DNA from: Watersipora subatra
Taxonomy: Eukaryota
Direction of reading: 5' to 3'
DNA length: 64,000 nt
NCBI RefSeq assembly: GCF_963576615.1
Contig: NC_088717.1
Span: 58,018,749 to 58,082,748, forward strand
In this document: piece after piece, positions 1 through 64,000 of the stretch
Numbering within the stretch: position 1 is the stretch's first letter
Layout: every line of letters begins with the position of its first letter
The notes under the pieces: generated by a model
Databases searched by the model: none
Told to the model about the DNA's origin: nothing
Seen by the model: only the letters and a program-made list of their open reading frames with translations
Program-made: the position numbers and the translations under genes

Positions 1-256
1 TATTTCCATATTATTTCCATTTCCATAATATTTCCATAATTCCTTTCCATATTATTTCCATTTCCATAACATTTCCATATTTTTTCCATTTCCATAACAT
101 TTCCATAATTCATTTCCATATTTTTTCCATTTATATAACATTTCCATATTTCTAAAATAAAATTTCCATATCCAATTCCATAAAAATTATGGAAATATTT
201 ATGTTTATGGAAATGGAAAAGTAAACATTTCCATAAAATGTTTAGCGATCCCTGGT
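1..256. repeat. Copy A of a satellite-like array with degenerate 8-10 bp units (TTTCCATA / CATTTCCATA), followed by a unique tail ending in gtttagcgatccctg.
   Basis: Direct reading shows TTTCCATA-type units repeated more than 25 times. The last ~120 bp, including the tail, recur almost identically at 1215..1336. Confidence 0.8.
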
Positions 257-424
257 GTGTACGTATGTGTGCGCGCTTGCGTGTCAAATGAGCGTGTGTA
301 TGTGTGCAATCGTCAACTCTTCCCGAATATGTGATTAATTTATACATAATATGAATATGATATTTGCTTGCTAATATACTTTATTTAGGGTCCAGGCAAC
401 ATCAAAACTGTATGCTACCATTGC

Positions 425-780
425 CTATAACTAAGCCAGAGACGATTTGAGATGTTTTGAGAGTTTCTTTCAGACTCCCTTAATAGTTTCTGTAAGACCA
501 CTGATGTTAGCTGGGTTTGTGTGTTACCATTGTCCGTACATGTAGCCAAGTCCAGAGACAATTTGAGTTAATTTCTTCCAGACCACTTTAATAGTTTCTG
601 TAATACCATGGATGTTAGCTGGGTTTGTGTGTTACCATTGTCTATACATGTAGCCGAGCAAGAGACAATTTGAGTTAGTTTCTTCCAGACCCCTTTAATA
701 GTTTCTGTAATACCACTGATGTTAGCTGTTTGTGTATTACCATTGTCTATTCATGTAGCCTAGTCTATACAATATAACTC
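425..780. repeat. Tandem repeat of about 3.4 copies with a unit of roughly 110-120 bp.
   Basis: The string tagtttctgtaa(t/g)acca(c/t)(t/g)gatgttagctgggtttgtgtgttaccattgtc...agagacaatttgagtta recurs at about 471, 581 and 690. It lies between the two TTTCCATA blocks. Confidence 0.8.
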
Positions 781-814
781 CCCTCTGTTTATATCTTGGA
801 TTACGTGTATGTTA

Positions 815-1336
815 CAATTTCCATAATTCAATTCTATATTATTTCCATTTCCATAAAATTTCCATAATTCATTTCCATAATTTCCATATTATTTCCATTT
901 CCACACCCTTTCCATAATTTATTTCCATATTATTTCCATTTCCATAATATTTCCATAATTCATTTCCATACTATTTCCATTTCCATAAGTCATTTCCATA
1001 TTTTTTTCCATTTCCATAACATTTCCATAATTTATTTCCATATTATTTCCATTTTCATAACATTTCCATAATTCATTTCCATAGTTTTTTCCATTTCCAT
1101 AACATTTCCATAATTTATTTCCATATTATTTCCGTTTCCATAACATTTCCATAATTCATTTCCATATTTTTTCCATTTCCATAACATTTCCATAATTCAT
1201 TTCCATATTATTTCCATTTCCATAACATTTCCATATTTCTAAAATAAAATTTCCATATCCATTTCCATAAAATTATGGAAATATTTATGTTTATGGATAT
1301 GGAAAAGTAAACATTTCCATAATATGTTTAGCGATC
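815..1336. repeat. Copy B of the TTTCCATA satellite-like array, with the same unique tail as copy A.
   Basis: Same unit structure as 1..256. Positions 1215..1336 are near-identical to 120..256, including the tail atttccataaaattatggaaatatttatgtttatgga.atggaaaagtaaacatttccataa.atgtttagcgatccctg. Confidence 0.8.
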
Positions 1337-1501
1337 CCTGCTATTATCACTCTTTTCTATCTCTGTTACACCCCACTACAAACATGAGGTCACACGCTAT
1401 GAGGTCACAACCATGGAACAAACATGCTTGTCACCTCAGATGCAATGGCTACAAGCAAGAGCCACATTTTACTTTTCTGTTTAGAGTTGCGATACACTCA
1501 C

Positions 1502-1676
1502 CGTATGCATAGTAACTGGCATTAGCATAACAGCCATCCAATTTAAGCATGTCCACTCCCCAGTCAGCGAATGTCTGCGCATCTGTTTCAAGGTTTGCAT
1601 AACTGCCAGGATAACCAGCACAGGTTTTTGTGCCAATGTCTTCATAAATACCAAACTTGAGTCCTAAATTATGTAT
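1502..1676 (-). CDS. NAGA: Exon 3 within the window of a GH27 alpha-N-acetylgalactosaminidase / alpha-galactosidase (NAGA-like) gene. It encodes [58 protein letters not shown](G).
   Basis: The minus-strand translation aligns with the human GLA/NAGA segment LGLKLGIYAD.GN.TC.GYPG....[16 protein letters not shown]. The acceptor is ttttttgacag|ATACAT. The donor is TAC G|GTGAGT, in phase 1. The gene continues 5'-to-3' beyond the window start. Confidence 0.85.
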
Positions 1677-2304
1677 CTGTCAAAAAAGATTGAACAATTT
1701 CTAGCTACTCCGATCATGCAGTACGTTCCATCACCCCTAACGTTTTTTAGCCCACTGTACTCACCAAAAGATCTACTTCCTAAACCTCTTTCACAAAAAG
1801 TGGCTAGTGTGTAAGTTACTAAGTGTGTAAGTGACTAGTGCGTAAGTAATTAGTGTGTAGAGTAAATTAGAGAATGTGATTTCAACAAAAACAAACCAAA
1901 ATTCAAGCTTCATTAGAGTCTATAGTGAAGTTTGAGAAGTTTGCAAGACTTCTCAAACTTACTAAAAACATATGCTAATATTTTTTGGCAATTTAGTGCA
2001 CACTAACAATTACATATGAACAGGTTCGCGCAGGTTCGTGCGCGCACACACTACCAAACCATTATTGAGTTTATTCACGCATTCGTACCTTTGCAGTAAA
2101 GCACACTCTGATCATGTCACCAACAATGTCATAGAATTATTGTCCAGTAACAGTATGAAAAAGTAGAGTATTTTTGCACAATTGCAAAAATATTGTGTGA
2201 AACTCAGTTGCACAATAAACTGTGCAACTGAGTTCGACACACAAAGTTCTTCATGAGTCCAGAAAAGACAGACATCTTTAAAAAGAAATTGGATGACTGC
2301 TTAC

Positions 2305-2479
2305 ATATGCAGCTAGGGCAGCGATGCCACTTGGAAATCGGGCAGCATCTGGCTGAAGTTTGCCGTTACTATCGCGCTCTTTTGCTAGCCAGCAGTCATC
2401 TATGCTGACATATTGATAGCCGGCATCCTTATAGCCACCTTGTACTATCTTGTCAGCCATTGCTTTTATCAGTTTTTCG
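2305..2479 (-). CDS. NAGA: NAGA-like exon 2. It encodes (S)EKLIKAMADKIVQGGYKDAGYQYVSIDDCWLAKERDSNGKLQPDAARFPSGIAALAAY.
   Basis: The translation matches the GH27 motif region E.LF.EMA......GW.D.GY.Y..IDDCW...RD..GRL..DP.RFP.GI..LA.YVHS, which contains the catalytic IDDCW block. It is part of the ORF-track ORF 2278..2499. The acceptor is ttatgtttcag| and the donor is TAT|GTAAGC. Confidence 0.88.
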
Positions 2480-3139
2480 CTGAAACATAATGGAGACAAA
2501 TCTATTGTGGTTGTATGTGAAATGTGTCATTTTTATAATACTTCCTTTCATTTAAATAGTTGAAATGAAATGTTTGGCACACTGTGAAATTTTGGTAGAT
2601 ATATAGCTGACACCAACTCAAACGCCAACAATGCATGAACCATAATCTGGCATTTACAACAAGTCATGCAAGCATAAAAGGTGGCAGCAAAGCAACAACA
2701 CAATGTAGCAGATGAATTCATTCACGTAGCAAATAACTCCATGTATAAATGAATTCAAAATGTTGATTTGTATTTTGTATGGATATGCAGCTGCTACTAG
2801 CTAACAGTCAATGATTCTCGGAGTCCTTTTTATTTAGGGTGCTTGAAAGGCCATAACTAAACTACATTTGTCATACATTCCGTATATGGCACAACAAAAA
2901 CAGTCTGTGTTGTAGCTGATTGACGTGTATTTGTGAACGTAACAAGGAAGATTTTCTCTCACTATATGAAATTTCACTAATCTTACACAATACTATTAAT
3001 ATCACAAGTATTTATCTAGTAAAGTAGAATTCTATTCGTACAATAACCTTTCAATTTTACAAAACAGAAATCGGAGGCAAATCATGCGATTGAAAAAGTT
3101 GGTCTATGTAAGCAGCCTAATCATTTTAAAAATGATTAC

Positions 3140-3297
3140 CTGATGCAATTGTCGGGATCATTGAGACAATCTGTGTTACAACGAAATCTTTCCCACGCCA
3201 TCCAGCCCATAGGAGGGGTGAGTGCCAAACCATTGTCAAGTGAGAAAGTTGGTTTAGAAAGAGCAAGCAAAAGCAGTGGCATCAAACGTAACACCAT
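3140..3297 (-). CDS. NAGA: NAGA-like exon 1 with the start codon. It encodes [52 protein letters not shown](S).
   Basis: ATG is at 3297..3295 on the minus strand. A hydrophobic signal peptide is followed by LDNGLA.TPPMGW..WERFRCN..C...P.NCIS, which is near-identical to human NAGA residues 18-60. The donor is CATCAG|GTAATC. Confidence 0.88.
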
Positions 3298-5159
3298 TTT
3301 ATTCAGAGTCTAAATAGTAAATAAGCAATAAACATAAGCAACATTTTTTTGTATAGCAATGTTATATGACGACTAAAAACACAATCACGCAAGCAACGTT
3401 TCAAATAAGTGATCAAATACCTAACCGAGTTTAAACAGTTATAAAGCAAACAATTAAAATATATTATCAAACTAAACACCTACAAAATATCTACGGTTAC
3501 AGTTTATCACATCAGAGGAAAAAATCAAATGGGTTTTATATGAAACATAACGTATGCTTGACAATATCGGTGATGTTGCCAAAAAAGAACAAATATGCAA
3601 AAACCGCACAAACACATATACTGGTATTATTCATTTTGTTCAAAAAGAAAACCGACACCAGAGTAAATACATGAGTTCAAGGGGAGGCGCATCTGTCAAC
3701 AACATGGCACAATTTGAACGAACTCGGACACGCCTACAATCAAGTGAATAAACACCAAATATTGTATCACACAAAATGCTTTAAAATTTTATTACGTCTA
3801 GCGCACGTCAAGGGGTTTAGTCATAGATATATAAACCTATATATCTATGGGTTTATCTGTCTATGGGTTTAGTTAAGTCATACCAACGTAAACATGAAGA
3901 AAACTACCATTACCAAACCATTACATAAAGTGCGATAAAACAGCTTCACGATACATGTATATTTGTATATTAATGTATATTTGCAAAATTTAGAGCCTAT
4001 AATAAATGCTTATTATGCTTATATGTCCGCTAACGATGATGAGCTTCATCGTGTAAGAGTTATCGCATCCCTCTGGCTGGTACACGACACCGAACATCAA
4101 TAGGTTGGAAGAGAAGAATACGTGTACATGTACATATTGCGCATGTAGTTGTTAACGTAAAAAGCGGGAGTCATCTTTCTTTTTCAAAAAAGGCATATAA
4201 CTTCTATACGCAAATACTTGATGGAAATGATGTTAGCTATAACTGGCCATAACTAAAAATAACTGCACAAGGTAGGCGAAGGCTAGTAATGCTGGTTAAT
4301 TCCTAGACTAGTTTAGTACCTAATCAATGCACGATATGATTCCAAGGTTTCATGTCGTATTGGAGAGCCTCCAAGCTTCTCTAATACAAAAACATGATAT
4401 TATACAGTACTACCCAATGATATTTTCCAGTAGGTTCTGGTAGGGGTCTGGCTCTCAACAATCTGAGAGCAATCTGTCTATCTTTCAACAATTTGAGAAA
4501 AAAGCCACGAACCTTTCTGAATTTTCTAAGCCGTGACAAATACTGATTAATAAGGTTCTTCATTTTTTTAACTTCGTCTGGACTTTCGCCATATAAGCAT
4601 TATGCTCCAGCTTATATGCATGCAACTCACTGGTAGTCTGCAGTTCCGATAGTGTATTGGTTTTCAAAATATACACCTGAACACTCAGCATGGCTCGCAG
4701 TAAACATCTTACATAACTACTAGAAACCTATCATTATCTTATCTTATTATCTTTACATCACAAGAGAATCAACTATCATAAGCAACCTTGTAAACGCTAT
4801 AGGATGTGAGCATATATAAACATATATTGAATTAAATTTTGGTCGTGGGTGACCCCACCCACGACCAGGTTTCCGGCTTTTCAAGCAAATCCAGGTTTCT
4901 AGCAGCAACACTAGAAATAGCTTGACAACTTTTCATTTATTCGAAAAGATATAAAGTCAAAATATGACACCAAAACATTGGCATATAAAATAAATAATTA
5001 GCTGTGTTTTAATGTGTTGCCGTCAATAACGGCTCTGGAGTTTAGCAGACATTTGGTAGGTCACAGTGACAGAATAGGGTACAATGCAAGGCAAAAATGT
5101 TTAATTAAAGCAGCATGTCATATGTGTTTGATGAATATGTAACGGGCGTTATGTGCACT

Positions 5160-5269
5160 TTACGCTTTCTCCTCAATAAGACCCTCTGCGATGAACATGG
5201 CAAAAGGAGTAATCTCATCATCTCTAAAGTCAACCAAAACTTGCATGCCATCAGGATCCATTTTCTCTC
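5160..5269 (-). CDS. tpt1: Last coding exon of TCTP (tpt1), including the TAA stop. It encodes (G)EKMDPDGMQVLVDFRDDEITPFAMFIAEGLIEEKA*.
   Basis: The translation matches the TCTP C-terminus [36 protein letters not shown]. The acceptor is gttttttgtag|GAGAG. The plus-strand ORF 5115..5339 in the track is the spurious opposite-strand reading. An AATTAAA-like poly(A) signal lies about 45 nt downstream on the minus strand. Confidence 0.9.
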
Positions 5270-7006
5270 CTACAAAAAACCAAAGTGGAGGAGAAAAGGC
5301 CACCAAAGAACTTGCAGATATTATCCTGAGATAATTTAGTATATACTGTCACTTCCACTTTGCAGTAAATTATTATTTAATAAACACTTGTGTACCCACA
5401 CTTATTTATTCTCTGACTTACCTACGCCATCAACAGCATATATGTTATTACGTATTTAGCAAGACTGGAGAATGACACTTTGAGTTACTGTATTTCTTTA
5501 ATGCAGTTTCATTAGATTGCCAAATGTCATCTTTAAAGACCTGATGATTTATAGGGACAAATGATCAGACTTGTTCAATTTTGTTTTCAGATCCTGGGAC
5601 TGCCAGTCGTGCTGCACGATAAAACGACATTGCACGATAAGTGTCGATTTTGTGTGGGACGATATCATTTTTGGGCATTTTATAGGTCAATTCTGTAATG
5701 GGGTATATCGACGTTTTCGATGTCAAAACAATAAATATCTGTGTTTAATTGGCAAAACAAACATCGATTATTGCTGGCTTTCGTGACTCAATATCGGCAC
5801 AGCACTAATTCCTGAAAACTTATTTGCGAGCCCGCGGATCTCCTTATCTTTGCGAATCCTCTAGAAACAGATCGGCGAAGTAGAACAAAAGTTTCATAAA
5901 TGTTAGTGAGAAAAGACAACTCCTAATTCTTTTTGTATTTGGACACACTTATCACTCTTGTATTTGTTTTTTTGTGAAACCTCGCAATAATCTATATTGA
6001 GAGTGCATAACTCTAAAGTTTCGATACTGAACGATATCAATAGATTACAGGGCCAATATATCATTTTGGCATGTGGTGTCATATCGCACAGCACTAACTG
6101 CTAGTAGCACGAGTTGACTCGATATGTCGCCAAGGCGTTTGAAAGAGAAAACATTGAATTTATTGCAGAGTGTATTCAATGACTTGACGCATTTTCAATG
6201 AAGTGCTATATTATCAATTGTATATTGATAGCAATCGTGCTATTTATTCAAGGTGTTTTAATGAAGTGTTCACCATATGATATAATGCATATGATACCAA
6301 ATACATGGAAATACAAAATGTAATTTTACTGCAGAGTTAACGGAAAAGTTGCAAGCCTATTTACTGTTTTTTTATTCAAATTATAATCAAAACCATGTGA
6401 TTGAAATCAGAATCCAAGTTTCCCTTTCATTATTTTTCGACTGATTAAAACTATTTTCAACGACAAAGTTTACCTCAATTATCTAAAACAAAAAGACTAA
6501 GCTATTGAATTAAGTTAAAAATATGATAGAAAACTAACACAGCACCCTTTTACTAAAATAGAAACTTGATGAGATTGTAACGAGTCATACCCAAGGCAAA
6601 TGTTCGTCGTTGCAACAGCCTACCAATAGCCATTGGCAACAAATCTATAACTGCACATCTTTAGGTAATAAATATGGAGACAGCCTTAGTTCAATTTTTA
6701 TAAACTAGCCAGGCATCACATTTCACTTACATTCTGACCAGTGTTGAAAGAATATCAAGGAACAATATCAAGTGACAGACAATTCTTAGTGTTTTTAAGG
6801 GACCTATTCATCAAAAGCTAAGAATAAATGCCACACAAACTTGTGTTGCCAACTATGTCACAATTTTATAATATAAACGAAATATCTAGTCAACCCGCTT
6901 ACCAAAATTATTTTCCGTATTGCAAAGTCTATATATCCTAAAAACTAGACTTTTTAAACATTTGAGTTCTTTGAAATCCTGCAAACATTAGGTGGTTTCA
7001 AATTAC

Positions 7007-7157
7007 CTGAAAACACTTCCATTTTGTCTATTCCCTTTTTAACCATGGACTTGACATGAGCAGACATATTGTCTTCAAACTTCTTCATATCTTCCTCAGA
7101 TCGTCCATTCTCCTTCATTTTGCCTTTGACAGCTTTGAGATAAGGCTTAATATGAGC
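7007..7157 (-). CDS. tpt1: TCTP exon 3. It encodes AHIKPYLKAVKGKMKENGRSEEDMKKFEDNMSAHVKSMVKKGIDKMEVFS(G).
   Basis: It aligns with human TCTP [51 protein letters not shown]. The acceptor is catctttgcag|GCTCAT. The donor is TCA G|GTAATT, in phase 1. Confidence 0.9.
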
Positions 7158-8663
7158 CTGCAAAGATGATGAGATACAAAAACCTAAAAATCCATAAACT
7201 GCTCCTTGTAGGACAGAAAAGGGACACAATAATTGCCATGTAGCTACCACATGTATTTAGACCCGCTGACTATCGCTACTTCAGTAGATGATTCTTAAGT
7301 GACATTACTTTAACATACAGATATTCTTATAACCATAATGTGACATAAATGTACAATAACTTTGAAAAATATTTGACATCATAAGCCCACTTGAACTAAA
7401 AGTCAGCAACAAAAGGTTTAATCCATAACTCCTGAACAAGTGGTCAGAGCACTTACGAGGTTAATAAATAAAAACTAGGTAATTTCAACGCAATAGTTGT
7501 CTGAAAAATGTAATATAACGTGCAAAATCTGCAAAAAGATAACATCTTTTCAACTTTCTCACTACACTATCATTTTTTAGACACGTAGTAATTATGAAAG
7601 TAGAACTTTCGAGCATCTTGTACTAATAATTCAATCTAAAATGTTTTGAATTTGTGGAAGGACAAATCGGTTAGAGACATTTTAGCACTAACCCGCTGGT
7701 TTTGACAAGTTAGTAAGTAATCAAGATCATGTAACTTTTGGGCAGATACACTTTCTTACACTGACTAGAAGACATGCATGTTAGGAGCAAACTGAAAACT
7801 TGAGATTTAGATCATGCACATACAGAAATAAACCTAAGGAAGAAAATTCAGAACCTGCTGATTGCCTCAGAACCGGCCTGATTAGAGCAGCACATAGCAC
7901 AAGTTAAAATAATAATAAAATAACAATAGGTATGTTTCCTACTAAAAACATTAAGATTATTTAGGGTTCTATAACATCAAATTATGACTATAAGTAACAT
8001 GGCAAAAATGTGTAGAACAAACCCAAGTACACAACAGCCAACATTTTACTTTTGAATTCATTGCTTAACATGAGCCAATACCGACAGACTTTTCAATGTT
8101 GTATATCTTGTTCAAGGGAACAACGAGTAATGTAAACGCCAAGCTGCATATGCGATGAACTCTTACTAATTTAAACTAATAGATGTAGCGCAAGTAAAAC
8201 TGCATATTTCCATCGCTCATTCTACTGCCAAATATAGGCAACAGTAACGGCTCCTAATTGATTTAAAGGTTTTTTTACTAAGGAATCAACAGATGTAATT
8301 CATGTTCGGCGACTTGATATGAAAGCACTGTCATAGCAATGACATGTACACTCATTTATAATGAAAGGCCATGGAAAATTTTCTATCTATCCATTGACTG
8401 CTGCTGTTTAGCAGCATCAAATGGAGCCTCCATGATTTTACTACGAGGAGCTAGCCAAAATTATCGCCACAACAAAGATTCTTGACATGAAAATAAGACT
8501 GTTTACTACAAGAATTGTGGCAGCGAAGCCAGCGCTAGCACAATCTGTAGAATGAAACCAAAATTTCCCAGCAATCAATAAACAAAGTAGGGTTTTGTGA
8601 TAATCCCATTACAACTTAGTTAAACGATGGCACGAGTTAAGAATCTTTATAACCAAGACATAC

Positions 8664-8893
8664 CATAAAACCTTTTTTGTCGAATGGTGGCTGCTCAGCA
8701 AGCCGATTCTGAATTACAACGTCGTATCCTTTCTTCTCAGCTGACTCAACTCCCTCGGAAGCCTCCTCTGCACTTGCATTTCCACCAATGAGTGACTCAT
8801 CTATTTCAGTGCTTTCACTCACCATCTTGCAATTGACTTCAATAATTCCATCCCGCCGAATAATATTGAATGAATCCGTGAACAACTCATCGC
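8664..8893 (-). CDS. tpt1: TCTP exon 2. It encodes (T/G)DELFTDSFNIIRRDGIIEVNCKMVSESTEIDESLIGGNASAEEASEGVESAEKKGYDVVIQNRLAEQPPFDKKGFM.
   Basis: It contains the TCTP signature IGGNASAE and aligns with human residues 11-98. The acceptor is ttgtgttattag|GCGATG. The donor is TTT ATG|GTATGT, in phase 0. Confidence 0.9.
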
Positions 8894-9181
8894 CTAATAA
8901 CACAAAACATCGACACTAAATCATTATAGCTAACTTCAGTTTGAAAACATGAAATATCAACTCGAACCAGCTTTGAAGAGAATAAATGGCAAATACATTT
9001 AATTAACAAATGAATAGGAAACCAACAATGTTGCTTTAACAATCTTCTTGTAATTTCGATGGTGAGAAATTGCAGAGGTCAAAATATTTTGACTGTGCCT
9101 GGTATAAATAAAAACCAGGTATTCCCACAAATGGTCCAGTAAAGTTGCTTAGGTTTTTAATAAACTTTCAAGTTTACTAAC

Positions 9182-9209
9182 CTGTAATGATGTCCTTGAA
9201 TATTATCAT
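9182..9209 (-). CDS. tpt1: TCTP exon 1 with the start codon. It encodes MIIFKDIIT(G).
   Basis: ATG is at 9209..9207 on the minus strand. MIIFKDIIT corresponds to human MIIYRDLIS. The donor is ACA G|GTTAGT. The assembled protein is 172 aa, the same length as human TCTP. Confidence 0.88.
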
Positions 9210-9551
9210 TTTTAATGGATTTGCCCAGCTTCTTTTCAACGGGGAAAGAAAGTGGCACTGTACCCACTGTGACACATAAAGGAAAGACTCCGTAGTCCTA
9301 CTTAGTGTACCATGAGTAACAATCGGATTTACATAGTCTCAAGAATAATTCTCATGCTGTACAATTATTGCTACATGTCTATGGTTGACACTCATCTTGT
9401 TTGACGAATAGTCGATCTCTTGTTCGTGGAGATAATAAGTGAACAGCTAGCTTACTTCGGAGACCCGACAATCGCCCCGAGCAGTTTCCTACTGATCTTG
9501 TCTTGCGAAGAATGCAATAATAATAATTTTATGCGACAGTAGTTTTATAAC
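9210..9551. promoter_or_regulatory. Shared bidirectional promoter between the divergently transcribed TCTP (minus) and UBE2K (plus) genes.
   Basis: The two start codons are only ~340 bp apart on opposite strands. Upstream of TCTP, the minus strand carries oligopyrimidine tracts (cactttctttcccc, ctttccttt) compatible with a 5'-TOP start. A locally CpG-richer segment lies at 9410..9490 (cgaatagtcgatc...gacccgacaatcgccccgag). Confidence 0.55.
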
Positions 9552-9614
9552 ATGGCGAATATCGCTAGCCAAAGAATTCAAAGAGAATTTAAAGAAGTTA
9601 TCAAAAGTGAAGAG
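9552..9614 (+). CDS. ube2k: UBE2K (ubiquitin-conjugating enzyme E2 K) exon 1. It encodes MANIASQRIQREFKEVIKSEE.
   Basis: It is almost identical to human UBE2K MANIAVQRIKREFKEVLKSEE. The donor is GAG|GTTTGT. Confidence 0.92.
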
Positions 9615-12600
9615 GTTTGTAAAATTTTGTACAGGCATGGCCATCTTCAAACGGTGTTGTTCAACAGGTTGCCAAGTATAAAAAAAACTTGCTTGATGGA
9701 TAACATTTGAGAAATTTGGTATCGATGTTTATCCGTGGATCATTGATTTGGCTACTGTGACTCACAATTATATGGCTATTTAGGCGAATTTTTGTTTTAA
9801 ACATATCTACAGTAATACTTCAGAAGGTTTTGCTTACTTTGATGCTATGAACGTATTGCTGTAGCCTAGTAGGTTTTAACGAGGTTATGTGAGTATGTCG
9901 CTGATTTTGTATATTTTTACATATAACTCATAGTTGGTGACTGGTACTTGTCTCATGCTCCAGTACTAATACAAGTTGTATTATCTCTGCTGTCGATAAG
10001 CTTGCGATTCGCTGTCTTTCAATCGTTATTTTTGTGTTAGTTAGCCACCAATTAATCATCATTACAACTCTGACCATTTTTCTCTCGAATGATAATAAAA
10101 ATCGGTTTGGAAACTTTATTATTTAGCTACTTGCATTGATCACATCCAATTCGTATTGCCATTTTTCATATCAAGTTTGCGTATTCTAACATGTTAACTT
10201 AGCTGTTTGGCTTTATCTAAGAAGCGTATGCTTATGCATGTAATGCCTTTTAGGCACCGCTTAGTTTTTGCTTGTGCAAGAAGTAACCACCTAAATCTGA
10301 TTAAAAGAAAAACCTAAATACATATACATGCGTCAGTTTCCTTTAATTTCAAGCTTATTTTATGCTTTCATAGCTTCATCATTTAAACTGAGTTTTACCT
10401 AAAATATAGCAAGGTTTTTTCGAGTGGCTGTTTCTAAATAGCTCAAAATTAGGTGTTCTGCCCCATATGGGTGTAGTCCGTGTATGGCTGGTAGGCAGAA
10501 AATTGTCAGTGGTTAGAGCACTTGTAACTTGATATATATATATAATCTAGATTGATGGAAAACTAATCTGTGGTATGAAAATTGTCATAGAAATAGTGAC
10601 TGCATACTTAGGCGTTGCATTTAGTGCATTTCTGAACATGACATTCTTTTTTACCACTGCATATAAAGATTTGAAGATCATCAACATTTTACTTTTGGCT
10701 TACACAAAACTATATATATAGCACAGGAACACCAGCTCGAATTACATCGTTACATTATCTTAGGTCCCCTTGGAAACCAAAACTTATGAAGCTAATATGC
10801 AAATAGCTTTTAGCTATTTGCATATTAGCTTTATAATAGTTTTTATAGCTTTATATTATTCGGTCAATAATAGCTATTATTTAGCTATTATTGACTTGCT
10901 TGTGAATATCAAGCCGACCGAAAGTTTTGCTAATTTGGATAATTTGCTGAATCCTCCACGTTAATTATATCCAGTTTGTCATTGTGCGTACGTTTTTCAC
11001 ACGTTTTTCATCCAAACTTCATACGCATATGTTCTGTTCCCCCATAAATATTTGGTTTCAAAATTGTGTCTGATTCTCAAGAACCAGCTTCTTTAAGATG
11101 TGGTTGCATCAAATTTTAGTTGATTTCAAAAGAAAGCATTTTTTTATCAGTTGATACGTTGTTTTTTGTGTTAGGCGATCTCATTGTCAAGATATTTGAA
11201 GATTAAAATTGATCGCGATAAAAATGCCCAAGCCAAAAAGACATGCCCAGACTTGCCCAAAATGATGTAAGGCATGATACAACCTGTCTCTATTTCTCGT
11301 ATTCACATCGGCTATTGCGATAAAAGTCTAGTCCTACGCGGCTCTATTGGCATATTTTTTATTTTTTATTTACTCGTGTTGGCTAGAATAAAATTTTAAA
11401 TCTAGCTACAGATACATTATTATAAATGTCTCAAACGCCTCAAATAAGAGAAATTGAAAACTTGTCATATTAGCTTCCTCTAAATGCTGTGTAAACATCG
11501 GAGTACCGACTTCTGCCTGTTTACGGTAATTAGGTCGTCGAGATAACTTATTTCATCGCGGCCTTTGTATCAGCTAAGTTTTCAGTGGCTAATCACACCG
11601 GAAACTTGCTACTAAATAAAATAAACGCGCTGCCATCTTTGAATAGAATATGTTTTAATATATGGCGAAACCAGCTGCATCCCAAAAGGTCATGTATAGT
11701 CAACGTTATCTAATCATTATCAGTGTTAATTTGTAGAAAAGATTTACTGGTCACATTTGATTAGTTGATTCAAGTACAAAACAAATGTTTTGTGAGTTGA
11801 CCGAAATAGTGAACGCAAAACAACGTCAATTTCTTTGAAATCAGATAACTCACCGATTCTGGTATAGGATTACTAAAGCCATTCTTGCACCTGGTTGGTG
11901 GTTTGTGGACTCACCTGTTTTTATTTAGTAAGGTGGAGCATAAACGTTTTTGAACTTAATAGTTGGTCCGTTGGAATTGAGTCGAGCTATGCAAAAGTAA
12001 CCGCCAATACAGCTCTTATTTCACTTCATAAATCCATAGAAATCTATCAGAGAAGATTTCAGCACAGGTCGCAACAGGACTATGATGTATTCAATATGTT
12101 CTGCAAATCATGTTTTGTATGGTCCTCAACAATATTATTTTTTTATATAATTTTTACAAGCCAAACAATTTTCATCGCAGCATTAAGTTTTTATTAAAAA
12201 CATCCATCCAAGTTGTGGCCATTCACATTGTTTCAGCTCATATAATAGGACAAATAATCTACTGAAGCAAACTCAAACAAAACATATTATAGTGTGTGTA
12301 GCACACATTCGCGTCTCTCTTTCCCATTTGTGGCAGTTTCCAGACCTACACGACTGCTCCCCTAGTGAACCACATAAACATTCCGTAACAATAAAACAAA
12401 TTTAATACATGTCATTCATATATATGTCGTTCTAACGCATATCTACCGAAAGCGTTCAATTTGAAAGTTAGATAGATTGCGAGTGTAATTTTCAAAATGA
12501 ATAAATGTTTAACAAAAGCATAAATACGCAAAGCCAACAATTCGAAGCTTTGTTTCTGAGAGTTAAAGATGAGCAATGATCAATCGATGTTTCTCACTTT

Positions 12601-12919
12601 CTACAAGTGGGAAATGAACATAAATTCTAATCATAAATCTAATTAACTAGCTAAAAATGCCAAAGAAAATTTTAAGCAAATGTTATAGCTAGGTGAAACG
12701 AATAAAAAGTTATGAAATGATGATTCGTGATATCAAAAAGTTATAATTTTACTTATTAGTAGATGTATTCATGAGTACTAAATTTATTACCGTTAGTTTA
12801 GAATATATATGTAAGGTATACTCAAAGTTAAAAATAAATTTACCTCCATTCTCCTATCTTTCTCTGCAGCATAGCGTTGTTGACGTCTGTCAGCTCTAAC
12901 CATAACCTGTTTGCTGCAA

Positions 12920-13805
12920 TCTTTAAAGGTTGACCTGCAACAAAATTCACATTACAGTTATTTGGTATCAAAAGATTCACCATGTTTTACTCTGTTGTGT
13001 TGTAAGTGCAAAATATGTGGAAATGGGATTACAAGCTCTTAAAAGCTCAAAAACGAAAATCTGCCGTAGATTGGAATCAGTTTATTTCTCTGACGTAGTC
13101 ATTACATCTGGTTATTGTTTTGTCATGTGATGTTCTCATGTAAATTGAAAGACCAATAAAAGGCTCAATATAAAACTTCTCTTAGCATTAGTTTATGACA
13201 AACACTTCGGGTTTTACCAAAAACCCCCTATGAAATATAGATGCTCGCTACTTTACAGTTTTGTTTCGGCTTGGTCTAATCATCTAGTCGTAATCTGATC
13301 ATGTGACCCATACTTTGCGAATAATTTCTGCAGCATTTTTCGATTATCACAGGTGACCAACAAGCTCGTCATGTTATCATACAATGATATGTACTCCTTC
13401 AAGCTAAGGTTAAAATATTAAACGAATTTTCATGGTAGGTTATAAGATATCAGGGCTGAAAGTGATAGCATTACAATGACGATAAAATAGACACGTAAGA
13501 ACAATAGACATGGTTTTATTGAGTGCTTGAAGTATATTTGTGAAAATATTTCGACGATTAAGGTTGCATGAAAGTGTAAACAGAAGCCATCTTGTACAAC
13601 TACGTCCCATTTGAGCCATTTGGGAAAGAGATTCTAAATTATGGCAGTTTCGTGATGGCCGCGATTAACTGTTCGTTTTGAGCTTTTAAGAGCTTGTTAT
13701 CACATTTCCACATGTTTTGCACCTACAACGCAGCAGAGTAAGACATGGTGAATTTTTTGATACCAAATAATTGTAATGTGAATTTTGTTGCAAGTCAACC
13801 TTTAA
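12920..13805. mobile_element. Foldback or MITE-like non-autonomous element: a ~150 bp perfect or near-perfect inverted repeat flanking a ~600 bp non-coding core.
   Basis: Positions 12925..13072 (ttaaaggttgacctgcaacaaaattcacattacagttatttggtatcaaaagattcaccatg...ctcaaaaacgaaaatctg) are the reverse complement of 13660..13803. There is no ORF inside. It sits in UBE2K intron 1. Confidence 0.7.
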
Positions 13806-16800
13806 TCACCTGACGCTCAGAAAACTTTGAGTCACCTTCGCTGAACTGAGCATTGTTACAATTCTGTTGTTCGTCAATAAAAACGTGTTGGTGCAGTAAT
13901 TCAGTAAATCAATTATGTGGATTAAATCAGTAAATTAAATATCAATGTCGATACTCGTAGCTAATAGAATCTACTAGTAGTCGGTGCACGTAACTTACAA
14001 GTAATAGAGCAAAATTCCCAACAACGAGAATCTTCGAAATCACAGACGAACCGTTTTACGAGCGGTAACATTTAATATGACCTATATAAAAGTTTCATGC
14101 TGATGATTGGCTAATGAAGAGATCTTATATTTATTGCTTGTGGACTCTTTTCACATGTATCATTTGTTATGTAATGAATGAAGCACTCGCTGGAATCTGA
14201 GCTTTTTAAAAGATGGCCTCATTCAAACGCTTATATCTCTAGACAGGGTTAGTCTATAAAGACAAAAATGACATCAAATTGTAGCTCATGTTTTAGCCTT
14301 TTATTGGTCTAAATTTCATTAAATCGACCTTTTTGACGCAACCACATCTTTAAGCACCTATCTGGAGGCATTTGATTAAAAAGAACAACATCTCGGGCAT
14401 TGTCAGTCTTACTGCTAGTGTATATGTGTACATATGTATATGTGTATATATTGTTATTAGTTCTCCTTAGCTGTTTTTTGAAATAACCAACAGCATGTAA
14501 ATTTGTAATTTTATCTAGCTGCAAAATGTTAGTTGCAACACTATCCAATGACTGATATGAAAATACATTGTCTTAAATTGATATTTTGGTTGGTTTACTG
14601 CAGTAGCAGTTAATAAAAAAAGCCCTTTGGTTAAATTTTGCAGGTTTTGAATCTTATTGCTCGTGAAATGTTGTTAAATGATGTCATCCTTTTCTAGCAT
14701 AACTTTTTTATGGATAATTTTATTTTGAAACATTTTATTACCCAAAGTATAGTTTGTCAAATGAATATACAACATTATAATGAGCACTTTACTGGATACA
14801 TTTATTTCATATTATTATTTCTACACTTATTTGAACTCTGAAATACTAGAGTTACTCAGTTACAAGTAGTAAGCCCGGTGATGTCTAGTATTTCTTTCAT
14901 TATCAACCAGATAGCCAGCGCGGGGTGTTTAGGAGACTGGTTCATAGGTACCTGATAGAGCTTTGATACCAAGTGTTTCTATGGACCTGACAGAAGATAC
15001 CAAGTGTTTTTATGGACCTGACACAAGTCATGCACTATATGAGTGGCAAGTTTAGATGTTTCAACCAAAGAGTGTAAAAACACAAAATGTTTATACGGAC
15101 ACACACACTCAATGACAAAGTCCGATTTATTAATAACGACTATAAAACAGATGAGACATCAAATAAAAATCAATTTTATTTATATCTATAGTGAGGGAGT
15201 CGAAGCTTTTCTATTTGCATTAAAGTTTTGGTCAGTTTTGATCAGTTTTGATTTTTTTAAATCTGAGTTTTTATGGTTTGACACTTGACCTCAGCTGATT
15301 TATAATCAAAACATTCATTGTTTGGCATCTTTGAAAATATAACAATTTGATACATAAATCTTAATTACATTTTTCTGTTGTTTGCTTAAAAATATTTTTC
15401 CGCTACGACAAAATGATCACTAGCTTGTAATATTCAGTTATAAAAGTCATGTGTTTATTTTGTGGTGAGAAATGAAAATTGAACTGTTTTATGTCCTCAT
15501 GTTTCTCAATATTGCTTCATCTCAAACTATGTTTTTTAAGTTACCATAAAACCTGTAATTGAATGCCACCTTTATTTGAACACTACTTTCCTTTGACCGC
15601 CACTTTGACCTTTATAGACCCTTAATATCAAACAATCAGTAGAAAAGTGTCTACAAAATAATATTAATAATGAATTGTGTACATCAATAACAATCAATTC
15701 TCTCGTTGTCAAACTTCAAAGCTTTCAGCTTTTTTTTTTAAACTATGAAAGCAACACCATAAAAATGATAACTGTCTCAGTCTAATAATAGTTCCTAGTT
15801 TAACGCGGTCTTAATATTTTGAAGTACATGTATATAAAAACGGTGTAGATTTACGATGGTAAAATGAACAACTAGTTTTAGGCTAAAGATTACGTTTAGC
15901 AAGCAAACCTTTTACGCGTCGCATTTGTGCTAAATGCAATGAGTAAAACTTTTGCTCTGCTAAAAAGTCATTTTGACGCTAATATCGACTAGTTCAGCAG
16001 GGTAGAAAAGGAGTTGAGGTCAGAAGACATTGTGGAAGGCATTGGACAACCAGAAGATGTTCGTTCCATCGAAAGCAACAATCAAAACGACCTGGCTGAG
16101 CAAACAATGCAAATATTTTGGTTTTAAAAACATTAATTTTTGGTTCCGCGTGAAATATAAGTATGATTCGTTTATGTCACTTGTTCATGGACATATATTT
16201 GTACTATTTGACAGATCATTATATAACTTGTAAATTTGCAGATCTATAGCATATTATTTGATAGCATCATTGCGGTAATCTGATCTTACAATTGATCGAC
16301 GCTCATAACTCCTCTTCTACCGCACATAACAAACTAGTTTTGTCTGCAAACTGTAGCAAACATCAACGAATGCAATGAGCTTTTATGCAACAATGTTAAA
16401 TATAGATATAAAATAAAAATGTCTCTAAATTTAGAATGAAATAAAAATTGAAAGCTCCAACAGATTGCAAAGCAGGACACAGGCTATAATATCATCAATA
16501 GGTTTATTGCAAGCAATAGATATTAGCTGGTAGGGATATTTCTCCATTTCTAAACGCATATTTATTAGAGATGTTAGGCAAGTTGGCGTATTTATTGTAT
16601 CCAAAAGGTTTAATGTCGCTCCATTGGAAGAAGAGGGCAAAATATAGGCGACATTCGCTTCGCCTGTAAAAGAGCTAAATTTATCTTCCCAAAATTCTGA
16701 TGAGCCATTTAATAAATACACCGCCAGCTTTTATTTGAAAGTCGCCTCCAATTGCCCGCCATTATAGAGGAAAGGTTGAAAAATAGAGCGCCATGGCAGT

Positions 16801-17552
16801 CAATTTGAGGTTTTACGGGAATCTGGTTAGTTGTACCTCTAATAACTGAGCTCATTTTATGACAATAAAATAGGAATACTATTACTATAATAGGAATACT
16901 CAAATAGGAATATTAAACTGCTATCAACAAATAGTTTCTGAATTATCTTCACTTTGTCGTTTTATCTTTGATTTATCTTCTCTTGCCAACACAGAGATTG
17001 CATATTCTAAGCTCAAGTCCTTCCACAACATTTTTTGAATGCATAGTAAAATGTAATCAATGTAAGCCATCAATATCAAGTCATTTGACCACCAAAGGTT
17101 TTAATCAGACAAGCTCCTGAGACATAGACTTAGAAACTTGTTAATGAATCTGTCTCGTCGTGCCAAATCACTAGTTTTCAAGCAATGGGAGATGAGATCG
17201 GAGATTAGTCGTTCTGTCTATATTATCATAGTTTGTGACAAGTCTAGGCTTGTCCATCAACGTTGAACATTTGTCCTCCTGTTTGCCGCCTAACTGACCT
17301 GTTGGATTGAGGTTAAATTTTTGTAGATCAGCATAAGCACTATTTATACAGCATATACTGGTTTGATAGTTTTATTAAGCAATTACCATGATAATAAAAA
17401 CATAAAAGAGGGTAAGAAAGTGTTAATATTGAATTCAATGATGCGTTTGTGCCTCACTTAGACTTGCTTCTATGAAAATCATTTGCTTAAATTTTTGCTT
17501 TCTTAGATCAAACAAATGTCTGTACCAAACAAATTTCTAGAAGTCGCATGCC

Positions 17553-19802
17553 AAATGTTAATATGATTCTATGCTGCCCAGTGTCACATGTCAAATATTA
17601 ATATGGCTCTAGGCTGCCCAGTGTCAAATGTTAATATGGTTCTATGCTGCCCAGAGTCAAATGTTAATATGGTTCTATGCTGCCCAGAGTCAAATATTAA
17701 TATGGCTCTAGGCTGCCCAGAGTCACATGTCAAATGTTAATACGGTTCTATGCTGCCCAGAGTCAAATGTTAATATGGTTCTATGCTGCCCAGAGTCAAA
17801 TATTAATATGGCTCTAGGCTGCCCAGAGTGAAATGTCAAATGTTAATAAGATTCTAGGTTGTCTAGTGTCACATGTTAATATGGTTCTATGCTGCCCAGT
17901 GTCAAATGTTAATATGGTTCTAGGCTGCCCAGTGTCAAATGTTAATATGGTTCTATGCTGCCCAGTGTCACATGTCAACTATTAATATGGTTCTATGCTG
18001 CCCAGAGTCACATGTCAAATGTTAATATGGTTCTATGCTGCCCAGTGTCACATGTCAAATATTAATATGGCTCATAGGCTGCCCAGAGTCAAATGTCAAA
18101 TGTTAATAAAATTCTAGGTTGTCTAATGTCAAATATTAATATGGCTCTAGGCTGCCCAGAGTCAAATGTCAAATATTAATATGTTTTTAGGTTGTATAGT
18201 GTCAAATATTAATATGGCTCTAGGCTGCCCAGAGTCACATGTCAAATATTAATATGGCTCTAGGCTGCCCAGAGTCACATGTCAAATATTAATATGGCTC
18301 TAGGCGGCCCAGAGTCACATGTCAAATATTAATATGGTTCTATGCTGCCCAGAGTCACATGTCAAATATTAATATGGCTCTAGGCTGCCCAGAGTCACAT
18401 GTCAAATATTAATATGGCTCTAGGCTGCCCAGTATCACATGTCAAATATTAATATGGTTCTAGGCTGCCCAGTGTCACATGTCAAATATTAATATGGCTC
18501 TAGGCTGGCCAGAGTCACATGTCAAATGTTAATATGGTTCTAGGCGGCCCAATATCACATGTCAAATATTTATATGGCTCTAGGCTGCCCAGTGTCACAT
18601 GTCAAATATTAGTATGGTTTTAGGCTGCCCAGTGTCACATGTCAAATGTTAATATGGTTCTAGGCGGCCCAGTGTCACATGTCAAATATTTATATGGCTC
18701 TAGGCTGCCCAGAGTCACATGTCAAATATGGATATGGTTCTAGGCTGCCCAGTGTCACATGTCAAATATTGATATGGTTCTAGGCTGCCCAGTGTCACAT
18801 ATCAAATATTAATATGGCTCTAGGCTGCCCAGAGTCAAATGTTCATATGGCTCTAGGCTGTCCAGAGTCACATGTCAAATATTAATATGGCTCTAGGCTG
18901 GCCAGAGTCACATGTCAAATATTAGTATGGCTCTAGGCTGCCCAGTGTCACATGTCAAATATTAATATGGCTCTAGGCTGCCCAGTGTCACATGTCAAAT
19001 ATTAATATGGCTCTAGGCTGGCCAGAGTCACATGTCAAACGTTAATATGGCTCTAGGCTGCCCAGTATCACATGTCAAATATTAATATGGCTCTAGGCTG
19101 CCCAGAGTCACATGTCAAATATTAATATGGCTCTATGCTGCCCAGAGTCACATGTCAAATATTAGTATGGTTCTAGGCTGCCCAGTGTCACATGTCAAAT
19201 ATTAATATGGCTCTAGGCTGCCCAGTGTCACATGTCAAATATTAATATGGTTCTAGGCTGCCCAGAGTCACATGTCAAATATTAATATGGCTCTAGGCTG
19301 CCCAGAGTCACATGTCAAATATTAATATGGCTCTATGCTGCCCAGAGTCACATGTCAAATATTAGTACGGTTCTATGCTGCCCAGAGTCACATGTCAACT
19401 ATTAATATGGTTCTAGGCTGCCCAGTGTCACATGTCAAATATTAATATGGTTCTAGGCGGCCCAGTGTCACATGTCAAATATTAATATGGCTCTAGGCTG
19501 CCCAGTGTCACATGTCAAATATTAATATGGCTCTAGGCTGCCCAGTGTCAAATATTAATATGGTTCTATGCTGCCCAGTGTCACATGTCAAATATTAATA
19601 TGGTTCTAGGCTGGCCAGTGTCACATGTCAAATATTAGTATGGTTCTAGGCTGCCCAGTGTCACATGTCAAATATTAATATGGCTCTAGGCTGCCCAGTG
19701 TCAAATATTAATATGGTTCTAGGCTGCCCAGTGTCACATGTCAAATATTAATATGGCTCTAGGCTGGCCAGAGTCACATGTCAAACGTTAATATGATTTT
19801 AG
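17553..19802. repeat. 40-bp satellite of about 55 units (2.25 kb) with consensus CTAGGCTGCCCAGWGTCACATGTCAAATATTAATATGGYT. Some 33-bp variants lack ACATGTC.
   Basis: Direct reading shows the unit repeated head-to-tail with point variants. The final, degenerate unit runs straight into the UBE2K exon-2 acceptor at 19801..19802. Confidence 0.95.
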
Positions 19803-19955
19803 GTTGCCAAGTGTCACATAAAGCTTGAACTGAAGAATGATGATTTTACACAGCTCAAGGGGGAAATTATTGGGCCACCTGACACCCCGTATGACGGAGG
19901 CGTGTTTCAAGTCGACATTGTAATACCGGAGACCTACCCATTTAATCCTCCTAAG
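19803..19955 (+). CDS. ube2k: UBE2K exon 2. It encodes VAKCHIKLELKNDDFTQLKGEIIGPPDTPYDGGVFQVDIVIPETYPFNPPK.
   Basis: It aligns with human TSKNQIKVDLVDENFTELRGEIAGPPDTPYEGGRYQLEIKIPETYPFNPPK. The acceptor is gattttag|GTT and the donor is AAG|GTAAAT. It is 153 nt long, in phase 0. Confidence 0.9.
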
Positions 19956-20125
19956 GTAAATGTCTCGCTTCACATTCCTTCATCCTTTTCCCAGTCCCTC
20001 TACCGGTGCTAATTTAAGGGCACAAGTTTACTTATGATAGGGTTTTCTTAACAGTTGAACTGTTTGTCTCACGTTATCTGAAGGTTATATTTAATAGCAA
20101 TAACAACTCCTGCTGTTCATTGCAG

Positions 20126-20208
20126 GTCAAGTTTGTAACTAAAATCTGGCACCCAAATATAAGCTCAGTGACAGGTGCCATCTGCCTAGACATTCTCAAA
20201 GATCAATG
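20126..20208 (+). CDS. ube2k: UBE2K exon 3. It encodes [27 protein letters not shown](W), including the active-site Cys.
   Basis: It matches human [28 protein letters not shown], with the HPN motif and catalytic Cys. The acceptor is cattgcag| and the donor is TG|GTGAGT. Confidence 0.92.
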
Positions 20209-20314
20209 GTGAGTCTGCCAGCTGTGCTGGTAGTTCCTAAGGTTTGCTCTTATACGTGCCCTGAAAGCCAGCTGGGATATTATGACAGCTTTATAACCAT
20301 TGGCTGTTTTGCAG

Positions 20315-20478
20315 GGCTGCGGCCATGACACTTCGAACTGTCCTTTTATCGCTACAAGCCTTGCTCTCCGCTGCCGAGCCAGATGATCCTCAAGATGCTG
20401 TTGTTGCAAGACAATACAAAGAGCAACAAATTGTTTTTAGGCAAACTGCGAAGCATTGGGCCAACATATATGCTCAGG
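20315..20478 (+). CDS. ube2k: UBE2K exon 4. It encodes AAAMTLRTVLLSLQALLSAAEPDDPQDAVVARQYKEQQIVFRQTAKHWANIYAQ(G).
   Basis: It is near-identical to human AAAMTLRTVLLSLQALLAAAEPDDPQDAVVANQYKQNPEMFKQTARLWAHVYAG. The acceptor is ttttgcag| and the donor is CAG G|GTGAGT. Confidence 0.92.
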
Positions 20479-20578
20479 GTGAGTGCTCAAGTATTCATTC
20501 CCATTCCGTGTACAGTTTCTCTCTATTCTTTTACCCTAAGTCATGCCTCGCGAGTCTCATATTAGAGTTTATTTCTAG

Positions 20579-20643
20579 GGCCAAACCGAGAAGCTGAACT
20601 AGAAGCCAAAGTATCTCAGCTTAAAGCTATGGGATTTGATGAG
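20579..20643 (+). CDS. ube2k: UBE2K exon 5. It encodes (G)PNREAELEAKVSQLKAMGFDE.
   Basis: It corresponds to the human linker ...KKIENLCAMGFDR. The acceptor is atttctag| and the donor is GAG|GTCAGT. Confidence 0.8.
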
Positions 20644-20908
20644 GTCAGTTTAGATACAGGGGAGTACATTGAAACCTTGACATACTAAGTTCAAGGTTAA
20701 CTTACAGCATTTTAAAATGACATATTTATATACCGAAATACTCGTGATATGTTGTTGTCAACAATGATTTTAATAGAAAAAAAAATCATTTTGGCGACAA
20801 CAACTTCAAGCTGTGACATAAGGAGGCTATAGAAGGAGGGAAACCATAGTCGTATAATGTACAATACGAATGCTAGTGACTCTCTTAATCATCAGCATTC
20901 ATATTGTA

Positions 20909-21343
20909 CATTCTATGAATGAGCGACATTCTATGAATGAGAGACATTCTATGAATGAGAAGCATTCTATGAATGAGAGACATTCTATGAATGAGAGACA
21001 TTCTATGAATGAGAGACATTCTATGAATGAGAGACATTCTATGAATGAGAGACATTCTATGAATGAGAGACATTCTATGAATGAGAGACATTCTATGAAT
21101 GAGAGACATTCTATGAATGAGAGACATTCTATGAATGAGAGACATTCTACGAATGAGAGACATTCTATGAATGAGAGACATTCTATGAATGAGAGACATT
21201 CTATGAATGAGAGACATTCTATGAATGAGAGACATTCTATGAATGAGAGACATTCTATGAATGAGAGACATTCTATGAATGAGAGACATTCTATGAATGA
21301 GAGACATTCTATGAATGAGAGACATTCTATGAATGAGAGACAA
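20909..21343. repeat. 18-bp minisatellite (CATTCTATGAATGAGAGA)n of about 24 units, in UBE2K intron 5.
   Basis: The array is perfectly periodic. It generates the artefactual MNERHS and SLIHRM repeat ORFs 20870..21370 and 20885..21373 in the track. Confidence 0.95.
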
Positions 21344-22859
21344 AAGGGCTTCTGTTGGCCACCATTCTAACACATTCTCTCCATCTAGCTGCCATGCTTC
21401 CTATTTTAGCTACCCATATAGCAGATAGATGTTTGCAAGGTCGAAGTAGGTTTCACAAATTCCAAAAAAAGGTCTGCGTCATGTTTATACATCCTGCATT
21501 TACTTTTGACTGATGGTTATAGAATTACACTAAACAGCTTGTGTGTACATCTTGTGGAATTCCCTCGCAACTAATTCTTTTATACGAACAGAAACTTCAA
21601 AAGATTGTCAGCAAAAATTGGCTATTTTGAAAGTCACCTGTTTAAAACTTATCAATGCATGTTCTACTTTTATAAAATCATTATTTTATTTTCATAAAAA
21701 ACTTTTCATTCATTTTTATAAAAATGAATTTTTATAAAATCTAGTTAAAAAGCTGAGCAGATTAAATATTACGTAGCGTCGCAGCTGTTTTTGGTGGGTT
21801 TCTGTAAAGCTGGCAAATCTTTTTTTTATTACTTGCAACTGTTGATAAATCTGGTATTTGTTCAAAATTACCCAAAAATATGATTCAAACTTTAATCTGT
21901 AATGGTATTTGCTAGCGTTAATGCAATTACAATTTGCACTGTCAATTAACCTTTCTTCATTACTTCGACATGCATGTCGAAGCTGTCATATGTTATTGAG
22001 CAGACCGTCTTAAGACAACACTGTGCTTTGTTTAACACATTTCATGGCTCAAAAACTCGATAAAGGCTTCATGTAGTTACAAATAACATTCGAACAAAGG
22101 CAATATATCAAATTTTAGTTCCAAAACTGATGTTTGGGAAGTTTTGGATGTCATATGTAGGAAATTACCTTGTTTGTCGATACAAATATTATCTTGAATT
22201 TTACATCGTCTATCTCAAATAATTGGTATTTAGATATGGCCAGATGTAGATGTTAGATTGTGTTAGCAATGCTAGACAAAATAAGATGATTGTGAATGTA
22301 TTAAAGGTGCTAAACATAGCTTAAATCTGGCTTATTTGTGATACCTGCGGTTTATCTAAGTACTCCTCAGTAATTTATTATTCTATGGTTCTAAGGCTTT
22401 GGCATCATCTACTTGACGACCTTGGAAATTGCTGAGTTCTTTTGTCAATCCTCTGTTCTTAATCCTCTTTTCTATATAAATAGCCATTTTGAGCTGGTGA
22501 CCTATATAAAGTCAGTTTGGACCCAAGCGTTCATCATCCTGTCAACACTCTTGCTTATCACTGACCAGTTGATCCTCCCAATTAGAATCCATTTTCAATG
22601 TTGGATACTTTACCTAGTTTTAGATTGGAAGAATTATGCAACTCCTTTGATAATTGGGTTATTCCCATTAGTGAGAAGACAACTACTTTCAATCTCACAA
22701 ATTCTTACTCAATGACTTAAACATACATGTAGTTCAAATTATTTTTAGTAAACTTTTGCTGTTTCACCTACTTATTGTATTTGCCTAGAATTTTGAACAA
22801 GCAATATAAACTATTACAATCCGTCATACTGTTATCATGTTTAATGTTAATTTATGCAG

Positions 22860-22931
22860 CATCGAGCAAGGGTCGCTCTTTCTACCTGCGATTGGAATAT
22901 GCAAAGGGCTACCGACCACCTTGTCAGCTAG
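22860..22931 (+). CDS. ube2k: UBE2K last exon, part of the UBA domain. It encodes HRARVALSTCDWNMQRATDHLVS*.
   Basis: It aligns with human RNAVIVALSSKSWDVETATELLLSN*. The acceptor is tttatgcag| and the stop is TAG at 22929..22931. Confidence 0.85.
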   Translation, partial: HRARVALSTCDWNMQRATDHLVS

Positions 22932-23879
22932 TTGACTAACCTACTCCCTCCGCTGCCAGAGTTCTACTCCTGTTCCTTGTTCACCAGTGTACTGTGGCTC
23001 AGCTACCAGATCCATCAGAAGTTGTCGTTCCAACTGCGGGACTGTATAACTCAAGTCCCTCGCGAGCTCGTTATGTTCTGAATTGTCCACTCGTGTTTAA
23101 CTTGGCTATCCTTGTATTATAACTGTGTTTTATAGTAGGTTTGCTGTTACTAATATTCATTGCTTGATAGTGCTTTCGCCATGCCTTATATAAATTCATT
23201 TATCCTGAGAACTCGGATTTTTTCTGGTCAGGTTTACAATACAGCATAACTGGTTCTATTTCGAAAGGTTTGGCGTTGTTAGAGATTTGCCTTACCTCCT
23301 ATTTGATTTTTTAAATAATTAAAACAAAAAACCGCTGTTGATTAGTATTTCATGATCAATACAATACACAAAATAGAACCTGCGGATTAATATTTAAATG
23401 CTGCCCCATCATTTGTGGTGTTATTACTCGCAGTAAAATTATTTCACTCTGTATACATGTGTACATGACTCCTACATATTGTACATGGTATGTTTATATG
23501 ACTTATAAGAGTCAGGATCTATATAGAAACTTGTTTTTGCTGACAATTCGTGTTGCTTCAAAAAGGTTACAGCAAACAACACGAGTTACACTTTTTATTA
23601 ATAAGCCTTCAATCATTGTTAACTAGCTTTTTAGAGAGACAAGCTTACAGCAAAACACTATAAAGGCTCTGAGTTATAGCGGCAGTTGGTGTCAAAGCTT
23701 ACCTGTGCCGAAACTCTTAGTGTTGTGTGCAACAACGCTTTGACCTTGAAACGCATCTACAGATTAATAAATGACTGCAATGTCGGGCAATGGCTAAAGT
23801 TTCTCTCGTTCATCCACACAGACATCCCCAACAAGTGTATGAAGCCGTCCTTGAATATCTTTTAGTCTTCATAATAAAT

Positions 23880-24556
23880 TGCTTGTACGTGTACAATAGC
23901 ACATGTACACGTACAATAGCACATGTACACGTACAATATACAACAGCACACGTACAATATACAATAGCACATGTACACATACAATATACAATAGCACATG
24001 TACACGTACAATATACAATAGCACATGTACACGTACAATGTACAATAGCACATGTACAATGTACAATAGCACATGTACAATAGCACATGTACACGTACAA
24101 TATACATTAGCACATGTACACGTACAATATACAACAGTACATGTACACATACAATAACACATGTACACGTACAATATACATTAGCACATGTACACATACA
24201 ATAGCACATGTACACGTACAATATACAATAGCACATGTACACGTACAATGTACAATAGCACATGTACAATATACAATAGCACATGTACAATAGCACATGT
24301 ACACGTACAATATACATTAGCACATGTACACGTACAATATACAACAGTACATGTACACATACAATAGCACATGTACACGTACAATATACAATAGCACATG
24401 TACACGTACAATATACAACAGCACATGTACATATACAATAGCACATGTACACGTACAATATACAATAGCACATGTACACGTACAATATACAATAGCACAT
24501 GTACACGCACAATATACAATAGCACATGTACACGTACAATATACAATAGCACAAAG
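23880..24556. repeat. Minisatellite of about 25 units of 27 bp (GCACATGTACACGTACAATATACAATA), with variants.
   Basis: Direct reading. It produces the many overlapping Cys/Tyr-rich artefactual ORFs 23790..24641 on both strands in the track. Confidence 0.95.
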
Positions 24557-24654
24557 CATCATTTTGAGATTTAAACCCAACCGATAGCTTAGCAAAAACA
24601 AGCTGAGCTCTAGCAAATATCAAACCTTCAATCAAATTCACTGATGGAAGGAGG

Positions 24655-24870
24655 CAGATGCCGTAGTGAGTATAGTAGTATATATAGTGAGTGTAAATAG
24701 ATAGAGAGTGTAGTAGTATATATAGTCAGTGTAAATAGATAGTGAGTATAGTAGTATATATAGTCAGTGTAAATACATAGTGAGTATAGTAATATATATA
24801 TGTAGTCAGTGTAAATAGATAGAGTGTGTAGTTGTATACATGGTGAGTGTAAATTAATAGAGTTGAGATA
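24655..24870. repeat. Tandem repeat of about 5 units of ~42 bp (AGTGAGTATAGTAGTATATATAGTCAGTGTAAATAGAT).
   Basis: Direct reading. Confidence 0.85.
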
Positions 24871-25849
24871 AGGGTTGGACAAACGGGGACACTTCATTTA
24901 TATGTAGGAGATAGCCAGGAGCTACAGGGTATCGTTGTGCTGCTGACAAACTTCTTTTAAAAATGTCACTAACTAACAGCTAATGAACTTACGACCTAAG
25001 CATTTGCAGTTTTCTCCCAAGTATCATTATATCAACTACTGAATGCTGAAATCTTTCTCTAAAAGTACAATACTTATTGACTCTTGGTACCATCTTCGAT
25101 TAGTTTCCTTACCCTACTCAACAATATTTAACGGTAACTTTTATGATACATACTATGTAACCAGTCTACACATAATTTTCCGTTCTGAGATAAGCTGTAA
25201 TTCTATTGCCTTAACTTTCCTATAGATTTTATGAGTCTAGCATCAAAGGTACTAATTTCTTGGTTCTAAAACTGATAGATAAATGCATCTATATCTATAT
25301 TTTTCAAAGTTTGTGTGTCGTTTCAGCTATAGCTATTAAAACCTTGTTAAAAAGAAACAGTATTGCAGAAGATTTGATCTCAGACACTCAGATTCACCAA
25401 TGCAATGTCTTACCAATTCAGTCACACAAGCTTGATGCATTGAGCAGATATATGTTTCTATATGAGAGCAAATACGCTACCGTTTTCAGTCACCGCGCAA
25501 AGTGATGGCATAACGGCACGGAGAGGGAAGCTTTTATTAGTAAGCTTACTCAACTTATTCATTGGCGATGTGCCAGGCTAATAGCAAGTGGCAGACAACT
25601 CTCATTCACTCTCATTGTTTATAAGCTGATTTTAATACCCAGGCAAGCCTGGTAGCACAGCTATTTGTTTTATAAACTTATCATTGAGTGCATTGCTACA
25701 AACCTTGCATTACACCAAACACCAAAATACTATTCAATATACATTCTGCAGCAATGCTACTCTCAATCTTTAATTTTCAGTTCAGCTTGGCTCATTCAGC
25801 AACAGCAATGTGCTAATCCGTACTTGCTAAAGCAAGGAAAATCATACAC

Positions 25850-26410
25850 TACGATAGACAGAGGTTCAATGCTTGAAGATGAGTTATGCTACAACCCTAA
25901 AACCATATGAGGAAATCGGATCAGTAAAGGAAATGGAAGAAGATGCACAAGAGGCAGCTCTGTAGGAGATGAGCAAAATTTATGACGACATCATTGACAA
26001 ACAGGCAGTTAACTGGTACACAACTGAAAGGAGAAACAAGAACCAATTGTGTTAGATATCTCTACATACATGATAACAAGGTTGATAGGTAGTGGGTGGT
26101 CTGTGAGGTTGCAAAGCTTTCAGAAAAACAGCCATCGAGCAACGCAAGCAAAGATTCCTATGGCCTCGATAGTAGAACAATAGAAGAAAGTTGAATTTAG
26201 TGATGAGTCAGTATTCACCATACAAAAGAATTTTAACAACAGTTAAGTGCCAAGAGAAACTGGTGAATAATTCAGTCCAAGCTGCCTCCTGGCAGTGATT
26301 GAGCATCTTATTATGATTTGGGGCAGCATGTCATCTTAAGACGTTGGCCACTTGATGATTGTTGATGGCGTGGTGAACGCTGACCAATACATCAATTTTT
26401 TTTAAAAAAG
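25850..26410 (+). mobile_element. Decayed Tc1/mariner-family (Tc1-like) transposase fragment carrying the DDE region, interrupted by stops and frameshifts.
   Basis: The plus-strand conceptual translation reads ...KVEFSDESVFTIQKNFNNS*VPRETGE*FSPSCLLAVIEHLIMIWGSMSS*DVGHLMIVDGVVNADQYINFF. This matches the Tc1 transposase block VLFSDESKF...GE....C...TVKHGGGSVMVWGCFS..GVG.L..I.G.MN...Y..IL. Confidence 0.6.
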
Positions 26411-27967
26411 AACCTCTTGCTAAGTATCAGCAATCTGTTCACTTCGCCTATATTGACTTCATTCTTTGGTAGGTTTTTGTCATCGTGTTCAACCCTTAAA
26501 GCGCCATCAAATGATGTAAGTTATTTTTGCTTTATGCTCCATGTTACCAAGATTGTAAAACTTATTTTTGTGAGTTTTTCTTAGCTTAAATCTAGCTTAG
26601 CAAAAATTTGTTGTGTTAATGCTCTTATTCACCACGGACATGCTGAAAATTTTATGTGAGATAAAGTGTTATCCGTGTTGCTGACATATTGACTCCTTGA
26701 CCTCCTTGACTGACTCTACGCCCAAACTTAAAGAAGCACCGCAATATGTTTACAGTGCAGAATAAATATGTTTGCTTCACTTGTGCACTGTCATAACACG
26801 TGTGTACAAGAAAGCACAAATGAGCTGTCTTCTTGTCTTTTGGCCTTGTATCATAAAGGCAGCAATCTTCGCTCCCTTTTTTATGCCGTCTACTCCAAGC
26901 CATTTTGTGCCGTTCTGATCCAAGTCGCCTTGGTATGGGTTGGTCTCACATCCTCCACAATATACGGTAATTGTAAAGAAATTCAAGCCGTATTCATTAC
27001 TTCTGTATAATGCTGCATGATGTCAATTAATATGCAGCCACAAGAAATCAGTTTATTATATTAAAGGGAAAGGTTGTTTACCAAGTTACATTACTATAAT
27101 AAAGCAGTAGGTTTTATAATATTTATATTAATATATTAATATTTATATTATTACTACTTGTAGAATAGAGTAGTAAGGGAGGCATTGAGAAACTTATGGA
27201 AAAATGTCGGAATAACAAGTAGGTCGATAATTACTAATCGGGAGAATAGGTACATGTATATCCAAAACTACCTTCTGTTCTGACTTACAACTTTAAAACT
27301 TAAGTTTTCTGACTTATATAGCTTTAGTAATGAAACCATGTAAAATATATTCCCTAATGACATCTGAGTAATGAAAGACAGCAAATAAAGAATATGCAAA
27401 ATTATATCAATAAGAGATTGTTGCACCCATTATAAATAAGTTCAGAGAAGAGGCAGCATTTACAATGATTAGTTTGTTTTTTCTAGATGACAAAGTCTAT
27501 TTTGAAAAGTAAAACTAAAAACAAATATTTTATATGTCTACAACAAAGTGAAAAATAGATATATTTTTTGCTATAAAAAGAGCGGTGTCTATCTGTTTGT
27601 TTATTTGTATTTAGGGGGTCAAGGTTAGGATAAAAAACAACTTTCAACGATACTCCAACTCGTGACATTCAGATTAATAAACTGATGCTGTAACACCAGT
27701 GCCAATCGACCGTATCCGTATCACCTTCAAGTATTTATGAACAATTGCACAGCCACCTATTTTCTGTTTTGTCGACACATCTGACAATCTGTCACAACCA
27801 ACTAAAATGTCATGGAAGTTATATATAGAATAGATAGAGTGCTATACGTATGTCAATATAAGTGCGGCGAAATACTATGTTAATGTGAATTTCTTACGCG
27901 GTAGGAAGCGAAAACAGCAAAAAAATTTTACGATATCTGAATTTACATTATAGGAGCTTCTACTGCA

Positions 27968-28478
27968 TAGCCATCTATTATACTGACATATATAGCCATC
28001 TATTATACTGACATATATAGCCATCTATTATACTGACATATATAGCCATCTATTATACTGACATATATAGCCATCTATTATACTGACATATATAGCCATC
28101 TATTATACTGACATATATAGCCATCTATTATACTGACATATATAGCCATCTATTATACTGACATATATAGCCATCTATTATACTGACATATATAGCCATC
28201 TATTATACTGACATATATAGCCATCTATTATACTGACATATATAGCCATCTATTATACTGACATATAAAGCCATCTATTATACTGACATATATAGCCATC
28301 TATTATACTGACATATATAGCCATCTATTATACTGACATATATAGCCATCTATTATACTGACATATATAGCCATCTATTATACTGACATATAAAGCCATC
28401 TATTATACTGACATATATAGCCATCTATTATACTGACATATATAGCCATCTATTATACTGACATATATAGCCATCTAT
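27968..28478. repeat. 25-bp minisatellite (CATCTATTATACTGACATATATAGC) of about 21 units.
   Basis: Direct reading; the copies are nearly perfect. Confidence 0.95.
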
Positions 28479-28893
28479 ACTGACATCAAAATTATGCCAT
28501 TTTTGGAGATGGCATAATTTGGATGTTATGGCTGTATGTGTATTTTTTATAAATTGCAGCAAAATGCTAGTGTTATCATGCCGGTCTTTACAATAGTCTA
28601 CAATTTTGATTGATAATTTATGAATTCGGCTTCATAGACTGTTGGCAACAACGATTTCGAACATTGTCTTTCTGACTAAACCTCCACTCACCATAACTGA
28701 CTGTTCTTAATAACAAAGACAGCCCACTCAATATTAAGCGTTTACCAAGTCACCAACTTAACAAGCCTCAGAATGACCAAAGGCTTTTCAAAGACTCTAT
28801 CGCATAATATAGCTTACATTTAGCAAATAGAAATGTACATAGTGTAATCATATACATACAGATTATTATTAACAACCAACAGAAATCGAAATC

Positions 28894-29105
28894 CATATGT
28901 ACACTTTCAACTGTATAGCCAATACATATGTACACTTTCAACTGTATAGCCATTACATATGTACACTTTCAACTGTATAGCCATTACATATATACACTTT
29001 CAACTGTATAGCCATTACATATGTACACTTTCAACTGTATAGCCATTACATATGTACACTTTCAACTGTATAGCCATTACATATGTACACTTTCAACTGT
29101 ACAGC
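28894..29105. repeat. 31-bp minisatellite (CCATTACATATGTACACTTTCAACTGTATAG) of about 7 units.
   Basis: Direct reading. Confidence 0.9.
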
Positions 29106-29379
29106 CATTCAAAAACATAGTTTTGTAACATTTTGGTTTACCGATTTTAAATCGAAAACAATATGAATTAATTATATACAGTACATGTATATTCTCAAGT
29201 TATTACCTGATGAGACTGGGTGTTTGAAACAAATTTATATTAAATTGACAGACAGCTAAGTAGCCTACTCTTTATATTTGTTATTATAGTATTATTCACT
29301 CTGCGCTTATTCTTAGTGTATTGACTGCTCTTTCTTCACTATTTTTCACGAAACTAGAGTTTCTAACCACACTGCGCAC

Positions 29380-29475
29380 ACCGTGTACACCGCTCATACC
29401 GTGCCACACCGCACACACCGTGTACACCGCTCATACCGTGCCACACCGCGCACACCGTGTACATCGCTCATACCG
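29380..29475. repeat. GC-rich ~35-bp tandem repeat (CCGTGTACACCGCTCATACCGTGCCACACCGCACA) of about 3 units.
   Basis: Direct reading. It underlies the artefactual ORF 29321..29530. Confidence 0.8.
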
Positions 29476-30114
29476 TACACATTGTGTACACCTCGCGCAT
29501 CGCATACATCGCGAGTATTGCAGTAGTTAATGAGCAGAAATGACTGATTTTAAAGGCAATCATAATGACAAGATTTTCTGTACATTTTATAACTTATGAA
29601 GTATTGAACTGTTCTAGCTTGATACAGAAGCGGACCAATATTTTCATGATTTGTTGTGTTATTAGCCTTTTGTATATAACATACCGTAGTTAATAATATT
29701 GATAGGATCAGCCCTATTTTGTCTGTATACTCTATTTACAAATTAGTCTAACAACCACAATTTTTAACTGGCATCAGATTCAAACTACCTTATGAACAGC
29801 CTTGGACGATATTATCTTCAATGTCAAGTCACCAAGTCTGGGATTACTAGTGGACAAGAGGCTGTCACAATTATGGCCGCCATTGTTATTCATAGTCTCT
29901 TTTAAAAAGGCAATTGAGTTAGAATTGAGTTTCCTTTAACTTTGCTATCAAAATGTACAATATAGAAAGGGGTAACTCGATTATATTATAACTACAGGCA
30001 ATCAGATGAATGTTATATTGTTACATTTGTTTTCAGGAAAAAACCATATCTAATCACAAATATGTATTTTTCATCTTATTCAGTGCAGGTCATATTGAGC
30101 ATTGGAAAAAAGTA

Positions 30115-30560
30115 TATTATAACTATTATATTACAGACAAATATAGAAGGAAGTAAGTAACTTGATTATTATAACTATTATATTACAGACAAATATAGTG
30201 GAAGTAAGTAACTTGATTATTATAACTACTGTATTATATTACAGACAAATATTATAGTGGAAGTAAGTAACTTGATTATTATAACTATTATATTACAGAC
30301 AAATATAGAAGAAAGTAAGTAACTTGATTATATTATAACTACTATATTACAGACAAATATAGAAGGAAGTAAGTAACTTGATTTTTATAACTATTATATT
30401 ACAGACAAATATAGTGGAAGTAAGTAACTTGATTATTATAACTACCGTATTATATTACAGACAAATATTATAGTGGAAGTAAGTAACTTGATTATTATAA
30501 CTGTTATATTACAGACAAATATAGTGGAAGTAAGTAACTTGATTATATTATAACTATTAT
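30115..30560. repeat. Tandem repeat of about 8 units of ~57 bp (GACAAATATAGTGGAAGTAAGTAACTTGATTATTATAACTATTATATTACA).
   Basis: Direct reading. Confidence 0.9.
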
Positions 30561-30789
30561 TTTACTGAAGAGTATAATATTGTTATACAAGTTTTCACGA
30601 AAACGGTATTTAATCACAAATAGGTATTTCTCATCTGATACATTGTAGATCATTCGGAAAATTGGAAAATAGTATGTATTAATAATATAATATATACAAT
30701 TACAATTAATATAATATATAAATTGTTCTGAACTTTGTTTATATTGCAAGTCAAAAGTAAAATTAATGTTATCCACAATTTTTTTAGAT

Positions 30790-32012
30790 GTTTGACTTCC
30801 TACTACATATATGATTATTTTATTATTATATATTATTACTACTACATATATGATTATTTTATTATTATATATTATTACTACTACATATTCTAACGTACCT
30901 GGTTTTTGCGTCCTACCTCTCGCGTGCTCGCAGTTAAGATGCCGCTATCCCCCTTTCTCCTCGCGAACCGGACATCCGGTTCTCCGCATCACACATATAT
31001 GATTATTTTATTATTATATATTATTACTACTACATATATGATTATTTTATTATTATATATTATTACTACTACATATATGATTAGTTTATTATTATATATT
31101 ATTACTACTACATATATGATTATTTTATTATTATATATTATTATTATAACATACATGATTATTTTATTATTATATATTATTACTACTGCATATATGATTA
31201 TTTTATTATTATATATTATTACAACTACATATATGATTATTTTGTTATTATATATTATTACTACTGCATATATGATTATTTTATTATTATATATTATTAC
31301 TACTACATATATGATTATTTTATTATTATATATTATTACATTACATATATGATTATTTTATTATTATATATTATTAAAACTACATATATGATTATTTTGT
31401 TATTATATATTATTACTACTGCATATATGATTATTTTATTATTATATATTATTACTATTACATATAAGATTATTTTATTATTATATATTATTGCTACTAC
31501 ATATATGATTATTTTATTATTATATATTATTACTACTACATATTTGATTATTTTATTATTATATATTATTGCTACTACATATATGATTATTTTATTATTA
31601 TATATTATTACTATTACATATATGATTATTTTATTATTATATATTATTACTATTACATATATGACTATTTTATTATTATATATTATTACTATTACATATA
31701 TGATTATTTTATTATTATATATTATTACTATTACATATATGATTATTTTATTATTATATATTATTACTATTACATATATGATTATTTTATTATTATATAT
31801 TATTACTATTACATATATGATTATTTTATTATTATATATTATGACTATTACATATATGACTATTTTATTATTATATATTATTACTATTACATATATGATT
31901 ATTTTATTATTATATATTATTACTACTACATATATGATTATTTTATTATTATATATTATTACTACATATATGATTATTTTGTTATTATATATTATTACTA
32001 CTACATATATGA
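30790..32012. repeat. 39-bp AT-rich satellite (CTACATATATGATTATTTTATTATTATATATTATTACTA) of about 29 units, interrupted at 30889..30993 by a unique GC-rich ~105 bp insert.
   Basis: Direct reading. It generates the artefactual MIILLLYIITTTY repeat ORFs 30811..32029. Confidence 0.95.
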
Positions 32013-34334
32013 TTATTTTTCACATTTAAAAGCTCATAAACAATGAAGTGTGTTTATAAACAGTCTGCTGGGAGAGAGCTTAGAATTGTAAGCTATGTCA
32101 TAAAAAAGTGCAGCACCTTAGATTCGTACCATCTGCTGACAGCATGTAGTATCGCTTATCTCCTAATGGCTGTGATTGTCTCTTTCCTTTAGAGATACCT
32201 TTGTGATCTAAATTTAACAAAGAAACTTTTTCAAAGAACTTGGTCTCCCTTTTAACTCCTTACTATTTATTTGTTGAGTAATTATAGCCTGAGTACGTGT
32301 TATGTAAGAATGTGATCTATAATCGGTTTTTGACTTGGTTTATAGATTTATTGCTACCTTATTGGGTTTATGTAGTACAAAAGGTAGACATCGAATATTT
32401 CTCACTTTTCATTGGACACCGATAAAGTTTTTTTTATTCTGCACAAATTTATGATTATTGAATGTATTAAACTTATTAATAATTAAAGCATGTTATAGCA
32501 TTAAGTCCTTAGTGAACATCTATGCAGGTTCTAGAGAAGTGATAGCCTTAGAGAATTGTTTTGCATATCACCATTTATAAGCAATGCAATGCATAAAGCA
32601 CGAGTATCTAACCAATACAATACGATGCAAATTAAGACAGTGCAAATTTTTACTGGATTTTCAAGTGGTGTTAACCATGCTACAAATCCAATTTACTACA
32701 AAGATAAGACAACTTCAAAAGATGCAGTAACACTATTCAAACGTGTGATGATGTGATGATCAAATGGAAATGATTAATATAATTTCCAGAAATATTTCAT
32801 TTAGGGTGAAGCTGATGTATTTAATGAGAAACTTTTTGTAACTTTGAGGCTGACAAATACATAATTAGAAATAACAAGTTAAATTATACATATTCAATGT
32901 TTATATGCATGAAAAGCGTATTTGTAAAAGCAAATCTTGGAGTTGGCTCCACTATTTTCTATCAATCATTGCATAATAATCCTTATCTAGTGCTAACTTG
33001 GAGTTCAAAAGATTTCTATATTATCCATAGATATATATACCTATATATATCTATATATCTATATAGGTTTATATATCTATGATATTATCATACTCTTGTG
33101 TCTTGGTAGCGTTTTGTCAAGTTAACCAACGTTCTGTATGCTTCCCAAAACACTCTCTTTAGAGTTATCCACTCTTACACAAGTATACATAAAACCATTG
33201 GCGGATCTGTGAATGATTGTAAAATATACACTTAAAAATCTTCCAATGCCACTACGCAAAAGTTAAGAACTTTCATCTAGTTTAATATTCCCTACAAGTA
33301 GTTTTAAGTTCTATAGCAATGCCAATCAGCTATACAAATGATAATGTAAACAATTGATGTGCCAATTATAATAATATGATATATTAATCTAGCAAATAAA
33401 AAACTGCAATAGTTGTTAAGGAAAAAAAGGAAAGAGAGAAAGTAAGGCATCAGGTCATAACTGTGACCCTATTTAAATGTTAAGGAGATGAGTAAGTGTA
33501 TGAATTGGGAAGCAAATCATTACGTTGTGTCTGTCTGCTCAATATTTACATTGTACACACGTCCAAGTCTTTGGGCAAAGCTTTTTGAAAACGATCACGT
33601 AAACTACTGTAGTTATATGTATGCTTTATGTGTAAACATTGCGGTTGCTTATATTTAGATAGATTTTTCCAAAATATAAACAAACATTAGCCAAAAGATA
33701 ACATCAATTATTTTAAAACAGTTGCTGTTAGGTAGCTGTACACATTTCTTCATGTGATTTGAGTCTGATGTCCTTTATCTAGACATAAACCAATAATCCT
33801 CAAAGAGTTGCTGTATTACAGACTTAGCCTGATTAGCTAAAGTTTGTATAAAGCTAATGACAACGGAAGCAATTAGTTATACTGATAAAGTGCCTTATGC
33901 TTTGTACAGGCTTGAGAAGTCTAAACCTTTGAACTCCCAAAAGCTGGCCAGTGATGTCTGGTATAACGGATGAGAGGTGTGAATGAGATAACCCTAAGCT
34001 CCATCAATAGTTGGCTAATCAACCCTTGAGAGGCACTCAAGTTGCCTTGAATAGAATAAAGTAGTAATTGATAAAAAATATTCACATGATTTTAGCAGAA
34101 AAGATAAATATAAACATGTTAGATACAAGCTTGGTATTGTGTTTAGTTAGCAGTAAAAAATGCGCAAGCCTTGTAAAATTTCCTCAATCTCATTCATTTA
34201 CCAAACTGAAAAGCCAGTTTTGAAACATTTCAAAATACGGTAACTCAGTATGTTTTCTATGCAAGAGCACTACAAGACGCCACCATAGTACTTAAGATAT
34301 ACCGTAATACTTATCGTAACGATGATCGACGGCT

Positions 34335-34600
34335 GGCAATTATAACCAACTGCTGAGATGTGTCACAATGACAGTCTGTCCATATTACCACCAACTGCTC
34401 TGATGTGTCACAAAGACAGTCTGTCCATATTATAACCAACTGCTCTAATGTGTCACAATGACAGTCTATCCATATTACCACCAACTGCTCCGATGTGTCA
34501 CAATGACAGTTTGTCTATATTATAACCAACTGCTCTGATGTGTCACAATGACAGTCTGTCCATATTACCACTAACTGCTCTGATGATTCATAATGACAGT
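34335..34600. repeat. Tandem repeat of about 4.5 units of ~59 bp (CCATATTACCACCAACTGCTCTGATGTGTCACAATGACAGTCTGT...).
   Basis: Direct reading. Confidence 0.85.
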
Positions 34601-34852
34601 CTGTTCATATTACATGTATAGCAATCTGTTGTCATGTTTCATGATGTCAATTTGCACTGACAGTTTTTATACCAACACACACGAGACACAGTGAGACCAA
34701 GTTAGCAATGACGAGAACTAAATTACATGTATTAGTTGATAAATCCTAACCTACCTAAACGTATCTCTGAGGCTATTTGTAACTGTTTCATTTACCAGTC
34801 AATTTTTCTAGTTCTCTTTTTTGAATCGCCAAGCCATCAACCATTGTACTCA

Positions 34853-35125
34853 GTAACTAAGGCATGAGGTACTCAGTAACTAAGGCATGGGGTACTCAGT
34901 AACTAAGGCATGAGGTACTCAGTAACTAAGGCATGAGGTACTCAGTAACTAAGGCATGAGGTACTCAGTAACTAAGGCATGAGGTACTAAGTAACTAAGG
35001 CATGAGGTACTCAGTAACTAAGGCATGAGGTACTCAGTAACTAAGGCATGAGGTACTCAGTAACTAAGGCATGAGGTACTCAGTAACTAAGGCATGAGGT
35101 ACTAAGTAACTAAGGCATAGGTACT
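34853..35125. repeat. 23-bp minisatellite (GGCATGAGGTACTCAGTAACTAA) of about 12 units.
   Basis: Direct reading. Confidence 0.95.
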
Positions 35126-35189
35126 TGTAAAACTGTTACTCAAATCTAACTAATTCTCTGTTTCTCTTTTGTTAATCTTTACAAATACC

Positions 35190-35575
35190 ATCATCAGTAT
35201 GATATAAACAATCATGGATTATCCATCATCAGTATGATATAAACAATCATAGATTATCCATCATCAGTATGATATAAACAATCATGGATTATCCATCATC
35301 AGTATGATATAAACAATCATGGATTATCCATCATCAGTATGATATAAACAATTATAGATTATCCATCATCAGTATGATATAAACAATCATGGATTATCCA
35401 TCATCAGTATGATATAAACAATCATGGATTATCCATCATCAGTATGATATAAACAATCATGGATTATCCATCATCAGTATGATATAAACAATCATAGATT
35501 ATCCACCATCAGTATGATATAAACAATCATAGATTATCCATCATCAGTATGATATAAACAATCATGGATTATTTG
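35190..35575. repeat. 35-bp minisatellite (GGATTATCCATCATCAGTATGATATAAACAATCAT) of about 11 units.
   Basis: Direct reading. Confidence 0.95.
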
Positions 35576-36164
35576 TACATTTATACCATTGTGAGAATGC
35601 CAAGCAAACATCTACAATCTCAGATGCTTAGAGAGAACCCAAGCAGCTAAGTGTTCTGGCATTATAACAGATAAAAAACTTTCACACCAATGACATCTCT
35701 TTGATCATTCTTGCATTTCATTGATGATCTATCAAAAGTTACAAGCATGATCGCTAATAGCCCTGCTTCACTGCTATAGCGCTTACATTTGGCACTCTGC
35801 TAATAGCCCTGCTTCACTACTATAATAGCCCTTATATTTGGCACTCTGCTAATAGCCCTGCTTCACTACTATAATAGCCCTTATATTTGGCACAATGCAA
35901 TGATTGCAAAGATTAACTCTCATCCATGTTATATGAAGTGATTAGATTAATAAGTTCATAAGCAAATATAATTGTTATTGTATGTAATGTAAATGTATTC
36001 TTGTTGTTTTCTCTTTACAAACTTTTATCAATATTTACTGTTGCAAGGCATAATAAACAGATTAATTATTAAAACTTTGACAAAACAAAAACTTCAAAAT
36101 TAAATTATTATATTTATATATTAACAGTTGATCATTAGAAGCTTTATATAATAAATATTTAGAA

Positions 36165-36271
36165 ATTAGATATATATACGTATATATATACACGTATATA
36201 TATACGTATATATATATACGTATATATATACACGTATATATATACGTATATATATACACGTATATACATAC

Positions 36272-36300
<29 letters not shown>
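36165..36300. repeat. Simple-sequence repeat (TATATACG / TA)n.
   Basis: Direct reading. It lies immediately 5' of the LTR element insertion site. Confidence 0.9.
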
Positions 36301-36306
<6 letters not shown>

Positions 36307-36416
36307 AGTATATAAGTACATGTCATAAATCCTATAATAGATCTAATCCTATTTTATAGCCTTATGATATTAGAAGCAAGGTTATTGGCTACCACTCAAG
36401 TTAGTAGGGTGTATAT

Positions 36417-36943
36417 TATAGCGGTTTACGCTAGGTTCGTAGCTGGCAAGTGTATTAAGCTGGAATTGATTCACTGATTTGGAGATGACTCGTTGATGTT
36501 TTATTCAGTCAACACCGAAACTGTGAAATCTACAAATGATTAACATATTTAAAAGTTCTTCCACAGCAATATAAAAAATAACGATATTATAGAAATAGAA
36601 AATTATCGACACAAACCTTTTGCCGTCTTTGAAAAACACTCACACAGCTAAATCAAGAAGTCAAACGAAACAAATTAGCGATAAATGCCAAAATGTTCTG
36701 AACAGAAAAATCGTCAATTAAATCATCAGTTGCGTGTTACTAGTTGAAATTCAAAAGTCATAATGCCGAGCGTGGATGGAAGATAATTGCAGGAAGTGAA
36801 GGCGTGTCAAGACACGTCAAAACAAAACACGTCGAAACAACCCTTGTGGCGCCTTAAACCCGGATACAGCGATGTTTTACTTAACACAAGAATATAAAAT
36901 TGGTGAGTTAGTAGACAGGAAATGTTAGTAGGGTTCTCTTACA
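36417..36943 (-). repeat. 3' LTR of the BEL/Pao element (element orientation is minus).
   Basis: It is about 98% identical to 43724..44250. The plus-strand form is TATAGCGG...TTACA. A polypurine-like tract (GGTGGGAG) abuts it on the internal side. Confidence 0.85.
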
Positions 36944-37286
36944 CTCCCACCAAATATAAATTCTAATAGATTTTATATTTCCGCTGCACCATGTACGCAA
37001 TTGGACTCAACAGATGTCCTTTTTTTTTCTTTTTCTTTTTTCATGTCAGCACCCTTTTTTGCAAAACCATAGTAGTAATACCAAGGTCATATTCTAATAG
37101 AAAACAATAGGTTTGAAGGTTACGTTAGTAATACAAAATATATAAAGTTCTATCCTAACAACAACAAAACCAACACAAGCAACAACATAAAACAAAAAAA
37201 ACAAAAAAACTAACATCCAAAGTTGAATTAGCACCACAAACGGAGTTTGCTATTAAACGATATAATATGGGCAACGTAAGTGGGAA

Positions 37287-37511
37287 TTATGTATCCTCTA
37301 AGAGTTTTACTAGTTTTTGTATGGGACGTTGAAGATAAGTTGGTTCTGCCATCTTTCGCCCCTTCTTGTCTAAGTTACAATTTCCCAGTCTCACAGTCAC
37401 CTTACGCACTAAAACGTCTTTACCTGGAAACACATCTTCAGCTCGCCCTATTTGCCACATGTTCCTCGGCTCATTGGATTCGACTATAAGTACAACATCT
37501 CCGACCTTCAA
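37287..37511 (-). pseudogene. BEL/Pao integrase C-terminal fragment, separated from the integrase core by a frameshift.
   Basis: ORF-track ORF MKVGDVVLIVESNEPRNMWQIGRAEDVFPGKDVLVRKVTVRLGN...; the GDxVLI...R..W..G motif is typical of the C-termini of retroelement integrases. Confidence 0.6.
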
Positions 37512-37580
37512 TTTGTCTTCAGCTTTTGTCCAGGTTTGACGACGAGTGATGTTGTCTAGATATTCCAGCTTCCATTTTCT

Positions 37581-38375
37581 CTAAAACTTTTGAGCTACCC
37601 ACTGTACCCTTTTCCATCTAGCATGGCAGTATATTGCTTCATCAAAATCTCCAGGTGGTGGCACAGTGGGTTCCTTTCTTCCTGTTAGAATCATGTTTGG
37701 TGTGACTGGTGTTTCTTCATGATTAGAGATGTTGATTGCTCCTAAGGGCCTGTTGTTGACAATAGCAGCAGCCTCATAGAATGCCGTTCTTAGGGAAGTA
37801 CTGTCGAGTCTAGAACTTTGCCTTAATATGTCATTGAGCACTGCTCTGATGGTACGGATCTGCCTCTCCCAAACGCCTCCCTGATGGCTTGCCATCGGGG
37901 AATTAAATACAAACTCTATGCCTCTATCGCATAGGCATCTTTTTGCTCCCGCATCCAACAAATTCTTGGCGCCGACAAAGTTTGTTCCATTGTCAGAATA
38001 GAGCTTTATCACAGAACCCCGTATGGCGATGAAACAACGTAGTCCATTGAGAAAGGCGTCGGCAGTTAAATCGTTTAAAACTTCAATGTGGAGAGCCCTA
38101 CTATACAAACATGTGAAAACTAATCCGTACTTTTTCATTTCCTTCCTTCCCTCTTTAATCGCGTATGGGCCGAAGCAGTCCATTCCTGTGTGTGTGAACG
38201 GTGGGGCACAGCTAGTTCGGTCTTGAGGTAACTCTCCCATTTGCTGTCTCATAGGCTTTCTTTTCATCTTCTTGCATGGCATGCATTGACCTAATTGTTT
38301 TTTAACTGTTCTTATACCCGATATGAGCCAGAGGCCATTTTGACGCATGGATATTAGCGTGTAGGAAGGTCCCAT
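37581..38375 (-). pseudogene. BEL/Pao integrase core fragment.
   Basis: 264-aa ORF with HIEVLNDLTADAFLNGLRCFIAIRGSVIKLYSDNGTNFVGA (a DDE integrase core with the SDNGxxF motif). It is not in frame with the upstream RNase H. Confidence 0.75.
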
Positions 38376-38534
38376 GTGGTGTGAAATTTCATGGTAGTAG
38401 TTAATAAATAGCTTACTCGAGTGAGAGTTCTTTGGTAATATTATTGGATGTTTTTTTAGCTCGGTAAGAGATAAAGAATTTCTTGCTCTCCCACCAATCT
38501 TTATTAAGCCATGTTGATCCAGGTAGGGGCTTAA

Positions 38535-39374
38535 TCAAAGCAACGAACTTGTTTTCATCACTTGGTTACCCTTTATCAAAACTCCGATTTCCTCTTGAAA
38601 ATATTTTGTCTGTGTAATTTTCAATACTAATCTTTTGGCCGCTTCGATATTTTCAATTGATGGTCGCGTCAGAGGAATCTTTAAAGACTTGTTCTTGGCC
38701 ATCTGGAGTAAGTAAGCAAAGGCTCTTAGCAGTCCCTTGAGCGTGCTATACTTTTTCAACCTGTTGTACATGTCGATGAGTGTTGAAATCTCAGTCACTC
38801 TGACAACTTGGACTTTCTTAATTTCTGGATCATCCTCTGACACTCCTCTTCGTGTCGACATATCCAACTGTAATCTATGTTGTAGTTCTGGCTGCGATCG
38901 TAAAAACTTGGGACCCGTAAACCACATGGTGCGTTTTAATTTTTCGGCCTCCATCCCTCGAGAAGCTATGTCGGCAGGGTTTTCTGCCCCGGGTACGTGA
39001 TGCCATTGCTCAGGGTTAGATGCTTGTCTAATCCCATGAACTCTGTTAGCAACAAACATGTGAAATTTCCTCCATTCATTGCAGATATAGCCAAGCACGA
39101 TGGTTGAATCACACCAAAAAAATGACTTGCTTATATCCATGTGCAGTTCCCTTTGAAGCGTATTGTTGAGTTGGGTGGCTAAAAAGGCACCTTGTAGCTC
39201 TAGTCTCGGAATGGTGGTTACCCCTTTACTGGGTACGACTTTTGCTATAGCCAACACAAGATTGGTGCAAACATTTCCTAGGTTGTCAATGGATCGCAAA
39301 TACGAGCAGGCACCAATGCCTTCCAGCGAGGCATCTGAAAATGTGTGCAGCTCATACACGCATTGCGTCTGCAA
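38535..39374 (-). pseudogene. BEL/Pao RNase H region fragment.
   Basis: 279-aa ORF containing TIPRLELQGAFLATQL, the TIPRLEL motif that is diagnostic of Pao/BEL RNase H. Confidence 0.75.
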
Positions 39375-39766
39375 CCCATCCAGGCACCTAGGTATTTCTA
39401 GTTAGAGTTGTGACAGTTGAGTAGCCCATCTGTTCCACAATTGATTCATTTCCTCATTGAGAGGTTCATCCCAATCAACACTAGTCTTATTGACCTTCTG
39501 CAGTATATTTCTTCCCTGGTGTGTGAATGGTGCTAAAAGACCAATGGGATCAAAAAGCTGACCGACTACAGACAGTATGCCACGTCTTGTGACAGGCCCA
39601 GCTTTAACATCACTTCCACTAAATCTGAAAAAATCTTTATTAAGGTCCCACTCCAATCCTAGGGTACGTTGAGGAGACAGATAATCTGCAAACAAATCGA
39701 TTGCTTTCTCCGACTCGGGAATCGATGATAAAACTGAAGAATCATTGCTAATGAACTTATGAAGTC

Positions 39767-42700
39767 TTAAATTTCCTGTTGCGCAAAGAGCCCTAGCGTC
39801 CTCAATAAGTTGCTGTTCACGCTTGTGATACCGTCATCAACATAGAAATCTCTCCGTATAAATTCTGCAGCTTTTGGGTATTCCCCGGCATGGTCGTCTG
39901 CTAAAGTTCTCAGACCATAGGTGGCAACAGCAGGTGAAGATGTGGCTCTAAACAAGTGCTTTGTCATCCGATACTCTTTGACTTCTCCCTCTGTTGTTTT
40001 CCATAAAAAGCGCAAATAATCTCTGTCAGATGGAGTAACATGAAAATTGAAGAACATTTTTTCTATGTCGCAAGCGATTGCGATTTTTCCTTTTCTAAAC
40101 CTACACAAAATCCCAAGCATACTGTTGGTCAAATCAGGGCCTTGAAGCAGATGCTGATTTACAGATGTTCCCGAATATGTAGCTGCACAATCGGATACCA
40201 CACGGAGTTTGCCTTTCTTTTGGTGCTTTACTGCACAGTGTGGTATATACCACACGCAACCTTTCTGAGGAACAATATTGGTAGCCTCTTCAGCATGGCC
40301 CCCCGAAAACATCTCTTGCATGAATTGTACATACTGTAGTTTAAACTCCGAGTCGCTCTCAAATCTCTTAAATAGTGAAGTGAGGCGTTGTTCGGCTTGG
40401 CGTTTGTTGTCTGGTAAGTGTGGTCGCTGCCTAAATGGTAAAGCCATCTGATAAGACCCTGATGGTAGCACTTCCGTTGTTTGTTCCATGATGTTTAGAA
40501 ATTTTATGTCTTCTTGAGATATGAGGACATGATCGTCGAGCTTGATGCATGTACGGTGTGTAATAAGTCTTCTATCTCCTTGCCGTCTGTTGTCTGCTCC
40601 AAAGACGGTCCACCCCAACATTGATTTCCTGGCATATGGCAAGCCTTTGACTTGAACTAATGCTTCTAAAGGGGCAAAAGCCTCGGGACAATTAGCTCCT
40701 ATTAGCAATCCAATGGGAATGTCCATCAAAGGTGGCAATTTGCTTGCAAACTCTTTAAGATGAGATAGTTTTGCCACATTATTTCTGCAAGGAATGTGGT
40801 CGCGATTGCATGCAATATTTTTCCAACCATAGGCATCTAAGTAAGTGAAGTCTGCTTGTTCGTATCCTTGTATTCTAATATCTTGATATAAAGTGACCCA
40901 TTTTGTTGATTCTCCTGTGAGAGTTTCTACTGTGACCAATTCTCTTGTGTAGTCGGGTTGGAGATATTTCGCCAAGTCTGTATTGATGTAAGAGTGTTCT
41001 GAACCTGAATCATGGAGCGCGTATACAAGTAGCGTTTTTGCAGGAGATTTGTCAGTAGTTATATGCACTGGCAAGATCATGCTGAGGGAGTTACCTGTTG
41101 TACCAGTTTTCTTTGAAGATATCCGTTTAAGTTCTGCACTTGGTTCTTTTCCCGGCTGAATATTTGTGCTGGGCATCGATGTGGTTGAGCTTCTTTCACT
41201 TGGTGGCTTTGGAACCGCAGCTTGTTCTTGGTTTCTCCAATCTTTAGATGTTGTCGAAAAGTCGATGTGTAGGACTGTTGGATGTCTTTTCCCACATCCT
41301 GTCTTGGAACAAAAGGCTCTGTTTGGGCACTGTCTTGATACGTGTTCTCTTTTAGTACAGCCAAAGCAAAGACCATTCTCCTGAAAAAATAAGTTCTTTG
41401 GTTCTCTTGGCAGCTTAGCAAGTGCCCAACATTCGTTCGTTAGATGGGTTTTCTTACAGTAAAGACATTCACTTATTTTAGAGGTTCCTGTTGAATGGCT
41501 TCGTAATTTCATTGGATTGGCTGGAGCATAGCTCCTTTCCTTTTTATTGAAATCTGGCTTATGTTGACAGTTTTGATTTGCTTCCTGTCCGCTGATCTTT
41601 CGTTCTTCTTCCATATCTTCAGCTTGCTCTTTGACGAATTCAACAAATTCATTAAAAGTAGGATAACTGCTATATTCTTTTACACACACTCTCACCTTTT
41701 TGGCCCAGGATCTCAACATCCATTCTGGTAATTTCCTAGCAAGAATCTCATTTTGGTTTCTGTCATTCAATAGGCGCAACTCATCACAACCTCGCATTGC
41801 GGATTTGATGTGACTTAGAAGATTTGCGTATTTTCTCATAGTGTCAGCATCCCTTGTGCCAATCTTTGGAAACTCCTCAAGCTTTTTTCTTAATCCGAGA
41901 GCAGCATCATACTGTTTACCAAATCTTTTTCTCAAATCTTTCCTTGCGTCTTCATAAGCATCCATTGTGTTGGTAAGAAAATATCCACTGACTGCATCAA
42001 ATGCTTTACCAAAAATAAACCTCTTGAGGTGTCTTAGTGGTTGCAGTCCTGTTAAGCCTTCCGATTCAATGTAGGCGTCGAAGTCTATTTCCCATTCCTT
42101 GAACATAGTAGGATCACCCTTGAAAACACTGGGTTCGAGGGTTGAGCGCTTTGTGGACTTCATCGTTGCAATCAATGCTTTGGTGAGGGCTTGTATTTCA
42201 CCTGAACCGGAGTTGTTCATTTTTGTCTCAGCGTTTGAAGCTGCAGACCCTGTCTCGGATTTTGGAAGACGATTGTTCTTGTTGTTTGTGGAAGAGCTCT
42301 GAGAGTCCCTTGCCTTCTTTCTAGCCATCAGCTGCTGAAACTTTGCAGCTGCCTCTTCCAGCTCTCTTTCTATATCACTGTCATATTCTGCGGAGTTGAC
42401 CCTGCTTGCCTCTTCTATTCTCTCTGCTAACGTTCTCTTGCAATCATCAACAGTTGACCCATAATATTCAAACATGTTCTGTAGTGTGGTTAACCTTTCC
42501 TTATCATCAGTCAATTCACACAATTCGACCCACTTCTCCTGTATTTCCTTTAACATCTTCTCGATAGCAGAAGAAAAATCTTGCATTTCTTTTTCAGTGT
42601 GCATATTCATCAGAAAATCTTCTATTTTCTCCAATTCATCATTTATCAACTTTGGAATATCCTTGAGTAATGTAGACTTTTTGATACGATCAGATGTTCT

Positions 42701-42847
42701 AAATATAGGTGGGCTATTCATTCTGTGGCCACTACCTGCTTGTGACGTGTGCTCTGCTGAATTGACATCTTGTTCTGAATTCATTATGATGTTTAAAAGA
42801 GCAATCATGATAATACCCTGAATTCGTTTATAATTACAGAAAATCAA
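39767..42847 (-). pseudogene. BEL/Pao fused gag-protease-reverse transcriptase ORF (1026 aa); the ORF ends shortly after the YVDD motif.
   Basis: It has a coiled-coil-like gag N-terminus, the zinc knuckles CLYCKKTHLTNEC and CFGCTKREHVSRQC, an LHDSGSEHSYI protease and RT blocks ending in FYVDDGITS. The next pol piece, 39402..39695, is in another frame. Confidence 0.8.
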
Positions 42848-43723
42848 GGGTGAAAAAGCTGAAATAGATTGCTTTACAAGTAAATACCACAGTCAAGTCA
42901 ATATCAATACAAAAATTAAATCTTATACTTTTACACAAAAGAGCTTCAATACCATTGAAGCTGCAAAATATGTGATCTACAAGAAATTTCAATACGTCTA
43001 GTTTAGGTATGTGAAGTCAACAAAATAATACCAGTTGCAAACTGGGCCGAAAGCGCCACAATAGATTATAAAGTACGAGCGAGGACCGGCCAAAAATGTC
43101 AGACACTTCGGAAAAGACACTAACCGCGGCAGCCAAACCGTGTGCCAATCGGTTACCAACCAAAATTAGCCACCATCCGAGCAGGGCAGTTTACAAGAAT
43201 AGTAATCCAAAAGATTGCAAATTGCTCAAAGAAAAAATTATATGACAGTTTCAAAACAGAGTGACAATTTTTAACATTTTTTAAATCTTAAACGATCTAA
43301 AATTGTTCAGTAGTTATCTAATAAAGCTATCGAAATGTTTAAAGCTTTCGAGTATCCTAATATTTCCTTATCTCAATAGTCTGAATAGGGTTCTTAGCCG
43401 GCAGATATATTGTTCTATTTAGCCGGTTCGTTGTTTCGGTAATTACTGAACGTATATTCGTCGACTTAAATGGCGTTACGATGTTGTGTGGTATATCGAC
43501 AGTGTAGGTCTGCACGGCGACTCAGGGATCCCGCGTCAATCAGTGTCCTTTAAATAGTTCAATATAGCCAGTACGACGGCTCAATAGTTGAATATAGCCA
43601 GTACGTCGGCTCAATAGTTGTGGCACTTGTGTACACACGTTCGGTAAATACGAGACACCTTTAAGTCCGCCCAGCAGTTCTTTGATGTTCGTTGGTTATT
43701 TTCTCTTCTGGGAAAGATTTCAC

Positions 43724-44250
43724 TATAGCGGTTTACGCTAGGTTCGTAGCTGGCAAGTGTATTAAGCTGGAATTGATTCACTGATTTGGAGATGACTCGT
43801 TGATGTTTTATTCAGTCAACACCGAAACCGTGAAATCTACAAATGATTAACATATTTAAAAGTTCTCCCACAGCAATATAAAAAATAACGATATTATAGA
43901 AATAAAAAATTACCGACACAAACCTTTTGCCGACTTTGAAAAACACTCACACAGCTAAATCAAGAAGTCAAACGAAACAAATTAGCGATAAACGCCAAAA
44001 TGTTCTGAACAGAAAAATCGTCAATTAAATCATCAGTTGCGTGTTACTAGTTGAAATTCAAAAGTCATAATGCCGAGCGTGGATAGAAGATAATTGCAGG
44101 AAGTGAAGGCGTGTCAAGGCACTTCAAAACAAAACACGTCGAAACAACCCTTGTGGCGCCTTAAACCCGGATACAGCGATGTTTTACTTAACACAAGAAT
44201 ATAAAATTGGTGAGTTAGTAGACAGGAAATGTTAGTAGGGTTCTTTTACA
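43724..44250 (-). repeat. 5' LTR of the BEL/Pao element.
   Basis: It is a direct repeat of 36417..36943. It is followed, in the element's orientation, by a leader containing a 30-bp tandem duplication at 43553..43640 (tcaatagttgaatatagccagtacgNcggc). Confidence 0.85.
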
Positions 44251-44289
44251 TATATACTATTTTTAGCCAGTAATGGAATCTCCTATTCA

Positions 44290-45075
44290 ATATTTAAAAA
44301 ATAAATTGCAAGATTAAGGTGTTGAAATGCACCATAATTAGTATTCCGGAAGGTTCTATCATGGGCCCACTGTTATTCATTATATTTATTAGTGATCTGG
44401 TTGTTAAATAAGTGCACTCACCAAGAAATCCACAAGGGAAAAGCCTCGTCTGCCGTTTGTCACATGCTTATATAGCTTTCGTAGTCATCCACATAGTTGA
44501 CTCCTATAGGCCCACGTACTTGCGGTGCGACCTCTCAATACCGAACTGGCATACGTAACCTAAGTTCCTGCAATACGAGTGGGCACGAGGCAGACACACG
44601 CATATACAACACTGGTGAATTGCGCTCCATCACCAAATTGCGTACTTTTTGCTGACTATGAATTAAGTGAAATTAAAAAATGGTGTCTGGCAAATAATCT
44701 TATCCTAAATATCTAAAATACTTTACCTGTAAATTGTAAAAACCCCTCAAAAACATTTGACTGGTTCACTTGGTTTAGTCCTTATATTAACAAAATTACT
44801 GTAAAAGGTTTTTAGGAATAATGTTTGATGAAACCAGCAATTATGGCCATAGTATAAAATTAACTAGTAATTTACAATGTACGATCTCAAATGTCCCAAA
44901 ACAATGATTGGCCTGTATTATACATTTTTTTACATTCATCTGATTTATGGAATAAAGTTTTGGGGCCATACTGGCTCAACAGAGTTAGAAAATATTTTGC
45001 TATTACAGAAAAAGCTGTAAGGATTATGTTGCAAATCAAACCAAAAGCATCAGTGATTAATAGATTTTCTTAAAT
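44290..45075 (+). mobile_element. Degenerate non-LTR (LINE) reverse-transcriptase fragment covering RT palm motifs to the thumb.
   Basis: The plus-strand translation reads ...PEGSIMGPLLFIIFISDLV (the LINE RT motif G.VLGPLLF.IYINDL), then ...LADYELSEIKKWCLANNLILN (FADDT.../NKSK block), and then the ORF 44891..45073 ...VLYIFLHSSDLWNKVLGPYWLNRVRKYFAITEKAVRIML (the L.R..LEY..VW....L..VQ..A.R.I thumb motif). Stops and frameshifts are scattered between these pieces. Confidence 0.6.
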
Positions 45076-45544
45076 TAGCTTCTCTTTATTAAAAATAATG
45101 CTTATAAAATGCTTTTTAAATTTTGGCTTGTGCTTCATTTCATTAATGTTTTTAGTTATGTTGATTTTCAAAAAAAGGTTAATTGATCACAGCTGCTGTA
45201 TCACAGTAGAGAGAAGTAATGCTTTTCAAACACAATACTTGAAACCTAGTAAAGGTCAAAGGTCAAAGTAAAAGTCAAAGATCCATGTTGTGCACTGCAG
45301 CTAAATGATTCAATAAATACTTATATGACTCGTGACTTGCTTTCAAATGTTATAAAAGTGAAGACGGCAAAGCGCTGGTTGGCGGCTGGCGCTGCTGGTA
45401 TCCGCTAGTGTGTGTGATGTCATAACTGTGTCTGTTCTTCTGCACACTGCCAGTGGAACTGTCCTGCTGTTATTCTCAAACTATTGAACAGTCCCTTTTG
45501 CTTTATGTTTGTATTTTTGTTATTTTCTACGCTTCAACGATAAA

Positions 45545-45580
45545 TTACACACAATAAAACATTGCACACATACACAAGCA

Positions 45581-45612
<32 letters not shown>

Positions 45613-45670
45613 TGCAAGCACACATACACAAGCACACACACATGCAAGCACACATGCACAAATATTCTCT
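45545..45670. repeat. CA-rich microsatellite (CACACA / GCACACA imperfect).
   Basis: Direct reading. It underlies the artefactual ORFs 45509..45742 and 45534..45731. Confidence 0.9.
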
Positions 45671-46997
45671 GCAGATATTTTAAAAATAAATGATTATAAG
45701 GCAAGCAGGCTGGATAGTGAAAGCGAGACATCTCAGCTTTGAAGGGCTAGCTTCTCTCGGTCTATAATAGCATTGATGGATCATCAGCAGGCGCTTGCAG
45801 GTGCTTGCAAGTGTCCAGCTCGTATGTATATTATTATTATCCTATTTAGTGTTGGCAGGCAAAAGGATGATGCCCATAAAACATCTTCACCTTGTTAAGA
45901 GTTCATAAGAAGGAAGGCTCCACTCCTGTAATGCATAAATCCTACTAGCTTAGAAGGATAATTCTAAGATTCCAGCCATTAAATGACTCAATAAGCTCTT
46001 TGTCCTCACCTATCCATTCTCGCCCATCCTTGGCAGCTTACATGATGATTAGCTGAGCATTGCATGTTGTTTTTCGTTAGAAGTTACTCTTCTACAGCGA
46101 CAGAGTAAGGAATAGACACCGTTGGGTCATGTTTTGCAATTTAATCAAAAATTTATGTATTTCAATTTGAAAATTCTTTTAATTTATTGGTATTGGCTGC
46201 AGTTTAGTAGCAAGCAGCAAAAAAGCTAAAACAAACAATTACTAACCATTATATATAAACTATGAGCAATACAAAAAATGATATACCATATTTATTCAAG
46301 TATAACCCACACTTGTGTATAACACAACACACACCCTTAATTTTTGAATGAAAACTTCTATAAAATATTTTTACCCCATTTCACTTTTTAATCAACAAAT
46401 TTCAGCTTAAATAAATCATTACATACAGAATGCCTTTAGTACGACTTGCGTCTGCCATATCTGGGTATCAAGGTGGCAAAGGCATGTTCAGAAAAAAACA
46501 AGCTCAGAATAGCAACAGCATATTGAAAGCAGCAAATGGTATTACCTATTATGTGTATGTAGAGTTGTAATAAAACCTTGTAAACCTTTAACTTACATAT
46601 TGTTTTCATAATAATTACATTGCTCTGTAGCCATGATAAGAACTATTGAGCAACAGCATGCTATACGACTATCCGGATTTACCTTTAATTTTTGATTAAA
46701 AGTCAGTACAAAATTTTGTGCAATGTACTTGAATAATTATGGTGTATATATTAACATAGCTTCTATTGCTACTCACAAAAATCGACTGATAACTCAACTG
46801 TCAAAGTTAGAGTTTTAAAATTGTAAATATCTCAAGACAAAATATGCTTACCCAAATAACCTCTGACCTCTATCATACACTTTTACAAGAGACAGCTTCA
46901 TGAGTTTATGATCAAAAGCTCAAGTTTAGTCAAAGTTTCAAACTGCAGAATGTCTTACAAAAACAGATACTATAGGAAGTAATATAATAGTCTACCG

Positions 46998-47180
46998 AAC
47001 TTATGAGTACATGTTGAATATTTTATGGCATACTCTAAATCTATTGGGAATTGTTCAGGACTTATGAGTACATGTTAAATATTTTATGGCATACTCTAAA
47101 CCTATTGGGAATTGTTCAGGACTTATGAGTACATGTTGAATATTTTATGGTATACTCTAAACCTATTGAAAGTTGTTCAG
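46998..47180. repeat. Three tandem copies of a ~60 bp unit (ACTTATGAGTACATGTTGAATATTTTATGGCATACTCTAAACCTATTGGGAATTGTTCAGG).
   Basis: Direct reading. Confidence 0.85.
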
Positions 47181-47890
47181 GACTTCTGGGTAATTTTTGG
47201 CGAGAAGGTTTAACTGGGGGCTTGAGTTCTGTCATATTAATTTGAACAAATATTCTTACTATAAAGCGGAGAAACAAACCAAGTTAAGTACTATTTATTT
47301 AAGCCCTGATACATACAAAATCTTATCAGCCGAGTGTTGTTCTTTCTCATGTTAAACAGCAGCGACACACTTCAGTAAGGAGAGTGATATAATCGCTTCA
47401 GTTATTTTAATAATAAACGTAGGTAGAAATAAGAGCTGCTACAGCCTACAGGATGTCAAGAAATGATGCTGCATGTCTGTGTGTTTATCTGTTCGTGCGT
47501 GGTAAAAAAAGTTTTCTTAACCAAAACAAGGATCGTATTGGAACACTTGTCAGCGTCACACAAATTGTTGGCTGATAACAGCGGACAAGTGTGATGTCAA
47601 TCCTACCTTGACAGGTAGGATTGACATCACAGGCAGGTTGAACAAAGAATAAAGATGAATAGAGTTGAATAGAGATGCAGTGGCTGTGAAGCGTGACCCC
47701 TGTAACCAGTTGAGCGCTGACCTTGGACAATTGAAATGTGAATACATCTGACTCAACCAGCCAGGATGTTTGTTGGTTTAATCGCCTGATTAGACAGTTG
47801 CGTGAACCTACCAGCCTACATCTTGACGCGTTATCATAACTCTTCAATAGATAATTACGTGTGATTGCTGTATATGATGTCAGAAGCGCT

Positions 47891-47906
47891 ACTATATAAA
47901 AGGAAG
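47891..47906 (+). promoter_or_regulatory. TATA box (CTATATAAAAGGAAGG) about 60 bp upstream of the ATG of the novel secreted-protein gene.
   Basis: A canonical TATAAAAG lies at the expected distance upstream of the start codon at 47963. A perfect 16-bp inverted repeat lies at 47592..47629, further upstream. Confidence 0.55.
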
Positions 47907-47962
47907 GTTGCTGGAGTAATATCACTAAGTTTGTTATATCTGTACCTAGACATTGCAACATC

Positions 47963-48059
47963 ATGCACCTAGCGATAGTGTGTCTCATAGGCTTGGCTCT
48001 GTCTGGTAATGTGGCATCTCACTCCTGGATCGCCTGCACAGACTATTTGCAAGAAAATG
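47963..48059 (+). CDS. Exon 1 of a novel secreted-protein gene. It encodes MHLAIVCLIGLALSGNVAS|HSWIACTDYLQEN(G), a signal peptide with a predicted cleavage that leaves His as the first mature residue.
   Basis: A hydrophobic N-terminus is followed by the small-residue motif VAS before His. The donor is AAT G|GTAAGT. Downstream exons are consistent in phase. Confidence 0.7.
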
Positions 48060-48737
48060 GTAAGTATAAAGATTTTTACTTGGTGTCTAGAAATGGTGGT
48101 AACAGAAGCTGACATGTTTTTACATTGTTTTAATATAAATAATCAAGCTGTTTTAATTTTGGTTCTAAATTTTTTTCAATTTTTAAAAACAAAAAAATCA
48201 TTAGTTCCGTTGACTCATGAGTTGGTCCTAGTATGATACCCTTGTGAGAAAGACACCGGGAGGCTTTTTAAGTAGGCTCTACAGATGTTGGGCTGATGTA
48301 GCACAGAAGCAATAGTGGTTATATGCCCTTCCTATCACCACTAATGGTCCTTATGTGACTTATCATCAACCTACTGATAGTATGCCAGCGCCTAATCACT
48401 GAACCTCATTCATTTGTATTAAATACCATTTAATGTCACTTTTGTGTAACATGTAGTTTATGAGTTTGTAAATTCAAGGAAATTTTATTATTAGTTAATA
48501 TATTAGCACGTAGTTTATGAATTTGTAAATTTCAGGATATTTTATTATTAATTAAAAATATTAGCGGGTACTTGATAGCTAAGTCTATATGCCATCACTT
48601 TGTAGTTCTACCTGCAGTAGATGCCATCACCTTGTAGTTCTATCTGCAGTAGATGCCATCACCTTGTAGATCTACCTGCAGTAAATGCCATCACCTTGTA
48701 ATGCTACTTACAACAGCATTTATTATTAAACTTGCAG

Positions 48738-48806
48738 GTGATTACTGGAGCTCAAGCTACTGTCGAGCGTACGCTCGACACGGCCACCAGTATACGAACA
48801 AAGAGA
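48738..48806 (+). CDS. Novel secreted-protein gene exon 2. It encodes (G)DYWSSSYCRAYARHGHQYTNKE(N).
   Basis: The acceptor is acttgcag|GT and the donor is GAG A|GTAAGT. The exon is in phase 1 at both ends and the frame stays open. Confidence 0.6.
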
Positions 48807-49422
48807 GTAAGTACTATTTACAGACTGTTAGCAAGAGTTTAGACTTATGCAAAAATAAATTTTTGTCTCAGTAAATGCAAAGCAGTTATACGGTCAAATA
48901 TAAACGAGATGGTGATATATAGCTATTATATATAAATTTTAATAAGCATGCCAGTTTTAAGAAGCCATATAACATGAAGAATAATCTCGCAAAAGCAATG
49001 CTTCAGGAGTGCTGAAATCGCTCTCCTCATCTCTTGCTGAAGACATCAATGTATAGCCTTACCATACAGATCTCTTCTAAAGATTTTGCACTTCAGTCTG
49101 AGAGGCTTGAAGCCATCAAAGGCTGCTAACCAAAGCCAATACAACATACACTTACAGTTTGACGGGTAAATTTTTAGCAATTGTTAAGATTGAAGAAAAG
49201 TACTCTGGCAGAACTTGTAACATAGGGCAGCTCCAATTTTTTATGATTAAGTTGCTAACGGTATCTGGGTGCAGCTAGCTGCAGTCCCCGTCTTTCGGTC
49301 AGACAGTTGATGATGCAAATTGACCCATGATCTTGACCAACTCTAGCCTACAAATAAACCTCTCCTACGTTGCACTGCTTTTTCACAAATTGGCTACATA
49401 ATTTCATTTTATTATGTTACAG

Positions 49423-49574
49423 ATTTCGGCACGGACACCGGGTACAACTATGTTAATCCACAAGAAAATCAGCCATGTTTTACAACCAGAGATGATGCCA
49501 ATGCATACAACTCAGCGTACCCCATGGCTGTCTATTATCCTGGACAAAAGGTTGTCGTTGCCCACCCTACCAAG
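49423..49574 (+). CDS. Novel secreted-protein gene exon 3. It encodes FGTDTGYNYVNPQENQPCFTTRDDANAYNSAYPMAVYYPGQKVVVAHPTK.
   Basis: The acceptor is tatgttacag| and the donor is AAG|GTAAAG. It is covered by no stop codons. A duplicated pseudo-donor follows at 49599..49626. Confidence 0.65.
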
Positions 49575-49789
49575 GTAAAGCCTTAGAGTGAATTCATCGC
49601 TCACCTTACCAAGGTATAGCCTTAGAGTTGGAAAAATATTATCACATTATATGTAAGTCTGTATCTTCTTGTGCGTGCAAATTAGAAAAAAATGATGTAC
49701 TTGCAGCATAGGGCAACTATGTTGCAAGTACATCATGTATCAAGTAACACGAGTCTTCACATGTAGTACTAAGGCTAAATTTATAACTC

Positions 49790-49925
49790 TAAAGCTATAG
49801 CTTTACAGCTATAGCTTGATAGCTATCAAGCTATAGCTTGATAGTTATAGCTTGATGGCTATAGCTTGATAGCTAAAGCTGATAGCTATAGCTATTGATA
49901 GCTATAGCTTGATAGCTATAGCTTG
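49790..49925. repeat. Simple repeat (AGCTATAGCTTGATAGCTAT-type), in an intron of the novel gene.
   Basis: Direct reading. Confidence 0.85.
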
Positions 49926-50246
49926 ATAGCTATAGCTGATCAAGCAAGCAATAACCATCCATAGCTTAAACAAATTCGTAATTATGTTTCAAGTTTTTAG
50001 CCAAGGTCTCATATGTGGAGACAACTTTTCTGTCTCTTCTTATTGACTGCGTGAGATAGAAAGATGTGACAGAACAATGACTCTGTATCACCTGTAGCTG
50101 CTCATATTTGTACCCGGTGATTATGGGCCTGTAAGAGTTGTGTCCCCTACTGAACTGAGTTCAGTAGGGGACACATCTTACAAACCTGTACCCAGAATTC
50201 TGTAAGCGCTGGTAAACAGGTCAGTACAACATGGTCTTTGTTGTAG

Positions 50247-50363
50247 AACCACGTTGCAGAGACTTGCACCAACCAATACATTCCTGATAATGGAAACTTT
50301 GTGTATAGGAGTGATGTGAATCCTGTGTCTGACCCAACCCTGAGTGCCTTCAAAAACAATGAA
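50247..50363 (+). CDS. Novel secreted-protein gene exon 4. It encodes NHVAETCTNQYIPDNGNFVYRSDVNPVSDPTLSAFKNNE.
   Basis: The acceptor is ctttgttgtag| and the donor is GAA|GTAAGT. It is 117 nt long, in phase 0. Confidence 0.6.
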
Positions 50364-50473
50364 GTAAGTGTAAACAATGACAGCTTGATAAACCATGTTG
50401 ACAATGCGTGATGGTTATGACATGTCGTACCATTCATCTATACTGTATGTGTAAATATGGCATTGCATGGCAG

Positions 50474-50633
50474 GTGGTTGATCTTGGAATTTCACCCTTC
50501 GGTCATGACAAAACTGTGGCTGATATAACAACCTACCCCAAACCTGGGTACCAGAATGCTCCAAAGTTCTGTGAGAACACGGACAAGGCCTTGGCCACGA
50601 GCGCCTTCTACATTCCTACTGACCTTCAATCTG
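50474..50633 (+). CDS. Novel secreted-protein gene exon 5. It encodes VVDLGISPFGHDKTVADITTYPKPGYQNAPKFCENTDKALATSAFYIPTDLQS(G).
   Basis: It is part of the ORF-track ORF 50408..50644. The acceptor is atggcag| and the donor is TCT G|GTAAGA. Confidence 0.7.
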
Positions 50634-51831
50634 GTAAGATATAGAGTAGAGAGGCTTGTCACAGGTTGACTGCAAGTTTTGTGCTGTCATAGCAAAATAA
50701 TTTTATCTTGAAAATCTGCCTTTAAAAGTATGATACAGTATATTATGAGTAGCTATGTAAAAACTATTTCAATGTATATGCTATTGGAATACTGAACTCA
50801 AAATTGTAACAACAGCAAATTCTATTAGACAGTACAAAAAAATAATAAAAATTTGAAGAAAATTATAAAAAACTTTAGTTTAAAACATATTTGCTCTACA
50901 TTTATAGTATGTTTCCATCAACATCTGTAGCAATTTTTATAGAAGTTGTCATACTTTTGCTTTCAGCCCAAAGCATCACAGCATTCATGATGCTTGACCT
51001 GTTTTATTTGCGTTTTAAGCAGCAGTTATCGTTTTATATTCCATATATAAAATTGAATAATAATAGAATGTCTTTAAGAGTTGTATTGTCAGCTGGTATC
51101 ACTGAAGATTAAATGCAATATATATATGTAGATAGGTATGTACTTTACTGTCACAGGTCAAGGCCGTTCAAAGTAAATTATACCATGAAAAAATAAAATA
51201 CATAATAGTAAAGTAAGTTTTTTTGTATTTGAAGAAAAATCTCTTTTTGCATAATACTGCTCTACAGTGTGGAATGGCAAGGAGTTGATTCCTGGTATGA
51301 GGTATAGTGAATTTTCTGAGGAAGTAGGAATGTAATAGATGGTCAGGCAGATTGCAGATGGGGTTTGAATATTTTTGACAGCAAATATCTGAAAACGCAG
51401 TCAGCTTATCAGCATTGTTAAGGATGTTTAGATGCTGATCATAACTGTCCATATCAAGGTAGCATAACTTTAAAAATAATTTTTGAAAGCGTTCTAATTT
51501 TTTTTTTATCAGTCTTCGATACAAAGAGATACCAACTTAAGGCAGCAGTAGCGCTGGTTCTGTACCATGACAGCCTAACTGCCTGGTTAGCACAATTGTT
51601 GTGAGCACCTGTAGCTACCTGCCAGAGTTATACATGGCAAGCCTAAGTAACTCGGAAGTAGCTATGCAGTATATGGTTTTGTTTCAAGTTTCTATTTCTA
51701 ACACACTAATTGAAAAGAAGTCAATGAATCAATGCTAACCTTGACTCATAGTGTCATGAATTTAAAAGTGAATGTAGAAGTACCGATAAGAAACTGATGT
51801 ATAGATATTTTATGTTTTTGGCATGTTACAG

Positions 51832-51978
51832 GAAGATACACCTTTCTCTGGTCTTGGAGTTTTAACAGTGTCAACCCATCAGACACGTACACAAGCTGTT
51901 GGGAGGCAGATGTTGTATCTACCAAATCTGAACGAGACAATATACTTTCCTCCAATGGGCTCTCAACCAACGACCCTG
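51832..51978 (+). CDS. Novel secreted-protein gene exon 6. It encodes (G)RYTFLWSWSFNSVNPSDTYTSCWEADVVSTKSERDNILSSNGLSTNDP(E).
   Basis: The acceptor is catgttacag| and the donor is CCT G|GTGAGA. It contains a conserved-looking aromatic block, YTFLWSWSF. Confidence 0.65.
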
Positions 51979-52852
51979 GTGAGAATTGGTGCATAACTTG
52001 GCATTCTTGCATAGCTTTAGAGATAATATAAAAGCTCTGCAACAAGACTCTATTCTCACTCTTCAGTGATCTTTCATTCAATACATTTGCATTGGCTACA
52101 TAATAATAAAATCATGAAATGGCATCATCTCGCATCATCGACCCCTTTCAGTAGGGAATATTTGCAAGTGGTTGCATAGTGGAGGAAACATACAGACAGT
52201 GAACTACGTATCCGGTCTTCAGCAAAACGATGTTAATATTTAGTGAGTTTTACAAATAGATAAAGGGACTTGTTGAAAACTTGCAGATTAAATGAATACT
52301 TAACAGTGTTTACGAGTTATCCCCACCTGAATATGCATATATAGTTTGACTAGATGATGGGTTTGATACAGAGGCTTGCATTAAAAATTATTAACATAGA
52401 GCAAGTTATGAAATTAAGAGTTTTTGCAACTGGTCATTTTAAACAACTATTGCATTTTTAGGCTGATTAAAATTAAAAATTACAATTAAAGAAATAGCTA
52501 GTTAGGTTTGACAGCTCCCTGTTGAATCAGCTTGGGTCCTTAAATAGTGTATCATTTCACTAAAATGGTCAGCCTGGCTGCATACTGGGATAACCAGGGT
52601 GCTGAACAGTAATGGCTACATACTGGGGATAACCAGGGTGCTGAACAGTAATGGCTACATACTGAGGATAATCAGGGTGCTGAACCGTAACGTCTTCTCA
52701 TCGATTAAAGAAGTAAAAATAAACACAACATATGTTAGACTGAGGACCAGTAAATATAGAGGTACTTAGCGGTGATGAATGTAGATATCTCATTGAGCCC
52801 TTATAGATACCCTGCCAAGATAGTAACATACGGTTTCACCGCTCCTTTTTAG

Positions 52853-53082
52853 AACTTTTGCATGGTGTCTCCCTCGCTCCATTGCCTCCTGGTGTCACTA
52901 CCACGCAATCACCTGTTACTACCAGCCAAGAAAGCAGCAGCCAAGCGAGTACCAGCCAAGCGAGTACCAGCCAAGGAACCAGCCAGGCAACTGTGTCTTC
53001 CAGTCAAGGAACTACTTCTACACCAACATCAGTGCCAGACACATTGCTCTGTCTGGATGCCTGCCTCCATGCATGCTACTAG
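52853..53082 (+). CDS. Novel secreted-protein gene last exon. It encodes (E)LLHGVSLAPLPPGVTTTQSPVTTSQESSSQASTSQASTSQGTSQATVSSSQGTTSTPTSVPDTLLCLDACLHACY*.
   Basis: It overlaps the ORF-track ORF 52858..53082. The acceptor is ctttttag|. A Ser/Thr/Gln-rich, mucin-like linker is followed by the short Cys-rich tail CLDACLHACY and a TAG stop at 53080..53082. Confidence 0.7.
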
Positions 53083-53261
53083 CTTCAACATAACTCTGAG
53101 GTTGCTTCTCAGCACAGTTTAGCTTAATCTAGCGATCTTCTTTATAGCAGAGTGATATTGGCCTTGGATTATTTAATAATATAAAATAATGAAAAAAACT
53201 CGTTATTTATTACTTTGTGAGGTTTTCATTTGGAAGTTTATGTATTAGTTTGCTTAAGAGT

Positions 53262-53580
53262 AGACAATGCTGAAGAGATCAAGTTTACTTACAAGTAGAC
53301 AATGCTGAAGAGATCAAGTTTACATACAAGTAGACCATGCTGAAAATAAAAAGTTTACTTATGAGTAGACAATGCTGAAGAGATCAAGTTTACGTACAAG
53401 TAGACCATGCTGAAGAGATCAAATTTACATACAAGTAGACAGTGCTGAAGAGATCAAGTTTGCATACAAGTAGACCATGCTGAAGATAAAAAATTTACTT
53501 ATGAGTAGACAATGCTGAAGAGATCAAGTTTACTTATGAGTAGATAATGTTGAAGGGATCAAGTTTGCTTATGAGGAGAA
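53262..53580. repeat. 35-bp minisatellite (GTTTACTTACAAGTAGACAATGCTGAAGAGATCAA) of about 9 units.
   Basis: Direct reading. It lies immediately 3' of the novel gene. Confidence 0.9.
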
Positions 53581-55487
53581 TGTACTGAATAATGACTTTG
53601 GGTGAAATGCTCTATGGACAATCCTGCATACCCGCAAGCTGCAGAGACGGTCAGCAGCTGGCAAGTATACCTATGTATATATATATATATACATGTATAT
53701 ATATATATATATCAAGAAAACATAAATACCGTAAATTCCAGCAAATAGGTCAAAAATTTGACACCAAATCTCAAGCTTACAAATCCATCTCCCGACTTAT
53801 ATGACTGTCATGCTTTTTGTGAAACCAATTCTAGCAAAATGCAACTTCAAAAAACCATTGCAAATCAAAATCACATGATATGACATAGGGTTTTGTTTAT
53901 AATATATGCAAAAACAAAAATTAGAATTTTTGAAAGAAAAATATTTGCGTCGTTTGCTCCGCCAGTTGCATTCTGATTGTTGCTTTAGTTTAGAACCATT
54001 TAATCTTCTTCTATCTTTTCAATACCTTCCACAGTGTTCGCTGACCTGAGCTCTTTTTCTGCACTGCTACACTAGTCGATATTAGCGTTCAAACAATTTT
54101 TAAACAGAGCAAAAAATGCGCGTTGCTTTTACGCATTGCTATTTGGAAAACTTTTCACAAAAATAACGATAAACTTTTAGCACAAGTTTATAGCTTAAAA
54201 CTAGTAGTACAGTTTCCATCGTAATTGTAAACCGTTTTTCACATACATCAAAGTATCAAAACCGCGTTAAACAATGAAGTACTATTAGCCTGATGCATTT
54301 GTTAATTATTTCCATGGCTTTGCATTCAAAGTTTTAAAGAAAAACATTTAAGCTTTGGAGTTAGAAAACAGACTTTAATACGAACAGAAACAAAGAAAGA
54401 ATTAATTGTTATTGATTAAAGTGAGGCATTATTAGAACAATTTTGTTGACACTTTTCTACTGATCACAAGATCAAAGAATGTCAAAGTGGCAATTAAATA
54501 GAAGTGGCGTTCAATTACAGGGTGCCACTCTATTTTTCAACCTTTTCATAGTGGCGGTCAAATAGAGTTGGTGTCAAATGAAGGTTTCATGGTATCTGTA
54601 CTTATATTTTTCAAGTTTGGTATTACTCTCTAGAGTCACCATAATTCTGTTTCTTGCTTCTGCACTCTTCAGGTGGTGGTGAATCATCAGACACTCGAAG
54701 AGTGTATATTGTCACGCCAACCATATCCAAAGTGGTGCACGAATACTAATGGCAATTACACAGATAATTTTCAAACTTTGACAAGCTTTCTGGCTTAGAT
54801 ATTATGTAAACACAAATGAAAAACACTGTGAATCCATTACCCTTTATTGGTTCGAATTCGTCACTATTTATTGGTCACTTTGGTAGAATACTGGAAAAAC
54901 ATATTTTTTGTATAACCATATAATTTTTTGTTTTGGTAGTTTTCCTCTTTTGAAAACACAACTCTTGAAAATAGAAAAAATAATCTCATTAAAAACATTG
55001 TCATCGTAAAGTGTTGACAGTCTCAGCTACTCAGTACTGTTTGGTCTAATTTTAGAGTATTCATGTGGTTTGCTGATACTGAACTGTCATCAGTGTATGT
55101 GAGGAACTGAAACATTGCAATACAATGTTGCTGAAAATGTCACACAATGAGAATATATTGCACTGGTACATTTTACAAACTTCTGATTTTTCCCACAAGT
55201 ATGAAATATAAGGAATTACTAGATAAATGCTCAGCGTTGCACGAGTAATAAAAAAGGTTTTTGTATAAAAGAATTATTTTTAATTGGATAAGTTTTTTAC
55301 CCAATAAAATTGAATAACTCCAATTTTTCTATTTATCTATTCTCTCGATATATATGAATTTCAGGGTTGGTTTGTCTTTTTGTTTGTCTTTTGCTTTCAT
55401 CCGTGTGTCCAGTTATAGCGATTAAAGTTTTGCAATAAAAAATCTGCTTTGCAGAGGATTTGAACTTGTGACATTCTAATCACAACT

Positions 55488-56990
55488 TCACAAACAAGCA
55501 CGTCCAACCACTAGGCTACAAACAAGCATGTCCAATCACTAAGCTACAAACAAGCATGTACAACCACTAGGCTACAAACAAGCAGGTCCAACCACTAGGC
55601 TACAAACAAGCACGTCCAACCACTAGGCTACAAACAAGCATGTCCAACCACTAGGATACAAACAAGCACGTCCAACCACTAGGCTACAAACAAGCACGTC
55701 CAACCACTAGGCTACAAACAAGCATGTCCAACCACTAGGATACAAACAAGCGCGTCCGATCACTAGGCTACAAACAAGCACATCCAACCACTAAGCTACA
55801 AACAAGCATGTCCAACCACTAGGCTACAAACAAGCACGTCCAACCACTAGGCTACAAACAAGCATGTCCAACCACTAGGCTACAAACAAGCACGTCCAAC
55901 CACTAGGATACAAACAAGCGCGTCCGATAACTAGGCTACAAACAAGCACGTCCAACCACTAAGCTACAAACAAGCTTGTCCAACCACTAGGCTACAAACA
56001 AGCATGTCCAACCACTAGGCTACAAACAAGCATGTCCAACCACTAAGCTACAAACAAGCATGTCCAACCACTAAGCTACAAACAAGCATGTCCAACCACT
56101 AGGCTACAAACAAGCGTGTCCAACCACTAGGCTACAAACAAGCGCGTCCAACCACTAGGCTACAAACAAGCAGGTCCAACCACTAGGCTACAAACAAGCA
56201 TGTCCAACCACTAGGCTACAAACAAGCACGTCCAACCACTAGGATACAAACAAGCGCGTCCGATAACTAGGCTACAAACAAGCACGTCCAACCACTAAGC
56301 TACAAACAAGCTTGTCCAACCACTAGGCTACAAACAAGCATGTCCAACCACTAGGCTACAAACAAGCATGTCCAACCACTAAGCTACAAACAAGCATGTC
56401 CAACCACTAAGCTACAAACAAGCATGTCCAACCACTAGGCTACAAACAAGCGTGTCCAACCACTAGGCTACAAACAAGCGCGTCCAACCACTAGGCTACA
56501 AACAAGCAGGTCCAACCACTAGGCTACAAACAAGCATGTCCAACCACTAGGATACAAACAAGCATGTCCAACCACTAGGCTACAAACAAGCACGTCCAAC
56601 CACTAGGTTACAAACAAGCACGTCCAACCACTAGGCTACAAACAAGCGTGTCCAACTACTAGGCTACAAACAAGCATGTCCAACCACTAGGCTACAAACA
56701 AGCATGTCCAACCACTAGGCTACAAACAAGCATGTCCAACCACTAGGCTACAAACAAGCATGTTCAACACCTAAGCTACAAACAAGCATGTCTAACCACT
56801 AGGCTACAAACAAGCACGTCCAACCACTAGGCTACAAACAAGCATGTCCAACCACTAGGCTACAAACAAGCACGTCCAACCACTAGGCTACAAACAAGCA
56901 CGTCCAACCCTCAGGCTACAAACAAGCACGTCCAACTACTAGGCTAAGCCATTCTCCTCAAGTTCACAAACAAGCACGTGCAACTACTAG
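55488..56990. repeat. 28-bp satellite (CCAACCACTAGGCTACAAACAAGCAYGT) of about 53 units (1.5 kb).
   Basis: Direct reading. R/Y variants at two positions (CACGT / CATGT / CGCGT) cycle through the array. Confidence 0.95.
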
Positions 56991-59825
56991 GCTAAGCCAT
57001 TTTCCAACATTCTTAGATACATGTATATCTATATCCTTTTTGAAATCGCACATGCTAAATATGCATTTGTTATTATTAATTAATATTACATTTTACTATT
57101 GTTGTTTTTAGAAACCTTTTAAAAGCTTATTTTTCCCCATTACCCATTACCTATTTTTTTAATTTTTAATTTTCAAATATGCCGTTTTGATTTCAAATGT
57201 GCAGTTACACTCCTATATCAGGTTTCAGTAAATCTGTAAAAACTAAATGCTTTTCATGTAGACAAATGTATTATCTGCAGTAAGAATTTCCTCTACATTC
57301 TCTCTCTGTTTGGTCAAACAAAATATCACACACAGTCTGATATCTCATTTTTGCGCTTGTACTAGTATTGAAAGGTATCAGTCTTGTCCATCAAAACTTT
57401 GAATCTAATGAGCTTTTGCTGCAACATTAAAATTTTTAATACACACAATTCCATGTACTGATTGGTTTTTTAAAAAATTTATTTAAACTGCACTAAAACA
57501 CCTTTTTTCATGATATCAAGTTTAAAAGTTAGAATGGTAAACGTTGTATATGTTAAATAAAAATAAGTTTTCTGCGCAAAAACCTTTTTTACCGGGTATA
57601 CAGCGGGCATTCCTCTAGTTTACTATAGTAAGAGCCATGTGCATTCTTCTGAAGCCAGCGTTAGAAAGAATGCTTGCGCCATGATCTTTCACACAATCAT
57701 GATCTTCAAGCATGCTAGCTCAAGAGTTTAACATGCTATTTCAACCACGGTATTAAAAATTGGCGGATGTAATGAGTATCATATACAGAAGTATGCCGCA
57801 GTATCACCAATTGGATGTGTAGTGTAATCGGATACTGCACCTGTGTGCAGAACTGGAAGCTTCAAATTCAGTTCCAGTTTTAAGTGGATTTTTCGTTCCT
57901 CTAACTTTATCGATATACCTGGACATACGAACAACAGACAAACACTGAGATTTGTGTATATAAATATTGTATCTAAACTGTATCGTAATATAAAATAATC
58001 AACCTCATCAGTAACATGTCTAAGTGTTATAGCGCTTCATTGACGGAATGGGGGGGCCAAGAAAATGGTGATGGACCAAGAAAGTGGTGAAAGATGGATG
58101 ATTGGGTAAAAGGACATATTTAACAAAGTATGACGAGATAAGCAAACATACTATCTAAAAGAGTTTGTTGAAAATTAAAGAATGTCTTCTTCACAGGTCT
58201 TTGATGGTATGTATTGGGTGCAAGAGCTCCCAACATGCGCAAAAAGCAGTACATTCCTTAAACGCCAATTTTGAGCAGGATAGGTTGGAGTTTGTTCCTC
58301 TCACTTTGCAAAGATCTCTGTGTCGCCACTTAGTAGACAAACACTTGTTTTTATCTCAATTTTTGAATTATTTCATATATATGGCTCTTGTCCATATTTT
58401 TATGAATAACAAACACATTTTAATAAACTAAGAAGCCCATCCTCACACTGATTACAGCAATAGCACCCTCTTCATTATACGTAATGTTCAAGTCAACACA
58501 AGAATCAACAACAGTTCATCACGAGAAGTTGGTATCTGTTGGTAGAAATACCATACTAAGACTTGATCACGTAGCCTGTTCTGTAACTTTTGAAAATAAG
58601 TAAAATTATAGGTCCACAGATAGATCAACAAACAGCTCTATGGAAAGTTGGACTGAATGTTTCACCCAAGTGTTAAGCTCTATTGTTGTTATGGCAACTA
58701 ATGTTTAAATAATAGTAATCTTATTATCCGCTACAAGCATCTTATCTGACACAATGAATACTGAAAGACTACTTCTAACTCCCAACCTGAGGGGGATATA
58801 TATAGATAGTCTAGCTGCTGCCAATTTAAAAAATTTAGCACCTTACAATTTCAAATTTGAAAAAGAATTTTGTTCTGTTATTAATTTATCATCTTTTACA
58901 TAAGGAGTCAGCTGACTTCCTTTCCAATACTCCCACTTCAATGCATAAAACATACTTTTTATTTTGTTAAAATAGTTCTATATCCTCTATACTATGCATG
59001 TTTGTCTTTAAAGAACCTAAAAGACAAACAAATTATTGGTAAAAGTTTCTACTTTGATCTTCTCCCATATTGGAATCAAGAGATGGGTTTTAAATTTCTA
59101 TTATTTGCTTCTGATGTAGTTTAGCAAAGATAGTAATTTACAGTTGATGAGGATCCACAAACTAAATAAAGATATCAACCACAGCTAACTATAAGTATGT
59201 TAGTTGTCTGCTCCTTCCTTCTCTATCCGCTGTTGTGTTGATGCTAATGATTATACTAACAGATTCATATTATGTTCCTTTATTGTACGCCAACCGTTGG
59301 ACGTAGTAGGAATTTGTTGAATTTTTAATTATTCTTTATACAAGGTAAAGTTAATTACAGTATACTCTTAGCCAATGAACTTGATGTTGAAAGTATTAGA
59401 CTGATTTTAATAAAATTAATGAGAAGTAAACAAAAACATAGAACTTTCTAGAATAAACAAGCTCTATATATAACAGGGGTAACAAGAATGCACAGGTTAT
59501 ATTTTAGGAATTCTACTCAAACTAGTGATGTCACAAAGTTTTTTGAGATTACGCATTGCTGCTACTTGTGCCAAGTACTGCATTACTCTCGGCCCTTCTT
59601 TCTAGCCTACCCACGGTTCAACGCTGTTTTTCCCACTGCATACTGCCTAACATAATCATATGTATTATCAAGTTACTCTATGAAGTAAACTGTTTGAAAT
59701 ATCTCGGATAACACACTCTTAACTCTTAACGATACTTACAAAAAGAATAAAAAATAATAGAGCTCAGTTAAGTTTGTTCGTAGTTTTTATGTAGGTTATA
59801 ATTATATCATTTTTAAATTACAGAG

Positions 59826-59893
59826 CGCAATGAGCACCCAGACATTGTGTCAATCATGTAATGACAGATGGTGCGAAACCACAAGTCTGCAAG
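59826..59893 (+). other. Candidate coding exon of an unidentified gene, (SA)MSTQTLCQSCNDRWCETTSLQGIVMGLN. It is flanked by a good acceptor (aattacag|) and donor (AAC|GTAAGT).
   Basis: The frame is open between consensus splice sites and an in-frame ATG is present. No homology is recognised. Any remainder of the gene would lie beyond the window. Confidence 0.25.
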
Positions 59894-60587
59894 GAATTGT
59901 GATGGGACTAAACGTAAGTGTTATTTATTTATGCTGTTACGCTGATGCTACTTGTAGTTTGTGACTAACTGGGATATATATTTGGTCTTGTCAGCTTATT
60001 AACCTGGGTAAAGCTAAGCTTTAGCAATGCCAATAAACAGAATTCACATTATGTTTAAAACAAAACACCAATGGCTTTTGTGAGGTACTTCTGACATATA
60101 TAATGTCTTTGTATCCTTCGTTTTAACTATTTTTATATAAGATAAAATATTCTTCAAGTAGTGTTCCTATAAGGTAGATAGATCAGAGCCTGACAATGTT
60201 GGATTCTGATATGCTTCCTTCTGATGCAGTGAACTTGGTATTCTGACCCGTCTTTTCTTCAGCAATAAAAACACACAAGTAATTTTAACGCTACTTTATT
60301 TTAATCTGGAACTCTTCTGACAGTCATGGCAAAAATCTTTCCGTTAACATCTCTACCAATTTTGATGCAATACTTTTATAATTTTATTTCACGATTTACA
60401 GCAAAATAATATTAAATACAAATTTTAAAGTAGAAGAGAGCTTGAATATTGTGTTACACGAAATAATAATCACCTGAAAAACTGTAGAGCAACGCTAACA
60501 CGCTATCACATCTTTTGATAGTTCAATTCGAACTGATAATAGGTGATGACCGCCAACTTTCAACCCCTTCTACTTTATCTTCTTTGT

Positions 60588-61215
60588 CACCATAGTCTCT
60601 ATCTACTTCACCACTAGCGGCAGGGCCAAGTGTCACCATAGTCTCTATCTACTTCACCACTAGCGGCAGGGCCAAGTGTCACCATAGTCTCTATCTACTT
60701 CACCACTAGCGGCAGGGCCAAGTGTCACCATAGTCTCTATCTACTTCACCACTAGTGGCAGGGCCAAGTGTCACCATAGTCTCTATCTACTTCACCACTA
60801 GCGGCAGGGCCAAGTGTCACCATAGTCTCTATCTACTTCACCACTAGCGGCAGGGCCAAGTGTCACCATAGTCTCTATCTACTTCACCACTAGCGGCAGG
60901 GACAAGTGTCACCATAGTCTCTATCTACTTCACCACTAGCGGCAGGGCCAAGTGTCACCATAGTCTCTATCTACTTCACCAGCAGCAGGGCCAAGTGTCA
61001 CCATAGTCTCTATCTACTTCACCACTAGCGGCAGGGCCAAGTGTCACCATAGTCTCTATCTACTTCACCAGCGGCAGGGCCAAGTGTCACCATAGTCTCT
61101 ATCTACTTCACCACTAGCGGCAGGGCCAAGTGTCACCATAGTCTCTATCTACTTCACCACTAGCGGCAGGGCCAAGTGTCACCATAGTCTCTATCTACTT
61201 CACCACTAGCGGCAG
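60588..61215. repeat. 46-bp minisatellite (GTCACCATAGTCTCTATCTACTTCACCACTAGCGGCAGGGCCAAGT) of about 13.5 units.
   Basis: Direct reading. Confidence 0.95.
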
Positions 61216-62439
61216 GGACAAGTACAATAAAAATATATCGTGGCTACACCAATGACCATAATTTTATCGCATATACCTTCTTTGCACGAGGGCCGATTCA
61301 ACTTGACTGTTCGTCTAACTTGTGACTTCCACAACTAGACTTATGGAATGAGATGACACAGACAAACATTATGACTAGAATGACAGATAATTATACTCAA
61401 ACTGATGCTACGATGACTGACAAGAATACTACAGACAGACTGACGGTGACGGACTGGGCCCTGCCGCTTTTTCATTTTTGTATTTTTCGTTTTTCAATTC
61501 GTTCCTCTAACAAATATATTCATTCTCTCCCTCACACCGACTTGAGCTTGTTTCTAACCTTTGTCCTTGTAGAATAGATTATAATAATGGTAATAACATA
61601 CCTTATTATTTCATTGTTTATTATTTCAACAACGAACGGGAAAAAATTATTTTAACGCATAGTTTGCTACGAATTGAACAAATAAATAAATACCTGTATA
61701 TGAAGCTACAACTTATTTTTAATGTGAAAGCCACTGATTGCACAAATATAGCTAACGAAAAGAAATAGCACTTGCTACAGCTAGTAAGCACAGCTATTGA
61801 AGCACCTTTAGAAGAACCGCCCAGCACTAATTTATATCAGTCTGTAGTTAACACAGTTTAGATTTATCAGTTAATGGAATGCAATATTCTCCTTCATAAC
61901 CTTGTAGAACCTTTTCTGTTGTTGTGATTAAGGCTGTACAATTACCATGGCTTAAACATTTTATACTAATAATATATTGCAAGCCAATAAAAATAAAACA
62001 TACAGAAATTTCAAAATTAGGACCTCAAGAAGTCTATAAAAGCTGAGCTGTAGTTCCATGTAGAAAGTGTCAGTTTTATAACAGTTTTATAACAGGGATA
62101 ACATGATACTGAAAGGAGGTAAGAACGGTTAAAATAAATAAGACTTCATCAAAAGAATGCTTATGTTACATGTATCAAAGTAGTTAGTCTTGAAGCAATA
62201 GATATTTCATCGCCACACGAAATATGCTTCAGTATTGTAAAATTTAGACTAATATCAAAACTTCAAGCAGACATAAATGTAGGTGATTAACTAACAGACC
62301 TGTAGGTGATTAACTAGCAGACCTGTAGGTGATTAACTAGCAGCTATGTACTCTTTATATACCTATAATAGAAGTACGTATATAAGTGTGTACTATGCGC
62401 ATTATAAGTACATTAAGTACATTATAAGTACTCCAAATA

Positions 62440-62992
62440 TATTATACTATATGTATATATATTTATTTATAAATAAATATATATATAATATATAAATATA
62501 TAGAACATATTTTTATAAATAACTAAATTTTTTCAGGAGTGCGGTTGTGACCGACTTGAAAACTTCTGTAATTTGGCCTTTCTTTTTTGACTATTTTCAG
62601 ATGGGTAAGTTTTAAGATACTGTCGACACTTTTCAAAGACTTGGTAATATATTTAAATAGTTGTATATGTGTTTTGTATCGTTATTATACTTAAATGACT
62701 CCACAGAAAAATTGTTAAATTCGTTGATGAGATTTCGGTACAAGGGTTTGCGACGTTGTTGATGAATAATTTTCGTGAGTTGTGTGCACATGCATTTATC
62801 ATAAAAACTCTCAAACATTCACTCCGCTCGTTTGGTCGTGGGACTATATGTATATATATTTATTTATAAATAAATATATATAATATGTGTATATAAATAT
62901 ATAGAACATATTTTTATAAATAACTAAATCTTCTCAGGAGTGCGGTTGTGACCGACTTGAAAACTTTTGTAATTTGACCTTTCTTTTTTGAA
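62440..62992. repeat. A ~150 bp segment is duplicated in direct orientation (62440..62590 and 62845..62992) around a ~250 bp unique core. This is either 1.4 copies of a ~400 bp tandem unit or a small element with terminal direct repeats.
   Basis: Both copies read tatatgtatatatatttatttataaataaatatatatataatat.tataaatatatagaacatatttttataaataactaaat.tt.tcaggagtgcggttgtgaccgacttgaaaactt.tgtaatttg.cctttcttttttga. Confidence 0.75.
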
Positions 62993-63518
62993 TAAGAACA
63001 CAATTCTAGCTCAGTCAGCCAATATACAATGTTGATAGTTAACTACGTTAAACCGCATAAATGTGCTGAGTTCATTACAGAGGCTCATTTCAGTTTTTGT
63101 GTATTCTCAGTAACAGCTACACTGCCCTAGTCATTTCAGCCATTTTGAGTTCCACTAAATCCACCAAGGGACGGTGTCTTAATCTACTTCATCTATAATA
63201 CTGCTACCCTCAAAGAATTTGTTTAGATAATACAAGTAGGTAACTTCACAGACCTCTGAATCATTGTTGAACAAGAATGTTCTTTCAAAGAATAAAAGAG
63301 ATGATTTGAGCAGAAGAAAAGATAATCAATTAGAGCAATTAAGTAGCAGAACAAAGAGGAAGGGCTTATGAGAGGTCAAGAACTCATTGCATTGAGAGCT
63401 CCCCATGGAATAAAATGAAAAATGTGGGTGCTATCTAGGTTTGGTTTGAGTGTGTGAAGTATGGCTATTTGTTGTGCTGTATGATTACTTCACTAGTGAG
63501 GATATATGGCCTACTAAC

Positions 63519-63770
63519 TCAGTCGATCATAGACCTATAGATCATAGACCGATCACCAACTGAGCCGATCATAGACCGATCGCCAACTGAGTCGATCATA
63601 GACCTATCACCAACTGAGTCGATCATAGACCTATCACCAACTGAGTCGATTATAGACGTATCACCAACTGAGTCGATCATAGACCTATCACCAACTAAGT
63701 CGATCATAGACCTATCACCAACTAAGTCGATCATAGACCTATAGATCATAGACCTATCACCAACTCTATT
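63519..63770. repeat. 27-bp minisatellite (CGATCATAGACCTATCACCAACTGAGT) of about 9 units.
   Basis: Direct reading. It underlies the artefactual ORF 63519..63794. Confidence 0.9.
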
Positions 63771-64000
63771 TACAAATAATAGTAGCAAACTCATAAAAAT
63801 AGAAACATGAAGATATTAACTGACCAAAATTTAATTTTAGCTTGCTATAACTAATAGCTAAAGCTTGCTATATAACATAAATAATTCTCACTATCACTAA
63901 TATAAAATAGAAAGGAACAGTCCGTATGGCAGAAAACCATCTCTGTATGAGGGAATGAGTAGAAGTTTCTTCTCTTCTGTATAGCGAAATGTGACAGGTT

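Follow-up and report, generated by a model that had tools for sequence, protein, structure and literature searches.

A 40-bp minisatellite spanning the intron 1 3' splice junction of UBE2K in the bryozoan Watersipora subatra

Competition between neighbouring copies of a splice site is familiar from NAGNAG tandem acceptors, which lie 3 nt apart, are in frame with one another and are commonly both used. Whole splice junctions can also be repeated. In intron 7 of human F7, a 37-bp minisatellite consists of 5-9 strictly identical copies, the first of which comprises 4 nt of exon and 33 nt of intron, and normally only the exon-adjacent copy is used, with use declining with distance from the exon (PMC1557585, Borensztajn et al. 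2006). The same source names 6-16, CBS, lamin B2 and PDGF as other human minisatellites that span a junction on the donor side, and by its account the interferon-inducible 6-16 gene carries 25 pseudo-sites and intron 13 of CBS 15-20 repeats, the two pseudo-sites nearest to the authentic one being used in both cases (PMC1557585). Tandem genomic duplication of an AGGT-containing segment has been described as a route of intron gain, with potato RdRp as one example given (PMC4974935), and an intronic VNTR of ABCA7 is reported in the abstract of that study as one that may disturb splicing (PMC5954066).

The locus described here is a 40-bp minisatellite at the acceptor of intron 1 of the UBE2K gene of Watersipora subatra, contained in a stretch of 64,000 nucleotides (the window), in which all features given below lie on the + strand. 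The reading that we prefer, with a probability of about 0.7, is that the minisatellite was born in place at a single locus and grew upstream into the intron, that its last unit is held by selection, and that the real acceptor is favoured over its copies by exon proximity and by nonsense-mediated decay.

The UBE2K gene and the array at its first intron

Judged by its predicted product, the host gene is the UBE2K (E2-22 kDa, UbcD4) orthologue of W. subatra, in agreement with an earlier sequence-only reading of this DNA. A six-exon model yields a 199-aa protein that is 100% identical to NCBI XP_067948118.1 of the same species, which in turn shares 71-79% identity with named E2-22 kDa proteins and 68% with mammalian UBE2K; the similarity to named orthologues is full-length, and the UBC core and C-terminal UBA domains are present in precomputed Pfam assignments (PF00179 and PF00627). 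The coding part of exon 1 (9552..9614, MANIASQRIQREFKEVIKSEE), located by tblastn, ends in phase 0 at the donor GAAGAG|GTTTGT, the position of which is the same in Capitella and Mizuhopecten. Intron 1 (9615..19802) measures 10,188 nt and the remaining introns 170, 106, 100 and 2216 nt. Exon 2 (19803..19955, 153 nt) is followed by the donor AAG|GTAAAT, and then come exon 3 (20126..20208), exon 4 (20315..20478), exon 5 (20579..20643) and the coding part of exon 6 with the stop codon (22860..22931). No Rfam family was found in 9000-23500, and an exact-protein look-up of XP_067948118.1 in search of other assemblies or transcripts returned no record and no contig.

Joining the phase 0 end of exon 1 to 19803 gives the 199-aa UBE2K protein and the conserved SEE|VAKCH junction, which places the authentic 3' splice-site AG at 19801..19802, within the final unit of the array, just as the earlier reading had it. 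The in-frame acceptors 19811 and 19823 were considered as the main site and rejected because V22, A23 and K24 are conserved. The RefSeq model XP_067948118.1, together with protein conservation, suggests that 19802 is used exclusively.

TRF finds one array at 17543..19819 (period 40, 59.2 copies, 86% matches, score 2935), which the unit table divides into 58 upstream units and the junction unit. Its edges are sharp, since the flank agrees with the adjacent unit at only 8/40 positions on the 5' side and 11/40 on the 3' side, and a 24-nt core occurs 54 times with at most 3 mismatches, every time within the array, where shuffled sequence gives an expectation of 0. Most units are 40 bp long; 13 are 33 bp long and lack GTCACAT, and one is 41 bp. 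The AG at the homologous position is kept in 44 of the 58 upstream units, the other 14 reading TCTATG, with AT instead of AG, and the pyrimidine stretch of each unit is only 4 nt long. The array proposed from the sequence alone is real, but its upstream units number 58 and not about 55, and an AG cannot be credited to every unit. The array is also devoid of purine runs of 5 nt or longer, unlike exon 2, which carries GAAGAA at 19832-19837 and a 10-nt purine run (AAGGGGGAAA) at 19857-19866.

Two domains can be distinguished. The older, heterogeneous 5' domain (17543..18209) comprises 18 units of mixed 33- and 40-bp length with a mean pairwise identity of 0.86, and keeps the AG in 9 of them (8 of the 17 units found by the anchor, plus a 41-bp unit at 18063-18103 that the anchor missed). 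The younger, homogenised 3' domain (18210..19772) comprises 40 units, nearly all of 40 bp, with a mean pairwise identity of 0.91 and an AG in 35. This 3' domain abuts the real junction, yet no junction-diagnostic states are found in it next to the exon; units with junction-like states lie in the 5' domain, at 17561, 17846, 18106 and 18179. The terminal unit (19773..19812) is the working junction itself, in which 30 intron nucleotides (GTCACATGTCAAACGTTAATATGATTTTAG) precede the first 10 of exon 2 (GTTGCCAAGT), and directly behind it GTCACAT (19813..19819), which constitutes exon 2 nt 11-17, matches the 7 nt with which the repeat unit begins (GTCGCAT in the unit farthest 5'). The array therefore does not end exactly at the real acceptor, as had been stated, and continues without a break for 17 nt into exon 2, to 19819.

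When consensus and real junction are compared in register, without an offset search, identity is 20/24 on the intron side and 15/17 over exon nt 1-17 (binomial P = 2.5e-7), and falls to 1/7 over exon nt 18-24. The best exon-side score among 3483 other AG sites in the window is 11/17, and the 31-nt junction block, which matches the consensus at 27/31, finds at best 20/31 elsewhere in the window on either strand. The proposed alignment of the satellite consensus to the exon 2 junction is thus well above chance.

Choice among the copies of the acceptor

On simple measures the decoys match the real acceptor in strength. Pyrimidines occupy 11/20 positions at the real site and 11/20 at the decoys, and the AG-free zone is 27 nt at the real site and 27-29 nt at most decoys; with no real difference in pyrimidine count, run length or AG-free zone, an intrinsic weakness of the decoys is not borne out by these measures. 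Masking by RNA secondary structure was rejected as well, the predicted accessibility (mean unpaired probability) being 0.41 at the real site and 0.41 +/- 0.09 at the decoys. Recursive or nested re-splicing after use of a decoy was also rejected, as the GAG|GCTGCC junctions that would form regenerate no donor; apart from one that scores 6/9, the GT sites of the array match CAGGTAAGT at 5/9 at most, a level that does not exceed the real exon 1 donor. All 43 decoy AGs tested lead to a premature stop within 24-77 codons, so that nonsense-mediated decay would be expected to remove their products.

Because the 4-nt pyrimidine tract is weak in all copies, recognition of any of them would rely on exonic enhancers and exon definition. 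Of all copies, the real AG lies nearest to GAAGAA (29 nt) and to the strong donor of exon 2 (153 nt), and this proximity to the purine elements and the donor would let it win, with copies farther away losing progressively. Proximity alone may, however, be insufficient for clean discrimination, since the nearest decoys, 19761 and 19721, would define exons of 193 and 233 nt, within the range of exon definition, with GAAGAA only 69 and 109 nt away. Use of decoys could even be substantial and concealed by nonsense-mediated decay. Spliced alignment of short reads is liable to error within tandem repeats (PMC10632439). Co-transcriptional order favours upstream copies and in this respect runs against the proximity model.

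The earlier reading had offered a different solution, in which the real AG is the first one downstream of a branch point that exists solely in the unique last unit. A model in which the first AG is found by scanning from the branch point is widely accepted for 3' splice sites (PMC1557585), and the last unit does carry four intron-side differences relative to the consensus (CG at -17/-16, A at -7 and T at -4). Its differences, however, create no new branch-point-like motif, and the CG state recurs in an interior unit at 19045. The sole yUnAy-type motif, TTAAT, lies at the same distance in essentially every unit, and the AG-free zone of the real site (27 nt) has its equal in most decoys (27-29 nt), so that a branch point confined to the last unit has no support in the sequence, and selection by this route is unlikely.

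Active repression of the decoys is about as improbable. A change of tract, from UUUU-AG to CUCU-AG or UUCU-AG, has swept through the array, and in vertebrates CU-rich tracts bind PTB and UAGG binds hnRNP A1; a CUCU/UUCU tract with UAGG, repeated some 58 times, might then recruit a PTB- or hnRNP-type repressor cooperatively, with the UUUU of the real site left to bind U2AF. The difference nevertheless amounts to one or two C-for-U changes, UAGG is also present in the real site, and the binding preferences are those of vertebrates, whereas the host is a bryozoan. Furthermore, the donor-side pseudo-sites of F7 have been shown to be functional, not repressed (PMC1557585).

Somewhat more doubtful is the proposal that the array is itself functional, decoy splicing and nonsense-mediated decay setting the output of UBE2K with copy number as a tuning knob, as a form of regulated unproductive splicing. 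The early stops behind every tested decoy and the apparent strength of the decoys agree with such a role, as does the account of proximal pseudo-sites being really used in the donor-side arrays of 6-16 and CBS (PMC1557585). The AG has, on the other hand, been lost in 14 units with no pattern that would suggest maintenance, and with similar arrays throughout the window a neutral origin is simpler. There is no sign that the array is an adaptation; most likely it is tolerated as a by-product of the very high rate at which this genome makes minisatellites.

Probable birth in place and growth of the array

That the satellite was made by tandem amplification of the splice junction was the central claim of the earlier reading, and it is supported by the in-register match and by the conserved exon start and intron position. 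Under the preferred reading of birth in place, a 40-bp stretch, with 30 nt from the end of intron 1 and 10 nt from the start of exon 2, would have been duplicated in tandem, and because this stretch is bracketed by the 7-nt near-repeat GTCGCAT...GTCACAT, replication slippage at this microhomology is the likely cause, although the founder unit could have been 33 bp instead of 40 bp. The junction before duplication is predicted to have read ...GTCGCATGCCAAATGTTAATATGATTTTAG|GTTGCCAAGTGTCACAT and to have been present once. Later slippage or unequal exchange would have added units on the upstream side until 58 extra ones lay in the intron, while the interior of the array was homogenised towards the derived variant GGYTCTAGGCTGCCCAG and the downstream-most unit was held in the ancestral state by purifying selection.

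The distribution of variants can be read in this light. Six states separate the real junction from the consensus, and five of the six are seen again in single units here and there, for the most part in the distal 5' domain; the units adjacent to the exon carry none of these junction-specific states. Turning the terminal unit to the consensus (GCTGCCCAG) would replace V22 by A and K24 by Q, both V22 and K24 being conserved residues. As the only productive acceptor, and with the conserved codons V22, A23 and K24 at stake, the last unit would be unable to follow the homogenisation of the rest.

The direction of copying is taken from comparison with other species. The exon 2 start V-A-K-C-H is conserved at the exact position in 19 orthologues from molluscs, annelids, arthropods and priapulids, and intron 1 lies at the same codon and in the same phase in Capitella (an annelid, exon 2 start GTCGCAAAATGTCACAT) and in Mizuhopecten (a bivalve, exon 2 start GTAGCAAAATGCAGTAT), neither of which, both being very distant species, has an array at its intron 1 acceptor. 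Because VAKCH and the position and phase of the intron are conserved, and the two species are array-free, these sequence comparisons settle that the satellite copied the junction and not the reverse.

Minisatellites are abundant in the surroundings, with 32 unrelated arrays making up 18% of the 64-kb window, so that an array at a junction is not surprising and such arrays should arise often; with random placement of 32 arrays per 64 kb, about 0.8% of junctions would be expected to have an array edge no more than 17 nt inside the exon end. It might then be asked whether a pre-existing satellite family, or an array borne by a mobile element, was inserted beside exon 2 and resembles the exon by coincidence. 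The richness of the genome in tandem arrays speaks for such an event, and the search for copies covered 64 kb. This explanation is very improbable, as the register of the array holds for 17 nt of ancient coding sequence with 15/17 agreement (P = 2.5e-7), and distal old units bear junction-type states. The same unit at many loci, as in a dispersed satellite family, was not seen within the 64 kb, where the array occupies one locus only and where its unit, unlike that of such a family, is continuous with local coding sequence. Nor did the window yield any copy of the unit independent of the junction, a finding that would have told against the earlier reading: a search with an nhmmer unit profile for decayed relic units elsewhere in it gave a best E of 2, and no 9-mer is common to the array and any other array of the window. 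The array is not bracketed by inverted repeats, terminal or other, and intron 1 has no ORF of at least 110 aa. Two exact metagenome scans, one for a 28-nt core of the array and one for the unique junction (34 nt), gave 0 matches each. As judged from 64 kb of a 784-Mb genome and from two very distant species, the array would be confined to a single locus and specific to its lineage.

Assembly can easily collapse or expand tandem arrays, and misassembly might have produced either the length of the array or its junction with the exon. The assembly (GCA_963576615.1) was built from PacBio HiFi reads, however, and at 2.3 kb the array is far below the read length and well within it (PMC12902671). The unit variants are ordered and non-periodic, and the exon junction gives the annotated protein, which makes an artefact very unlikely. 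An alternate haplotype assembly exists (GCA_963576605.1). The reverse direction of copying, in which the satellite came first, the acceptor moved upstream into it and satellite was exonised as the first 17 nt of exon 2, has next to nothing left to it, for although similarity by itself leaves the direction ambiguous, it is refuted by V-A-K-C-H at its exact position across four groups of animals and by the intron shared at identical codon and phase with Mizuhopecten and with Capitella, whose exon starts GTCGCAAAATGTCACAT.

A second copy of AGGTTGCCAAGT is found near the start of intron 1, at 9666-9677, from which the alignment extends weakly. This alignment beat all 1886 null windows under strict scoring and was tied by 2 of 1669 under permissive scoring. 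The readings considered were a pseudo-exon 2 in decay, the target-site duplication left by a large insertion and a relic of an ancestral 53-nt intron, and no poly-A or poly-T structure fitting a retroelement was found at this copy.

Comparison with known splice-site repeats

As in NAGNAG tandem acceptors, duplicated acceptor AGs compete at a single junction of UBE2K; unlike them, the copies are spaced by 33-40 nt and not by 3 nt, and every alternative tested is unproductive. The ABCA7 repeat is another minisatellite that lies in an intron close to an exon and may affect splicing, and the abstract makes no mention of the repeat unit as a copy of a splice junction (PMC5954066). With the potato RdRp example, as reported, the locus shares a tandem duplication that includes splice signals, with the extra copy spliced out and the mature mRNA unchanged (PMC4974935). 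There, however, a new intron arose from exon in one round, whereas the intron of UBE2K is ancient, being shared in codon and phase with Capitella and Mizuhopecten, and has merely been lengthened, over 58 rounds.

The closest relatives are F7, CBS and 6-16, with which the UBE2K locus shares a head-to-tail array of units of tens of base pairs in one intron and an end monomer that spans the exon-intron boundary; those arrays lie on the donor side, and here it is the last monomer that holds the 3' splice site. As in F7, the splice site is repeated within the intron, and the array is, as far as the 64 kb of the window show, confined to one intron of one gene. In contrast to F7, there are 58 extra units with roughly 86-91% mutual identity, 17 nt of exon are included instead of 4, and 14 units are without an AG. 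The pattern of use in F7 comes from experimental splicing data, and that proposed for UBE2K is a prediction from sequence. As they are summarised in PMC1557585, the 6-16, CBS, lamin B2 and PDGF arrays have the same architecture, and differ in being donor-side and human where this one is acceptor-side and bryozoan. By analogy with the use of the nearest pseudo-sites that this source ascribes to 6-16 and CBS, there may be some low-level use of the proximal decoys 19761 and 19721.

The earlier reading had called the case unusual, and this needs to be qualified. No acceptor-side junction-spanning minisatellite was found in the literature, a weak negative from a search that took in few subscription-journal papers; the junction-spanning class as such is known from the donor side (PMC1557585), and in surroundings that are 18% minisatellite the case is not extraordinary. 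Only tentatively, and against the odds, may the locus be put forward as the first natural acceptor-side counterpart of F7, with dozens of upstream 3' sites, of equal strength on simple measures, that are transcribed first and only the exon-adjacent copy productive. It does illustrate how a minisatellite can be born from functional sequence, its last unit frozen by selection while the rest drifts and homogenises. More informative than the single case would be the genome-wide survival of junction-spanning arrays at donors and at acceptors, since a deficit against the expectation of about 0.8%, or an asymmetry between donors and acceptors, would measure selection against repeated splice sites.

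For the choice of a 3' splice site the locus amounts to a natural competition experiment, in which 44 look-alikes at 33-40-nt steps equal the real site in pyrimidine content, AG-free zone and accessibility, and differ from it mainly in distance from the exon. If the decoys are heavily used, it would be a copy-number-tunable brake, acting through unproductive splicing, on an E2 enzyme. If the last copy is cleanly used, this would argue against first-come-first-served choice and against donor-to-acceptor scanning, and in favour of a rule of exon proximity that mirrors the one seen for donors. F7, CBS and 6-16 have served to argue for position-based selection of splice sites, and an acceptor-side case would allow the symmetrical test.

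The UBE2K gene and its junction-spanning array

A UBE2K probe used as query placed six exons on the + strand of the window, and splice sites were then added to the model: exon 1 at 9552-9614 (ending in phase 0), exon 2 at 19803-19955, exon 3 at 20126-20208, exon 4 at 20315-20478, exon 5 at 20579-20643, and exon 6 at 22860-22931. The encoded 199-aa protein shows 100% identity, from end to end, with XP_067948118.1, annotated 'ubiquitin-conjugating enzyme E2-22 kDa-like' in the bryozoan Watersipora subatra, and the sequence-only reading was therefore correct in its gene call and in placing the intron 1 acceptor AG at 19801-19802. Two further AGs inside exon 2 (19810-19811 and 19822-19823) are in frame with exon 1, the first being the homologue of a CCCAG present in every repeat unit; their use would remove 3 or 7 conserved residues, V22, A23, and K24 among them, and they were rejected as the main acceptor. 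Intron 5 harbors an 18-bp x 24 array (98% identity, 20908-21342), the start of which falls in the right arm of a 30-nt imperfect hairpin (20850-20879 / 20889-20918, 83% complementary).

The array at the 3' end of intron 1 occupies 17543-19819, with a period of 40 bp, 59.2 copies, 86% matches, and a score of 2935 (Tandem Repeats Finder). The splice junction itself forms the last unit and is preceded by 58 upstream units; unit length is 40 bp in most cases, 33 bp in 13 units that lack the heptamer GTCACAT, and 41 bp in one. All 54 occurrences of the 24-nt unit core at three or fewer mismatches lie within the array (0 expected from shuffles), and the array edges are sharp, the flanks sharing only 8/40 and 11/40 positions with the adjacent unit. 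An AG is retained at the homologous position in 44 of the 58 upstream units and the other 14 read TCTATG, figures that replace the earlier claims of about 55 decoy acceptors and of an AG in every unit. A heterogeneous 5' domain (17543-18209; mean pairwise identity 0.86) mixes 33-bp and 40-bp units and has the AG in 8 of 17 anchor-detected units, as well as in the 41-bp unit missed by the anchor. The 3' domain, from 18210 to the junction unit, is homogenised (mean pairwise identity 0.91), with nearly all units 40 bp long and the AG retained in 35/40. The real junction and the array consensus differ at six columns; at five of them the 'real' states reappear in scattered, mostly distal 5' units (17561, 17846, 18106, 18179, 18612, and 19045), and in none of the exon-adjacent units. 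A strong acceptor-like sequence, TTTTTGCTTTCTTAG, is found at 17494-17508, 35 nt 5' of the array start, with a better pyrimidine tract than that of the real acceptor.

Probable origin of the array from the splice junction

Because the array continues into the exon in register, the comparison of junction and consensus involved no offset search. Identity is 20/24 on the intron side and 15/17 over exon nt 1-17 (GTTGCCAAGTGTCACAT vs GCTGCCCAGTGTCACAT; binomial P = 2.5e-7) and falls to 1/7 over exon nt 18-24, so homology stops after exon nt 17. The best exon-side match among the 3483 other AG sites of the window is 11/17, and the 31-nt junction block matches at 27/31, compared to a best of 20/31 elsewhere in the window on both strands. 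The resemblance first noticed in the sequence thus exceeds chance. Furthermore, exon 2 opens with V-A-K-C-H, a motif conserved in molluscs, annelids, arthropods, and one priapulid, and intron 1 lies at the same codon and phase in Capitella teleta and Mizuhopecten yessoensis (AGTGAAGAG/gt ... ag/GTN GCN AAR TGY; the Capitella exon 2 starts GTCGCAAAATGTCACAT). Intron 1 is 1550 nt in Capitella and 541 nt in Mizuhopecten, and neither orthologous locus has a tandem array at its acceptor. The 17 exon nucleotides in the unit are therefore old coding sequence, and the satellite, the younger of the two, copied the junction. Consistent with the origin first proposed, the in-register match and the older exon 2 start support birth of the array by tandem copying of the junction, to which we assign a probability of roughly 85%.

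Bearing on birth in place versus insertion, no other copies of the unit were found elsewhere within the 64-kb window, and no decayed relics (nhmmer); inverted repeats bracketing the array, ORFs of at least 110 aa in intron 1, and Rfam matches at the intron were likewise absent, and two metagenome scans gave no match. In the window as a whole, 18% of bases belong to 32 distinct tandem arrays (units of ~14-216 bp), such as 28 bp x 52 at 55490-56946, 39 bp x 26 at 30993-32019, and 25 bp x 20 at 27967-28478; their sequences are mutually unrelated, and none shares a 9-mer with the UBE2K junction array. Since each has its own unit, they point to a genome in which local minisatellites probably arise at a very high rate, one of them on a splice junction. 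With arrays this dense, an edge should meet a junction fairly often if selection does not remove it, making this placement less surprising; in a genome so rich in minisatellites, the array is most likely a tolerated by-product.

The two-domain layout is typical of an array evolving by unequal exchange, in which old variants are left behind close to one edge. Units start with GTCACAT (GTCGCAT in the 5'-most) and exon nt 11-17 also read GTCACAT; the founding slippage could plausibly have acted on this 7-nt near-repeat at 40-nt spacing, and the 33-bp units may be later 7-nt slippage deletions. The last unit is not homogenised, though it adjoins the youngest part of the array. Because conversion to consensus would replace V22 with A and K24 with Q and also alter the acceptor, we infer that it is probably under purifying selection.

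Several other features of these loci were recorded. The sequence AGGTTGCCAAGT, equal to the real acceptor AG plus exon 2 nt 1-10, reappears at 9666-9677, 53 nt 3' of the exon 1 donor, with a weak extension after it (ATAAA..CTTG); with strict scoring it outscored each of 1886 null windows, and with permissive scoring 2 of 1669 equalled it. As an acceptor it would encode SEE/VAKYKKNLLDG-stop. The 5' neighbor of UBE2K is a divergent TCTP gene (6954-8903, - strand), two exon ORFs of which match Pfam PF00838, and an alpha-galactosidase-type exon (2278-2499, - strand; PF16499) also lies upstream. In Capitella (locus L001, 1-2237) and Mizuhopecten (locus L002, 1-2632) the divergent upstream neighbor is a PRPP synthetase gene, an old pairing not retained in Watersipora, where TCTP takes that place. 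The scallop orthologue carries a 28 bp x 52 minisatellite inside intron 3 (L002 7236-8825), away from splice junctions. Pao/BEL-type LTR retrotransposon ORFs (DUF1759, Pao peptidase A17, and a weak integrase core match) occupy 37581-42847 on the - strand of the window.

Decoys and the choice of the real acceptor

Judged by simple measures, the real acceptor is no stronger than its decoys: pyrimidines in the 20 nt 5' of the AG number 11 (decoys mostly 11), the longest pyrimidine run is 4 in both, the AG-free zone is 27 nt (mostly 27-29 nt), and mean predicted unpaired probability is 0.41 (0.41 +/- 0.09). The differences, real versus decoy, are UUUU versus CUCU/UUCU before the AG, A versus G at -7, and CG versus AU at -17/-16. 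TTAAT, the sole yUnAy-type branch-point candidate, occurs in essentially every unit, and the sequence therefore gives no support to a branch point confined to a unique final unit. Of the sequence-only reading, the array is confirmed and its origin supported; the decoy count, the universal AG, and the branch-point idea need correction.

The pyrimidine tract of all copies, including the real one, is poorer than those of the gene's other four acceptors. In vertebrate and Drosophila work, a weak tract usually makes an acceptor reliant on exonic enhancers and exon definition. In exon 2, a GAAGAA lies 29 nt from the real AG and is followed by a 10-nt purine run, and the exon ends at a good donor (AAG/GTAAAT) 153 nt from that AG; in the array, purine runs never reach 5 nt. 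For the nearest decoys, the distance to GAAGAA is 69, 109, and 142 nt and the resulting exons would measure 193, 233, and 266 nt, with decoys beyond ~19600 giving more than 340 nt. Together, the weak tract, the exon 2 purine elements, the near donor, and the purine-run-free array argue that the exon-adjacent copy would be favored by nearness to the enhancers and donor, a mechanism we offer tentatively, at somewhat under even odds. Exon 1 joined to each of the 43 decoy AGs tested meets a stop within 24-77 codons, upstream of four further exon junctions. Messages with such early stops are expected targets of NMD, which would clear the products of erroneous decoy use.

Minisatellites across exon-intron boundaries

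Minisatellites whose end monomer lies across an exon-intron boundary are a described class, with members in F7 intron 7, CBS intron 13, interferon-inducible 6-16, lamin B2, and PDGF; those treated in that account are all human and donor-side, with 5 to ~25 copies (PMC1557585). According to the same source, the exon-adjacent copy alone is used in F7, though the pseudo-sites are functional; 6-16 and CBS use the two nearest pseudo-sites as well. This donor-side behavior fits an exon-adjacent preference and is counted as precedent, and from 6-16 and CBS some use of the decoys at 19761 and 19721 would be expected. Full-text literature searches found no acceptor-side case, a weak negative because subscription journals are thinly covered. 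The UBE2K array shares the architectural features of the class; unlike its members, it lies at an acceptor, with 58 extra units and with units that have diverged from the real site. We file it as a variant within this known class of junction-spanning minisatellites; it also offers a natural system in which to test how a 3' splice site is chosen, in a phylum little studied.

Follow-up and report, generated by a model that had tools for sequence, protein, structure and literature searches.

A candidate LPMO-like histidine-brace protein outside the described LPMO families in Watersipora subatra

A seven-exon gene of Watersipora subatra encodes what is probably a secreted, copper-dependent protein of the lytic polysaccharide monooxygenase (LPMO) kind whose sequence family lies outside the described LPMO families, a reading to which we assign a probability of about 0.6. 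LPMOs cleave cellulose or chitin oxidatively. The histidine-brace candidacy advanced in a preliminary description of the locus is supported by the conservation of His20, His108 and Tyr218, a confident AlphaFold2 model, a partial match to AA11 LPMOs and domain fusions in relatives. Most likely the protein is an enzyme that attacks cellulose or chitin oxidatively; we infer copper binding, chemistry, substrate and the role of the tail.

Gene model and predicted secreted product

The gene occupies positions 47963-53082 on the + strand of the 64-kb window, that is, the whole stretch of DNA analysed. Its seven exons form a 972-nt CDS with a single stop encoding 323 amino acids. All introns are of the GT..AG type and the exon entry phases are 0,1,1,0,0,1,1. 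The seven phase-consistent exons with consensus splice sites and a product of about 323 amino acids put forward in the preliminary description were rebuilt exactly, and the product matches, with 100% identity from end to end, RefSeq XP_067949970.1 ('uncharacterized protein [Watersipora subatra]'), so that the same model was reached by independent annotation. RefSeq annotates the gene with its function unassigned. A TATA-like box (TATATAA, 47893-47899, + strand), located by pattern search, is present upstream as claimed, at a distance of 70 nt 5' of the ATG instead of about 60. The proposed search for other copies was run on the window, where tblastn with the 323-aa protein returned precisely seven blocks matching the seven exons and no further gene copy. 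An intact frame through seven exons, consensus splice sites, the identical RefSeq model, 47-59% identity to orthologues from five animal phyla and the confident AlphaFold2 model leave a negligible chance that the locus is a fortuitous chain of open reading frames or a pseudogene.

Exon 1 (47963-48059) encodes a predicted signal peptide (47963-48019, aa 1-19) followed by His20, Trp22 and Cys25. His20 (codon 48020-48022) stands directly after MHLAIVCLIGLALSGNVAS. Of 72 relatives, 66 have A, S or G at -1, just before the His, and all 72 have V, A, T, I, C, G or S at -3. Where the sequence begins with Met, which it does in 66, the Met-to-His distance is 11-27 residues with a hydrophobic core between. 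The His is kept in 217/218 family sequences, always right behind a signal-peptide-like segment. Predicted cleavage leaving an N-terminal His, as originally proposed, is thus family-wide and supports His20 as the first residue of the predicted mature protein.

Exon 7 (52853-53082) encodes aa 248-323 and the stop, comprising a Ser/Thr/Gln-rich linker and then CLDACLHACY. The linker (aa 256-310, 52876-53040) is 51% Ser/Thr and is disordered in the AlphaFold2 model, with pLDDT values of ~40-50 in 10-residue blocks spanning 271-310; the tail contains no N-glycosylation sequons. CLDACLHACY (53050-53079) places Cys314, Cys318 and Cys322 (i, i+4, i+8) and a His among the final ten residues; a paralogue of the Watersipora protein has a similar Cys-rich end, TCLDNCLKSCY. 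Of the mucin-like tail described earlier, the Ser/Thr richness and the terminal motif stand, and O-glycosylation is probable only. Disordered C-terminal tails are common among LPMOs (PMC8615602). In CoAA9A, one tail cysteine gives a disulfide-linked dimer with better cellulose binding (PMC10990093). Like CoAA9A, the Watersipora protein continues beyond its domain into a disordered, Ser/Thr-rich tail that has a cysteine near its end; it differs in ending with three spaced cysteines and a His.

Conserved residues and a partial likeness to AA11

Conservation was counted over 254 family sequences, with denominators that differ by position. Besides His20, the sole conserved His is His108 (50250-50252; 248/250 sequences), encoded by exon 4 (50247-50363, aa 107-145) together with Cys113 and the nearly invariant Asp120 (236/250). 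Position 218 is Tyr in 229 and Phe in 9 among 239 sequences. Tyr218 (51888-51890) lies in a G-x-Y-T-F-x-W-x-W-x-F-N strand encoded by exon 6 (51832-51978, aa 199-248), which also carries Cys221 and Glu223. We propose His108 as the second brace histidine and Tyr218 as the axial aromatic residue, candidates for the two roles that the preliminary description had anticipated. Among the His-containing blocks it listed, VVAHPTKNH is borne out through His108; His47, His49 and His156 are not conserved across the family. Lys106, two residues ahead of His108 in a P-x-K-N-H motif, is encoded by exon 3 (49423-49574, aa 56-106) along with Cys74, Tyr93 and Gly96; at position 103, relatives have W, H or Y. 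Trp22 (218/218) and Cys25 (219/219) are invariant. Six cysteines are conserved, with Cys25, Cys41 and Cys221 invariant and Cys74, Cys113 and Cys178 present in ~93-96%. Exon 2 (48738-48806, aa 33-56) contributes invariant Cys41 and Arg46, and exon 5 (50474-50633, aa 146-199) a conserved G-[FY]-Q-N-x-P-x-F-C block that includes Gln172 and Cys178. The AlphaFold2 model has a pLDDT of 96-98 across the domain, which is modelled as an immunoglobulin/FnIII-like beta-sandwich, the fold common to all LPMOs.

Compared with the PDB, the family profile matches only AA11 LPMO chains (E = 6.5e-7, 2.1e-6 and 8.5e-5). No known non-copper family, a possibility raised in the preliminary description, matches, and AA11 LPMOs are the sole PDB sequence matches. 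The AA11 match is confined to profile positions 185-257, the last ~60-70 of ~230 domain residues, and the exon 6 region is the part matched significantly to both AA11 LPMOs and Pfam DUF7492. The N-terminal two thirds give no match to AA11, or one of only 2.1 bits. Inside the significant alignment, Tyr218 is aligned with axial Tyr133 of AfAA11A and with Tyr140 of AoAA11 (position by residue count on the alignment), which we take to be the axial Tyr of that protein. His108 is aligned weakly with brace His71 of AfAA11A (2.1 bits, not significant alone). The roles of His71 and Tyr133 in AfAA11A, and of Ala69 in the axial copper coordination position, have been described (PMC8668981); the corresponding residue in the Watersipora family, two places ahead of the second His, is Lys, which counts against the LPMO reading. 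The position matching the AA11 Glu two residues before the axial Tyr is Asp/Glu in only 152/204 family sequences, which makes a second-sphere residue there no more than a candidate and likewise weighs against that reading.

AA11 proteins (AoAA11, 4MAH/4MAI; AfAA11A, 7P3U; AfAA11B, 9EXJ) are fungal chitin-active LPMOs. The Watersipora family resembles them in secretion, in a mature N-terminal His, in a C-terminal G-x-Y-T-x-x-W-x-W ... Y-x-x-C block that aligns significantly and in conserved cysteines forming three disulfide-sized sets. These likenesses could be read as those of an ordinary divergent member of AA11 that forms no separate family, which we consider very improbable given a match spanning so small a part of the domain, an H-S-W N-terminus, K-N-H where AfAA11A (7P3U) has A-T-H and a membership of animals, Heterolobosea and stramenopiles that lacks any named fungal match among the 120 best. 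The sequence alignment is limited to the last third, the His-to-His spacing is 88 residues in the Watersipora protein and 70 in AfAA11A (His1 to His71), and the family comes from animals and protists whereas AA11 comes from fungi. Membership in AA11 was considered both by whole-domain similarity, which extends over profile positions 185-257 only (E = 6.5e-7), and by the counterpart of Ala69 of AfAA11A, where Lys106 stands in 237/250 sequences; neither places the protein in AA11.

Relatives, domain fusions and other described families

The family comprises ~830 sequence clusters at 50% identity, with members in lancelets, tunicates, a bryozoan, a brachiopod, an annelid, Heterolobosea and stramenopiles (saprolegnian oomycetes and an ochrophyte alga). 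Fusion to GH5 is seen in five relatives (E = 1e-36 to 5e-50); one of these GH5 domains was compared with the PDB and is closest to endo-beta-1,4-glucanases (E = 1e-77). CBM1, CBM2 or TSP1 modules occur on other relatives, and the Watersipora protein is itself without a carbohydrate-binding module. GH5 and CBM fusions are typical of polysaccharide-acting enzymes. TSP1 matrix modules, found on some animal relatives, would suit a metal-free extracellular protein that retains the LPMO-type beta-sandwich, such as a matrix protein or one that binds carbohydrates. That reading is very improbable and hard to hold because His20 at the mature end, His108 and Tyr/Phe218 are so conserved, being near-absolute in animals, Heterolobosea and stramenopiles.

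The Pfam AA9 model PF03443 does not match the Watersipora protein. PF03067 (LPMO_10; AA10, AA15 and AA16) gives nothing at E <= 10 for this protein, nothing in 72 relatives at E <= 0.01 and nothing in four at E <= 10. Two relatives are labelled 'Chitin-binding type-4 domain-containing protein' in UniRef despite PF03067 not matching. None of the AA10 or AA15 PDB chains is matched by the family profile. An aromatic residue at mature position 3 and an axial Tyr or Phe are shared with AA10 and AA15 (CBP21; Thermobia TdAA15A, 5MSZ), from which the Watersipora protein differs in having Ser and not Gly as mature residue 2. Pfam DUF7492 (PF24320) matches the Watersipora protein at 39.1 bits, above its 27-bit gathering score, with 184-244 of 265 as the best stretch; the earlier statements that the gene is unannotatable and matches no family were wrong in these details, as the gene is also in RefSeq. 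DUF7492 is matched by 59/72 relatives at E <= 0.01. The matches are collinear and the profile start corresponds to the mature His in Naegleria and Saprolegnia members, with partial coverage (2-120 or 184-250 of the 265 profile positions). Among the matches examined, several score below 27 bits, which places the family at the edge of DUF7492. The literature searched yielded no mention of DUF7492 or PF24320. Among recent additions, CelOCE has 115 residues and is without an N-terminal histidine (PMC11946906), and AA18 is mentioned in two papers of 2026, one of which refers to Santos et al. 2025 (CelOCE) for the families as far as AA18. AA18 (CelOCE-type jelly-roll, ~115 residues, no N-terminal His) was set aside for the present domain of ~230 residues with an N-terminal His.

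X325 proteins are GPI-anchored, the anchor being a defining feature, and we know of no fusion of X325 proteins to CBMs or glycoside hydrolases. The Watersipora protein ends ...PDTLLCLDACLHACY, without a long hydrophobic stretch, so that a C-terminal GPI signal as in X325/Bim1 was not found, and its family further differs in the GH5, CBM1 and CBM2 fusions. Against the preferred reading, the LPMO fold and brace also occur in proteins that show no polysaccharide cleavage, X325/Bim1 and at least some of AA16 (PMC7924993), and PDB entry 7ze9 is named 'AA16 LPMO-like protein'. It is possible, if rather unlikely, that the Watersipora protein is an LPMO-like copper binder of this sort, serving X325/Bim1-like scavenging or delivery or acting as an H2O2-only oxidase, as is reported for some AA16 proteins. 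X325 has a histidine brace with no detected activity (PMC7924993) and, according to a review, uses an additional Asp ligand to copper. The near-invariance of Asp120, a candidate for such a ligand, could fit this role, as could the Cys/His-rich CLDACLHACY, which could bind metal, and the lack of a CBM on this protein. Fusion of relatives to a GH5 endoglucanase, CBM1 and CBM2 and the missing hydrophobic GPI-type signal argue against it.

Proposed function and implications

For the preferred reading of a secreted, copper-dependent LPMO-kind protein, signal peptidase would cut off residues 1-19, and one copper would be held in a histidine brace formed by His20, through its free amino group and its side chain, and by the side chain of His108, with Tyr218 beneath. 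Reduction of the site to Cu(I) would allow H2O2 or O2 to drive C1 or C4 oxidation and chain breakage in a crystalline polysaccharide with beta-1,4 linkages (cellulose and/or chitin). The Ser/Thr tail, disordered and probably O-glycosylated, may act as a spacer, and the three terminal cysteines, being odd in number, could provide a covalent link to a partner or a second copy. In the animal, a suspension feeder, the protein would likely serve either to digest algal cell walls or to remodel the chitinous cuticle of the animal itself. More tentatively, and at somewhat less than even odds, the relatives may together constitute an undescribed family of true LPMOs that is distinct from AA9-AA17, native to chordates and lophotrochozoans and shared with Heterolobosea and stramenopiles, used by suspension feeders on algal cellulose or by cellulose- or chitin-makers remodelling walls, tunics and cuticles.

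Every new LPMO family (AA11, AA13, AA14, AA15, AA16, AA17) has widened the known chemistry, substrates or biology, and to our knowledge AA15 is the only one known in animals. AA15 is an animal, oomycete and algal family involved in chitin remodelling and digestion; the animal phyla named for it are cnidarians, molluscs and arthropods (PMC5823890), and here a bryozoan, an annelid, a brachiopod, cephalochordates and tunicates are found instead. If the proposed function is correct, the present family would be a second animal LPMO family, occurring in invertebrate chordates (lancelets, tunicates) and lophophorates and tied by gene fusion in relatives to endo-beta-1,4-glucanases and cellulose-binding modules, and part of Pfam DUF7492 would gain a function. 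Should the protein instead bind copper without being catalytic, it would provide, as far as we know, the first animal equivalent of the Bim1/X325 proteins of copper uptake in fungi. As a true LPMO family, it would bear on how algal walls are broken down in marine suspension feeders with no help from microbes, on how tunicates handle their own cellulose and on the age of histidine-brace enzymes in eukaryotes.

Gene model and genomic surroundings

The gene is encoded on the + strand at positions 47963-53082 of the window. Its exons, assembled from the sequence of 47500-53500, are located at 47963-48059, 48738-48806, 49423-49574, 50247-50363, 50474-50633, 51832-51978 and 52853-53082. All introns follow the GT..AG rule with consistent phases, a pyrimidine-rich tract precedes most acceptors and the 972 nt coding sequence contains a single, terminal stop codon, yielding a 323 amino acid protein. 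A tblastn search of the whole 64-kb window with this protein returned exactly seven blocks, the seven exons, and no second copy or paralogue. From end to end the product matches XP_067949970.1 ('uncharacterized protein [Watersipora subatra]'), from the 61-Mb chromosome-scale record, without a difference, so the window is of bryozoan origin and public annotation reached the gene model independently. Assembly, tblastn and this accession thus bear out the seven exons, consensus splice sites and length of about 323 residues proposed in the preliminary description, which was wrong in calling the gene unannotatable. The TATA box that it reported is present as TATATAA, at 70 nt before the ATG instead of about 60 nt. 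A 167 amino acid antisense ORF (47485-47988, - strand) runs across the promoter and first codons and appears solely in a mechanical ORF list.

Tandem repeats occupy the flanks and introns of the gene. A 61-nt unit is repeated 3.2 times upstream (47000-47192), intron 1 carries a 57-nt unit (x2) and a 32-nt unit (x3.7) at 48453-48707, intron 3 the 14-nt unit AGCTATAGCTTGAT (x10.7) at 49789-49967 and intron 6 a 39-nt unit (x3) at 52575-52690. On the 3' side, a 35-nt unit is repeated 9.3 times (53247-53571), starting 165 nt past the stop codon. Three long minisatellites lie elsewhere in the window: an array of a 15-nt unit reading as HSMNER repeats in an ORF (20870-21373), a repeat that looks Cys/Tyr/Val-coding (23862-24641) and a very AT-rich array (30906-32029; GC 0.175 in 30-32 kb). 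They figure in the ORF list only because their repeats contain no stop codons. What remains of a BEL/Pao-type LTR retrotransposon lies on the - strand at 37581-42847, roughly 5 kb upstream of the gene, and comprises three ORFs. One ORF of 1026 amino acids encodes a DUF1759 gag-like domain, with CCHC, protease and RT motifs seemingly visible by eye, the second a Pao retrotransposon peptidase (Peptidase_A17, E = 3e-22) and the third an integrase core (rve) scoring under the gathering threshold. The split into three ORFs suggests that this copy is degraded.

Family distribution and candidate copper ligands

A search of 5.8 billion proteins identified 93 relatives and a profile search 173. When 1.84 billion cluster representatives were scanned exhaustively with HMMER, 831 clusters scored E <= 1e-3, 229 of them E <= 1e-30. 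Named animal members comprise a Watersipora paralogue, the annelid Owenia, the brachiopod Lingula, several Branchiostoma species and the tunicates Styela, Ciona, Phallusia and Clavelina. Protist members include the heteroloboseans Naegleria and Willaertia, the saprolegnian oomycetes Saprolegnia, Achlya, Thraustotheca and Aphanomyces and the alga Phaeothamnion. In the catalytic domain, identity to the Watersipora protein is 47-59% for the other animals and 41-46% for the protists, a pattern that would fit descent inside animals with many losses. The paralogue, XP_067949971.1 (315 amino acids, 63% identity), is encoded on the same 61-Mb chromosome outside the window and has a similar architecture: a signal peptide, a mature part beginning H-S-W, a tail rich in Pro and Thr and a terminus rich in Cys (TCLDNCLKSCY). 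The consecutive accession numbers of the two proteins suggest that their genes are neighbouring tandem duplicates.

Conservation counts from 254 aligned family sequences single out a putative histidine brace. The first residue of the predicted mature protein, His20, is conserved in 217/218 sequences and is followed by Ser21 (216/218) and Trp22 (218/218). His108, the proposed second brace histidine, is present in 248/250, and position 218, the proposed axial site, is Tyr in 229/239 and Phe in 9/239. Cys25, Cys41 and Cys221 are invariant and Cys74, Cys113 and Cys178 are conserved at about 93-96%. In 72 relatives, the residue equivalent to His20 always immediately follows a signal-peptide-like segment: it lies 11-27 residues from the Met, past the hydrophobic core, in the 66 Met-initiated relatives, the -1 residue is A, S or G in 66/72 and the -3 residue is a permitted small or aliphatic one in 72/72. 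The signal peptides are unrelated in sequence and the conserved feature is therefore the position of the cleavage site. This agrees with the earlier prediction that the mature N-terminus would be His. Further His-containing blocks had also been put forward as ligands. Two of them, ARHGHQY (His47, His49) and ISPFGHDK (His156), are not conserved across the family, which rules out these three histidines, and position 103 can be W, H or Y. Candidate ligands are thus limited to three residues: His20, His108, which belongs to a P-x-K-N-H motif, and Tyr218, which belongs to a D-x-Y-T-x-C-W-E motif.

Relationship to known LPMO families

The only Pfam match of the window protein is DUF7492 (PF24320), which scores 39.1 bits, above the cut-off of 27, and aligns over profile positions 184-244 of 265. 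This profile matches 59 of the 72 relatives in a collinear manner, usually partially and in many cases with a score close to the cut-off or under it, and its start coincides with the mature His in Naegleria and Saprolegnia members. Pfam AA9 and LPMO_10 match neither the window protein nor the relatives scanned. Named family members are annotated as uncharacterised except for two, from Naegleria fowleri (P0052) and Saprolegnia diclina (P0059), which carry the UniRef name 'Chitin-binding type-4 domain-containing protein' yet give no LPMO_10 (PF03067) match at E <= 10. Another automatic signature may therefore already mark part of the family as resembling lytic polysaccharide monooxygenases (LPMOs).

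Against all PDB sequences, the single window protein shows a weak match to AoAA11 (E = 1e-3), and the family profile matches AA11 chains only (E = 6.5e-7, 2.1e-6 and 8.5e-5) across the last 60-70 residues of the domain. In AfAA11A (7P3U), the brace histidines are His1 and His71, Tyr133 is the axial tyrosine and Ala69 occupies the remaining axial position (PMC8668981). With residues counted by hand, Tyr218 aligns to the axial Tyr within the stretch of significant similarity and His108 to His71 in a weak 2.1-bit segment. Lys106 takes the place of Ala69, which is compatible with the main rival explanation: that the protein is a histidine-brace protein binding copper without polysaccharide cleavage, like the fungal LPMO-like X325/Bim1 proteins or some AA16. 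The near invariance of Asp120 and the only partial conservation of the acidic residue two before Tyr218 are compatible with it as well. We consider this explanation less likely than polysaccharide cleavage.

Equating DUF7492 with AA11 was rejected, as AA11 fragments score at most 12.9 bits against DUF7492 and better against Pfam AA9. When full-length AA11 proteins were sought with a 74-residue piece of 4MAH, no more than five short fragments were retrieved. The paper cited for AA18, the highest CAZy family number found, deals with the bacterial enzyme CelOCE, a jelly roll of 115 residues that lacks an N-terminal His (PMC11946906) and is unrelated to the window protein.

An AlphaFold2 model built with a 72-sequence alignment has a mean pLDDT of 86, with 10-residue block means of 96-98 over most of residues 21-250 and 91 at residues 51-70. 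Fold-comparison scores are 11.3 for AA11 (4MAI), 11.0 for three AA10 chains, 10.8 for AA15 (5MSZ), 9.8 for AA13, 9.1 for AA9, 8.6 for X325, 8.1 for AA16, 7.4 for AA14 and 6.3 or lower for unrelated folds. Foldseek gave the same picture. Because scores to different families are nearly equal, the predicted structure is no nearer to any one LPMO family than these families are among themselves. Conservation and modeling together support the LPMO-like character first suggested in the preliminary description.

In the literature searched, of which coverage was incomplete and which included DUF7492, PF24320 and LPMOs of Branchiostoma, tunicates, Naegleria and metazoa, we found no description of the family. 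The nearest mention is a tunicate-wide eggNOG group called 'LPMO' in the Didemnum genome paper, given without sequence detail. For oomycetes, a survey from 2021 gives no LPMO families other than AA15, AA16 and AA17, and oomycete members of the present family were therefore not counted there as LPMOs.

Domain architecture and proposed function

Five metagenome or transcriptome relatives (P0110, P0116, P0119, P0128 and P0189) are natural fusions in which the LPMO-like domain is followed by a GH5 domain (E = 1e-36 to 5e-50); their N-terminal domains are similar to those of the oomycete branch. The GH5 domain of P0110, the one compared with the PDB, is nearest to endo-beta-1,4-glucanases including Pyrococcus EGPh (E = 1e-77) and Acidothermus E1. 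CBM1 is found in two relatives, CBM2 in two Branchiostoma proteins and TSP1 repeats in Owenia and Lingula members, and, judged by eye, a C-terminal domain similar to the CBM2-like one seems common to many animal members. The heterolobosean relatives P0047, P0048, P0052, P0053 and P0057 (Naegleria, Willaertia and unnamed) have a C-terminal PF27624 domain according to precomputed annotation, and a terminal hydrophobic stretch in two of them could represent a membrane or GPI anchor. The idea that the second domain of P0125 is GH45-like was supported neither by Pfam nor by PDB sequence searches and was rejected. Fusions to cellulases and to cellulose- or chitin-binding modules are expected of a polysaccharide-active LPMO and, to our knowledge, are not a feature of X325/Bim1 copper-uptake proteins. 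They argue against copper binding without cleavage. The Watersipora protein itself has none of these modules, and its lack of a CBM is compatible with that alternative.

The tail of the Watersipora protein consists of 55 residues, 51% of them Ser/Thr, contains no N-glycosylation sequons and ends in CLDACLHACY. Together with a pLDDT of about 40-50 in the blocks covering residues 271-310, this matches the Ser/Thr-rich tail and Cys motif described initially; the last ten residues are modeled as a low-confidence helix. Disordered C-terminal regions are present across LPMO families (PMC8615602), and in CoAA9A a single tail cysteine leads to a disulfide-linked dimer with better cellulose binding (PMC10990093). 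An intermolecular disulfide via the Watersipora tail is plausible because its terminal cysteines are odd in number (three).

Overall, the most likely reading, to which we assign a probability of roughly 0.6, is that the window protein is a secreted LPMO that depends on copper, belongs to a family not yet described and acts on cellulose, chitin or both. It is best classed as a new sequence family inside a known enzyme kind. The family is carried either by producers of cellulose or chitin, among them tunicates, oomycetes, Naegleria with its cysts, and bryozoans, brachiopods and annelids with their cuticles or chaetae, or by marine animals that feed on walled microalgae from suspension or deposits. 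These lifestyles are circumstantial evidence, compatible with a role in digestion and with one in self-remodelling alike.
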